From Callorhinchus milii (lineage: Eukaryota), in assembly GCF_018977255.1 (NCBI RefSeq), contig NW_024704742.1:69070001-69134000 (forward strand): DNA of 64,000 nt, given 5' to 3'. The translations under genes and the position numbers were made by a program. The notes under the pieces are model-generated. The model worked only from the letters and a program-made list of their open reading frames with translations. It did no database searches and was not told the DNA's origin. This document shows, piece after piece, positions 1 to 64,000 of this stretch. Every line of letters starts with the position of its first letter. The first letter of the stretch is position 1.

Positions 1-110
1 ACTGCCTCCGATTTCTCCGATCAGGATGATGCCCTCCGTCCTCGGATCCTTCAGAAAGACATCTAGACAGTCGATAAAATTAGTCCCGTTGAAAGGATCG
101 CCGCCGATAC
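1..110 (-). CDS. SUCLG1: SUCLG1 exon 7, truncated by the window edge ([37 protein letters not shown])
   Basis: ctag| acceptor at 111-112. Contains GIGGDP and IGEIGG motifs. Confidence 0.97.
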
Positions 111-1279
111 CTAGGAATTCAGAGAAATCAAAATTAACAGGTCTCCGTCTCCGTAACGTCAAACTCATCTCTTGTCAGACAAATCCTCAGCCTGAAGGAC
201 AACAAATTACATTTGTTTTGTGCCTTTCACGTCGGAAAGGTGCAGGGCAGTCAAGACGCAGGACAGTCAAGCATTAGGACCTGAACTGGGGGTTGGGATC
301 GGGAGAGGTGGACTGGAAGGGCGAGGGACGTGCAAGAGGCCACAGCCAGTTGAACGAAGGGGGAGGATAGAGGAGTTGGGTGTGAGCAAGTTGTTGATGA
401 GATTTCTGATGCCTCTGTGTGTCAAGAGCTCAGCCTGGTCCTACAAGCACTCTGGGATGCTGCTCTGCATGAAGGGCACTATATAAATGCAAGTTGTTGT
501 TTTACACCAGTCACTAGTGTTTGGCGTTTTCAGAGCAATGTTTCAGGGAAAGCTCAATCTATTTTGCTGAGCAAATTTGCTCTTGACTTGAGGGTTGGGA
601 AACAAGTCAAAACCACAGAAAAGAGGAACAAGTACCTACAGTACCCTTGCTCATATCCCCCTCCTCGCCCCCCCGCCCCCCCTCCGACCCTCACCGCTTG
701 GCTAATACAGGCCTGCTGCATGTTTCCCGACCCCTCTGACCATCAGTTGCCATGCCTTCAGTCACTATTCCCTAACCTCTGGAACCCCCTACCGCTATCC
801 CTTCACCTCCTCACTTCTTTATCAATATTTAAATCCCATCTTAAGACCTACCTCTTCAAACACACCTGTAGTCATTCCTCCCCCTTGCTCGGCATCCAAC
901 CCCGCCACTGTGCAGCCCTCCCAGACTCTATACTGCATGCAGACTGCTGTTGGTGTATGATATATATATATATATATATAGCTTACGTGTCTCGTGTGCC
1001 ATCTGGTAAGCTTACCCACTGCTTGTCGAGCTAGGACCACCCTAAAGTTAAGTGACTGGTCTGTTCCAAGTCCTGCCGATGAGCCAGCCTGGGCTGTGCT
1101 GCCATCAGCAGCACCCTGGAATACTGCGGACCTTCCTGGCTCAGGAACCGGACTAGAGACGGTCATAGAAGGCTGGCTTGATTATGACGTACCATTGCCA
1201 GGCATGTCACCTTGGAGCCAGTTCAGCTCCAAGGAGAACCTGCTTACCCCCCACCCCCAAGGAGGATAGTCACCAGTTA

Positions 1280-1456
<177 letters not shown>

Positions 1457-2541
1457 TCACAGATTTCCAAATACGATTATTGTAGCTCAACAGCTAGTGC
1501 AGAGCACAGCTTTCCTGGTTCAGGATGCAATATTGCTAATAATAAAATTTATTAAAAACAATAAAACTAAATTGGCAATTGGCTGTCACTTTCCACCCAC
1601 AAAATACATAGTCAATTCACTTTACAATATATTCTGTGAACTGCTTTGAGAAGTTTCAATGACATGATAAGCCGCTATATCAAAAGCAAGGGTAAGTATT
1701 TTATAATCCTTGCATTTAACATAGCATCCTACCACATAATAGAAATGTCTCAAAGCGCTTCACAGGATTTACTGTAAAGTGTAATGACTATACTTTGTAG
1801 GCAAATGCAACAGCCAATTCATGCACAGCAACGTCCATAAAACATATATACACAATACAATTTACATTTATATAGCGCCTTTACATACCGTGAACGCCTG
1901 ATAATTCATCACCGAAAGGGAACAGGGCTCAGTGACGATTTATCCAGAATGGCGAATTAGGCAGATATATAAATGCATAAATAAATACAGCCGGGATACT
2001 GACAACATAATGACTAAGTGTTAGTGACAAGTTAAGCCAGGGTTGAGTTATCAGAATTTTGCTATAACTCTTCAAAGTACTAGATGGGCACCTGAGCTGG
2101 ATATAAGTGGGAGACAAGGGGAGAGGAGATGGAAAAGATTCCCAAAAGCGCGATCAAAGAGGTACAATTTGGGACATGCTTTGAACATGGTGAGGGAGGG
2201 AGCAAGTTGGAGGTACTCTGGGATGGAAATCCAGAAAGCAGGGGCAAAATGGCTGAAAGCTCCCCCGCCGATAGTGGGGCAGTTAAGGCAGGGGAAGTGA
2301 AGCAGGCCGGAGCTCGCTGAGCAAAGGGAACAGCCGGGCCAGCAAAGTTGAAGGAGGCTGCATATGCATGTATGTATATTCACATTTACTACATAAACTT
2401 CATAGATTTAAAAACACACAAACAGAAAATCAAGACAGAAAATAAAAACGATATTAAAGTGCATTACTTTGTCGTGAATTGAAATTCAGGAAATTAAAAG
2501 GTACCTCTAAAGCCAACAGCCAATTCCCAACCAACACTCAC

Positions 2542-2599
2542 CAATACGACCTTTTTTGTGGATGTGTCCAGGCATGATTCCAATTTTACACTCCCCTGG
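2542..2599 (-). CDS. SUCLG1: SUCLG1 exon 5 ([19 protein letters not shown])
   Basis: 58 nt with aag|...G|gtgagt boundaries. Peptide matches vertebrate SUCLG1. Confidence 0.98.
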
Positions 2600-3284
2600 C
2601 TTAAAAAGATTAAACAATCAGTGAATAACGCAATGGACACAACAACAACAACTACTTGCATTTATATAGCGCCCTTCACATGGGGTAGCTGTTTAAACTG
2701 AGGGTATTAAGAAATTATTGAGAAACGGATGTTGGACATTATTGAAAAGGGCAGAGAGCACACCACATGCAACAGGGAATTCAGTCTTTGCCTACTCTTA
2801 ATAATAATTCTTGCATTTCATATAGCACCTTATCACATCGTTAAGATGTCTCAAAGCACTTCACAGAATAATATGTAACAGAATATATTGTAGCAGTCAA
2901 TTATGCACAGCAGTGTCCCACAAACAGTCGTTGATTGAGTGACCAAATGTTTTGTGGAGGGAGGGGGGATTATCCCCGGAAAGGGATCTACCAATCGACT
3001 AACAACTGGGTTCCTACATACTGCTAGGTAAACAGAGGTGTGTGGAGCAAGGAAACTTACCTAAGGTTTCACCCTGCTGGAGAATCAAATCCTGGTCCTC
3101 TCGCTCGCAAGGCGAGCATGCTAACCACTGCACTACGAGACTCTATGAGTTTAACCAGCTAAAACCACGTAGCTTGCCGTTACAAACACTATCTGGCATG
3201 TTTCCAGTTGCTTGTCTAGCTAGGATCACAGTAAGTGCAACAATAGCAATTACATAGCAATCACAAATTCTAACTACACGTGAC

Positions 3285-3435
3285 TCAGGAGGGAAGAAAA
3301 TCAGTCAGCATTCCTGCATCCAATCACAGAGTCCCAACTCATGCAATAAAGTGCATGTGTGGATGTCAGGTAAGGTTTAAATTGGGATTCGCGGTGATGC
3401 CCTGAGCCTCCTAGCCCACTTGAGTGGAATACCAC
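3285..3435 (+). mobile_element. Ancient SINE fragment, AmnSINE2-like
   Basis: GGAAGAAAATCAGTCAGCATTCCTGC...AAAGTGCATGTGTGGATGTCAGGTAAGG...GGTGATGCCC resembles the consensus as I remember it. Not verified. Confidence 0.4.
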
Positions 3436-3767
3436 TGCCAGGGTCTACAGAACAAGACCCCTCATCAGAGCACAAAGCACGGAGCAATAAGATAAATAAT
3501 AATCCTGGGATTTGAACAATGCCAAGTGATGGCAAAACGTGTGTAAAAGTAAAGTGACCGTGTATTTGTGGGTGATCGTGATGGCGAATTTGTGCGTAGC
3601 GATAGCTCACAAACAGCCTAAAGTGAAAGATCAAACTGGAGCATTGTTGGCCAGAACAGCAGGAGAAACTCCTTTCTCTTAGAGGAAGTACAAACAAGAA
3701 TCCCAACTCAAAGCAGCTCCACTCGAGCACTGAGTGTGACAACATGACTAACGACTATTCTGCTTAC

Positions 3768-3980
3768 GTTGATCACTCCTGGACAGTTGGGGCCAACAAG
3801 ACGGGTCTTGCTCTGACGGACAAGTCTGTGTTTGACCCGCACCATGTCCTGCTGGGGGATTCCTTCTGTGATGCACACCACCAGGGGTACCTCCGCATCG
3901 ATTGCCTCAATAATGGCCGCAGCAGCAAATGGGGGAGGCACGTAGATAACAGACGCATCGACTCCTGTGCCTTCTTTCGC
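3768..3980 (-). CDS. SUCLG1: SUCLG1 exon 4 ([24 protein letters not shown]...[15 protein letters not shown]...GPNCPGVIN)
   Basis: 213 nt with canonical AG/GT ends. Contains the hallmark [15 protein letters not shown] and GPNCPG motifs. Confidence 0.99.
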
Positions 3981-4702
3981 CTGAAAGCACACATCAGAAG
4001 ATTTATGAATAATAATTCTTGCATTTGATATGATAAATAATAATTTGGTCACTCAATCCACAAATGATTGCGAGACAATCCTGTGTGCAATTGGCTGCCG
4101 TACTTTGCCCAGTCACTACACTTTACAATATACACTGTGAAGCGCTTTGAGACGTCTTAACAATGTGATAAGGCGCTATGTCAAATGTATGGATTGTTAT
4201 TATTGATATAATGCCTTTCACCCCAGGAGGCTATTTCAAAGTGCTTCACAGGATACACTGTAAAGTGTAGTGACTGTATCTGTAGGTGAATGTGGCAGCT
4301 ATTTTGCACCCTGTAATGGCTATGTTATTTCAGTGCCTTAGTATGTCCTTCCTACATGAAAGGCTCTATATAATGCAATTTGTTATTGTTGTTGTCACCC
4401 CAAACAGCCATGATGATCAATTTTATCACAGGGATTGTTGGCTAGCACACCTAATAACAGCAATTTGGACTTGCGTAACATCTTTCACGCAATAATGATA
4501 ATCCTTGTATTTCATCAAGAGGTCTCAAAGCACTTCACAAGATTTACTGTTAAATGTGTAGTGATGGTATTCATAGGTGATTGCGCCAGCTCAATTGTGC
4601 TCATCCATGTCCCGCAAACAGCCCCAAAGTAAATGGTCAATTTTATTTGGGGGATCGTCGGCCAGGTTTGAGACATCCTCCTGACTTTATACCAAATGTA
4701 AG

Positions 4703-5031
4703 AATAATAATAATAATAATCCTTGCATTTGGTATAGCGCTTTTCACGTCGGGAGGAAGTCCCAAAGCGCTTCACAGAACACACTGTAAAGTGAATTGAC
4801 TGTATATTTGTGGGCGAACGCGGCAGCCAATTGCGCACAGCAATGTCCCACAAACAGTCATAGATTGAAAATAACCAATTTTTATTATTGTTTTTGTTTT
4901 GTTTTGGAGGGATTATTATTAGGTGTGTGGAGTAAGGAAACTTGCCCAAGGTTTCGCCCTCTGCCTGGAATTGAACTCAGGTCTCTCACTTGCAAAGCGA
5001 GTGCTCTAACCACTGAGCTACAGGACTCCAC
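4703..5031 (-). mobile_element. Young tRNA(Ala-like)-derived SINE, short subfamily, full length
   Basis: Head with A box (TAGCTCAGTGG), TGC anticodon-like loop and B box (GTTCAATTCC), L2-type 3' end and (ATT)n tail. Nearly identical to the other young copies. Confidence 0.92.
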
Positions 5032-5091
5032 GAATGATTATTATTATGAAGTGAATGAACAATAGCATTCGTATTCACCTGCAGTCCTTAC

Positions 5092-5208
5092 CTCTTTAAC
5101 AGAGTTGAAGACGGGCAAGTTCAAGTGGCTTTTACCCCCTTTTCCTGGCGATACTCCTCCGACCATGTTAGTGCCATATTCCAAAGCTTGCTGACTGTGG
5201 AATGTTCC
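5092..5208 (-). CDS. SUCLG1: SUCLG1 exon 3 ([39 protein letters not shown])
   Basis: 117 nt with ctag|...GAG|gtaagg boundaries. CoA-binding domain sequence. Confidence 0.98.
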
Positions 5209-5888
5209 CTAGAAAGAAGAAAATTACTCCAACTAGGACCATGAACAGGTAACTCAGTAGGTTGCAGGGCAGAATCAAATGTACAATAACAACTTGCATT
5301 TATATAAAGCCCTTCGTGTAGGATAATGTCTTGGAACGTGTCACAAAGATGGGTTGGACTTCAAGGAAGGACCAAAGGCACAGTTGAAGAGGTAGGTTGT
5401 ACGGGAGGGGTTTAACAACAACAATTTACATTGTTGAGTAGAGCCTGGCTGGAACTGGTGTGATGGTGCAGGTGAGTATGCAGGTGGCAGAGTTTGAGAT
5501 TTAAAGACAGATAAAGAGGGAGCGAGATGCAGGGTTATGTATTCCAGCACTGCACGACTGTCACGACAAGAGAGACTGAACCTCAGCCTCAGGAGGCTTT
5601 AGTTTGTATCTGTTTCGAGGAACAGTACTGGAGACCTTCAGTAACCAGCCATTGTGTGGTTACTGCACAGGTTCCAGCTGCAAGGATAACAAAGAGGACA
5701 GGAGGAACAAACGTCAGTCAACGCAGCTTTAAAAAACGTGAAGCAGAAGAACATTTGCACACAGTCAGTTTTACTAACAGGTCAATCATAACAGATCTTA
5801 GTTATGACCTCAAATAAAACAGGTCATATTAAGTGGAGGAAATGTTCATCCATTTAAAAACTCAGACCGTCAAACAGTTAATACGTTA

Positions 5889-6333
5889 AACAACAACAAC
5901 AAGATTCCATTTATAGAGCGCCTTTCACGTCGGGAGGACGTCCCAAGGCGCTGTACAGTTGGAGTTGGGTCAGGACCCGAGCAGTGGAGAAATGGTCAGG
6001 GTGAGGGGAGGGAGGGAGCGAGGAGGGGGGAAATGGTGAGGGGAGGGAAGGGAGGGAGCGAGGAGGGGGAAGAGAGTCGAGAGGGGAGCTGAAGGCACGG
6101 TCAAAGAGAAAGGTCTTGAGACCGGCCTTGAAGGAGGAGAGGGAGGAGGCGGCGAAGGCACTGGGGGATAGTAAGGGGGACCGATGGTAGGGCGGTTGGG
6201 GCGGAGGATGTGGAGCAGACCGGAGCCAGAGGAACGGAGGGTACGGGCAGGTAGGTAGGGGGATAGTAGGTCAGAGAGGTAGGAGGGAGCAAGGCCGTGA
6301 ATGGCCTTGTAGGTGAGGATGAGGATCTTGAAA
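5889..6333 (-). mobile_element. Relatively young L2 3' end containing about two copies of a 45-bp C-rich unit
   Basis: FKILILTYKAIHGLAPSYLSDLL ORF2 C-terminus, then the 3' UTR, the GGGACGTCCTCCCGACGTGAAAGGCGCT stem-loop region and a (TTG)n tail. Confidence 0.85.
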
Positions 6334-7511
6334 TGTAATGAACACCTTAAAAGCAATCAATCTGTGATGGGAAATAACTCAATAACTCAAAGAACGCGTC
6401 AATCCTCTGAGTGATTTTTCACCTGTCAGGTCTATGCTCTCCCATTAGAAGACAATGCATTTACATTGTATTAAAGCTTCTTTTACACTCCGTCATCTCA
6501 CGCAGTATTTCACAAAGCAGTTTCCCAATGAACACACATCTATGTCATCTACAAAGCATCTCATCCACTTACTCAGAGATAGAGTTGTTGTTGTTATAGT
6601 ATATCCTGTGAAGCACTTTGGGACATCCTCCCGACATGAAAGGTGCTATACCAAATGTAAGGATTATTATTAAAACGCAGGTTGAAAATGTAATAGATAT
6701 TAATAATAGATCGCAAAACAACAGGGTTCTAACAGGGTTTCCCTGGTTTCATCTCTTTTGTTCTTAGGCTGTTTCATCCTGTAAAGCCAGAGGTAGCTGT
6801 ATGGAGCTTAGTTATTCCAAACCTGCAGAGACTGTGCAAATGAGGAAATCAACATCAACCTATAAAACACCCCTGTGGTATGCAGTGATTTGTGTTATCT
6901 TTATACTCCACTGAGCAGAAGTATATCTCTCTTTGGTCTGGATTGTTTTTGAACACATTACCATACTGTTAGGATCAGATTATTTATCTGTGCACTTTAG
7001 GACCTTGAATCCTTATACTAATAATAATCTTTGCACTTGATGCAGTGGCTTTCACATCAAGAGGACATCTCAAAGTGCTTCACAGGAGTTTAGCAACTGT
7101 ATTTCTGTAGACAAGACAGCCAAACGATCATGAAGTAAATGAACATTTGTTTTAACTCAGGGCGGATTGTTAGCCAGGAGACCTGGAGAAACTCCCTTCT
7201 GTTTTCGAATAGGGCCATGGGATCTTATTCATCAACCTTTCAAAAATCAAAAGGTCTGAAATTTCCCACCTTTGAGATGTCCCCCCGACGTGGAAGCCGC
7301 TATACAAATGTAATCTTGTTGTTGTTTACAGTAAATCCTGGGAAGATCTTTGAGATGTCCTCCCGATTTGAAAGGCGCTGATCAAATTCAAGAATTATTA
7401 AGATGAATATTAATATGTAATATTGTCATTACATGTCAGGCATGATTTTACAAATTAAAAATAGATATTAAATGTTAAAACAAGATTCATAGGCAGCCAA
7501 ACAAGACGCAC

Positions 7512-7618
7512 CTGCTTCCCAGTAAAGCCCTGGCAAATGACTTTTGTTGTTTTGTCTATGTAGAGGTTTTGCCTCGAGCCATTGTAGCAGTGCCTCACTC
7601 CAATCCGCTCCACTGCAC
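7512..7618 (-). CDS. SUCLG1: SUCLG1 exon 2 ([35 protein letters not shown])
   Basis: ttag| acceptor and CAG|gtgcgt donor. Contains the conserved [10 protein letters not shown] motif. Confidence 0.96.
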
Positions 7619-7727
7619 CTAACGAAACAGATTTAACAACACAAGTCCCAAATCAATCGGTCATGCACTGCGCTGACTTAAGGCGATCCATTGGGAAAGT
7701 CATCCAAATTAAGAGGATCCCTTTATA

Positions 7728-7929
7728 CAGGGTGAATCAGAAGTCCTTACTCATAGAAATGTTCATTATTAATTTTTTAAAAAGGCATTCAACGAGAGTG
7801 TGCAGCTATTGCTCCTTCATTGTGTTTGTGAAAATTTTTGTCACCAAGTTGCTATGTATAAACATCTACTTGACATGCCGTGTGAACATCTCATATAGAC
7901 CTACGAGTTAGGACTTTTGATTCATCCTG
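7728..7929. mobile_element. Tc1/mariner-type MITE, 202 bp
   Basis: 29-bp TIRs (CAGGGTGAATCAGAAGTCCTTACTCATAG vs CAGGATGAATCAAAAGTCCTAACTCGTAG, 4 mismatches), with TA on both flanks. Confidence 0.85.
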
Positions 7930-8384
7930 TATATTCACCCACTGAATTAAGTGAATTAAGAATTAAGAATCAAGGGAAGAGAAGAAAAGAATAACATCAA
8001 TGCAAATTAGATTGCTCTTAACCACTTTCTTTGCCGGGATGATAAGGATATGTCTCTGGTCTCTTTACTGTGCATTACACTGGGGATTAGTCTAGTTGCA
8101 AATTTCTAATGCTGGCAAATACTTTTCATGATCAATTGCTGAATCCTTGGACTCAGGTATATCTGACCAGGTAGGCAGGCTGATATGTCATCAGCAGTGC
8201 CATGGAACACTACGGACCTGCCTGGCTCAGCAACCGGACTAGAGACTGCCACAGGTGGTGGATTTGATTTCAACATTTCTTGGCAAAACTTTTAATTCCA
8301 TTGCTCCACACTTTCACCATGCCCTTTAATACCTCTACTAACTAAGTATGCTTCCTTGTTTCACTCTTATTTATCCTAGAGTCT

Positions 8385-9345
8385 TCACTTAGTCTCCTCC
8401 GACGGCTTCCACTTCCACCCCTGCACAGTTACATGCGATGTTCATCGGTGCTCTATCCTCATCCTCTCCTTTCCACTGTCTATATGCTTCCCCCATGGCA
8501 CAGGGTCCACTTCCACATTTATTTGATCTCTCTGCCTCCACCCCTGATTCCAGAATCAAGGGTAGTCCTATTAGATTGTGCTATCAGATATCAAGTTCTG
8601 ATTGAGGTCTAAGTGTCTACAGGTCAATGTCAACAAGACTGTGCCTCTCCTGCTTGTCTTCTCATCTCAGACCCTGAATGCATTGATCTGCATAGATACT
8701 TACTCCAACTTCGAGCTGGAGCAGAACCTTGGTATCTTGCTTCACCTCTAAATGTCCTTCAAAACCTACATCTCACTCGTGGGGCTTTGCCTCAGCGCGG
8801 TAACGTTCTCCACCATTACTTGCTTCCCGCTCCCCCCCCACCCCTTCTGCGATCCTCACCACACCATCACGTCGAGGGTCAATTATTGCAATGACCTATT
8901 CACCAGACTGCCTATCACCTCCCTACACAAGCTGCAGACCATTCAGATCTCTCCATCCTCAGATCCACATCCTCACTCGGCTCCACTGACTCCCCATTCC
9001 CCAACGGATTGAATTCTAGATCCTTGTCCTCATTTTCAAATGTCCCAGACCAATCACTGGGGGCAGGGAATCCTCCCACATAGCTTCTATTAACCCTGCA
9101 AGCCAAAGTCAGACACCGAGCTGCCCGCCACACCCAAAAAAGTCCATGGTCTCCCCCCACCCTACCTCTGTGCCCCAAATGTCTTGGCCACTCCCTCCCC
9201 TCAGCAAAGACTGACCTGCTTCATGTCCCCCTGCTGAATCCACCCCATCATCAGGTCAAGTTTACAGTCATGCTGCACCAATCTCAGTCCGGCATGTCCG
9301 TCCCCTTCAAAACCGATGACCTATCTTGTTGACCATGCCCTCGAC
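8385..9345 (+). mobile_element. Highly decayed L2 fragment
   Basis: Remnants such as SRVNYCNDLF and LHKLQ, with L2-like C-rich composition. Confidence 0.65.
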
Positions 9346-11005
9346 CACCACCCCACCCCGAGCTCCACCACCCCCACCCCCGAGTGTTCCACATCTTCAC
9401 ATCCCTCTGTGTGAAGAAATGCTTCCTGACCTCAGTTCTTAGTGTCTTGGTTCTGAACTTATTAATAAAAATAATCCTTCTATTTGATAAAGCACCTTAT
9501 CATGTCATCGAGACAATTCAAAGCACTTCATAAGATTTACTGTAAAGTGTATTGACTATATTTTGTAAATAAACACAGTAGCTAAAAAACATTGCAGAAA
9601 GTAATGTTCCACAAACAATCATGAAGTGAATGACCAATCTTATCTGAGAGATTGTTGTTCAAGACAACTCCCTTCTCTTTTCAAGTAGTGCCACGGGACC
9701 TTTTACGACCACCTTCACGGGCGGATGTCCCTCCGACAATGAGCACACTGTGCAGTGGACTGGACGGTCTAGACTAGGCGAATTCAAACTCCCTGAAGTT
9801 GGGTTTGAACCCACAAGTTTCTGACTCAGACACAAAGGAGTCAAGCTGACACCTCAGGAGCGAGGGATCGATCGACCAAAATGAAGAATCATGCACTATT
9901 CAACCTTTCATTATTTTAAACCTCAATCAAATCACCAATAAAGTACACTCCATTTCTTATTTTGTGAACCACTTTCTTAAACAGTTCCATGCTGAACTAA
10001 AACAAATTATCAGCAAAGGAGGAGAGCATTTGGACCATCATGTGGCATTTTCCTTTCAGCGTTTTTCCCACAAATTTCACAGTGGATCAGTTAATCCATT
10101 TTCTGTATATCCTGTGAAGCGTTTTGAAATGTCTCAAGGGCGCCATAAGGTGTGTATCAAATACAAGGATTATTATTATTACCCTGATTCTGACACTTTT
10201 TATTTAATATGATTTTTTTAGATGGGACATTTACGGATCAAACGAACTTTGTAGTTTCACAGCACCTTGTGTCAAAATATCTCAAGGGGGTTCCCAGTAT
10301 TTGCTGTCAAGGTAGTGCCTTTTTTTCGTTGGACGAACATGCAAGACAAAGACACGTACCAAGGCCTCACAAACAGCCAGGCTGATGTGGAAGTGAATGA
10401 CCATTTGATATGAGGATTGTAGGGCACTGGGAGAAACAGCAGTGGTCAGATGAAGGTCAGATACAGCATAGAAGCAAATCAATTAAGCACACAGATTGGA
10501 TGTGAAACAGTAAAGAGGGATTATGCATCGGATCTCTGGCTTATACAAACTGCAGCTTTCTTCTTAATATATTCTGATGGGAAATGGGGAAAGGCATTGA
10601 GGACGTGAACATTGTACAAAGATGCAGTAATTTTTAACGAAGAACATGCCCCAAGTGAAGCCAGGATTGAGGCAGCAGGATTTGAAAGAAATAATAATAA
10701 TCCTTACAGTTGATATAGCCCCTTATTACATTGTTGAGCCACCTCAAAGCACTTCACAGGACAGACTGTAAAGTGCAGTGACTGTGTATTTTGTGGGCAA
10801 GCGCAGCAGTCAATTTGTGCACAGCAATGTCCTACAAACAACCACGGCGTGAATGACCAATTTAATATTGGAAACTGTCGGCTAGGACACTGGCAGAAAC
10901 TCCCTTCTCTCTGTGAAACACTTTGAGATGCTCCTCCTATGTGTAAACATTATACAAGTGTATTCATTTAGGTCCCATCTGCCTTTTGGTTCAGGTGGGC
11001 TTTAA

Positions 11006-11335
11006 GCCTGTAGCTCAGTGGTTAAAGCACTCGCCTTGCAAGCAAACACCTGGGTTCAATTCCAGGCAGAGGGCGAAACCTTGGGCAAGTTTCCTTATTC
11101 CACACACCTAATAGTAATCCCTCCAAAAAACAAAACAATAATAAATTACAAAATAATAAAATTAATTTTCAATCCACGACTGTTTATGGGACACTGCTGT
11201 GCGCAATTGGCTGCTGCGTTTCGCCCACAAATATACAGTCAATTCACTTTACAGTCTATTCTGTGAAGCGCTTTGAGACGTCGAGAAGACGTGAAAAGCG
11301 CTATATCAAATGCAAGGATTATTATTATTATTATT
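11006..11335 (+). mobile_element. tRNA-derived SINE, short subfamily, flanked by a direct repeat
   Basis: Same consensus as the young copies. GTGGGCTTTAA occurs on both flanks, a probable target-site duplication. Confidence 0.9.
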
Positions 11336-11349
11336 TAAGTGGGCTTTAA

Positions 11350-12693
11350 ACACAAAGCTTTTCTCCGTTATGTTCTACATGCTCCCTCTTGGTGACATCA
11401 TCCGCAGACTCAATCGACTCCAGGACCACTGCTGTCCTGACAGAATGTCGGTCAGACATCAAGTCCTGGATGAGAGCGAACTTTCTTCAGTTGAACGTCA
11501 ACAAGACCGAGGCTCTCCTGATCGACTCCCGTCAGTGTCTCCTCACCTCAGGTGCTGACAGCATCACCATCCATGGCTGCACACTCCACCTCACTGAGCC
11601 AGTCCAGAACCTTGGCGTCTTGTTTGACCCTCAACTATCCTTTCTACTGCACATCCGTGCCATGACCCGCTCTGCCTTCCCCCACCTCCACAACATTGCC
11701 CGACTCTGCCACTGCCTCTCAGGTCGCCGAAACCCTCAACCATGCTTCCACACATTTAGGCAACTTTCCTTACTCCACACACACACCTCTGTTTATCTAG
11801 CAGTAAATGGGAACCCGCTTGTTAGTCAAATGGCAGCTCACGTTCTGGGGCTAATAATCCCTTAAAAAATATATATAGTCACTGTTTGTGGGACACATTG
11901 GCTGCTGCATTTTGCCCTCAAAGTATACTGTCACTACACTTTACCATAAATCCTGTGAAGAGCTTTGAGACGTCTTGAAGATGTGATTAGACGCTATATG
12001 AAACGCAAGGAATATTATTTTATTATTACATATAAGCTTGACTACACCAACTCTTTGCTTGTCGGTCTTCCCAACTCTTCCCTCCACAACAGATCATCCA
12101 GAACTCTGCAGCTCGTGTCCTCTCCCACACTAGGCTCCATGACCCTATTACCCCCATCATCACCCAGCTCCACTGGAACCCCATCCCCCAAAGGATCGAG
12201 TTCAAAATCCTCGTCCTCGCTTTCAAAGCCCTTCATGGCCTTGCTCCTTCCTAATTGTGACCTACTAATGCCATTTCACCCTCGGCACGCAGGCCAGGCA
12301 GCTCCTGAGACTACCCTCTGCTCATCAGTATCCGGTCTGTTACTCGTTCTTCATTCCCTCTGCTTACCATTAGTGTTGTGTCTTCAGCCACACCACCCCT
12401 GCCCTCTTCCAAAACCTCTGACTCCCTCTCCTTCTTCCGACCCCAAAAAAACCTACTAAACATATGCTTTTAACCGTGCAGTCCCTTCACCTCGGTCCCT
12501 CCCTTGCCTCCTTCAAAGCCTGACTCAAGACCTTTCTCTTCGATCGCACCTTTGGTCACCCTCCTACCCCCCCACTGCCCTCCACCCCTCCTGATCCAAA
12601 CCTCCTGCTCAGGTCCAAATCCCTGACTATCCAGCATATGGGGATATCCTCCCGACGTAAAAGGTCACTATACAAATTTAATTTGTTGTTGTT
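11350..12693 (+). mobile_element. L2 3' fragment split by a SINE (about 11755-12028)
   Basis: DIKSWMRANFLQLNVNKTE, VQNLGVLFD and KLDYTNSLL motifs. Ends in a (TTG)n tail. Confidence 0.8.
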
Positions 12694-13672
12694 ATCCATT
12701 TTACAATCCCGGTTCATCCAAATTTAAGTCAATTGGCTACTTATCCATATTACACATCACTTTGACCTTGAGTACCTCTCCCTCTTAGCTCAATACCCCC
12801 CATTGTCTTTGTGAGTGCACTTCTGTCAGATGGTTATCCTACTTGAATCATGGGACTGAAAGAATTGCTCTTGAGGAAGCCGGCACAAACACGATGGGCC
12901 AAATGGCCTTCTTCTGTGCCATAAATCTCTACAGTTCTATATAAGTTTTTGCTGTTGTATATGAAAGCTACGGCTTTGTTAAAAACAAATGTCCCTGTAA
13001 AAGTCATTTTGGAATATAATGATACATTCCCCCACTGTCCCCGCACCAATCTGATATAAAACTGACATGGTCAGTGACTTCTGTGGTGTGTGCAAAGATA
13101 TGATCCCACTGACAATTACAATAATAACTTACAACTGCTCAAACATGGGTTTACGTTAATGAGGGTGCCAAGGGGGAAATAGACAGGTATGCTTAAAAAT
13201 CCTTGGATTTGATACAAGGCTTTATCATGTCCCTAAGAGACGTATTTTACTGTAAAGTGGTGCGACTGTGTATTTTATGGGTAAACACAATATGCAAGAT
13301 AGAGGCTTGAATGGCTTCAAGCGGTATGGGGATAGTGCAGGGAAAGGGATTGAATGAAAAGTTTGCTCTGAGTGTGGGTCAGACTTAATGGCCCAAATAC
13401 CCTCTTTCTATTCTGTAAATTTCCATAATTCTATGAATGTTGCTCTGGCACTGAGCCCTCCTGGCAGTGAAAGCATTTCTAAGAGTGTTAACAGAGTCGC
13501 TGTCAAATTATAGCAAGATGCATCCCTTTCTTTTTCTTTACTGGTAGAATTTCAATAGTACTCGCAATATGTTATATCAAATGCAAGGATTACTATTATT
13601 ACTTATTATTCACTGTGGACTATGGAATCTTCCTAAATGTGCCCACCAAGTCCTCACTCACTTAACAACTTT

Positions 13673-13999
13673 GTGGAGTCCTGTAGTTCAGTGGTTAGAG
13701 CACTCGCTTTGCAAGTGAGAGACCTGAGTTCAATTCCAGGCAGAGGGCGAAACCTCGGGCAAGTTTCCTTACTCCACACAGAGCCTAATAATAATCCCTC
13801 CAAAACAAAACAATAATAAATTGGTCATTTTCAATCTACGACTGTTTGTGGGACATTGCTGTGCGCAATTGGCTGCCGCGTTCACCCACAAATATACAGT
13901 CAATTCACTTTACAGTGTGTTCTGTGAAGCGCTTTGGGACGTCCTCCTGACCTGAAAAGCGCTATATCAAAAATACAAGGATTATTATTATTATTATTA
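13673..13999 (+). mobile_element. Young tRNA-derived SINE, full length
   Basis: Runs from GTGGAGTCCTGTAG to GGATTATTATT. Nearly identical to the copies at 19054, 20731 and 62355. Confidence 0.92.
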
Positions 14000-16284
14000 C
14001 TCAATACAGGAGAGTACCTTAAAACTCTTCCTGTATTCATATTTGTATTGCAACAGCCGTCTACAACTTCCACCTACTAACCTACTGGAATTCCGGTAGA
14101 TAATTTAACTGATGGATGATGATTTTGATAGAATTTACAGAAGATCTTTGGTTAAGTTCTCCAGGTGGGTCTGTTACACTACGACTCAGGGGTTCTCCTG
14201 CAGAATCGAGAATTGGCTTCACAACAGGAGACCTGCGTGGGAGACGATAACAAGTGGAGTGGTTCAAGAAGAGTTTTTGTGGTATTGCTTAAGAGCCCAG
14301 AAGCTGTGAAACTGTGAGAAACTGGGCATGACTACTTATATGGGAAAAGGGAAGGTAAATGGGACTAAAAAGATTGCTCTCAAATGAGTTTTCACCCATT
14401 CCTTATCCCCTCCCCTACTTTGCTATTCCCCTCTCCCTCATGTGAAGGTCTTGCTTCCTATTGAAAGCATCTACATTAGCTGATTCAACCACTGCTTCGG
14501 ACAGTGAGTTCCACAATCTAACGACTCTGCATGAAGTAGTTCCTTCTAAATTCTCTTGGTGTCACCCGGTTATAGATCCCCAACCAGTGGAAACAGTCCA
14601 TTTATATTGACCTTATTGATTAACCTAATCAAACCCGTTCTGTAGTTCTACAGTTCTAAGAATGGATTCGAATAATTATTAAAGGAAAATAAGTTGAGGA
14701 ACACTTTATTGATTCGTCACGACATCTCAAAGTGCTTCACAGGATTTTCCTGTAATGTGTAGTGTAATCTGCAGTCAATTTGTGCACCCCAATGTCTCCA
14801 CAAACAGCCATGAAATGAATGATCAATTTTTATTTGCAAGCATTGTTGGGCAGAAACTCTCTTCCCTTTCTGAATAGTGCTATGATATCTATAACGTCCA
14901 CCTGAACAGGTAGACGGGACCTCGGTTTAATGTCTCATCCAAAAGCTGGAGATGTGGAGCTGGAATGTTGACAATGGAGACGAATGGAATAGATGCAATG
15001 TAAGCAGGACTGCTGGTTTTTAAAGTTAATGTTGAAAGTTTATCTTGTAACCCTTCAGTAATCAGTTACTAGCTTGTAACTCGGGTGCGTCAAAGGTCAG
15101 TTTTAGATTAGGGGTTGATCGGGGCAGGGAAGAAACTCCACTCAGCAGAATTGTTGTGAATTCAATAAACATTCTGTGTTGCTGAACAGAAGACAACAAC
15201 TGCATTTGGGGGATTTTGGTATTGAGGTGGAATGTGCACTGTTCTTCCCGTGTTTGTAAGTGAAACAATTTCTCCTGGTGTCCTGGCCGACAATCTCCCA
15301 ATTAAAAATTGGTCACTCACTCCAAGGTGTTGCCTGATGCCAGTTGCTCCTCATTATACTAATTATGCACTTTAGGATGGTCATCCCATGAGAAAGGCAC
15401 TAATAAGCACAAGTTGTGTTACAAAGCATTTTTTAAAAAAAATGTAAAGTTCTCCTTAATCAGCACGGCTTATTATAACATTAAAACTTCTCAGTTAATT
15501 ACAATACAAATTTACACTTATATAGCACCTGAGGACGTCCCAAGATACTTACCAATTGTCTACAAATCCCTTCACGTCCTGGTACCTCCCTACCTTTCCG
15601 ATCTACTTTCTCCCCCACTCCACTACCCGCTGCCCCCACTCGGTTGGCTCTGACCTCCTACTTGTCCCTCGTTCTCTCCGCTTGACCATCAGCAGCTGTG
15701 CTTTCAGCCACTATTTCCTGAAGCTTGGAATTCTGTCTTTCCCCTTTTTTTAGCATGAAGACTTTCCTCTTCGACTGTGCTTACGGTCACCTCCTCCTTC
15801 CCCTCGGCACCAGACTCCACCACTGTTAAGCGCTCTGAGACTCTATCTCGGGTGAAGGGTGCTATATAAATGAAAGTTGTTGCTGTTGTTAACAATACCG
15901 GCTTAGCACCCAAACTGAGGGTCTAAAGGGTTATGAGGGGAAAGCTGACTGAAGCGTGATCTAAGAGGTAGGATTTGAGATGGACTTTGGACAAGGTGAG
16001 GGAGGGAATCAGAAAGACTCCAGGACAGAGTATCAGAAAGATGGGCAGATAGGGTGAAAGTCTGTCCAGTGATGGTGAGGCCTGAAGCAGGCCAGTGCCC
16101 ACTGAGCGAAAGGATCAACCGGGTTTGTAATACAGTCACTGCAGTAATTGTGTGTTTGTAGGCAAACACTGAGCCAATTTTGTACATTTCGAGTCTTCCA
16201 GCCACAAACAGGAGTTAGTCAGCAGCACGCTTGCCTCCGAGTCAGAGGCTTGCGGGTGCACAACAAGACTTTGAGCTCATCGGC

Positions 16285-16730
16285 CAGACTGCTCATTCTT
16301 CCTTCCAAAATGCATCACTTCGCATTTCTTCACATTAAACGTTATCTGCCACGTGTTTGCCCATTTCACCAGTCTGTCTCTGTCCTCTTGCAGTCTGATA
16401 CTATCCTCCTCACTGCTTACTATTTTACGTAGCTTAGTATCATCCGCAAACTTGGAAATTGTACCCCCTATATCCAAGTCCAGGTCATTTATATAGATCA
16501 AAAGCAGCAGTGGCCCCATACCGACCCCTGGGGGACATCACTGCACACTTGCCTCCAGTTAGAAAAACAACCATTCACCACCACTCTCTGCTTTCTGTCT
16601 CCCAGCAAGTTCTGTATCCGCTGCCACTGTCCCTTTAATATCGTGGGCTTCTATTTTGCTTACAAGTCTCTTATGTGGCACTTTATCAAACCCCTTTTGA
16701 AAATCCATATAAACTACGTCAACTGCACTG
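16285..16730 (-). mobile_element. CR1-type LINE RT fragment
   Basis: VDVVYMDFQKGFDKVPHKRL, IYINDLD, SKFADDTKL and FNVKKCEVMHFGRKN motifs. Confidence 0.9.
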
Positions 16731-17937
16731 CCTGCCATGTCTTCAGCCACCCTCCTACCCTCCACCCTCGCTGATCCCAACTACCCCCCCCTTCCCCTCC
16801 CCCAGACATCACCTGGGTCAATAGAAAAGTGCATCCGGACGTTTCCCGCAGAATCCACTACAAACAACCCCTTCTGCTACAAACCTGTACACACTGGGCG
16901 CTAGGCCCTGGGCCTTTGCGCACTGTTTGCTTGACTCTGCTACTGTGTGTGGAGCGGCTCCGGTCGTGCATGTGCGGTACGGGGAGTGTTGGGATTGCGG
17001 AAGGGGCGCGAGTGTGACATCAGCTTTGCTCGGCACTCGACCTAAACTAAGCTCCTGCGACCAATTCTTGGTAAATGCTGTACTATTCAAATTAACGCTT
17101 TTAGTATTTTTAACATTACTACATTTTCAGGAAATGTATGCCTCTAGTTTTAATCTGGGTTGTTTCACACAACGTGCCTCTCAATGGCACCAATCAGCCC
17201 TCCGAAAATTTCCATAAGATTTGGTAAATGCCCCGCATTTCTGGGCAAATAATTCCACACTTTTCTATCACATCACAATTTTAATTTGTGCTTTTAAAAT
17301 AAATTTAAAATCCCTCAATCACAACACTGGACTTCTGTCTAAAATTACGACAACAGTTTACTAGCATTCCCTTGAGAAAGGATGGAGAGAGGGAGAGAAT
17401 GGGTAGGGTCGGGACAAAAAGAAGCTTCTTTCTCTCATCCCCCCTCAAAACACGGTGGTTTGGATATTCTTAAGAATGATGAGTTTCCGCATGCGTCAGA
17501 TGCCCGGCTGACCAAAAAGAAACACATCTCAGTGTTTTTCCACCGACAGCATTGCGACAACAGCCAGTGTTGAAACGAAGCGATTTTATTTAAAGCAGGG
17601 GCTTACTGCTGGAGACGAATAACAGCTGTGGGTGTGGGAGGGAGGGAGAATGGGGGAGTTAAGTAAATGTGAGCATTGCCCCTTTCCTTTGCAACACAAG
17701 CTCGATAGCTTTCAGTGAGGAGGTCACCTTGGAATGCTGCAGTCAGGACTGATAAACGTGGCTCTCCAGGGCTCAATGTTCTGGCGTCAGAAGAATGTCG
17801 TACTGCAAAGGCCTCACGGTTCTCCCTTCCCCCCATATGTGTGTACACACACATACCCTCTCCTTCACACCCCCTCCACACACATCCCTCCCCTACCTCT
17901 CGCCCCCATACAAACCCCTCCCCTTCTCAACCCAACG

Positions 17938-18365
17938 TGTGACAGCCTTGCGCAGTGGTCACACTCAGAAGGTTGCGGGTTCAAGCCTCACGTCACAACT
18001 TGGAATCACACAGTCTAAGATTACACCCCTATGCAGTGCTGTGGGTGCGCTGCATTATCGGAGGTGCCGTCCTTCAGATGAGAAGTTAAACCGAGGTCTC
18101 GTCTGCCTTTACAGGTAGACGTTAAGTATCCCATGGCACTGTTCGAACCGAGAAGGGAGTTTCTCCCAGTATCCTGGCCAACAATCCCCTAAATAAAATT
18201 GGTTACTTACTCCATGGCTATTTGTGGGGTATTGCTGTGCATAATTCACTGCCACATTTCACCCACAAAATACACAGTCAATCCACTATACTGTATATCG
18301 TGTGAAGTGCTTTGAGACATCTCAACAACGTGTTAAGGTGCTCTATCAAAGTCAAGGATTATCAT
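17938..18365 (+). mobile_element. Deu-domain SINE (SacSINE1/AmnSINE1-like); similar copies at about 39627-40030, 45390-45660, 51840-52050, 60150-60450 and 9470-9850 (minus)
   Basis: tRNA-like head (TCAGAAGGTTGCGGGTTCAAGCC) followed by GGAGGTGCCGTCCTTCAGATGAGAAGTTAAACCGAGG...GACGTTAA...CCCATGGCACT, recognised from memory as the Deu domain. Confidence 0.7.
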
Positions 18366-19053
18366 AATTATTAACCACCAAATTGACTGCAGCATTCACC
18401 TATAAACACAAAGTCACTACACTTTACAGCAAAATCCTATAAAACGCTTTGAGACATCTTCCTGATAGGGAATTGCTGTATCAAATGGATTAGGATTATT
18501 AATAGTATTAGTATCTGCTGTTGTATTCAGTCCCTATTTCTGTACTGGCCTTCATCTGAAATACAATGCCTTCCCAAACTACTTGTATGTTTTTCAGTCA
18601 GTGGAGGGGATGATCATTGCACTGCAGGAGAGACGAATGAGCGGATTTGTGAAAGATCATCCCGCTCAGCCAAAATAGAGGGATAACTGAATCCCACCTG
18701 GATAATCATAAGATTTTAACCTCAAAAGCAATCTTAATCTGTGAAAAGCCTTGCCACAAGCAATGAATCCTTGTGGTGAAAATAATTAAACAGTATAGGG
18801 GAAAGAGCAGGAGAATTAAACATGAAATAGGGGAATGCGATGAGAGAAAATATCTCCAACGAGGGAGCTAACACTATCATAGCACAATGAAGAACGAACA
18901 AAGAATGGGATTAGGAAAGATCAGGTTCCTACTTACTGCTAGGTAAACAGAGGCCTCGGAGTAAAGAGACTTGCCTAAAGTTTCGTCCTGCAGTGGAAAC
19001 GAACCTGGATCTTTTTGCTTGCAAGGCGAGTTCTCGAACAACTACATTACATT

Positions 19054-19372
19054 GTGGAGTCCTGTAGCTCAGTGGTTAGAGCACTCGCTTTGCAAGTGAG
19101 AGACCTGAGTTCAATTCCAGGCAGAGGGCGAAACCTTGGGCAAGTTTCCTTACTCCACACATCTAATAATAATCCCTCCAAAACCCAAACAATAATAAAT
19201 TGTTCATTTTCAATCTACGACTGTTTGTGGGACATTGCTGTGCGCAATTGGCTGCCGCGTTCGCCCACAAATATACAGTCAATTCACTTTACAGTGTGTT
19301 CTGTGAAGCACTTTGGGACGTCCTCCCGACGTGAAAAGCGCTATATCAAATGCAAGGATTATTATTATTATT
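19054..19372 (+). mobile_element. Young tRNA-derived SINE, full length
   Basis: Same consensus as the other young copies. Confidence 0.92.
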
Positions 19373-20730
19373 TACGGGACTTCTAAACTCTCCCCTTCAT
19401 TTGGCTTAAAGCAAAAACAATGAAACTGCAATGCCCTTTCAGCGCTCACTACAGCTTAACTTCTGTGGCAAATTGAGTTTATTTTCGCTCAGTGTAAGTA
19501 AATTGAATTTGAACTGGCAGGAGAAGGGGGGGAATCACCTTCACCTTCTTTTAACTGACTCCCCATATTCTAGACATTCAAGATGCGTCTCTCCTCTCAG
19601 TCACCCGTAAGGCAATTTCATCTCAAATGGGCTATCGTTTCTGACTTTGACTAACACAAAAAATTCATTGAAAGATCCAAAGTTTGGAAGACACATTTTT
19701 GCTTGTATTAAAACTTAATGAGCTATATCATTTTGTTGCTCCAGGTTAACATGTATCAGGCATTAGGTAACATGTGGGGTAATATTAAGAGACAAGTCTT
19801 GTGTAGGCAGAGATTCAACAAGTCAAGAAGAATGGGTTTGCAAAAAGGACAACTTACAAATTTGTCCTTTTGGAGTGAAATCACCACATTCCAAAAATTT
19901 TTTTAAGGCCAATAGGACAGAGAGCTAAAAAGGACATGGCATAAAGCCTCAGAACCACACATATGAAGCTTGCAGTTGCCCATATCAGTTACTACAAGAA
20001 ACCTTTCAAACTCGACACAACAAAAAACAATAATAAAATTGGTCACTTTAATCTACGACTGTTTGTGGGACACTGCTGGGCGTAATTGGCTGCTGTGTCT
20101 TGTCCACAAATATGCAGTCAACAACAACAATTTGCATTTATACAGCGCCCTCCATGCCGGCCAGCATCTCAGAGCGCTTAACAATGGCGGAGCCCAAGGC
20201 CAAGCCGGGGGAGGGGGAAGGTGACCATAGGCACAGTCGAAGAGGAAGGTCTTCAGGGACGAACTGGAGATGGGGAAGGAAGGGGCAAAGCGAAGGGTTT
20301 GAGAGAGGAAGTTTCAAAATTTCGGGGCGTAGTGGCTGAAGGTACGGCCGCCGATGGCGGAGCGGAGGATTCAGGGGACACTGTGGAACCCGGAACCAGT
20401 AGAGTGGAAGCAGCGGGTACTGCTGTGGGGAAAGAGGAGGTTAGAGAGATAGGGGGGTGCCAAGAAATGGAGGGATTTGAACACTAGAGTGAGGATCTTG
20501 AAGTCTATCCACTCTGTGACCGGGAGCCAGTGGAGTTTGGCAAGGGCTGGGGTAATCGGGATGTGGAGTTTAGTGCGGGTAAGAATGGGGACGGTGGAGT
20601 TTTGAATGAGCTGAATTTTGTGAATAGTGGAGGAGGGGAGACGGGCGAGGAGGGTGTTAGAGCAGTCCAGCTGAGAGGTGACAAAGGCGTGGAAAAGGGT
20701 TTCAGCAGCTTTTGGTGTGAGATATTGTCA

Positions 20731-21050
20731 GAGTCCTGTAGCTCAGTGGTTAGAGCACTCGCTTTGCAAGTGAGAGACCTGAGTTCAATTCCAGGCAGAG
20801 GGCGAAACCTTGGGCAAGTTTCCTTACTCCACACAGAGCCTAATAATAATCCCTCCAAAACCCAAAACAATAATAAATTGGTCATTTTCAGTCCACGACT
20901 GTTTGTGGGACATTGCTGTGCGCAATTGGCTGCTGCGTTCGCCCACAAATATAGTAAATTTACTTTACAGTGTGTTCTGTGAAGCGCTTTGGGACGGCCT
21001 CCCGACGTGAAAAGCGCTATATCAAATGCAAGGATTATTATTATTATTAT
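20731..21050 (+). mobile_element. Young SINE nested in an L2 fragment (about 20120-21150, minus strand)
   Basis: L2 sequence is present on both flanks. Confidence 0.9.
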
Positions 21051-21234
21051 AGAGACGGGCAATGTGGTGGAGATGGAACAAAGCGATGCTGGTCAGCGAC
21101 CAGATGTGGGGGAGGAAGGATAACTGGGGATTCAACCTGACATCTAAGTTCTGCACAGATTCAGAGAGTTTTCTGTCTGTCCCTCTCTCTCTCTCACTCT
21201 CTCTATGTCTGTCTGTCTGTCTGCCGGTCTTTTA

Positions 21235-24200
21235 TGAGTGTTGGTGTGTGTGTGTTGGTGTGTGTTGGGGGGGGGGTTGGTGTGTGTTGGTGTGTGTTGG
21301 TGTGTGTTGGGGGGGGGTGGTGTGTGTTGGGGGTGTTGGGGGGGTTGGTGTGTGTTGGGGGGGTTGGTGCGTGTTGGGGGGGGTTGGTGCGTGTTGGTGC
21401 GTGTTGGTGTGTGTTGGTGTGTGTTGGGGGGGGTTGGTGTGTGTTGGTGTGTGTTGGGGGGGGGTTGGTGCGTGTTGGTGTGTGTTGGTGTGTGTTGGGG
21501 GTTGGGGGGGTTGCTGTGTGTTGGGGGGTTGGTGCGTGTTGGTGTGTGTTGGTGTGTGTGGTGTGTGTTGGGGGGGGTTGGTGTGTGTTGGGTGTGTGTG
21601 GTGTGTGTTGGGGGGGGTTGGTGCGTGTTGGTGTGTGTTGGTGTGTGTTGGTGTGTGTTGGGGGGGTGGTGTGTGTTGGTGTGTGTTGGGGGGGTTGGTG
21701 TGTGTTGGGGGGTTGGGTGTGTTGGGGGGGTTGGTGTGTGTCGGGGGGGTTGGTGTGTGTCGGGGGGGTTGGTGTGTGTTGGGGTGTGTTGGGGTGTGTT
21801 GGGGTGTGTTGGTGTGTGTTGGGGTGTGTTGGGGTGTGTTGGGGTGTGTTGGTGTGTGTTGGGGGGTTGGTGTGTGTTGGGGTGTGTTGGGGTGTGTTGG
21901 TGTGTGTTGGGGTGTGTTGGTGTGTGTTGGGGGGGTTGGTGTGTGTTGGGGGGGTGGTGTGTGTGGGGGGGGTTGGGGTGTGTTGGGGTGTGTTGGGGTG
22001 TGTTGGGGTGTGTTGGGGTGTGTTGGGGTGTGTTGGTGTGTGTTGGTGTGTGTTGGGGGGGTTGGTGTGTGTTGGGGGGGGTTGGTGTGTGTTGGGGGGG
22101 TTGGTGTGTGTTGGGGGGGTTGGGTGTGTTGGTGTGTGTTGGGGGGGTTGGTGTGTGTTGGGGGGTTGGTGTGTGTTGGGGGGTTGGTGTGTGTTGGTGT
22201 GTGTTGGTGTGTGTGTGTGTGTGTGTGGGTGAGTTGGTGTGTGTTGGTGTGTGTTGGGGGGGGGTTGGTGTGTGTTGGGGGGGTTGGTGTGTGTTGGGGG
22301 GGTTGGTGTGTGTTGGTGTGTGTTGGGGGGTTGGTGTGTGTTGGGGGTTGGTGTGTGTTGGGGGGGTTGGTGTGTGTTGGTGTGTGTTGGGGGGTTGGTG
22401 TGTGTTGGGGGGGGTTGGTGTGTGTTGGGGGGTTGGTGTGTGTTGGTGTGTGTTGGTGTGTGTGTGTGTGTGGGTGAGTATGTGTGTGTGTTGGTGTGTG
22501 TTGGGGGGGGTTGGTGTGTGTTGGTGTGTGTGTGAGTGTGTGTGTGTGTGTGTTGGTGTGTGTTGGTGTGTGTTGGGGGGGTTGGTGTGTGTTGGGGGGG
22601 TTGGTGTGTGTTGGGGGGGGTTGGTGTGTGTTGGGGGGTTGGTGTGTGTTGGTGTGTGTGTGTGTGTGTTGGTGTGTGTTGGGGGGTTGGTGTGTGTGGT
22701 GTGTGTGTGTGTGTTGGTGTGTGTTGGGGGGGTTGTGTGTGTGTGTTGGTGTGTGTGTGTGTGTTGGTGTGTGTGGGGGGGGTTGGTGTGTGTTGGGGTG
22801 GTGTGTGTTGGGGTGGTGTGTGTTGGTGTGTGTGTGTGTGTGTTGGTGTGTGTTGGGGGGGTTGGTGTGTGTTGGTGTGTGTGGGTGAGTGAGTGTGTGT
22901 GTGTGTGTGGGGGGGTGTAATCTGGAGGGGGGCAGAGCCCGCGGCCTATAGAGGTGAGGCTTGTATGCGGGTTATTAACAAATGAAGCGGTGGTGGTGGT
23001 GTGTGTGGGGGTGTGTGTGGGGGGTGTGGGGGCGCTGCTCCCCGGGGTGTGTGTGTGGGGGGGGGGGCAGGTGGGGGCGCTGCTCCCCGGGGTGTGGGGG
23101 TGTGTGTGTGTGGGGGGGTGTGGGGGCGCTGCTCCCCGGGTGTGGGGTGTGTGTGGGGGGGTGTGGGGGCGCTGCTCCCCGGGGTGTGGGGGTGTGTGTG
23201 GTGTGTGTGTGTGTGGGGGGTGTGGGGGCGCTGCCCCGGGGTGTGGGGTGTGTGGGTGTGTGTGTGTGGTGTGGGGGGGGTGGGGGCGCTGCTCCCCGGG
23301 GTGTGGGGGTGTGTGTGGGTGTGTGTGTGTGTGTGGGGTGTGTGGGGGTGTGTGTGGGGGTGTGTGGGCGCTGCTCCCTGGGGTGTGTGTGTGGTGTGGG
23401 GTGTGGGGCGCTGCTCCCCGGGGTGTGGGTGTGTTGTGTGTGGGGGGTGGGGGCAGTGTGTGGGCGCTGCTCCCCGGGTGTGTGTGTTGGGGGGGGGTGT
23501 GTGGTGTGTGTGGGGGTTGGTGTGTGTGGGGGATGGTTGGTGTGTGTTGGGGGGGTTGGTGTGTGGAAGGGTTGGGGTGTGTGTGGGGGTTGGTGTGTGT
23601 TGGGGTGTGTTGGGTGTGTTGGGGTGTGTTGTGTGTTGGGTGTGTTGGGGGGGGTTGTGTTGGGTGTGTTGGGGTGGTTGGTGTGTGTTGGAGGTGTGTT
23701 GGTGTGTTGGTGTGTGGGGTGTGTTGGTGTGTGTTGGGGGGGTTGGTGTGTGTTGGGGGGTTGGGTGTGTGTTGGGGGGTTGGGTGTGTTGGGGTGTGTT
23801 GGGTGTGTTGGGGTGTGTTGGGGGGGTTGGTGTGTGTTGGTGTGTGTTGGGGGGTTTGGTGTGTGTTGGGGGGTGGTGGTGTTGGGGGGGTTGGTGTGTG
23901 TTGGGGGGTTGGTGTGTGTTGGTGTGTGTTGGGGGGGTTGGTGTGTGTTGGGGGGTTGGTGTGTGTTGGGGGGTTGGTGTGTGTTGGTGTGTGTTGGTGT
24001 GTGTGTGTGTGTGTGTGGGTGAGTATGTGTGTGTGTTGGTGTGTGTTGGGGGGGGGTTGGTGGTGTGTTGGGGGGTTGGTGTGTGTTGGGGGGGTTGGTG
24101 TGTGTTGGTGTGTGTTGGGGGGTTGGTGTGTGTTGGGGGTTGGTGTGTGTTGGGGGGTGGTGTGTGTTGGTGTGTGTTGGGGGGTTGGTGTTGTGTGGGG

Positions 24201-24965
24201 GGTTGGTGTGTGTTGGGGGGGTTGGTGTGTGTTGGTGTGTGTTGGTGTGTGTGTGTGTGTTGTGGGTGGTTGTGTGTGTGTGTTGGTGTGTGTTGGGGGG
24301 GTTGGTGTGTGTTGGGTGTGTGTGGTGTGTGTGTGTGTGTGTTGGTGTGTGTTGGTGTGTGTTGGGGGGTGTGGTGTTGGGGGGGTTGGTGTGTGTTGGG
24401 GGGTTGGTGTGTGTTGGGGGGTTGGTGTGTGTTGGTGTGTGTGTGGTGTGTTGTGTGTGTGTTGGGGGTGGGTGTGTGTTGTGTGTGGTGTGTGTTGGTG
24501 TGTGTTGGGGGGGGTTGGTGTGTGTTGGTGTGTGTGTGTGTGTGTTGGTGTGTGTTGGTTGGTGTGTTGGGGGGTTGGTGTGTGTTGGGGGTGGTTGGTG
24601 TGTGTGGTTGTTGGTGTGTGTGTGTGTGTGTTGGTGTGTGTTGGGGGGTTGGTGTGTGTGGGTGTTGTGGGTGAGTGAGTGTGTGTGTGTGTGGGGGGGT
24701 GTAATCTGGAGGGGGCAGAGCCCGCGGCCTATAGAGGTGAGGCTTGTATGCGGGTTATTAACAAATGAAGCGGTGGTGGTGGTGTGTGTGTGGGGGTGTG
24801 TGTGGGGGGGTGTGGGGGCGCTGCTCCCCGGGGTGTGTGTGTGGGTGTGGGGGGGCAGTGTGGGGGCGCTGCTCCCCGGGGTGTGTGTGTGTGGGGGGGG
24901 GTGTGTGGGCGCTGCTCCCCGGGGTGTGGGTGTGTGTGTGTGTGGGGGTGGGGGGGCAGTGTGGG
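21235..24965. repeat. About 3.7 kb of GT/G-run tandem repeat (GTGTGTGTTG(G)n units) at the start of SUCLG1 intron 1, with GGGGGCGCTGCTCCCCGGGG sub-arrays
   Basis: Visible directly in the sequence. It is the source of the V/C/G/W-rich spurious ORFs. Confidence 0.97.
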
Positions 24966-24976
24966 GCAGTACTCAC

Positions 24977-25007
24977 GGAGGAGGCGGCTCAGCAGCAGCA
25001 GCGACAT
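24977..25007 (-). CDS. SUCLG1: Succinyl-CoA ligase alpha subunit, coding exon 1 (MSLLLLSRLL+C, start of a mitochondrial-type presequence)
   Basis: ATG at 25007 in a CpG-rich segment, with a consensus donor C|GTGAGT in phase 1. It joins exon 2 in frame to give [22 protein letters not shown], which resembles human ...RLLSRSFLLPQNGIRHCSY. Confidence 0.85.
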
Positions 25008-25325
25008 CCTCACCCCCTCAGCGCCGCTCCCAATGACAGCGCCAGGACCCCGGCAAGACAGGGCGCCCCACCCCCGCCTGACACACTCACACACACACCC
25101 ACGCCGACCCAATCAGTCATACGCCGGTTAATCTTGTAACGAAAAGATTAGATTAAGGTCGGTCTATGTTTCAATCAAAGAAAAAAAAACCCCGCTCCAG
25201 GCTTTGGGTTGTTTATCTGGCTTTATTTGTGGACAAAATGAGGTGAGGGGGGGGGGCGGTCCTGTCCTGCCCGCGCTGGCTGCTGGGAGATGTAGTTCCT
25301 TGTCCTCTTCCCCTCCCATTGGCGA
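25008..25325 (-). promoter_or_regulatory. SUCLG1 promoter/5' UTR with CCAAT boxes, a GC box and a ZNF143/THAP11-type (SBS) motif
   Basis: CpG-rich. CCAAT at about 25030 and 25109, ATTGG at about 25318, GGGGCGG at about 25253. AACTACATCTCCCAGCA on the minus strand at 25281-25297. Confidence 0.7.
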
Positions 25326-26354
25326 CTTCACTGCTTTGCTGATCAGTTCCAAGCGCTTCATGAACCACCTGCAAAGACACGCAGCACCTGTCACATGGCA
25401 GCAACTGGGGGGTGGGGGGCAGAGACAGGCTGCAGACCTGGAGGGGTTGTATAGTGATGGCACTTTCATGGTTTCCGAGAAGGAACGAAACAACGACAGC
25501 AGATGACATGTGTACAGAGAGGCTTTCACATCAGCAGCACATCACCAGTTGCTGGACAGTCACATAACAATCCCTCCCCCCAAACCAAAAGCAATAATAA
25601 AAATTGGTCATTTTCAATCTACGACTGTTTGTGGGACATTGCTGTGCGCAATTGGCTGCCGCGTTCGCCCACAAATGTACAGTCAATTCACTTTACAGTG
25701 TATTCTGTGAAGCGCTTTGGGACGTCCTCCCGACGTGAAAAGCGCTATATCAAATGCAAGGATTATTATTATTATTATTCTCACCCCAGCTGGGGTTGCG
25801 ATCAAGAAAGGTGGAGACCCAGAGCGTAGGGGTAGGAGAATGACCGCTTTGAGATGACTGGACTCTCTAACGTACAGAACCAAAAGTTATTGTTTTTACC
25901 TGAGTTTTTTTACGAAGAGTTTTTCCCGCACTGGAAGCCGGAGCTTCACTTTTGCCCCCGACAACTGGATCCAGGGAAAGCTTTGTGCAGGAGCTAGTAA
26001 AGGCTATTAACCATGTATTTTATTATATAATAATAATAACAATCATTGCATTTGATATAGTACTTTATCACGTCGTTGAGACATCTCAAGGCGCTTCACA
26101 CGATATACAACAAAGTGGAATGACTGTATTTTGTGGACAAAACACAACAGCTATTTGCACACAGCAGTGTCCCACAAACAGTTGTGGATTGAGTAACCAG
26201 ATTTATTTTTGAGGTATTATGACCCCAGCAAAGTGAGCCGCCAATCGACTAGTAACCAGCTTCCTACTCACTGTTAGGTAAACAGAGTCATGTGGACTAA
26301 GGAAACTTGCCTCAGGGTTTATTCTGTGAGTAGACCAATGATTAAACACCTCCA

Positions 26355-27670
26355 TCTTTACTAATAAAGACAAAATGTCTGTCTCTCTGCCCATCAAGAA
26401 CACAATAACCCATTGACGTAGAAACATGATTTATACCACTGGAAAGATCTTGCATGGGAGAGTATCATAGGCACATTTTTTGGGAGGATCTCCTATGTTG
26501 ATGAGCTTAAGCCCCCAAATATGAGGTATGCATGGTGTACAAAACCACACACCCTTCTACAGAGATATATCTACTAATATATTCTGCAACAAAGTGACAA
26601 CAGTAGTCCTCCCACAGGAGTACACCCAACAAGGAGTCCTTCCAATCATGAGTCCTCCCACAGGAGTCCTCCCAAGCACGAGTCCTCCCACAGGAGTCCC
26701 CCTAACAGGAGTCCTCCCACTGTGTCTTCCCACTCAGTCCTCCCAACAGGAGTCCTCTCAATAGCACATTTTCTTAATCTTAAAGATGCCTGAGTGAAGA
26801 TCAAGCCTTTCAAGGACAACTAAAAACGCTAGGCAAAAGAGAGAAGGCAGATTAACTGACACTGAAGAAAAAATAACAGCACAGTTGGACTTCAACACAG
26901 AAAGGCATGCAAAACATAGCAAAATGATGCCCAGCAGCAGAGGTCACTCCATTTAACTGCGCTCAATTGTGATCCAGGCAGAGACTACAAATAAAATGGC
27001 CCCCATCATATTGGGAATATGTCGAGCCGTATGTGCTCATTGTGGAGCCATGAAATGGGCAAAAGAAGTTCCTTCCATGTGTTGCTCGCTTGGCCAGTTG
27101 AAATCAGAGCGACTCACAGAGCCACCTGAAACCCTGAAAAGTCTAAGCATTTTCTAGCAAACCTTAGGAAATACAATTTATGCTTCCAGATGACCCCTTT
27201 TGGCGCAACTAGAGAAATTAAGAAGTCAGAATTATGCTAATAATTACCTAATGAGTTGCCAAAATTCTTACAGATTACTTCATGACGAACCGATGAAGAA
27301 CAAGTCATGCAGCATGGAAGCAATGTTCTGGAGTTGAACAAAGCCCTCATACTAGATCTGCAAAGCATGCTTCACAGCAGTAACACGTACGTCAGGAGCT
27401 TCAAGCCCGCAATGGAAAAAATGACTATAAAAATGAATATAGAATAAGCATCCATTCAGGCAAGACACCTGCTGGCCAGCACGAGCAGTGGTACAATGCA
27501 CCAACTACTGATGAAGTAGCCATCCTGATTCTGGAGTAAAAACTGCAAATGTCATTTACATGGTAACCTTGCAATAACTCGAGGACCTGCCGGATCAAAC
27601 AGTGAACCCCTTTGATTAGCCTAGCATTGAAAGGATCTTCTATCGTCCATGAGCTATGACCCATTGCACC
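26355..27670 (+). mobile_element. Decayed, internally deleted Helitron (5' end plus N-terminal RepHel fragments)
   Basis: A|TCTTTACTAAT 5' terminus. Peptides CAHCGAMKWAKEVPSMCCSLG...EPPETLKSL, HFLANLRKYNLCFQMTPFGA, PKFLQI, LQSMLHSSNTYVRSFK, HEQWYNAPTTDEVAILI and SYDPL occur in the correct order across frameshifts. Confidence 0.85.
26605..26762 (+). repeat. Imperfect tandem repeat built on GAGTCCTCCCA inside the Helitron
   Basis: The AGTCCTCCCA/GGAGTCC unit recurs about 8-10 times. Confidence 0.75.
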
Positions 27671-28079
27671 TGTATGGCAGGTTTGTTTAAGGTGTACACA
27701 CAGTGTTTATAATAACAATAATAATCCTTACATTTGATATAGTGGTTTATCATGTTTTCTAGACGTCTCAAAGCGCTCCGCAGAATATATTGTAAAGTGA
27801 ATTGCCTGTATAATTTGTGGGTGAAACGCAGCAGCCAATTGCGCAGAGCAGTGGCCCACAAACTCGTGGATTGAAGTGACCATTATTTTTTTTAAGGAAT
27901 TATTACCCCCGGAAAAGGGATCTACCAATCGATTAACAACTGGGTTCCTACTTACTGCTAGGTAAACAGGCGTGTGGAGTAAGGAAACATGCCCAACATT
28001 TCGCTCTGACGGGAATCGAACTCAGGTCTCTCGCTTGCGAGGCAAGTGTACTAACCACTGAGCCACAGGACTCCACGTT

Positions 28080-29960
28080 CTCTAACCAGGACTCTAACCT
28101 CTACAGACTTATGGCATGCTATCTCGTTATCTATCACACTCCCCCAAGCTCTCCCCCACCTTCCTCCCCGACATTTCCACCCTCCTATCTTCCCTCTCCC
28201 TCTGCTTCAAACGTTTCCTCATCCTAGGGGACTTCAACCTTCACTTCACCCCCTCCTGCTCTACCTCTGTTGACTTCTACTCCCTTATCTCCTCCCTCAA
28301 CCTCTCCGTCCACAGTCACCACCTCGACCCAGTGATCACTCGGGGCCTCACCATCACCAACAAAGCGATCTCGGACCATCACTTCATCTCCCTTAACTCC
28401 TCAATCCCTCTTCCCATTGCCACCCAACCCACCTCCATCTCCTACTGCCCCTGGAAAAAAATTTCCCCCACACTCTCTGTTGCCTTGGAGTCATCTGAAA
28501 TCCTCCCACTCTGGGCTTCTTCCCGCAATGACCTATCCTCCTTAGTCACCCTCCTCCACAGCTCCCTCTCCTCCATTCTTGATTCCCTTGCTCCCTTCTC
28601 TTCCCAAACTGACACCTACTCGCGAAAGTAACTATGGTACACCAGCCACCTCCGCTCCCTTAAAGCACAAGTGCATGCCACTGAACACATCTGGCTTGAA
28701 TCAAACTTAACGGTCCATCGGCAGACCTGGCTAGACCTTATCAAATCTTACTGCTCGGCCCTCGCCTCTGCTAAATCGTTGTTCTACTGCAAGACAAACT
28801 TGAAGGCCAAGGACAACCCCAGGCTCTTCTCCATCACCAACTGACTCCTCTGCCCACACTCTTATCGCTCGCCCATCCTCTCATCCAACGCCAACTGCAA
28901 GGCGATGCTGGACGTCCTCGAATCCAAAGTCGAGGAGATCCGCTCAGCTGCCTGTCCTGTCATCTACTACGCCCTCCCCATCTCCCCCTCACACCCTGGT
29001 CTCTACCCATCCCTCCCTCCACACCTTTCAACCTGTCTCCCACTCCTCTCACCACCACTATAACCCGCATGAAACCAACCACCTGCTCCCTCGACCCCAT
29101 CCCTACCCCTCTCCTTACCTCCTAGCTCCACCTCCTTGTCCCTCTACTCATAGACATCATAAACCTTTCCCTGTCCACTGGTTCCATTCCCACCCCTTTA
29201 AAGACGGCCACCATCACTCCTATCCTTAAAAAACCCCTCCCTGGACCCATCTCTACTCAAATTAGCGCCCCCATCTCCAACCTCCCCTTCTTTTCCAAGG
29301 TCCTGGAATGAGTTGTTGCTTCTCAGCTTTGCTCCTTCCTTTCCCGCCACTGCCTTAGTGCGAACTCCTCCAATCCGGTTTCCATGCCGCCCACAGCACA
29401 GAAAAAAAACCCTGGTCAAAGTGACAAATGACATTCTGTCCATCTGCGACCAGGGCTTCCTCTGCCTCCTCATCCTCCTTGACCTCTCTGCTGCCTTCGA
29501 CACCGTTAATGACTCTATCCTCATCCACCACCTCTCCTCTCACCTCAACCTTCATGGTTCTGTCCTCGAATAGTTCAGACTGTACTTCTCACACTGCCTC
29601 CACTTCTTCTCCACAAACGGTTTCTCCTCTAGCCCCCATAGCGTCTCGTGCGGTGTTCCTCAGGGCTCTGTCCTTGGTCCCATCCTCTTCAATATTTATA
29701 TGCTCTCTCTTGGTGACCTCATCCGCAGATTTGGTGTCAACTTCTACATGGAGGCGGATGACACCCAATTCACACCCTTGACTCCAGAACCACTGCTGTA
29801 ATGACAGAATGTCTATGAGACATCAAGTCCTGGATGAGAGCGAACTTTCTTCAGTTGAACATCAACAAGACCCTCCTCTTTGACCATGCTTTCGATCACC
29901 CTTCACCCTCCACTGCCCTCCACCCTCCCCGACCCCTACACTCAGCTCAGGTCCAAATTG
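28080..29960 (+). mobile_element. Decayed L2 LINE ORF2 (APE endonuclease plus RT)
   Basis: Motifs [42 protein letters not shown] and ADDTQ, broken by stops and frameshifts. Confidence 0.92.
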
Positions 29961-30750
29961 TCCAATGCCTTGGGAGTCCCTAAACAGCGCCACCCTCTGA
30001 TAACTAAAGGCACTGCAGCCATAAATAACAATAATCTTTTTGCAGTTGATATATCACCTATCACGTCTTCAAGACATCTCAAAGCGTTTTACAGGATATA
30101 CACTAAAGTGATTGTATATTTTATGAGTGAAAAGTGCAAACAATTCTTGATGCTTTGAATTTTTGACCACCTTTTAATAAACCTTGCAATGTTTCAACAC
30201 TTATAACATTGAATGTCACCAAGCACTTCACAGAGAACTGCTGTACCATGCAATATAGTGACTGTGCATCTGTAGGTAAACGCAGTAACCAATTTGCGCA
30301 CAGCAATGTCCCACAAACACCCATGACTGTGAACTCAAAGTCCCGATGTAGGGCTTGAATCCACAACTTGTTGATCGAGGGACGAGAGGCTATTGACTGA
30401 GCCAGATGCGGAAGTTTCTTGGTGACTTCTTCCAAATTAGTCTAAGCTGACACTTCAGTGCTTGAGAGGCAGTACTGTCCTTGGGATGATACATTAATAA
30501 TATTTAGTCTCAAATCACTTCACAGAATATGAATTGTATATTTTGTGGGCAAAAGGCAGCAGCAAATTGCACAGCAATAAAAAACGAGGTCCCATCTGTG
30601 CCTGTTCAGGTGAAATAGCTGACCGAACTTATTCCACCCCCACTCATATCCACTCGTTTCTCCTCTTCCTCCCCCCACCACTGATCCACCAACTGAGACA
30701 GGAGTAGATCAGCAGCATTGAAGAGACCAGGCAAATCCAATCACATTCTT

Positions 30751-30756
30751 TTTATT
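30751..30756 (-). terminator. Likely RPIA polyadenylation signal AATAAA (3' UTR about 1.2 kb)
   Basis: AATAAA on the minus strand at the end of the non-TE stretch below the stop codon. Weaker ATTAAA variants lie at about 31626 and 31681. Confidence 0.6.
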
Positions 30757-31932
30757 AAGGAGGGTATGTTGTTCATTGATCCAGTGCACAGCAGTCACTC
30801 CTGTACAAAGTAGAGCAGTGATCCACCAACATACAGGTATAAATTGAGTATATAAAATTCTCGGTACAAAAATGCTCATTTGCCCCAACCCTCACTCCCT
30901 CCAGAAACTTGCTGGAGGCAAAAGCAGCATAAATAATATAAACTTTGGAACCAAGCAAATGCATCAATCAATGAATCCCGAGTTGTGCGTTTTAAGGCAG
31001 TAAAGGACTGACTGAGCACAGACTTTGACCTACACTAAGGCACGTGAGCAGACAAGGGGAGTGGAGGGGGAAGGAGTGGGGGGTGGGGGGGAGAGAGAAG
31101 GAAGGGAGGTGTGGAGGGGGAAGGAGAGGCGAAAGGGAGTTTGCCTGCACAGTAACCACATTTAAGACTTTACAGAGCAAATGTCACTCTGGAGGGTTCA
31201 TTTGTCGTCCCAGGCAATTGCCAAAGATAATGATCCTTAAAAGGATTTGCATTTGATACGGCGCCTGCCTTGTCGCATTGACAATAGCTACCCAGGTATC
31301 ACTAGAAGGTGTGGTGACAGTGTTTGTTTGTAGGTGAGATTCTCTCTCCGCAGAGTTTCTGGTTTAACCTCTCCCTGGGTTCAGGATATCTCGGATTGTG
31401 TCAAAGGTGCCTTCCCCATTCAGGACGGTCAGAGATGGGATTAAGCCAGGCAGAAACGTCTCATCTCTTATGGGAATCAGGGGCCCTTACGCAACACCTC
31501 CTATTAGTTCAGTTGTACAAAGGGACCCATTGATGGCATTCGACAAGTGGCCAGAATGGTGGGGAGGGGGTGCGAAGTGGGAGTGGAAGGAAAAGAGGGA
31601 GGGAGAGGGGGCAGGACTTGGCGTTTTTAATAAAGCAACTAGGTGACTGATGTTTCTTTTTGGAAAATCAAAAAAATGTTTTTAATCTGTACAATTAAAA
31701 CAATATAAAATGTAAAAAGAATATAGTATTTGGCTTGTTGAAGGCTCGGAAAGCAAGGCAACTTGGATCCTGGTGAAGGAGGAGGCAAGAATGAGACGCT
31801 CTCTCTCTCTCTTTCGTGTTCTCTTTCGTGGTGTCTCTCGTATCATCTCTCTCGGTTTCATTGTCGTCTCTCTCGTTTTCTCTCGATCTCATCCTGGTCC
31901 TCTCTCACTCTCTCCCTCCCCTGTGCTCGCTG

Positions 31933-32030
31933 TCATTGGGACGGTCTCTCTCGAACCTCCACCGTGCCGTCCTCCATCCCAAAAAACACCTTCTCCGCCA
32001 GGTCAATGAATAAACCCGTCTCCACCACTC
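31933..32030 (-). CDS. RPIA: RPIA exon 9, coding part ([32 protein letters not shown])
   Basis: 98 nt ending in TGA. The nine exons sum to 714 nt (237 aa plus stop from MAPETE) with consistent phases. Confidence 0.98.
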
Positions 32031-32532
32031 CTGTGAATTTCAGTAAATTGGTTCAGTAATTGGGAGCCAGTGGAGCCTGGCAAGGACTGGAGTGATGTGG
32101 CTAGAGTTTTTTGCAGGTGAGTATCCAGGCAACAAAATTCTGTATTAATTGGATTTTGTGTATGGCGAATAGAATTTCAGCCTCCAAGCCCTTACCCTCC
32201 TCTCCTCCTACCCCACCGACCACCAGCCATGTGTAGCTCAATTACCCCCATCCGGCACCACAGGCTCCCCATCCTCCAGAACATAGAGTTCAAACTCCAT
32301 CTCAGAGTCCCTCCGCCTCACCCCCTCCGTTACCTCCTTCCAAGACCTTCCTCTTTGCCCTGCCCTCCACCCCTCCAGATCTTAAATTCTGACTGTCCAG
32401 CGCCTTGGGACGTCCTCCCGACACGAAAGGCGAAATTACAAATTACAAATGAAATTACAAATGTAATTTGCTGTTATCGTTGCCCTAACCACCCTGAGTG
32501 CATGGCCTCAGGCCCGAGTGGACGGTCCCCAC

Positions 32533-32632
32533 CTGGTAACATTTTAATGCTGCAGTGCACAGTCTTCCAGTCAGACACTTTCTCAAACTTCCAGTCCAGG
32601 ATGAAGTTCCCATTATCAGTCACCAGCGGGCC
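32533..32632 (-). CDS. RPIA: RPIA exon 8 ([33 protein letters not shown])
   Basis: 100 nt, TDNGNFILD motif. Confidence 0.98.
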
Positions 32633-33057
32633 CTGCAATCAATAATAATAATAATCCTTGCATTTGATATAGCGTCTTAATGTGACATTGAGGTCTAAAA
32701 GCGCTTCACGGAATACTATAAAGTGAATTAACTATATTTTCTGGGCAAAATGCGGCAGTTAATTGTGCACAGAAATGTCCCAGTTGTGGATTGAGTTACC
32801 AATTTTTTTTAAAAAAAGGGATTATTACTCTCAGAAAGCGATCCGCCAATCGACTAACAACTGGGGTCCTTCTTACCGCTAGGTAATCAGAGGTGTGTAG
32901 AGTAAGGAAACTTGCCTAAGGTTTCGCCTTGACCAGGAAACAAACCTGGGTCCTCTCGCTTGCGAGGCGAGGGTGCTAACCAGCATGCACAGGTTGGCTG
33001 AGTTTTGTCGGGTTCCTGAAACACCTAAGTTTCCAAACGCATCACTCCCCCACTTAC

Positions 33058-33199
33058 AGCTTTGCTGACAGCCATTCTCAGCTCCGCCACACCTCCAAAT
33101 CTGGCTGCTATGGTCCTGGTGAGCGGGAGGTAAGCCTTTGGGATGACTTCGATCGGAATTCCTCTTTTCCATTTCTCTCCAAGGCATTTGGAAATTTTT
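33058..33199 (-). CDS. RPIA: RPIA exon 7 ([47 protein letters not shown])
   Basis: 142 nt, cag|...GCT|gtaagt, PIEVIP motif. Confidence 0.98.
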
Positions 33200-33805
33200 C
33201 TGTATACAGTACAACAATTATTAGCATTTACACAGCACTCTTCACTTGGAGTAGTCCTGGAGCGCTGAACAGTAGCAGAGCATGACTCCAAGCCAGGGAG
33301 AGAGGGGGGGATGGCTAAGCAAGATCAAAGATGAAGGTCTTCGGACACAATCTGAAAAAGGGATGGAGGGGGCAAGACGGAGGGATTGGGGGAAGAGAGT
33401 GCCAAAGCTTTGGGGCGTATTGGCTGAAAGCTCTGCTGCAGATGGTGGAATGGAGGAGATGAGGGACAAGCAGGAGGCCAAAGTCAGCCAAGCGGAGGCA
33501 GCGGGTAATGGAGTGTGGAATAAGCAGGTCTGAAAGGTACGGAGGTACCAGGGCATGAAAGGATTTGTAGACGAGTGAGAGGATCTTGAAATCCATCTGT
33601 TCTGTGATAGGGAGCCAGTGGAGCCTGGAGAGGACTGGTGTGATGGGGGTATGGAGTTTAGAGCAGGTGAGTATTCTGGCAGTAGAGGTCTGACAGTTTT
33701 GACAGATGTGGGTTGGGAACAGGCAGCTAAGTAAGTAGTCAGACAGATGGCGTAGTCATCTATTTGGAAGAACAATAAATATTGATAAAGAAATGGTTCT
33801 CTCAC

Positions 33806-33874
33806 CTGTAATCTGCAATGACAATGAATTTTTTCGCACAGCTGGCAACGATCTTCTCCTGAGTCAAACAGCCT
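33806..33874 (-). CDS. RPIA: RPIA exon 6 (GCLTQEKIVASCAKKFIVIADYR)
   Basis: 69 nt, AG/GT ends, EKIVA motif. Confidence 0.98.
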
Positions 33875-34389
33875 CTGTGAGGACAGAAGAGGGCAGCAAT
33901 GTGATTGTTCAGTCGGTTGGTCGGTCTTTTGGATATTTGCTTCAAGAAGCAAATGGCAATTAAGAAATTGCTTATCAGAAGAAAACAGGATATAAAGGGC
34001 AGTGGGAGTGGGACCAGGGGTGTGGGCTGATGGTTGGAATATTGGAGTGTTGTGACAGAGAATAAAGGAATTACTTCATACAACAGTTTTGTGGACTGAG
34101 AATCATTACAGGTCGTTAAGTCGCACACATGAACACAGCAAGTCATAACTTACACACAACACAATCTGCTAGTCACTCACTCAGTCAGTCTCACACTCGA
34201 CACAAGCCCCTCCGCCCCACCACCCTTATATATATCCCACATCTTTAATTCCCAGGCTTTTGTGTCATAGGCTTTTGTGGAATCCTATAGCGTATTGGTT
34301 AGAGCATTTGCCTCGCAAGCGTTTAAGGATTATTATTATTATATCATATCCAACACACAGCATGACTGACAGCTCAGTGTAAAACTTAC

Positions 34390-34454
34390 CCTCCGCCTTT
34401 GATCAAGTTCAGATCATTGTCCACCTCATCTGCACCATCGATGGCCAAATCTAG
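34390..34454 (-). CDS. RPIA: RPIA exon 5 (LDLAIDGADEVDNDLNLIKGGG)
   Basis: 65 nt. Contains the RpiA signature motifs DGADEV and IKGGG. Confidence 0.99.
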
Positions 34455-34639
34455 CTGAAAGCCAGAGTGAGACAGTCACACAGCCCAAAACACAAACCCA
34501 TCACCGTGCTCAAGAGTCCCCAAACCAAACTGAGCTATCCAACAACAACTTGCATTTATTCTCAGAGCGCTTAACAATGGCGGAGCCCGAGGCCGAGCCA
34601 GGGGCAGGGAGAAGGTGACCATAGTCGTGGTCAGAAATG

Positions 34640-35060
34640 GACATGTGCACATGGAAATCCCAGGGATAGACTGTTGGAATGAAATGCGCTCTCTCTCACT
34701 GGAGGAACACATCCTGCTTAGCTAATCCCGGAAAATATTAGGTGCAGGTTGGCAAAAGCCAAAGCTTGGGGACCCCAGAGTTTGCGTTGGAGTAACTACT
34801 GGAGTCTAACCAGCTAAAACTACACAGGTTGCCATTGATAGCATTGCCTGGAAAGCTGCTTGTCCAGCTAGGGCCACCCTACCCTTTAGAGCTTTGGTTT
34901 GCAGGGTTAACAGGAGCTGAGTGTGAGCATTCCCTGCCCCGAGTGACTAGTCTGCCCTTCTAAGTCCTGCCGATGAGCCAGGCTGGGCTGTGCTGTCATC
35001 AGCAGTTTGCTGAAGTATTGCAGACCTGTCTGGCTCAGAAACCAGACTAAAGACCAAGCG
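34640..35060 (+). repeat. Unclassified old dispersed repeat; overlapping fragments at about 990-1275, 3146-3225, 8160-8260, 36185-36355, 36583-36910, 38300-38485, 42050-42310 and 17460-17520 (minus)
   Basis: Shared blocks include TTGGTCAGCCGGGTGTCTGACACATG, CACATGGAAAT, TAACCAGCTAAAAC, AGCTAGGACCACCCT, CCTGCCGATGAGCCAG and GGCTCAG.AACCGGACTAGAGAC. Confidence 0.75.
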
Positions 35061-35084
35061 TTGGAGATCTAACGGGGATATTAC

Positions 35085-35144
35085 CTCAGGATATTGGTCC
35101 AGATCACTCAGCGGCAGCTTGTTCTGCAAGATCAGCTGACGAGC
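35085..35144 (-). CDS. RPIA: RPIA exon 4 (ARQLILQNKLPLSDLDQYPE)
   Basis: 60 nt, aag|...GAG|gtaata. Confidence 0.96.
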
Positions 35145-36380
35145 CTTTGAACACAAAGAGGCACAGAGTATAAATCATGTCTCGGGCATTCCCTGCACAT
35201 CACAGTCTAATCAACAAGCAAGTTATTGTTTCTTAAATCAGGGAGAGGGGTGGGTCTGAGGGCAATCAGAGGATCTTCACAAGAATGTTTAAAGGAGCCT
35301 CTGAGGTTAGACAACATTTCGGGGGTTAGTCACCGGCACAGAACATACTATAAAGTGAATTGACTGTATTTTATGAGTGAAATGTGCAGCTAATTGCGTA
35401 CAGCAGTGTCCCACAAAGAGTCATGGTTTGAATGATCAAATTTATTTGTTTAGTTTTTGGAGTGATCATTACCCCCAGAAACCGATCTGCCAATCGACTA
35501 CTAACAGGGTTCCTACTTACAGAGGCGTGTGGAGTAAGGAAACTTGCCTAAGGTTTCGCCCTGGCCGGGAATCGCACCTAGGTCCTCCCGCTTGTGAGGC
35601 GAGAGCTTGAACCAATATGCTACAGGAGTGCACTAGTTTCTTCACATCAGGACTTTGAAGCTCACAGTCTAGGCTGACATTCCAGCACAGTGCTGAGGGG
35701 GAGGAACTATCCGCAAAGAGAAGGGAGTTTCTCTCACTCAGTGTCCTGAACAACACTTGCCCCTGATAAAATTGGTCACTCACTCTATGGCTGTTTGTGG
35801 GACATTTGCTGTGAGAAAAAANGGCCGACACATTTGCCCACAAAATACACAGTAACTACTTTGCAGTATATCTTGTGAAGCGGTTTGAGATGTCCCGACG
35901 GAATGATAAGGCAAATGCAAGGATTATTATTCTTCAGACCTTTCAGTTCACTATAAAAATATGATCAGAAAATAATAATTTTGGTCTCGTTGTGACAGTC
36001 GATTAGTTAGCACCGCCAGTGAAATTCACACCAGTTACTCTAGTACTGCATTGGCTATAGATTCAAAGTGTTGTTTTAGCTTTATACCCACTTGAAAAGA
36101 GCCCTCACCCCTGCCCCCAGTCTAAGCCCCTCCCCAGTTCCCCCCCTCCAATCGCCACCCCAAGGTACCCAGAAAATTGGGGGGAGTTTTTTGGTCAGCC
36201 GGGTGTCTGACACATGCGGAAACCCATTGCCATGCTTAAAGAGTATCCACTCGACCCACCAACACATGAAAATTCTCCTATCTGGAATGGAATGCACATT
36301 CTCTCCCTGAAGACACACACTCTGCTTACCTAATTCCGGAAAGTATTAGGCGCTGGTCCAATACTTAAGAATCATCTTAC

Positions 36381-36436
36381 CTGGAAGGAGCTGGGTACAC
36401 ACACCACCTTCAGACCATCCTTTTGCACCCGCTCAG
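36381..36436 (-). CDS. RPIA: RPIA exon 3 (AERVQKDGLKVVCVPSSFQ)
   Basis: 56 nt, cag|...CAG|gtaaga, frame continuous with neighbours. Confidence 0.96.
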
Positions 36437-37987
36437 CTGCACAGAACACAAACATGATGTTACACAGACAAAATCACAAAAACCTCACTGCCTTGCACAT
36501 CTGCTGCATGGGAGAGAGGGAAAGAGAGAGAAAGAGAATTACAGAGAAAGGGAGAGTGAACAAAGGAAAAAGTGTAAGTCAACTTTTTCCGGTCAGCCGG
36601 GTGTCTTACACAAGCCCATCACTATTAAGTTAAGAGTATCCAAACCAGAGTTCCCTTCATGCCACCTGCACATGGAAATTTCCATGGAACACACATTCTG
36701 TCCATGGTGGGACGCTTATTTAATTGTGGGGAGTATTTAGGCTGGCAAAAGTTGGTGTAACAGCTGGAGTTTAACCAGCTAAAACCACATAGCTTGGCAT
36801 AGTGAGCACCATCTGGCAAGCTTGTTGCTGCTTATCCAGCTTGTCCACTCTACCCGTTAGGGATTTGGTTTGTAGGGTTAACAGGAGCTGAGTGGGAGGA
36901 TTCCCTGACTCCACGTCCTGCCAAAACCCCTTTCCCACAGTATTTGAAATTATGAGATTTTCTGCTGATTATACTGTTTTGTCTCACACCAAATTCACCC
37001 CCAAATGTAGCAACATTCAGCTGCTCAGCCCATTGTTGGGCACTGGATGTCGCTGGAGCAGATTGGCCCACAAATACAGTCACTCCACTTTACAGTGCAT
37101 CTTGTGAAGCACTTTGAGACGTCTCAACATTGTGAGTTACCGATCCGGTGGCACTGTACGAAAAGAGACGGGAGTTCCTCTCTCCCGGTGTCTGGGCCGA
37201 CAATCCCCCAAATAAGATTGGTCACTCACTTTGTGGCTGTTTGTGGGGTATTGCTGTGTGTAAATTGGCTGCCATGGTCCCCTACAAAATACACAGTCAC
37301 TCCACTTTACAGTGAATCCTGCAAAGTGCTTAAGAGATGACTGATAAGGCTTGATATCAAATGCAAGGATTATTATTATTATTACTACAGCTTTTGTTAT
37401 ACAGTCTAATCGGGGGGCAAGGAAGGGGCCTGGGACGAAGCAGACAGGAAGTGCATAAAGCTCGATTCCACAATCTTCTGACCCAGAGCTTTAATACTCC
37501 CGATATCATTAGAATTAATAATACTAATAATAATCCTTGCAGTTCATTATCATGTATTCCGAGACATCTCAAAGCGGTTCACAGAATATACTGTAAAGTG
37601 AATTAGTTGTATTTTGTGAGCAAAACATGACAGCGAATTTCACACAGCAGTGTCCCACAAACAGTCGTGGATTAAGTGACCAAATTATTATTATTTTGAA
37701 GTGATTATTATCCCCAGAAAAGCGATCCGCCAATCAACTAACAACCAGGTTCCTACGTACTGCTGGGTAATCAGAGACGCGTGGAGTTAAGGAAACTTGC
37801 CGAAGATTTCGTTCTGCCCGGGAATCAAACCCGGGTCCTCTCGCTGGCGAGGCAAGTGCTATAACTGATACGCTACAGGATTCCACAAATGCATTTGTCA
37901 TAGCATGAGGAGAAAGCTGAGACCAGTGTAGAAGGTACTGACTAGAAGGTACATGTCAGACAATCTCGCTCGTTCGCTGACACTTAC

Positions 37988-38048
37988 CTATTCTCTTTAC
38001 AGCGTGAACAATTGTGGAGCCACTGCCAATCCCCAGGACTTGGTTATT
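37988..38048 (-). CDS. RPIA: RPIA exon 2 (NNQVLGIGSGSTIVHAVKRI)
   Basis: 61 nt, AG/GT ends, GIGSGST motif. Confidence 0.98.
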
Positions 38049-40626
38049 CTGTGACAGAAAATACAAACTAAGGTCCACAGCCATCCACATCATGAATATG
38101 ACACCTTTACAATGGCATGCCACACCTTGCTTACACATACACCTTACACAGTGTAAAGAAAGTTAAAATGAATAAAATGTTAACACTGTACTGAAAAACA
38201 CTGTGTCCTTGACCTTGTTTACAAGGAATGTGACTTCTGATAAGGAGAATTGGAAAACACACTTGGAAGAAAATATTTTAGTTAGCATCCATCACATGGA
38301 CTTTTGTTTTGGTCAGCCGGGTGTCTGACACATGAGTAATGATGTCTAACCATCACCATGCTTAAGAGCATCCAAACTAAACTGAAAATTCCATGCATCC
38401 CACCTACACATGGAAATCCCAGCTGTCTGGCAAGCTTTCCTGCTATTTGTCCAGCTAAGACCCTACCCATTAGGACTTTGGCTTGCAACAGCAACAACAA
38501 ATTATATTTGCATAGCACCTTTCACGTCAGGAGGACCTCCCAAGCTGGGGGTTGGGATCAGGAGGGGTGGATGACAGGGAGGGTAGGGGTAGGAGGGCGA
38601 GGGAGGGATCAAGGCGAAGGGGCTGTGAGATGGAGTTCCAAAGGGTGGGGGCAGAGAGGCTGAAAGCCCAACCGCCGATGGTGGGGTGGGCCGGGCAGGG
38701 GACCTAGCGCAGGGAGCTGGCGTAATAAAGCCTAGCAGTGATAAATGCATGGATGGGATTTTGGGGGTCTGAGGGGGGTGAGGCAGTAGCGGAGCCGGGT
38801 GATAATGTGGAGGTGGGGGAAGGCAGAGCAGGTCATGGCATGGATGTGGAGTAGAAAGGGTAGTTGACGGTCGAACAAGACGCAAACGCACAACTTACGC
38901 ACACCTTACACATGGCACACATAGGCTTACACACATTTTATGCACTCCGCACCAACACATTACCCATTCCCCTCCGAGCTTACACACATCACGCTTACAA
39001 GTTATACAAAAACTATAGTTATTACACGTACACACGGGTTACATGGATACTACCCATCCGGCGTGAAGAGCACTATATAAGTGCAAGTTGTTGTTGTTAT
39101 ACATGCGTACAATGATCATAACAACTTGCATATATGTGCATGGATATAGTACCCTTCACCCAGGGCAGCGTCTCTCACACAGGCACAAAAAATAACGATA
39201 CAACTGCACACACATCCACAAAGTTACACCCACACCTGTAAAGAGTTAGCAAACATATCACTCTGCCTTTCGGGGTGGGGGGGGGGAAGGGGTTCCCACA
39301 CAGCCTTGCAGAATGTGTTTCTTGTGATCACTGTGGCCCCCACCCTCTCTCCTCCCCTTCTCTCGCATTCCTTAATAAATCCTTTCATAAATCGACACGT
39401 TTCACTCCCCCTACTCACTGTTACTGCAGCCTGAATCTCTCACTCCCCCCCACAGGGCGCATAGGAGCAGGAAGAAACCATAGCCTACCCCACCAGTTTA
39501 TGAGAGCAGTGCAGAGTTCCTAACCCCATTTCCTTATTTATAAAGGATGTATTTAAAGAATGTACAGCACGGAACCGGTCTGTGCCGATATTTATACTCT
39601 TATCTCTTTGAAAAAATGCATTTTAGATGTCAGCCTGGCTCGGTTGGTAGCACTCTCTTCTCTGAGTCAGAAGGCTGTGGGTTCAAGCCCCACATTACTT
39701 CGTTGAACTCACAGTCTAAGATGACATTCCAATACAGTACCGCAGGGAGCTCTGTACTGTTAGATGTGCTGTCCTATGGATGAGACATTAAACCGAGATC
39801 CAGTCTGCCTGTTCAGGTAGACGTTAAAGGTCCCATGGCACTATTTGAGAAGAGAAGGGCGTTTCGCTCACCAGGTGTTCTATCCAACAGTCCCGCAGGT
39901 AAAATCCGTCATTCACTTCACGGCTGTGAGACATTCTGTGTGCAAATTGGCTACCATGTTTGCCTACAAATGCACAGTCATTGCACTTTACAGTAAGATC
40001 ATGTGAAGTGCTTTAACATGTTCCAAACGCTTTATTCAGGACTTAGAATAATAATACCTGCATTTGATATAGCGCCTTCGAGATGTCTCAAAATGCTTCA
40101 CACAATATACTATAAAGTGAATTGACTGTATATTTTGTGGGCGAAACGCGGCAGCCAACAGTGCCAGCAGCGTCCCCACGGCCGTGGACTGAGTGACCAA
40201 ATTATCATTATATTTTTGCGGCAAGAAACCAACATTTGCAACCTGCCAAGCAAACCTTTGAATTATTCTCCTTTTTAAAAAGAATCGCTAAATAAAGGGA
40301 CGAGAGTGGTTTCTGGGAGGAGGGGTGGAGAAGAGAGAAAGAGGAATAAAGTTCACAAGTAGAAACCCCGGGGATAATATTCCATGAAGCGCTTTGAGAC
40401 GCCTGGAAGACACGATAAGGTGCTATTTCAAATGCTAGGGTTGCTCTTATTATCTCGAACACAAGGAGCTGGGCTGAAGAGCAGATGCAAAACCCACAGG
40501 TTAAAGTGAAGCAATGATTTTAAAAGGAAGTTATGTGTGTGTGTGGGGGGGGGGGGGGGTGGAGGGGGGGTATTTGCACTGAGGCACCCACTGCATTGCA
40601 TGAAAAAAAAGAGCAAAACTGCTTAC

Positions 40627-40689
40627 TTGCACATACTTGTCCACAGCCATGTAGGCAGCTCTCTTTTTAGCCTCTGTCTCTGGCGCCAT
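40627..40689 (-). CDS. RPIA: Ribose-5-phosphate isomerase A, exon 1 (MAPETEAKKRAAYMAVDKYVQ); may start at the in-frame ATG at 40779
   Basis: Matches human EEAKKLAGRAAVENHV. Donor CAA|gtaagc. Confidence 0.93.
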
Positions 40690-40922
40690 AGCAGAGCCTT
40701 GGCTCAGCCTTCTCTGAACCAGGAGGAGCAGGGAGTGTCTGACACAAACCACACTGACACCAGGAAGCCCCAGACACATTGCTGAGCCACCCCCCACTCT
40801 CTCCCTGAACAACCACAGGCCCAGCCCCTGTACAGCAGCAGCAGCAGCACCTCCCCCACCCACTGCCTCTCTCCCTCTCTCCAGCTGGAGCCAACGCTCT
40901 CACTCACTCACTCACTCACCCA

Positions 40923-40989
40923 CTGGGTAATGTAGTCTCTGGCTCCAGCCATCCCCACACAGTGCCTACAAGTCCCAGCCTGCATTGCA
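40923..40989. promoter_or_regulatory. RPIA promoter with two oppositely oriented ZNF143/THAP11 (SBS)-like motifs
   Basis: GACTACATTACCCAG (minus, 40923-40937) and CCTACAAGTCCCAGCCTGCATTGCA (plus, 40965-40989), compared with the consensus ACTACAnnTCCCAnnATGCA. Confidence 0.7.
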
Positions 40990-41376
40990 CTCAATGCCTC
41001 TCCCCTCCCCAGCCTCTGCACTTAAAGCTATCTGGTTATCTAATTGTGAGGGATGGTCATCCTCAAACCCCTTTGTGCCCTGGCACCTCCCTACCTCTTT
41101 TACCTGCGTAACCCCCTAACCTGCTGCCTCCGCTCAACTGGCTCCAGCCTCCTGTCTGTCCCCCGTGCCCTCCGTTCCACCATTGGTGGCTGCGTTTCGA
41201 GCCGTTGCGCCCCAAAACTCTGGCACCCTCTTTCCTCTATCTTGCCCCCTCCTTCCCCATCTTTAGATCACACCTGAAGACCTTCTGATTCGATCATGCC
41301 TACGGTCACCTCCCCCCCCCCAGTTCCACATTGTGCTCCTGCACAGCGCTCAAGTGCTCTGGGATACTACGCTGCA

Positions 41377-41857
41377 TGGAGTCCTGTGGCTCAGTGGTTA
41401 AAGCACTCACTTTGCAAGCGAGAGACCTGGGTTCAATTCCAGGCAGAGGGCGAAACCTTGGGCAAGTTTCCTTACTCCACACAGAGCCTAATAATAATCC
41501 CTCCAAAACCAAAACAATAATAAATTGGTCATTTCAATCCACGACTGTTTGTGGGACATTGCTGTGCGCAATTGGCTGCCGTGTTTCGCCCACAAATATA
41601 CAGTCAATTCACTTTACAGTGTGTTCTGTGAAGCGCTTTGGGACATCCTCCCGACGTGAAAAGCGCTATATCAAATGCAAGGATTATTATTATTATTATT
41701 ATGACTGTGGGACGCTGCTGTGCGCAATTGGCTGCCGTGTTTCGCCCACAAATATACGGTCAATTCACTTTACAGTCTATTCTGTGAAGCGCTTTGAGAC
41801 GTCTAGAAGACATGAAAAGGGCTATATCAAATGCAAGGATTATTATTATATTATTAT
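41377..41857 (+). mobile_element. Young SINE followed directly by a second, 5'-truncated SINE 3' half
   Basis: Full copy 41377-41701, then 41702-41857 repeats the 3' body with a different tail variant. Confidence 0.88.
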
Positions 41858-43034
41858 GAGAGGTGCTATATATATGCAACTTGTTTTTTATAAGAAATCT
41901 ATTTTGTTTAAAAAAAACGCGTGTTTCTAACTTGGCACAATTTTTGTCTTGAACTGTGTTCAAAAATAGTTTGTTTTCCTTGCTCTCTCTTAAATTTTTA
42001 TGAGTCATTATTTGTCCGAACCCTCATTATCAGTCAGACTGTGAGTTCCAACTACACATGGAAATTTCCCTGCCACCGCAGAAGAATGTGCATTCTCACT
42101 GCCTGTAAGGATACACCCTGTTTACCTAATCCCAGAGTGTGAATTGGGGTAACTGCTGGAGAGTAAACAACTAAAACTGCATAATTTGCTATTGAAAGCA
42201 CTGCCTTGCAAGATTCCTACTGCTTTCCAGCTAGGACCACCCTAACCATTTTGGCCCCAATGACTTCTGCCCTTCCAAATTCTGCCAATGAGACAGACTG
42301 GCTGGTTTGCTGTTAACACTCCCTTGCTATACTTGGTCAACATAAAAAGCTCCAACAACATCACATGTCACTTGTTTGCAATTGGATTAAAGTTATTAAA
42401 GGGCAAGCAGCTGACTGACCTGGCAAAAGGATCTTATTTGTCCTTAAAGGAGCACTGGTGAGCATTTCTTAAAGTGGAGATATTATCTTCAGGGAACTTG
42501 CAGGGCAAACATCAGATAGAAGCAATATTTGTCTTAAAAAAAAGTTACAGCGTTTCACAGAAACTTTGTGAAGCTCTTGGAGACTTCCTCAAAATTTAAG
42601 TGCTAATATCAATTGTTATTAAATTTAATGTATTGTTTTTTTCAGGTGATGGGAAAGTACAGGAGGGGCTGAGAGCAATTTGAATGAAACTTTAATTGAA
42701 CACTTTGATTCAAATTGAAGTTAGAGCACTCGCCTCGCAAGTGAGAGAACTGTGTTTGATTCCCAGCAGGGTAAAATATTGGGCAAGTTCCTTTACTCCA
42801 CATGCCTCTGTTTACCCAGCAGTAAGTAGGAACCCGGTTGTTATCGATTGACGGATCACTTTTCTGGAGGCAATAATTCCATTTTTTTTAAAATTGGTCA
42901 CTTCAATCCGGGACTGTTTGTGGGACAGTTGGCTGCCATGTTTTGCCCATAAAATATATAAGACAATTCACTTTACAGTATATTCTGCGAAATGCTTTGA
43001 GACGTCTTGAAAACATGATAAGGCGCTATATGCA

Positions 43035-45030
43035 GGCTTGTGGGATGGAGTTCCAAGGAATGGGGCAGAGAGGTTGAAAGCCTGGTCGCCGATGGTAGGG
43101 CGGGTCGGGCGAGAGACATGGAGCAGGCTGGAGCCTGTTGAACGGAGGGAGTGGACAGGTTGATAGGGGGCTAGCAGGTCAGAAATGTAGGAGAGGGCAA
43201 AGCCGTGGAGGGCCTTGAAAGTGAGGACAAGGATTTTGAACTCTATCTTCTGAAGGATGGGGAGCCAGTGGAGCCAGGTAAGGGTGGGGGTGATGGGATC
43301 ACGGAGCCTGGTGCGGGAATGGACCTGAACTGCTGAGTTCTGGATGATCTGCAGCTAGTGGACGGAAGAGTTGGGAAGCCAACAAGCAGTGCATAGTCAA
43401 GCTTGGTTGTAATGAAGGCATGTATGAGGGGTTCGGTAGCCTGAGGGTTGAGGGCAATGTTGCGGAGGTGGGGGAAGATAGAGTGGGTCATGACATGGAT
43501 ATAGGGGAGAAAGGACAGTTGAGGGTCGAACAAGATGCCCAGGTTCCTGACCGGCTTGGTGAGGTGGAGTGTGCATCTATGGATGCTGACGCTGTCGATG
43601 GAGGTGTGGAGGTGCTGGCGCGAGCCAATCAGGAGAGTCTCGGTCTTGCTGACACTTAACTGTAGAAAGTTGGCTCTCATCCAGGACTTGATGTCAGACA
43701 GACTGTCTGTCAGGACGTCAATTGTCCTGGAATCGAATGTGGAGGCAGAGGGATGGAGTTGGGTGTCATCCGCGTACATGTGCAAATTGACCTCATGTCT
43801 GCGGATGATGTCAGCAAGTGGGAGCATGTAGAGGTTGAAGAGGAGGGGACCGAGGACAGAGCCCCGAGGAGCATCACACAAGACTGTGCAGGGGCTGGAA
43901 GAGAAACTGTTGGCCAAGACAAATTGGAGGCATTGTGAGAGATAAGACCCGAACCATTCAAGGACAGAACCTTGAAGGTTGAGGAGGATGGAGGGTCCAC
44001 AGTATTTGAAGGCAGCAGGGACGTCAAGGAGGATGAGGAGGCAGAGGGAGCCTTGGTCACAGATGGACAAATTGTCATTTGTCACTTTGACCAGAGCAGT
44101 TTCTGTGTAATGAGCAGCACAGAAACCCGATTGGAGGAGCTTGTGAAGGGGGTGGAATGAGCGAAGCTGGGAAGCAAAGACTCTTTCAAGGATCTTGGAA
44201 AGAAAAGGGACGATGGAGTGGTACATTTTGGTGTGGTCCAGCCAGATCTGCTGGTGGACGGTTAGGTCAGATTTGAGCCAGGTGTGTTCGGTGGCCCACA
44301 CCTGACCCTTGAGGGAGCAGAGTTGGCTGGTGTACCAGGGTCAGGTTCATGAATAGGAGGTGGTTCGGGAGGTGAGGGGTGCGAGGGCATCAAGAGTGGT
44401 GGAGAGGGAGTTGTGGAGGAGAGTGAGCAAGGAGGATAAATCAGCGCAGGAGGTAGGTCAGAGGGGGAGGAGTTCAGATGACTCCAGGGCAGCAGAGAGG
44501 GATTGCGGGGAGATTTTTTTCCAGTGGTGATAGGAGATGAAAGTGGGTTGGGTGGTGGTGGGGAGAGAGATTGAGGAGTTAAAGGAGATTAAAATGGTGA
44601 TTAGAGATGGCTTTATCTGTGATTGTGATATCCGAGATACTGAGGCCCCAGGTAATCACTAGATTGAGTGGTTGGCAATGAACATGGGTGGCAGAGTGGA
44701 CATGGAGGGAGAGGTTGTGAGAGGAGAGGAGAGAGAAGAAGTCCGAGGAGATAGAGCAGGCGGGGGTGAAGTGAAGGTTGAAGTCGCTGAGGATGAAGAG
44801 ACCTTCAGAACAGAGGCAGAGGGAAGCTAGGAGGGTGGAGACATCAGAGATGAAGGTGGCGGAGGTGGGGGTAGAGACGCTATCCTGCGCGGAGGTCGCT
44901 ATATAAGTGCAAGTTGTTGTTGTTTTGGGGGAGTGGTAAATGAGGAGAATTTTGTGGGAATGTTTGGAAGGATGGTAGAGTGTAAGTTGCTCGAAAGAGA
45001 GGAATGAGCCAGAGAAGTAAAGAGATGGAG
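43035..45030 (-). mobile_element. Decayed L2 LINE ORF2 fragment, about 2 kb
   Basis: The 352-aa ORF 43243-44301 has TETALVKVTND, RGSVLGPLLFNLYM, YADDTQL and VRNLGILFD, with internal deletions. Confidence 0.92.
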
Positions 45031-45766
45031 CAAATACAAGGAATATAAAGGATTATTATTACTATTGTTATTTATTTCATTATTTTGAAGGGATTATTAC
45101 CCCCAGAAATGTGATCCATCAATCAACTAACAACCGGATTCCTACTTACTGCTGTGTAAACAGAGGAGTGTGAAGTAAGGAAACTTGCCTAATGTTTTGC
45201 CCTGCCCGGGAATCAAGCCCAGGTCCTCTCGCTTGTGAGGCGAGTGCTCTAACCACTATGGGATTCCACACAGTACGGTAGCGCTCAATTAGGAAATAAA
45301 TTGTGTCTGTGTGGCCACGGTGGGCTTGGCGAGGAGGTGCTTTTCGAGTTGGTGGCTGTTTTGCATTTTAGAGATGGTAACCCTACTGTTGGATCAAGCC
45401 CCACATTAGGAATCACATTGACGTGACACTCCAATGTACTGCAAAGGGGTGTGTTGCGTTGCCACAGGTTTTGTCCTTCGGATGAGACGTTAAACTAAGG
45501 CCCCGCCTGCCTGTTCAGGTGGACGTTAAAGAGCCCATGGCACTATTCAACAAGAATGGGAGTTTCTCCCGGTGTCTTGGCCAACAAATCCCCAAAAATA
45601 AAATTGGTCATTCAATCCATGGCTGTTTATGAAACATTGCTGTGTGCAATACTGGCTGCCGCATGCAGCACCAATTTCTCAATGCACTGAAATGCTATGT
45701 TGACGTACTTTAATAAAGTACTTTAATAAAGTAAATCTGGTCCCAGGTGGAAGTTCTCTCACACAT

Positions 45767-45785
45767 GAGCACCAGAGGGCGCTAT
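45767..45785 (+). promoter_or_regulatory. CTCF-like motif between the RPIA and EIF2AK3 promoters
   Basis: GAGCACCAGAGGGCGCTAT closely matches the CTCF core consensus CCASYAGRKGGCRS. Confidence 0.6.
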
Positions 45786-47519
45786 TTACCAGGTTGGCCA
45801 AGGAAAGGCAATCAGAATATAGAAAAATAATCTTTTAGAAATTCGAGCCTTTGGTCACCCTCTGTCCACCCCTACCCCATCTCTCAGCTAACTGAAGCAC
45901 CTACGCTTGTGTCCGTGAAGCCCTTTGAGATGCTTCCCCCGCATGAAAGGAAAACAAAAAAAGATGGTCACTCACTCCATGGCTGTTGGACATCACTGTG
46001 CGCACCTGGCTGCTGCATTTGCCCACAGTCAATCCACTTTACAGTATATTCTATGAAGCACTTTGCAATGTCTCAGTGACATGATTATACGCTATAACGG
46101 GCAGTGACTGAGGCTAGGAGGCCAGAAACGAGTCGGTAGCTGGTCAGACTGTCGTTTCACCGGCCGGCACGGAGCATCGAGCCCACGGGCACTGAGCAGA
46201 ACATGGCTGTATTAACGCCAAGGAGCCAGTTGGTGCCGGGGCCATCCGTTCCCCTCCCCCCAAACGCAGAGTAACGGAGCTCAGTGATCTTTCCCCCCAG
46301 GCCTGGGAGTTGCTTGATAGTTACTGAGTGTAGGACACCCTCCTCCCCCACACACACGACTGTGGGACACAACTTGTCTTGCATTGCATGTCTTATCACA
46401 TCATTGAGATATCTCATAGCGCTTCACAGGATATATTGTAAAGTGGATTGACTGTATTTTGTAGGCGAAACGCGGCAGCCAATTGTGCACAGCAGTGTCC
46501 CACAAACATGGACTATTCTTATTAAATTGTTGTTGAGGTACATTAAAAATGAAGTGAATATTATCACTTTTCACTGGAGCATTGAGAGTTGAGAGGATAC
46601 CTCAAGTTAGTTTAAAATAGTGAGAGGTTTTAATAAGGTAAACGGGGAACATTAATCCGTGGATCGAGTGACCAACTTATTATTATTATTTTACTTATTT
46701 AGGTAAACAGCGGTGTGTGGAGTAAAGAAACTTGCCTAAGGGTTCGACCCAGCTGGGAATTATTCTCTTTTAATAACCACTAAAACTGTAGCTATGAAAA
46801 GGGAAATGGACAAATAGCTGCAAAATAATAATATAAAAGGCAGAGGAGCTGGGATGAACGGGATAGAGAGCTGGCGCACAAAATGGGCTGAATGGCCTCC
46901 TTCTGTGCTGTAAATTACTCTGGCTTAGTGACAGCCAATTTATTCAGTCAATATATGAACCACGGGAGGTGTTTAACACCAGTGCTGGGCAAATCGATTT
47001 ATTGATCACAGATCTGTTATTTCCTTTGTAAATTCTTCCTGGCTGAAAACCTTCATTCCTGTGGATTGCATCTTCCTGTCCTCGGGGGTGGGGGGCTTTG
47101 GTGAGGTAGGGGGGCAGGACGATTACGTAGCTTTTGTTGGCACTGTCAAGGCGGCAGGGTGGGGAGAATGAGGAGAGCTGGGAAGGTGGGGGGGAGGAAT
47201 AAATTGCTGATGTGCCTAAACAGAGGATGAGGTAATGCACTAACCGAGTGCCCTGGGAGCTTAAATATTGATGGGATCTACGAGCTGTGCTACTGCATTA
47301 AACTTTAAACACTTGGTGAATATAAAGAGTTTTGCAGGGCGGCTGTTGTCCTCAGCCCGTGTGCCTAAATAGGTCAGGAGGACTTAAGCAAGCAGTGTTC
47401 TGAACACTGAACCTCTGAAGAGCAGCTTTGTAGCTCAGACAGAAAGACTGGATATCAAAGCCCCACATCCATCACACCTCTGTCTTTCTCAGCCGGGAAG
47501 CGATCTTTGTCTGTATAAT

Positions 47520-47897
47520 GTGGAGTCCTGTAGTGTAGCGGTTAGAACACTTGCCTCGCAAGCGAGAAGACCTGGGCTCAATTCCCAGGCAGGGTGAAAC
47601 CTTAAACAAGTTTCCTTACTCCACATGCCTCTGTTTACCTAGCAGTAAGTAGGATCCCTGTTGTTAGTCGATTGGTGGATTGCTTTCCGGAGTAATAATC
47701 CCTATAAAACAAATAAATAAAAATAATAATTTGGTCACTCAGTAATGACTGTTTGTAAGATACTGCTATGAGCAATCGTCTGCGTGTTTCACCCACAAAA
47801 TGCACAGTCAATTAACTTTATAGTATACTCTGTGAAGCGCTTTGAGACATCTCGAACATGTGATAAGGTGCTATATCAAATGTAAGGATTATTATTA
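47520..47897 (+). mobile_element. Older long-subfamily tRNA SINE; representative of copies at about 2800-3143, 27708-28076, 32641-32985, 37526-37887, 42720-43030, 48945-49260, 49433-49772 and 59857-60090
   Basis: Same head and tail architecture plus a central block CTCTGTTTACCTAGCAGTAAGTAGG...GTTAGTCGATTGG. More diverged than the young copies. Confidence 0.85.
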
Positions 47898-50800
47898 ATA
47901 TCAGTGCCAAATTTGTGACAGTTTATCAGCCTAGAAGAGTCTTTGTCTCCAGGTCGAACTCCAAATACCGGCTGCATATTTAAAACAGATTCGGTATTAA
48001 GGTGTTAAGGATGTCCCAAGGCATTGAATCCTTACTCCCAGGTTAACTCATTCTTCACCGGACCCCATTGACCTACCCGAACAGGTATGCAGGACTGTAA
48101 GATTATGGTTAAAATCATTGTTTGATACACAGGGTGTATGTAAGGACTGGAAGCAATATCTTGATTAGTAATGGATGAACCAGTTCAAAGCCCAGCAGTT
48201 GTGTCTAGATACTCTGGCTAGCAAAAGTTTCTCTCTCTCTTGCCCTTGACGGGAGAGAGAGATAAACTCTTATTAGCCAGAGTACCTGAATTACAGTGTC
48301 AACCAGCTACAATGGCTGCATGGTGTACTGGTTCAACATTAAAAATACTGGAGAGGGAGGAGCATACAGATAGCAATCTATAGTAAGACATTGAATAAGA
48401 TTAGCGATGATACGTTATTGATGATGCTTTGAACACCTTATTGCTGATAGAAGGCTCAGAAATGATGAGCAAAAGCGATAAAGCTGAGAAATAAAAAAAG
48501 AGGTCAAGTTCAGGCAATTATCAGAATAAATGGGATTCCCTGGAGCTCAGTGTGAGGGACGAATGCTGAGTTTACGGAGTCTGTGACTAGAAACATAAAT
48601 CAGTGTCATCCACAGTGCAAGAGCAGCATTCTGTAATACTCTAATTCAGGGTTTGATGTCCTGCAGCAATGTTTTGAATTCAAGATCCTCTCACTCATCT
48701 ACAAATCCCTTCATGCCCTGACACCTCCCTACCTTTCTGACCTGCATTGTCCCCACTCCACCACATGCCGCCTTCGCCATCAACGACCATGCTTTCAGCT
48801 ACTACCCCCCGAAGCTTTCAAACTTTCTCCTTCAACCCCTTGGCCTTGCCCCCTCTCTGTTAGATCACAACTGAAGACCTTCCTCTTCCACCTCCTCCCT
48901 CCCCCCGGCTCGGGGTCAGGCTCCGCCACTGTTAAGCGCTCTGAGTTAGAGCACTCGCCTCGCAAGTGAGAGACCTGGGTTTGATTCCCAGCACGGTGAA
49001 ATGTTGGGCAAGTTTCCTTACTCCACATCCCTCTGTTTATCTAGCACTAAGTAGGATCCATGGTTGTTAGTCGATTGGCTGATCACTTTTCTGGGGTTAA
49101 TAATTACTTTTTTAAAAAAATTGGTCACTCAATCCACAACTGTTTGTGGGACACTGCTGTATGCAGTTAGCTGCTGCGTTTCACCCACAAAATATACAGT
49201 CAATTCACTTTGCAATATATTCTGTGAAATGCTTTGAGATGTCTCGAAAATGTGAGGCGCTGTATGCAGGATTGTGCGATCAAGTTTCAAAAAGTGGGGG
49301 CAGAGAGGCTGAAAACCCGGCCACCGATGGTAGGGTGGGTTAGGAGGGAGACCTGTAGCAGGCCAGAGCAGGTTGTTGTTATTTCTCAACCTCCTTTGCT
49401 GGTCCAGGATAACGTCAGGGCTGATCAGTGATGATAATAATATTAATCCTTGCGTTTGGCATAGTGCTGTATTACGTTGTCGAGACTGTCTAAAAGCGCT
49501 TCACACTATATACAGTATTATAAAGTGTATTTTGTGAGCAAAATGCGGCAGCCAATTGCCCACAGCAGTGTCCCACAAACAGTTGTGAATTGAGTTTTTT
49601 GGAGGGATTATTATCCGGAAAGTGATCCGCAAATAACTGGGTTCCTACTTGCTGTTAGGTAAACAGAGGCATGTGGAATAAGGAAACTTGGCTAACGTTT
49701 CGCCCTGCCTAGGAATTGAATCCAGATTTTCTCACTTTCGAGGTGAGTGCTCTACCCACTCTGCTACGGGTCCCTGCCTCAGGGCTGCTCAGCACTAACC
49801 ATGCAGCCAGTCAATAATAATATTAATATTCTTATGGCTGGTCAGTGAGGTCCAGACACAGACAGGACCTCAATTAACATCTCATCAGAAAGACGTCATC
49901 TCTGACAATAAAGCCTCCTTCTGCATTGGAGTGCCAACCGAGACAGTAAACTCAACATCCTAATTTGGGCCAAAACCTTCTGACTCAGAGGCAAGAGCGC
50001 TATCAACTGAGCCAATTTGACATCCAGATGCTGATTCATGACAGGGAAGTGTTGTATAAAATAGTGCTGATACTTGCAGCCTTGATTACCTGTTAACGAC
50101 ACAAGAACCCAATAATCTCAGGTTAATCTCTGCTACACACCGTCTGTCAAATCCTGGCTAATCTTCATTGGGGGCAAGATTTAGATCAGGAGAGATTTGC
50201 TGAAAGGATGACTCAGGATACAGAGGAAATTATTTATAGACAGTTATTGCTTGTGATATGATCCGTAACGCTGAAACGTCCCCAAGAATTTGGCGTAGGA
50301 GCAGGAGTAGGCCATTCTGCCCCTCGAGCCTGTTTTTTTACAGTAATTTGACAGTAATTGCTGTCAAATGCAGTGACTGTGTGTTTTGTAGGGTTTAGTG
50401 GCAGACAATTTGAAACGCTTTGCCAAGTACAGTGGTCCATTGTGGGTTTTAAGAGGGAATTAAACAGGTATGTGAAGGATAGAGGCTTGAAGGGGTATGG
50501 GGATAAGGCGAGGGATGGTGGTATTGAATGGACTACCATGAAGTGAATGATGTATCTGGAGGATTGTTGGCCAGGCACCAGGAGAAATTTCCAGAGTGGA
50601 GGTGATAGAAACAGCAACAAGTTGCATTTAAATAGCACCCTTCACCCAGGTCAGCATCTTGGAGTACTACACAATGGGACGAAAGGAAGGAAGAGGGGGA
50701 GGTGACCATAGGCGCAGTTGAAGAGGTAGATCTTAAAGTGAGATTATAAAGATAGGGTCAAGGTGGAGGGATTAAGGCAGAGGTGACTAGTGTAATATTG

Positions 50801-52223
50801 TTGGATTAGTTCCATTGGTTTGTCCTAGAAATAAAAGAAATAAGTAACTTTTTTATTGCATCTCATGGGTTTTGAAGTGTTTGATGACACGTGTAGAATA
50901 GAAAGGAAAAGACCAGACCATTCAGCCATGCAGCCTGTTCTATGCCAGAACAATAAATAATAATTGCAATTGATTTAGTGCCTTATCACGTTGTTGAGAC
51001 GTCTCAAAGAACTTCACAGAATACACTATCAAATGGACTGATCGTATATTTTGTGGCGGAAACCCAGCAGCCAATTGTGCACAGCAATCAGTCATGGATT
51101 GAGTAACCATGGCATTATATACTACCACCTCCCCTAATCCCACCTACCTGCATTGTGATGCCAGTTTGACTCAGTTGGTGGCATGCTTGACTGGAAGTCA
51201 AAGGTTGTGTGTTCAAGTCTCATCTCAGGACTTTGGGGTTCCTGGGCTGTGGGTGCGGAGGAAATGTTTAGAGAGGATGGTGATGGGGTCGATGTGTTGG
51301 AAGGAGCGGCTGAGCCAGGGCAGCACAGGAAGCTGATACTGGCACAGTTATACCGAATCCAGACCACACTGCTGTTGAACTCCACACTGACCACATCAGA
51401 AATGTAAAAGGGGCAATGGGATGTGAGAGTTTCTGAGGCTACCCAACCTGAACTCTGAGAAGTTTTGCGATGGATAAAGTGACCCCAGAAGTGGTGGCTG
51501 TTGCCCGGGGGTTGAGAGAGAGGGCCAAGGCCATTTGTGAGGGAATTGGTGCAATATGTACTCCTCGGCTTGTGCCGGGCCACTCAGTCACCGGTGGACA
51601 TGGGGCACCCCAAGCCTCTTCTCTCACCACCCCGCCTGTGCCTGATACTCTCTGGAATAAGTACTCTCCAATCATTGACTGTTTGTGGGACACTTGCGCG
51701 CAATTGGCTGCCATGTTTCGCCCACAAAATATACAGTCAATTCACTTTACAGTAGATTCTGTGAAGCAGTTTGAGACATCTCGAAGACGTGACAAGGCGC
51801 TGTATCAAATGCAAGGATTATTTTTATTAATGTGGGGGGAGGGCTGCATTGTCAGAGGTGCCATCTTTAAGATGAGATGTTATAAATGTCCTGTCTGCCT
51901 GTTCAGGTGGACGTTAAAGATCCCATGATACTATCTGAAAAATGAAGAGAATTTCTCCTGGTGTCTTGGCCAACAATCCCCCAAATAAAAATTGGTCATT
52001 CACTCGATGGCTGTTTGTGGGATATCATTGGACACAAAATTGGCTTGTGCATTTCCTAACAACTCCAATCAACTAACAACAGGGTTACTACTTATTGGCA
52101 AACGTGAAAGATGCTATACAAATGCAATTTGTTGTTGTTGCTAGGTAAACAGAGGTATATGGCGAAAGGAAACCTGCCTAAAGTTTTGCCTCGCCCAGGA
52201 ATCCAACCCAGGTCTTCTTGCTT

Positions 52224-52555
52224 ATAATAATAATAATAATAATCCTTGCATTTGATATAGCGCTTTTCATGTCGGGAGGACGTCCCAAAGCGCTTCACAG
52301 AACACACTGTAAAGTGAATTGACTGTACATTTGTGGGCGAACGCGGCAGCCAATTGCGCACAGCAATGTCCCACAAACAGTCGTAGATTGAAAATGACCA
52401 ATTTAATTATTGTTTTTGGTTTTGGAGGGATTATTATTAGGCTCTGTGTGGAGTAAGGAAACTTGTCCAAGGTTTCGCCCTGACCTGCCTGGAAATGAAC
52501 TCAGGTCTCTCACTTTCAAAGTGAGTGCCCTAACTACGGCGCTGCAGGACTCCAC
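52224..52555 (-). mobile_element. Young SINE abutting the truncated head of an older long-subfamily SINE
   Basis: Same consensus as the young copies. The older SINE at 52065-52223 ends at its tail. Confidence 0.88.
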
Positions 52556-53338
52556 AAATCATGGGGTTGTATAAACTAGAACAAATCCTCTGAACACATG
52601 GTGACCTCTAACATGAAGCTGTTTGTCTCTTTAAATGGATTATGGGTGGGATCAAGTATATGGCGGATCACGTTCACACCAGACCCGGCTGAGGTAATTT
52701 GTTAAAAATAGGGATAGATGTAAAATGGACCAATAAGGTTTGAATTTTAATACCAATTATAAATTAAGCAATAAGAATTGTAAAAAGGAGGCGGTTGATA
52801 ATAATTGCTGTTAACAACCGAGGTCAATCGGAAGCCTCGCCTCTGAGTAAGAAGGCTTCAAGCCGCCTGTTGGAGTCTTCGAGCTCACAGGTTGGGCTGA
52901 CTCGACAGTGCAGTGCTGGGGAGCGCTGCAATGGCCTTTGAGACGTTACCCTAAATGCAAGTTGTGTGCCAGCCTGGGACAGTTGGTAGCACTCCCGCAT
53001 CTGAATCAGAAGGTTGTCGGTTCAAGCCCCATGTCGGGATGCAGCACAATTTGGAAAGAGAGGTGAGTTCCTCCTGGTGTTTTGGCCGACAACCCCTCAG
53101 GTAAATTGGCCCATTCACTGTGCAGCGCCTTGGACGTCCTCCTGACGTGAAAGGCGCTCTATAAATGGAATCTTGTTGTTGTGTTGCTGTTGTATACAAA
53201 TTGGCGGCAGCATTCACCTACAAAATACACCTCACAGTAATCTTTGAGGTGTTTTGACATGGTAAGGTGCTATATCAAATGCAAGGATTAACATTAAGAG
53301 TAAACAAAACCCCCAATACTGCAGATACTGGAAATCTG

Positions 53339-53519
53339 AAACAAAAGCAGGAGTCTCTGGGAACGCTCAGCAGATCAGGCGGCATCGATGCAGAAAGGAA
53401 AGTGAGTCAACGTTTCAGGACCGTCCTGACGAAGGATCATGAAACATGGGACTCACTTTCCTTTCTCCATCGATGCCGCCTGACCTGCTGAGCGTTCCCA
53501 GAGACTCCTGTTTTTGTTT
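53339..53519. repeat. 181-bp palindrome with 70-bp arms, resembling Penelope-derived inverted-repeat elements of cartilaginous fishes
   Basis: Arms 53339-53408 and 53450-53519 differ at 3 of 70 positions. The loop contains CTGACGA...GAAAC. Confidence 0.75.
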
Positions 53520-53899
53520 GACAGTGAGAACGCTGACTCTACTATGTCAGCAAAGAATGGGACCTGGGTCTGATTCCCGTCGCGGCGAAATGTCGGTCAA
53601 GTTTCCTTACTCCACACGCCTCCGGTTTCCCAGCGGTGAGGAGGGGTCCGGTTGGGGGATCGTTTTTCCGGGGGTAATAGTTCCTTCAAAAAAAAAATAA
53701 TTTGGTCCCTCAATCCGTAGAATCGTAGAATCGCACAGCGCAGAAAGAGGCCATTCGGCCCACGCCTGTGCGCGGGACACCGCTGGGCGCAATTGGCTGC
53801 CGCGTTTCACCCAGAAAATACAGTCACTACACTTTGCAGTCTATCCTGCGCAGCGCGTTGCGGCGTCTCGGAGATGTGACGAGGCGCGTGATCCAATTT

Positions 53900-54780
53900 A
53901 GTTTTGAAAATCGCGGGTGTGAGTGCTGTGGGCCGCCGTAGCCGGGGATTTCCTGGTGACAGGACAGCGGCCATGTTCCCTGAGCTGACATCAGTCACCA
54001 GCCAGGGGGGCGGGGACTACAAACCAAACCCGCCCACTCCGCTCCCCCGCCGGCCGGGCAATAGGCGGCGACAGGTGACTGACGGGGATCTCAGCTAATG
54101 AGACACGGCAGATTCCCTCGCGCGTCAATTGAGTGTCGCACGGATAGACCAATCAGAACACGGAGGGGAGGGGCGGGGCTAGACCAACCGCAGGCACAGC
54201 CTGTCCTCTCTGTGATTGGTCGGGTCGGGTTAACGGAAGGTCACGCGGACCAATGGGAAGCGGCAGCACTGGAGAGGCGGGGTCCGGGTAGCAGGCGGCG
54301 ATTGACGGGAAAGCAAACGCTTCCATTGGTCCGAGTCCGTTTGAGCGTGCGGACACGGACCAATGGGAAGTGGAGGTCGGCGCTAGCGGACCAATCGGAG
54401 GCGGGCGGGTGGGCTGATCCCGCCCTCGCGCTCACGGATGGGTCCAACGGAGGGGGGAAAAAAAACCAAAACACCGGCTGTGCGCGGGGCAGAGCTTCAT
54501 GTCCCATCCCGAGTCCCGGCGGCGGCTCCCGCTCCTCATGATCCGCTCATGGAAACCCGGGGCCGCTTCGGGACGCGTCTGCCGCTGCTGCTGCTGCTCC
54601 TCTGCCAGGCTCTGACCACCCACTGCCCCGCGGGGGCGGCCCGCGGCTCCCACACCGCCGAGGAGGAGGAGGAGGAGCCGTCCCTCTGGCCCCGCGAGCC
54701 CGCGGCAGCCGAGGTGACCGTGGAGGACGAGGCGGAGGAGAGCGACGGGAGTGAGGAGGAGAAGCGCAGGTACCCGACCC
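53900..54780 (+). promoter_or_regulatory. CpG island and promoter of EIF2AK3 with multiple CCAAT and GC boxes
   Basis: High CpG density. CCAAT/ATTGG at about 54149, 54214, 54250, 54325, 54360 and 54391. GGGGCGGGG at about 54170. Confidence 0.85.
54549..54769 (+). CDS. EIF2AK3: PERK (eIF2-alpha kinase 3) exon 1: signal peptide METRGRFGTRLPLLLLLLCQALT...PAAAEVTVEDEAEESDGSEEEKRR
   Basis: Leu-rich signal peptide and the AEVTVED motif of vertebrate PERK N-termini. Phase-2 donor AG|gtaccc after a basic R/K stretch, as in human. Head-to-head with RPIA, as in human. Exon 2 was not found in the window. Confidence 0.88.
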
Positions 54781-54789
54781 TCCACCTCC

Positions 54790-55256
54790 CTCCATCCCTC
54801 CATCCCGCTCTCCCTCTCTCTCTTCCCTCTCTCTTACTCTTCCCTCTCTCTCCCTCTCTCTCCTCCCTCTGTACTCTTCACCCTCTCTCTCTCTCCCTCT
54901 TACTTTTCCCTCTCTCTCTCCCCCTCTCTCCTCCCTCTCGCTGTACTCTTCCCCCTCTCTCCTCGCTCCCCTCTCCCTCTTACTTTCCCCCCTCTCTCTC
55001 TCCTCTCTCTCTTACTCTTCCCTCTCTCTCTCCTCTCCCCCCTCTCTTCCCCCTCTCGCTGTCCTCTTCCCCCTCTCTTCCCCCTCTCTCTTACTTTTCC
55101 CCCTCTCTCTCTTCCCTCTCTCCTCTCTCTTACTTTTCCCCCTCTCTTCCCCTCTCTGTACTCTCCCCTCTCTGTACTCTCCCCTCTCTGTACTCTCCCC
55201 CTCTCTGTACTCTCCCCCTCTCTGTACTCTCCCCTCTCTGTACTCTCCCCCTCTCT
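54790..55256. repeat. CT-rich low-complexity tract and CTCTGTACTCTCCC repeats at the start of EIF2AK3 intron 1
   Basis: Visible directly in the sequence. Confidence 0.9.
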
Positions 55257-55354
55257 GTGTGTGTGTCTGTGCTGTTGCTTCCCTCCCCGCACTCTCTCCA
55301 CGTACACCCTCACTCCACATCCACACTCTTTCCTCCTCCGCTGTACTTCCTTCT

Positions 55355-56360
55355 CTCCCCCCTCCTCCCGACCCTCTCCCCCCTCCTCCCGACCCTCTCC
55401 CCCCTCCTCCCGACCCTCTCCCCCCCTCCTCCCGACCCTCTCCCCCCTCCTCCCGACCCTCTCCCCCCTCCTCCCGACCCTCTCCCCCCTCCTCCCGACC
55501 CTCTCCCCCCTCCTCCCGACCCTCTCCCCCTCCTCCCGACCCTCTCCCCCCTCCTCCCGACCCCTCCTCCCCCCTCCTCCCGACCCTCTCCCCCTCCTCC
55601 CGACCCTCTCCCCCCTCCTCCCGACCCTCCCCCTCCTCCCGACCCTCTCCCCCCTCCTCCCGACCCTCTCCCCCCTCCTCCCGACCCTCTCCCCCCTCCT
55701 CCCCGACCCTCTCCCCCCTCCTCCGACCCTCCTCTCCCCCTCCTCCCGACCCTCTCCCCCTCCCCGACCCTCTCCCCCTCCTCCCGACCCTCTCCCCCCT
55801 CCTCCCGACCCTCTCCCCCTTCCTCCCGACCCTCTCCCCTCCTCCCGACCCTCTCCCCCTCCTCCCGACCCTCTCCCCTCCTCCCGACCCTCTCCCCCTC
55901 CTCCCGACCCTCTCCCCCTCCTCCCGACCCTCTCCCCCTCCTCCCGACCCTCTCCCCCCTCCTCCCGACCCTCTCCCCCTCCTCCCGACCCTCTCCCCCT
56001 CCTCCCGACCCTCTCCCCCTCCTCCCGACCCTCTCCCCCTCCTCCGACCCTCTCCCCCTCCTCCCGACCCTCTCCCCTCCTCCCGACCCTCTCCCCTCCT
56101 CCCGACCCTCTCCCCCTCCTCCCGACCCTCTCCCCTCTCTCCCGACCCTCTCCCTCCCGACCCTCTCCCCCTACCTCCCGACCCTCTCCCCCTCACCTCC
56201 CGACCCTCTCCCCCTCCCTCCCGACCCTCTCCCCCTCCTCCCGACCCTCTCCCCCTCACCTCCCCCCTCTCCCGACCCTCCCCCCCTCCTCCCGACCCTC
56301 TCCCCTCCTCCCGACCCTCTCCCCCTCCTCCCGACCCTCTCCCCCCTTCTCCCGACCCTC
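55355..56360. repeat. Minisatellite with a 20-21 bp unit CCCTCCTCCCGACCCTCTCC (roughly 48-50 copies)
   Basis: Visible directly in the sequence. Copy number estimated as length divided by unit size. Confidence 0.95.
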
Positions 56361-56847
56361 AAAAATAAAAGTACACAAACGATGTGGGGGAAAGAAAAAG
56401 CGTTCTGTCCTGGAGACCTCGTCAACCAGAACAGGACAACGATCAGGATCTGCAAAATAGAAACGTGAATTAACTCGTCATGAGATTTTGAGGAGAAAAT
56501 GCGAGTTTCCTGCCCAGAGTGAACCCCTCCCCTCCCTCCCCTCCCCCCGGGCTGCAGCCAATCGGTCTGTGCAAAGTGTGTCAAAAAAAACTTTCCTGTT
56601 TATATATGTTCGATCTGCAAAAGGAAACGGTGTTAAAATCGTGTGTGTGTGTCTGTCTGTGTGTGTGTGTGGGAAGGGAAAGCACCGAAAAGCAAAGGCT
56701 CTCCAAGCCAACACTTTGCCACACACGTCGACAAAAGTTTTGTCTTGAAGTTGTGTCCCGAAACTTCTGAAAAGAGGGCCAACAAAATAGAAAGCGCTGG
56801 AAATCCAGTGTCAGCGTCTGCGGTTCAGTCACTGTGTCTCTGGACTC

Positions 56848-59083
56848 TCTCCCCCCTCCTCGCCCCCTCCCTTCCCTCCCCTCACCCTGACCATTTCCCC
56901 CCTCCTCGCCCCCTCCCTTCCCTCCCTCACCCTGACCATTTCCCCCTCCTCGCCCCCTCCTCGCTCCCTCCCCTCACCCTGACCATTTCCCCCTCCTCGC
57001 CCCTCCTCGCCCCCCCCTCACCCTGACCATTTCCCCCCTCCTCGCCCCCTCCCTTCCCTCCCCTCACCCTGACCATTTCCCCCTCCTCGCTCCCTCCCTT
57101 CCCCCCCTCACCCTGACCATTTCCCCCCTCCTCCCTCCCCTCCCCTGACCATTCCCCTCCTCGCCCCCCTTCCCTCCCCTCACCCTGACCATTTCCCCCC
57201 TCCTCGCCCCTTCCCTCCCCTCACCCTGACCATTTCCCCCCTCCTCGCCCCCTCCCTTCCCTCCCCTCACCCTGACCATTTCCCCCTCCTCGCCCCCTCC
57301 CTTCCCTCCCCTCACCCTGACCATTTCCCCCCTCCTCGCTCCTTCCCTCCCCTCACCCTGACCATTTCCCCCCTCCTCGCTCCTTCCCTCCCTCACCCTG
57401 ACCATTTCCCCCCTCCTCCTCCCTTCCCTCCCCTCACCCTGACCATTTCCCCCTCCTCGCTCCTTCCCTCCCTCACCCTGACCATTTCCCCCCTCCTCGC
57501 CCCCTCCCTTCCTCCCTCACCCTGACCATTTCCCCCCTCCTCGCCCCCTCCCTTCCCTCCCCTCACCCTGACCATTTCCCCCTCCTCGCTCCTTCCCTCC
57601 CTCACCCTGACCATTTCCCCCCTCCTCGCCCCTCCCTTCCCTCCCTCACCCTGACCATTTCCCCCCTCCTCGCTCCCTCCCTTCCCTCCCCTCACCCTGA
57701 CCATTTCCCCCCTCCTCGCTCCTTCCCTCCCTCACCCTGACCATTTCCCCCCTCCTCGCCCCCTCCCTTCCCTCCCTCACCCTGACCATTTCCCCCCTCC
57801 TCGCCCCCTCCCTTCCCTCCCCTCACCCTGACCATTTCCCCCCTCCTCGCCCCCTCCCTTCCCTCCCCTCACCCTGACCATTTCCCCCCTCCTCGCCCCC
57901 TCCCTTCCCTCCCCTCACCCTGACCATTTCCCCCTCCTCGCTCCTTCCCTCCCTCACCCTGACCATTTCCCCCCTCCTCGCTCCTTCCCCCTCACCCTGA
58001 CCATTTCCCCCCTCCTCGCTCCTTCCCTCCCTCACCCTGACCATTTCCCCCCTCCTCGCCCCCTCCCTTCCCTCCCTCACCCTGACCATTCCCCCCTCCT
58101 CGCCCCTCCCTTCCCTCCCCTCACCCTGACCATTTCCCCCTCCTCGCTCCTCCCTCCCTCACCCTGACCATTTCCCCCCTCCTCGCCCCCCCCCCCCCTC
58201 ACCCTGACCATTTCCCCCCTCCTCGCCCCTCCCTTCCCCCCTCACCCTGACCATTTCCCCCTCCTCGCTCCTTCCCTCCCTCACCCTGACCATTTCCCCC
58301 CTCCTCGCCCCTCCTTCCCTCCCCTCACCCTGACCATTTCCCCCCTCCCCTCCTTCCCCCCCCCTGACCATCCCCCCCCTCCCCCTCCCCCCCCCTCACC
58401 CTGACCATTTCCCCCCTCCTCGCTCCCTCCCTTCCCCCCTCACCCTGACCATTTCCCCCCTCCTCGCCCCTCCCTTCCCTCCCTCACCCTGACCATTTCC
58501 CCCCTCCTCGCCTCCCTTCCCTCCCCTCACCCTGACCATTTCCCCCCTCCTCGCCCCCCTTCCCTCCCCTCACCCTGACCATTTCCCCCCTCCTCGCCCC
58601 TCCCCCCCCCCTCACCCTGACCATTTCCCCCCTCCTCGCCCCTCCCTTCCCCCCTCACCCTGACCATTTCCCCCTCCTCGCCCCTCCCTTCCCCCCCTCA
58701 CCCTGACCATTTCCCCCCTCCTCGCCCCCTCCCTTCCCCCCCTCACCCTGACCATTTCCCCCCTCCTCGCCCCCCCCTTCCCTCCCTCACCCTGACCATT
58801 TCCCCCTCCTCGCCCCCTCCCTTCCCCCCCTCACCCTGACCATTTCCCCCTCCTCGCCCCCCTCCCCCCCCCCCCCCCCCTCCCTCCCTCCCCTCACCCT
58901 GACCATTTCCCCCTCCTCGCTCCCTCCCTTCCCTCCCCCCCCTCCCCCCCCCTCCCTTCCTCCCCTCACCCTGACCATTTCCCCCCTGCTCGGGTCCTCC
59001 TGACCCAACTGTGCAGCGCCTTGGGATGTCCTCCCGACGTGAAAGGCGCTCTATAAATGCAATCTTGTTGTTGTTGTTGTTGT
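56848..59083 (+). repeat. Minisatellite with an approximately 40-46 bp unit CTCACCCTGACCATTTCCCCCCTCCTCGCCCCCTCCCTTCCCTCCC, ending in an L2 3' terminus
   Basis: About 2.1 kb array followed by CTGCTCGGGTCC...GGGATGTCCTCCCGACGTGAAAGGCGCTCTATAAATGCAATC(TTG)n. Confidence 0.95.
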
Positions 59084-61514
59084 CTGTGTGTGGGTGGATG
59101 GCCCTCCCTCACACCCGGACATGAGCTTGTTTGGTTTACAGCAGCGTGTGGGGTGGTTTGTAAAGGGAGGAAGGAGAGAGCTTGTTGCTCAGAGACTGCG
59201 CTGCATTAACCTATCTCGGCGGAAATTGTTCAAGCACAAAAAAAACTTGCCAACTTGTCCAACCGCTTTCGCATTGGGATCACATCTCAAAGTGTTTCAC
59301 AAACTTAGTTTTAAATCCGAAAGAAACAACGAAACGGCTAGTACGTCCAAACGCCAGCATCCGATCGAAGAAAGTAGGTTGATGTCGAGGGTGAGATCCT
59401 GCATCTTCACCCGATCCAAACTTGTTTTGTTTAATTTAGTTTAATTTAGATCATGTTGGTCGGGATTCAGTAGTTCATAGAATCAACGTTTCCAGGATGT
59501 AAGAAGGCTATTTCACCCATCGTTTCTGTGCTGGTTTTTGAGCGTTAGAATAAATATTGTACAGTAATTTTCATTCTGCACCTTAGTCGAGACAGTGGGA
59601 GGATATCTTCCATTCTTCAGCAATGCAACCCTTAAATAACTGGATATTCCTTGGCATGCTGCACTGTCAGCAACAGGTTAGCTTTTGTACAGTATGTAAA
59701 GGAGAAAGTACTGAACTCTTGTTTACACTTGGTCACAAATACTTATTGGGCATTAAATATAGATGTTGGAAAGGAACAGAGGGCATGTTGTGGTTGATTC
59801 TCCCCCTCTCCATCTTATTCAGTAATTTGCATGTTGTTTTTACAGTAACTTTATCCAATCCTGTAGCATATTGGTTAGAGCCCTCGCTTCACAAGTGAAA
59901 GGACCTGAGTTCGATTCGTGGCCAGGGTGAAACCCTAGTCAAGTTTCCTTACTCCACACGCATCTGTTTACATAGCAGTGAGGAGGAACCCGGTTGTTAG
60001 TCGATTGGCGGAACGCTTTTCTGGTGGTGATAAAATCCCTTCAAAAAAAAATCAACAACTGTTGATTATAATAATAATTTTGTCACTCAATCAACAGCAT
60101 AAGTCTAAAATGCTGACCTGAATTTCTTATTCAGATACCATTCAATGCTAGAGGAGCCATCCTTCGGATAAGAATGTTAAACTGTGGTCCTGTCTGCCTG
60201 TTCAGGTGGATGTTAACAAAATTCCCATGGGACTATTTGAAAAGAGAAAGGAGTTTATCCCAATGGCCAACACCCCCCGCACAGCTAAAATTGATCATTC
60301 CTTTCATTCCTGTTTGCAGGACAGTGCTTTTTCCAATTGATTGCTGCATTTGCCTGCATGATACACAGTCACTACACTTTACAACCTGTGAAGTGCTTTG
60401 AGATTTTTCCTCATGATGTGAATGGCGATGCGTGATGTATAAGAATTATTTATTAATCAATTTCTTAAGATTTCCATTTTTCTATATCTTTGGTGCATGT
60501 TTGTCTTTATTGGTGGTATGTGGGTAAGGCCAGTATTTAATGCCCATTCTTAGTTTCCTTCTCTTCAAACTGTTGCATCCTTATGCTTCCATGATAATTA
60601 TTAATAATAATAATAATGATGTTAGGCAAAGAGTTCCAGGATTTTGACCCAGAGTCTTCATAACATTAGTTCGTGTAAACCTCATGCAAAGGCATTTTTG
60701 TAGGTCAAACATGTTAAATACATATTCACAGTCCATATAATAGTGTGATTTTTTTATTAACAATCTTTTAAATTGGAAAGTAATACTGAGACCAGTAGTA
60801 TTTTTGTATTTTTGGTGCAGTCACAATTGTGAGTTAGAGTGGGATAGCAGGCGAAGCTACAATGTTGTCTATAACCAGAAAATTGGATGTGCAACATAGA
60901 GAGATGGGTAGGTGCACTTCATTGCACTGTGGCTATGAATATTCATCCTGTTTGCTGGAGGGCGTTGTCAGTACGTAGGAAGATTTCTTACACAGTATGA
61001 TGAAACTCTTACAATACAAATTTACATTTATATAGCTCCTTTCTTGTCAGGAGGGAGTCGCAAGATGCTGAACAGTCATGGCTTGACACCGAGCTGGGGG
61101 TGGGAGTTGATCAGAAAAATGAATGAGAGATTAATTTACAGAAGCTGAGATGCACTGGCATGTTTTCATACAATTCTGGTCCGTTCATCATGGGTTATAA
61201 GACCTCTGGTTCATCTTCATTCATTCAGGTGTCACCCTAACTCAATTGGTAACATTCATGTCCCTGGGTTTGTGGGTTGAAGCCCCATGTCGAGACTCAA
61301 GTCTAGGATTGCAGTACTGGAGGTGGACGCTTCTTTATCAAACGTGCTGTCCTTCAAAGAGGTGTTAAACCGTGTTCTCATCTGCCTGTTAAGGTGTGTC
61401 TGGTCAGTATTCAAAGAGAAAGGAGCCTTCTCCCTGTGTCCTGGTCCCTAAATAAACTTAGTGATTCACTTCATGGCTCTGTGCAAATCGGCTGCTGTAT
61501 TCGCCAAAAAAAAA

Positions 61515-62750
61515 CTATACAACAAGAACTTGCATATAGCGCCCCTTATGCAGTATATCATCCCAGAGCTCCTGGTAGTGGCGGAGCACGATGCCGATCT
61601 GGGGGGAGGTGGCCGTAGGCACAGTCGAAGAGGAAGGTCTTGAGGCGCGATCTAAAGTTGGGGAAGGAAGGACAAAGCCGAGGGATATAGGAAGAGTTCC
61701 AGAGTTTTGGGGCATAGTGGCTGAAACCGTGGCCACGAATGGTGGAATGGAGGGTTCAGGGGTAGGAGAGGTAGGGAGGTGCAAGGGCATGATGGGATTT
61801 GCAAACAAGCTTGAGGATCTTGAAATCGATCCGTTCGGCGATAGATAGTCAGTGGAGCCTGGCTTGAACTGGTGTGATGGGGGTACAGGTGATATGCTGG
61901 TGGCGGAGTTTTGGATCAGCTGGATCTTTGGATGTGGAACTGGAGAGACCAGCAAAGAGGGCATCTGAAAAGTCAAGTCGGGAGGTGACAAATTCATGGA
62001 CTAGTTTTTCAGCTGCATCTGGCGTAAGGTACGGTCAGAGGCACGCAATGTGGCAGAGGTGGAGGAAGGCGGCCCTGGTTCGGGGCCAAATGTGGGGAAA
62101 GAAGATAGCTTTTTGGCAAGTCTGAGGATAGACCGGGGAGATTGAGGGCGTCAGAGCCACAGAAGTCGTTGATGGGAGCCAAGGAATATGATTTCTGTCA
62201 AGTTGACATATAGTTGCAAGAAATTTGCTCTCATCCGAGCCCCGATGTCAGCCAGACAAGCTGATAGAACATCGGCGGACCTGGAGTCGCAGGTAGAGAA
62301 GTAGATTTGTGTGACATCTGCACACCTGTGGAAGTTTATACCATGTCTGCAGATAATAATAATACTTGCATTTGATAATAGCACTTTTCACGTCGGGAGG
62401 ACGTCCCAAAGCGCTTCACAGAACACACTGTAAAGTGAATTGACTGTATATTTGTGGGCGAATGCGGCAGCCAATTGCGCACAGCAATGTCCCACAAACA
62501 GTCGTAGATTGAAAATGACCAATTTATTATTGTTTTGGGTTTTGGAGGGATTATTATTAGGCTCTGTGTGGAGTAAGGAAACTTGCCCAAGGTTTCGCCC
62601 TCTGCCTGGAATTGAACTCAGGTCTCTCACTTGCAAAGCGAGTGCTCTAACCACTGAGCTACAGGACTCCACAGATGACATCACCAAAGAGGGAACATGT
62701 AGATGAGGAAGAGGAGGGGGCCAAGGTTGAAGCCCTAGGGTACACCACAG
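61515..62750 (-). mobile_element. Decayed L2 3' region interrupted by a young SINE
   Basis: ADVTQIY, MRANFLQL and KIQLIQNSA remnants. Confidence 0.75.
62355..62672 (-). mobile_element. Young SINE inserted into L2 RT sequence
   Basis: AGAT is duplicated at 62351-62354 and 62673-62676. L2 sequence continues on both sides. Confidence 0.9.
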
Positions 62751-63282
62751 ATACTATATAAATGTTGTTATTGTTCTTTACAGGAGAAACTGAAGTATTT
62801 TGATATGTTTTGAAGTTTTGTTATCGGATGCTACTTTAGTTGCCATAAAGCAAATAGTAAAATGTTAGGCCTTTTTTGAGTTAGAGAAGAGGCATTTGTG
62901 TGTGGGGGGTGGCAGGCTAAGAGACTATGTAATGTGTAGTATTTAAAATTATAAAAGGGTTTGATAAGTTTAACATAAATAGTCTGGTTGGGCAGTCTGT
63001 AACCAGGGCCACAAATATAAGATAGCGACTCAGGAGATCTAAAAAAGAATTTAGCAGGAGCTACTTCAATAATAATAATAATAATCCTTGCATTTGATAT
63101 AGCGCTTTTCACGTCTTCTACACGTCCCAAAGCGCTTCACAGAACAGACTGTAAAGTGAATTGACTGTATATTTGTGGGCGAACGCGGCAGCCAATTGCG
63201 CACAGCAATGTCCCACAAACAGTCGAAGATTGAAAATGACCAATTTATTATTGGTTTTTTTGGTTTTGGAGGGATTATTATT

Positions 63283-63497
63283 CACCCAGAGGGTAGTGAG
63301 ATTGTGAAACTCGCTGCCTGAATCAGTGGTCGAATCAGAGAGTGCAGATGCTTTCAAGAGAAAGCTAGACCCTCACATGAGGGAGAGGAGAATAGGAGGG
63401 TATGGGAGGGGGTAAGGTGTGGGTGAAGACTTGTATTGAGTATAAACACAGCACGGACTGGTTGGGCTGAGTGACCTGTTTCCGTACTGAAAATTCT
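63283..63497 (+). mobile_element. CR1-type LINE 3' end
   Basis: FTQRVVRL.NSLP C-terminal remnant followed by a typical 3' UTR ending GACTGGTTGGGCTGAGTGACCTGTTTCCGTACTGAAATTCT. Confidence 0.7.
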
Positions 63498-64000
63498 TTG
63501 TGGTTGCAGTGTCTACATATGGTGATGTTTCCCACATCACAGCAACTCTGTAATATTGATTTGAATCTACTATTTTAAACAAGCTTAGAATATGTGCGAA
63601 GGGTTAACATTAAAATCAGTAAAAGTAGGTTTTTAAATGATATATAAAACTGTTCCCACGATCACTGCTGTTTAGATAACTTGGTCAGAGTTGGTTGCAG
63701 GACTTTGCCAGGTAGAAAGTTTAACATGACTCCAGTGATGCAATCGGGTGAAACTTCACTCCACAGTTTGTGCTGAAAGCTTGCCTCCGTTGGGGATACA
63801 TTTTCAACTGTGCACTGTGAGTTAAATTTGATGGTGGGTTTGCAACAAGAACTCTGTATGTTTTATAATTAAGACAAATATAATGATACATAGAATGTAA
63901 TACAATGCAGAAGTAATAGTTTTTCATCTTTTTTATTAGGGAGTAAATGTCCAGTAACTCAAATAATAATCGTTGTATTTAATATAGCACCTTATCACAT

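What the first reader, a model, noticed from the sequence alone, without database searches (positions are those of the whole stretch)
25008..30760. Empty Ig-kappa site: RPIA and SUCLG1 are only about 5.7 kb apart
Seen: the likely RPIA poly(A) signal (30751) and SUCLG1 exon 1 (25007) are separated only by a promoter, SINEs, a dead Helitron and an L2 fragment. I see no V, J or C exon and no credible RSS. Known (from memory, needs verification): human IGK lies directly beyond RPIA, and comparative studies use RPIA and SUCLG1 as the genes flanking the kappa translocon in tetrapods, with the site empty in birds. Inference: in this apparent cartilaginous fish, whose Ig genes are normally in dispersed clusters, this may be the ancestral pre-insertion state. 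That would date when kappa arrived at this locus and narrow its landing site to a few kb.
Basis: partly seen in the sequence, partly recalled or inferred. Interest (0 to 1): 0.7.

Follow-up and report, generated by a model that had tools for sequence, protein, structure and literature searches.

The report
Empty antibody kappa site in chimaera
In the elephant shark, the gap between two housekeeping genes where frogs, reptiles and mammals keep their kappa antibody light-chain genes is only 5.7 kb of promoter and old transposon debris, which fits, but does not prove, the idea that kappa moved to this address later in evolution.

Summary
The window is elephant shark (Callorhinchus milii) DNA by its RPIA match. 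The SUCLG1 start codon (25007) and the RPIA poly(A) signal (30751) lie 5,744 bp apart. About 74% of the gap is repeats: four SINE-like copies, a broken Helitron and a broken LINE. No immunoglobulin match was found in 192 of 192 ORFs or 6 of 6 frames, and the one weak RSS-like hit is at chance level. Two DNA runs match the unique pieces, but no contig spans the gap.

This species has kappa genes, so they lie elsewhere; the site is not empty through total loss, as in birds or axolotl. An ancestral empty site is my best reading (about 55%). One outgroup cannot separate it from loss of a cluster in the chimaera line, and no shark, ray, gar, coelacanth or lungfish genome could be read here. The claimed few-kb landing site is overstated: the gap is mostly lineage-specific repeats, so only gene order is informative. 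Modest interest.

The parts
24977..25007 (-). SUCLG1 first coding exon (31 bases, phase-1 donor at 24976)
   Evidence: In frame with the next exon at 7618 or 7612; region GC 0.57, CpG o/e 0.66; gene identity from downstream exons. No transcript was seen joining the two exons.
25008..25563 (-). SUCLG1 5' UTR and promoter-side unique DNA
   Evidence: No self-match in the window; covered by X1 contig piece 24967-25611 at depth about 8. Promoter function is inferred from position.
25564..25784 (.). SINE-like copy a (young, 90-95% like its closest copies in the window)
   Evidence: Self-BLAST; read depth in the millions. Family not named by any tool.
26022..26320 (.). SINE-like copy b (older)
   Evidence: Self-BLAST, 69-82% identity
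26605..26760 (.). Short tandem repeat
   Evidence: Self-match; visible
27005..27602 (+). Dead Helitron Rep/helicase N-terminal fragment, spread over three frames
   Evidence: 116 relatives at E <= 0.001; 15 of the 15 long ones scanned carry Helitron_like_N or PIF1; tblastn back to the window to E 4e-26
27699..28079 (.). SINE-like copy c; its edge gives the only RSS-like hit (perfect heptamer, 12 spacer, nonamer with 3 mismatches in the A/T tail)
28080..29960 (+). Broken LINE ORF2 remnant (L2-like; clade label recalled)
   Evidence: Pfam RVT_1 E 1.5e-8 at 29574-29798 and 3.4e-11 in the whole frame; PDB reverse transcriptases; depth thousands of times the unique level
29961..30333 (.). SINE-like copy d
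   Evidence: Self-match at 30021-30333; left boundary set by eye
30751..30756 (-). RPIA poly(A) signal AATAAA
   Evidence: Only AATAAA in 30300-31940. RNA-like run X6 has contig pieces 30653-31085 and 31089-32033; contigs cannot show an RNA end.
31933..32033 (-). RPIA last coding exon and stop
   Evidence: Pfam Rib_5-P_isom_A; aligns to P0001 residues 232-265
32531..40740 (-). RPIA, the eight upstream coding exons found
   Evidence: tblastn of P0001, P0019, P0051, P0062
54549..54769 (+). Probable EIF2AK3 exon 1, head to head with RPIA
   Evidence: Signal-peptide-like ORF in a CpG island. The name rests on a recalled motif and the published gene order; two searches found no match.

Best explanation
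The 5.7 kb is an ordinary intergenic spacer: the end of RPIA, transposon debris, then the SUCLG1 promoter. It has no immune function (shown, within the limits of the scans). The order EIF2AK3-RPIA-SUCLG1 is an old neighbourhood, shared by this chimaera and chicken (RPIA-SUCLG1 shown here; chicken from the literature). Kappa is older than the split of cartilaginous and bony fish, but most likely sat elsewhere as V-J-C miniclusters. On the line to tetrapods a kappa cluster was copied or moved into this gap, with C next to RPIA, and its V genes then expanded towards SUCLG1 into the translocon (inferred). The chimaera would then show the site before arrival, and chicken the site after loss.
For: No Ig domain in 192 of 192 ORFs or 6 of 6 frames, none in SUCLG1 intron 1 from 7612 to 21250, no octamer in the gap and no RSS above chance. 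C. milii has kappa, so the gap is not empty through loss of the isotype. Cartilaginous-fish IgL genes are miniclusters of variable number (PMC12227049; PMC3308330). Kappa loci vary in number and place in ray-finned fish: three in sterlet, LG28 plus unplaced scaffolds in gar (PMC5985310). C. milii keeps gene order well, with 93% of scaffolds one to one with chicken chromosomes (PMC3964593). Chicken shows the same adjacency and Xenopus has SUCLG1 upstream of kappa.
Against: One species only. Kappa has been lost repeatedly (birds, bats, lizards in PMC13320880; axolotl), so an empty site is a common derived state. A minicluster is small and could be deleted without trace in some 400 million years. 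The neighbours of gar, bowfin, sturgeon, coelacanth, lungfish and shark kappa loci were not found in 10 literature searches, so the fish data do not show that kappa is away from RPIA there. The Xenopus order SUCLG1-kappa-RPIA is my combination of two papers. The scans have no Ig positive control, and Pfam and PDB both missed the real Helitron remnant, so a very decayed Ig exon could also be missed.
Confidence: 0.55

Rival explanations
1. A kappa cluster stood between RPIA and SUCLG1 in the ancestor of jawed vertebrates. It was deleted or moved in the holocephalan (or whole cartilaginous-fish) line while other kappa clusters survived, and it grew into the translocon in bony vertebrates.
For: Kappa is lost often. 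Cluster numbers in cartilaginous fish range from one to about 100, so single clusters come and go. The gap has been heavily rewritten by transposons.
Against: No remnant found. C. milii is reported as slowly evolving with few rearrangements. These points are weak: a clean old deletion leaves nothing.
Confidence: 0.28
2. The comparison is with the wrong interval. SUCLG1 is not the true far flank of the ancestral kappa site, and the RPIA-SUCLG1 contact here says little about where kappa stood, because the far side of the locus is a rearrangement-prone break.
For: SUCLG1 lies 4.0 Mb (human) and 2.4 Mb (mouse) from RPIA and on another chromosome in anole; it was not found in alligator. IMGT-type and bat papers use other far markers such as ST6GAL2. 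The Xenopus figure spans 2.1-8.0 Mb, so SUCLG1 need not abut the V genes.
Against: The same contact in chicken and chimaera, with SUCLG1 upstream of kappa in Xenopus, is most simply one ancestral contact. The RPIA side alone already shows that no kappa C gene follows RPIA here.
Confidence: 0.1
3. The short gap is an assembly collapse or misjoin at a repeat that dropped an Ig cluster.
For: No listed contig spans the stretch; 4,173 of 5,753 bases lie outside the listed near-exact pieces; the best run holds 0.49 of the sampled words. Ig clusters are hard to assemble, and long simple-repeat arrays lie close by.
Against: No N in the gap (the only N is at 35822). Both ends are tied to their genes by X1 contigs (24967-25611; 30299-31050). 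Inner pieces 25789-26055 and 26507-26753 match in both DNA runs at depth 6-8. Most repeats in the gap are old and diverged, and the one young copy is about 220 bp.
Confidence: 0.07

Closest known systems
Kappa-free RPIA-EIF2AK3-SUCLG1 block of chicken (PMC4762898, section 15 read)
   Same: SUCLG1 beside RPIA and EIF2AK3 with no light-chain gene.
   Different: Birds lost kappa altogether after it stood there; C. milii has kappa elsewhere and is an outgroup to all tetrapods. The chicken gap size was not given in what I read.
Xenopus tropicalis kappa (rho) locus, chr1 (PMC9911811 passages and legend S13; PMC4762898)
   Same: Same marker genes: SUCLG1 upstream, RPIA as a flank.
   Different: Occupied by a V-J-C translocon of about 0.8 Mb; here 5.7 kb with no Ig.
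Kappa-free syntenic regions of axolotl and Artibeus/Eptesicus bats (PMC9911811, PMC12664418, passages)
   Same: Flanking genes kept, no kappa.
   Different: Derived losses inside tetrapods, with no kappa found anywhere in the assembly.
SCPP-free Pkd2-Sparcl1 interval of C. milii (PMC3964593, passage)
   Same: Same logic in the same species: an empty interval read as the state before a bony-vertebrate gene cluster arose.
   Different: SCPP genes are absent from the whole genome and arose in place by tandem duplication; kappa exists in C. milii and would have had to move.

Membership tests
Ig kappa locus (cluster or translocon) | V exon encoding a V-set domain | tested here: not met
   No V-set or antibody match in 192 of 192 ORFs and 6 of 6 frames. 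The only beta-sandwich hit was an Fn3-like family at E 0.23.
Ig kappa locus (cluster or translocon) | C exon encoding a C1-set domain | tested here: not met
   Same calls; no C1 motif in the regex scan.
Ig kappa locus (cluster or translocon) | J segment (FGxG) behind a 23-spacer RSS; V before a 12-spacer RSS | tested here: not met
   4 F/W-G-x-G hits, none beside an RSS-like hit. One weak 12-spacer hit at 27699 at a SINE edge behind the Helitron; chance 0.30 +/- 0.65.
Ig kappa locus (cluster or translocon) | Promoter octamer upstream of V | tested here: not met
   5 exact octamers in the window, 0 in 25008-30760.
Ig kappa pseudogene remnant | Similarity to chondrichthyan kappa V/J/C by tblastn | not testable with these tools
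   No Ig sequence could be fetched as a query; profile and PDB scans stood in, without a positive control.
Orthologous site of tetrapod IGK | Lies at the 3' end of RPIA | tested here: met
   RPIA exons, stop and poly(A) signal. Which end of RPIA faces IGK in human is recalled.
Orthologous site of tetrapod IGK | SUCLG1 on the far side | tested here: met
   This marker holds for chicken and Xenopus but not human, mouse or anole.
Orthologous site of tetrapod IGK | EIF2AK3 head to head with RPIA | tested here: inconclusive
   Exon-1-like ORF at 54549; no tool match.
Ancestral pre-insertion site | Empty also in elasmobranchs and, for a later date, in basal bony fish | not testable with these tools
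   No vertebrate genomes are held; the metagenome scan gave no useful vertebrate locus among 34; nothing in 10 paper searches.
Ancestral pre-insertion site | Unbroken in the assembly | tested here: inconclusive
   1,580 of 5,753 bases under listed near-exact pieces, none spanning.
Helitron | Similarity to Rep/helicase proteins | tested here: met
   Termini and hairpin were not looked for; the piece is a dead fragment.
L2 clade LINE | Clade placement of the reverse transcriptase | not tested
   RVT_1 shown; the L2 label is recalled.

The most novel reading that the evidence does not exclude
The address of IGK beside RPIA is a late insertion. The RPIA-SUCLG1 gap was empty in the jawed-vertebrate ancestor and still in the ancestor of bony fish, and a kappa cluster moved in only on the lobe-finned line. 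Ray-finned (gar, sturgeon) and tetrapod kappa translocons would then sit at non-orthologous places and may have been built separately, and the closeness of IGK to CD8 on human 2p11 (recalled) would be an accident of landing rather than a relic of a primordial immune complex.
Probability: 0.35. Interest if true: 0.55.

Novelty: new member of a known kind. Interest (0 to 1): 0.3.

Why it matters
It gives the first outgroup point, in what I could search, for when the kappa light-chain locus came to sit beside RPIA. Published synteny work I could read stops at tetrapods. If sharks and rays are also empty, kappa's tetrapod position is secondary and the move can be bracketed by reading the same gap in bichir, gar, coelacanth and lungfish. 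That is cheap to do with public assemblies. The result would refine, not overturn, the accepted view that cartilaginous-fish Ig genes are scattered miniclusters, and a specialist would probably expect it.

Tried and rejected
No whole genome is held for this window, so kappa clusters elsewhere in C. milii could not be located. The metagenome scan with P0001 returned 34 loci, none with the exon layout seen here on the table given; I did not open them. Homologue search with the first Helitron ORF found nothing among 14 candidates; the profile-free library search then did. The RPIA 63-aa piece had no PDB match. The EIF2AK3-like exon found no match. Rfam: 0 matches in 24960-32100. Run search: no RNA holder listed on record. 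Laying at 82% likeness let repeats swamp the joint and loose-end tables, so those were not used; organism B (X19) showed no long unique piece among the 8 listed, so a second species could not be read. The RSS-like hit at 27699 was rejected (chance level, SINE tail). Chance-level Pfam and PDB hits (E 0.03-0.6) were ignored. An alternative SUCLG1 first exon nearer exon 2 would widen the gap; 7612-21250 was therefore scanned and has no Ig match. 21250-24960 (simple repeat) and 32100-64000 were not scanned for Ig domains. Not held: Das et al. 2010 Mol Biol Evol, Saha et al. 2014, Flajnik 2024, Criscitiello and Flajnik 2007. Earlier scan notes: none near, none by words, none in relatives.
Full report
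What the window is. A 49-residue RPIA exon is 100% identical to Callorhinchus milii RPIA (P0001); the best other hit that carries a species name is a lizard at 80%. Nine coding exons from 40.7 to 31.9 kb align to P0001 in order. So the animal is a holocephalan, not a shark or ray. Earlier scan notes put JCHAIN, fibrinogen, YTHDC1, CAMK2D and HGFAC on the same piece (unchecked); from memory these share chicken chromosome 4 with RPIA.

The two genes. SUCLG1 is on the minus strand. Four of five downstream exon pieces hit Pfam CoA_binding or Ligase_CoA, and one hits solved succinyl-CoA ligase alpha chains at E 2e-36. The candidate first exon has its ATG at 25007 and a GT donor at 24976, and reads in frame into the next exon at either of two acceptors. 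I saw no transcript joining them. RPIA is also on the minus strand, with its stop at 31933-31935 and the only AATAAA of 30300-31940 at 30751. RNA-like run X6 has near-exact contig pieces over 31089-32033 and 30653-31085; the first carries 269 further letters beyond the exon edge, as a spliced RNA would. The distance from ATG to AATAAA is 5,744 bp. An ORF at 54549 is probably EIF2AK3 exon 1, but that name is recalled and two searches found no match.

What fills the gap. By self-BLAST and boundaries partly set by eye, 4,249 of 5,753 bases (74%) are repeats: four SINE-like copies, a short tandem array, a Helitron-bearing segment and a LINE remnant. The Helitron call is confirmed: 116 relatives, of which I scanned 15 long ones and all 15 carry Helitron_like_N or PIF1; they align back over three frames at 27005-27602. 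The LINE shows RVT_1 and PDB reverse transcriptases; its L2 label is recalled.

No immunoglobulin. All 192 stop-to-stop ORFs of 20 residues or more were scanned with Pfam at E up to 1: no V-set, C1-set or other Ig family, and only RVT_1 above its cut-off. Six whole frames with X at stops gave only RVT_1 in Pfam and no antibody chain in PDB (8 reverse transcriptases, two chance hits, three blanks). SUCLG1 intron 1 from 7612 to 21250 has no Ig match either. The RSS scan found 3 weak hits in 64 kb, 1 in the gap, against 0.30 +/- 0.65 in 300 first-order Markov resamples; its nonamer has 3 mismatches and lies in a SINE's A/T tail. No exact octamer lies in the gap. Against this: I had no Ig positive control, and the same scans missed the real Helitron remnant, so a very old frameshifted Ig exon is not excluded.

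Assembly. The gap holds no N. In two DNA runs of organism A, listed near-exact contig pieces cover 1,580 of 5,753 bases, tie both ends to their genes and match two inner unique pieces at depth 6-10. No listed piece spans the stretch, most records were not shown, and these are short-read-type contigs that break at repeats. A collapse is unlikely but not excluded.

What the literature gives. PMC4762898 (passages and section 15): RPIA and EIF2AK3 flank kappa in human, mouse, anole and alligator, RPIA in Xenopus; chicken has SUCLG1 beside them and no light-chain gene; SUCLG1 is about 4.0 Mb off in human, 2.4 Mb in mouse, on another chromosome in anole. PMC9911811 (passages, supplement legend S13): SUCLG1 is on the upstream flank of Xenopus kappa; axolotl lacks kappa. 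PMC5985310 (passages): elephant shark has kappa; gar kappa V genes are on LG28 and unplaced scaffolds; sterlet has three kappa loci. PMC8423624 (one legend, supplement passages; one file unreadable): bowfin kappa on scaffold 11, neighbours not given. PMC12227049 (passages, supplement passages) and PMC3308330 (passages): cartilaginous-fish IgL genes are miniclusters. [quoted passage not shown] PMC12664418 (passages): bat kappa loss. PMC3964593 (passages; the one supplement file held had nothing on Ig kappa): strong synteny with chicken. Ten searches found no paper on RPIA or SUCLG1 neighbours in cartilaginous or bony fish. The library lacks most subscription papers; four relevant ones were not held, and unseen supplements may bear on novelty.

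Reading. Shown: an Ig-free, repeat-filled 5.7 kb gap at the place that corresponds to tetrapod IGK, in a species that has kappa. Inferred: this is the old state, and a kappa V-J-C cluster was later copied or moved into the gap on the line to tetrapods and expanded there (0.55). The main rival is deletion of a resident cluster in the chimaera line (0.28); a wrong far marker (0.10) and a collapse (0.07) follow. One outgroup cannot decide between the first two, because empty kappa sites arise often by loss. If ancestral, the arrival falls between the split from bony vertebrates (about 450 million years ago) and the frog-amniote split; that is a bracket, not a date. The gap's DNA is mostly repeats of this lineage, so it marks a gene-order slot and not a landing sequence.

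Verdict. Real and correctly described, ordinary as sequence, useful as one comparative data point. New member of a known kind (kappa-free syntenic site), with the twist that this one may predate the locus. Interest 0.3.

Noticed in passing
window 46161-46204 (minus) and 53900-54780: The public RPIA model P0001 starts at 40779, upstream of a good acceptor at 40739. A CpG-rich candidate exon at 46204-46161 splices in frame onto 40738, and another ATG lies at 53974 in the CpG island shared with the EIF2AK3-like exon. The annotated N-terminus is probably wrong.
   Followed up: partly
window 7612 and 7618: SUCLG1 exon 2 has two in-frame acceptors 6 bases apart.
   Followed up: no
window 21200-24960 and 54800-59000: Long G/T-rich array at the start of SUCLG1 intron 1 and C/T-rich arrays just behind the EIF2AK3-like exon: both follow a first exon directly and look noisy.
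   Followed up: no
window 30653-30750: An RNA-like contig of run X6 extends about 100 bases past the AATAAA at 30751; read-through or a later cleavage site is possible.
   Followed up: no
window 36476: The only perfect RSS nonamer in the window lies in an RPIA intron with no heptamer at a valid spacing.
   Followed up: yes
window 35822: Single N in the window, inside a SINE-like copy in an RPIA intron.
   Followed up: no
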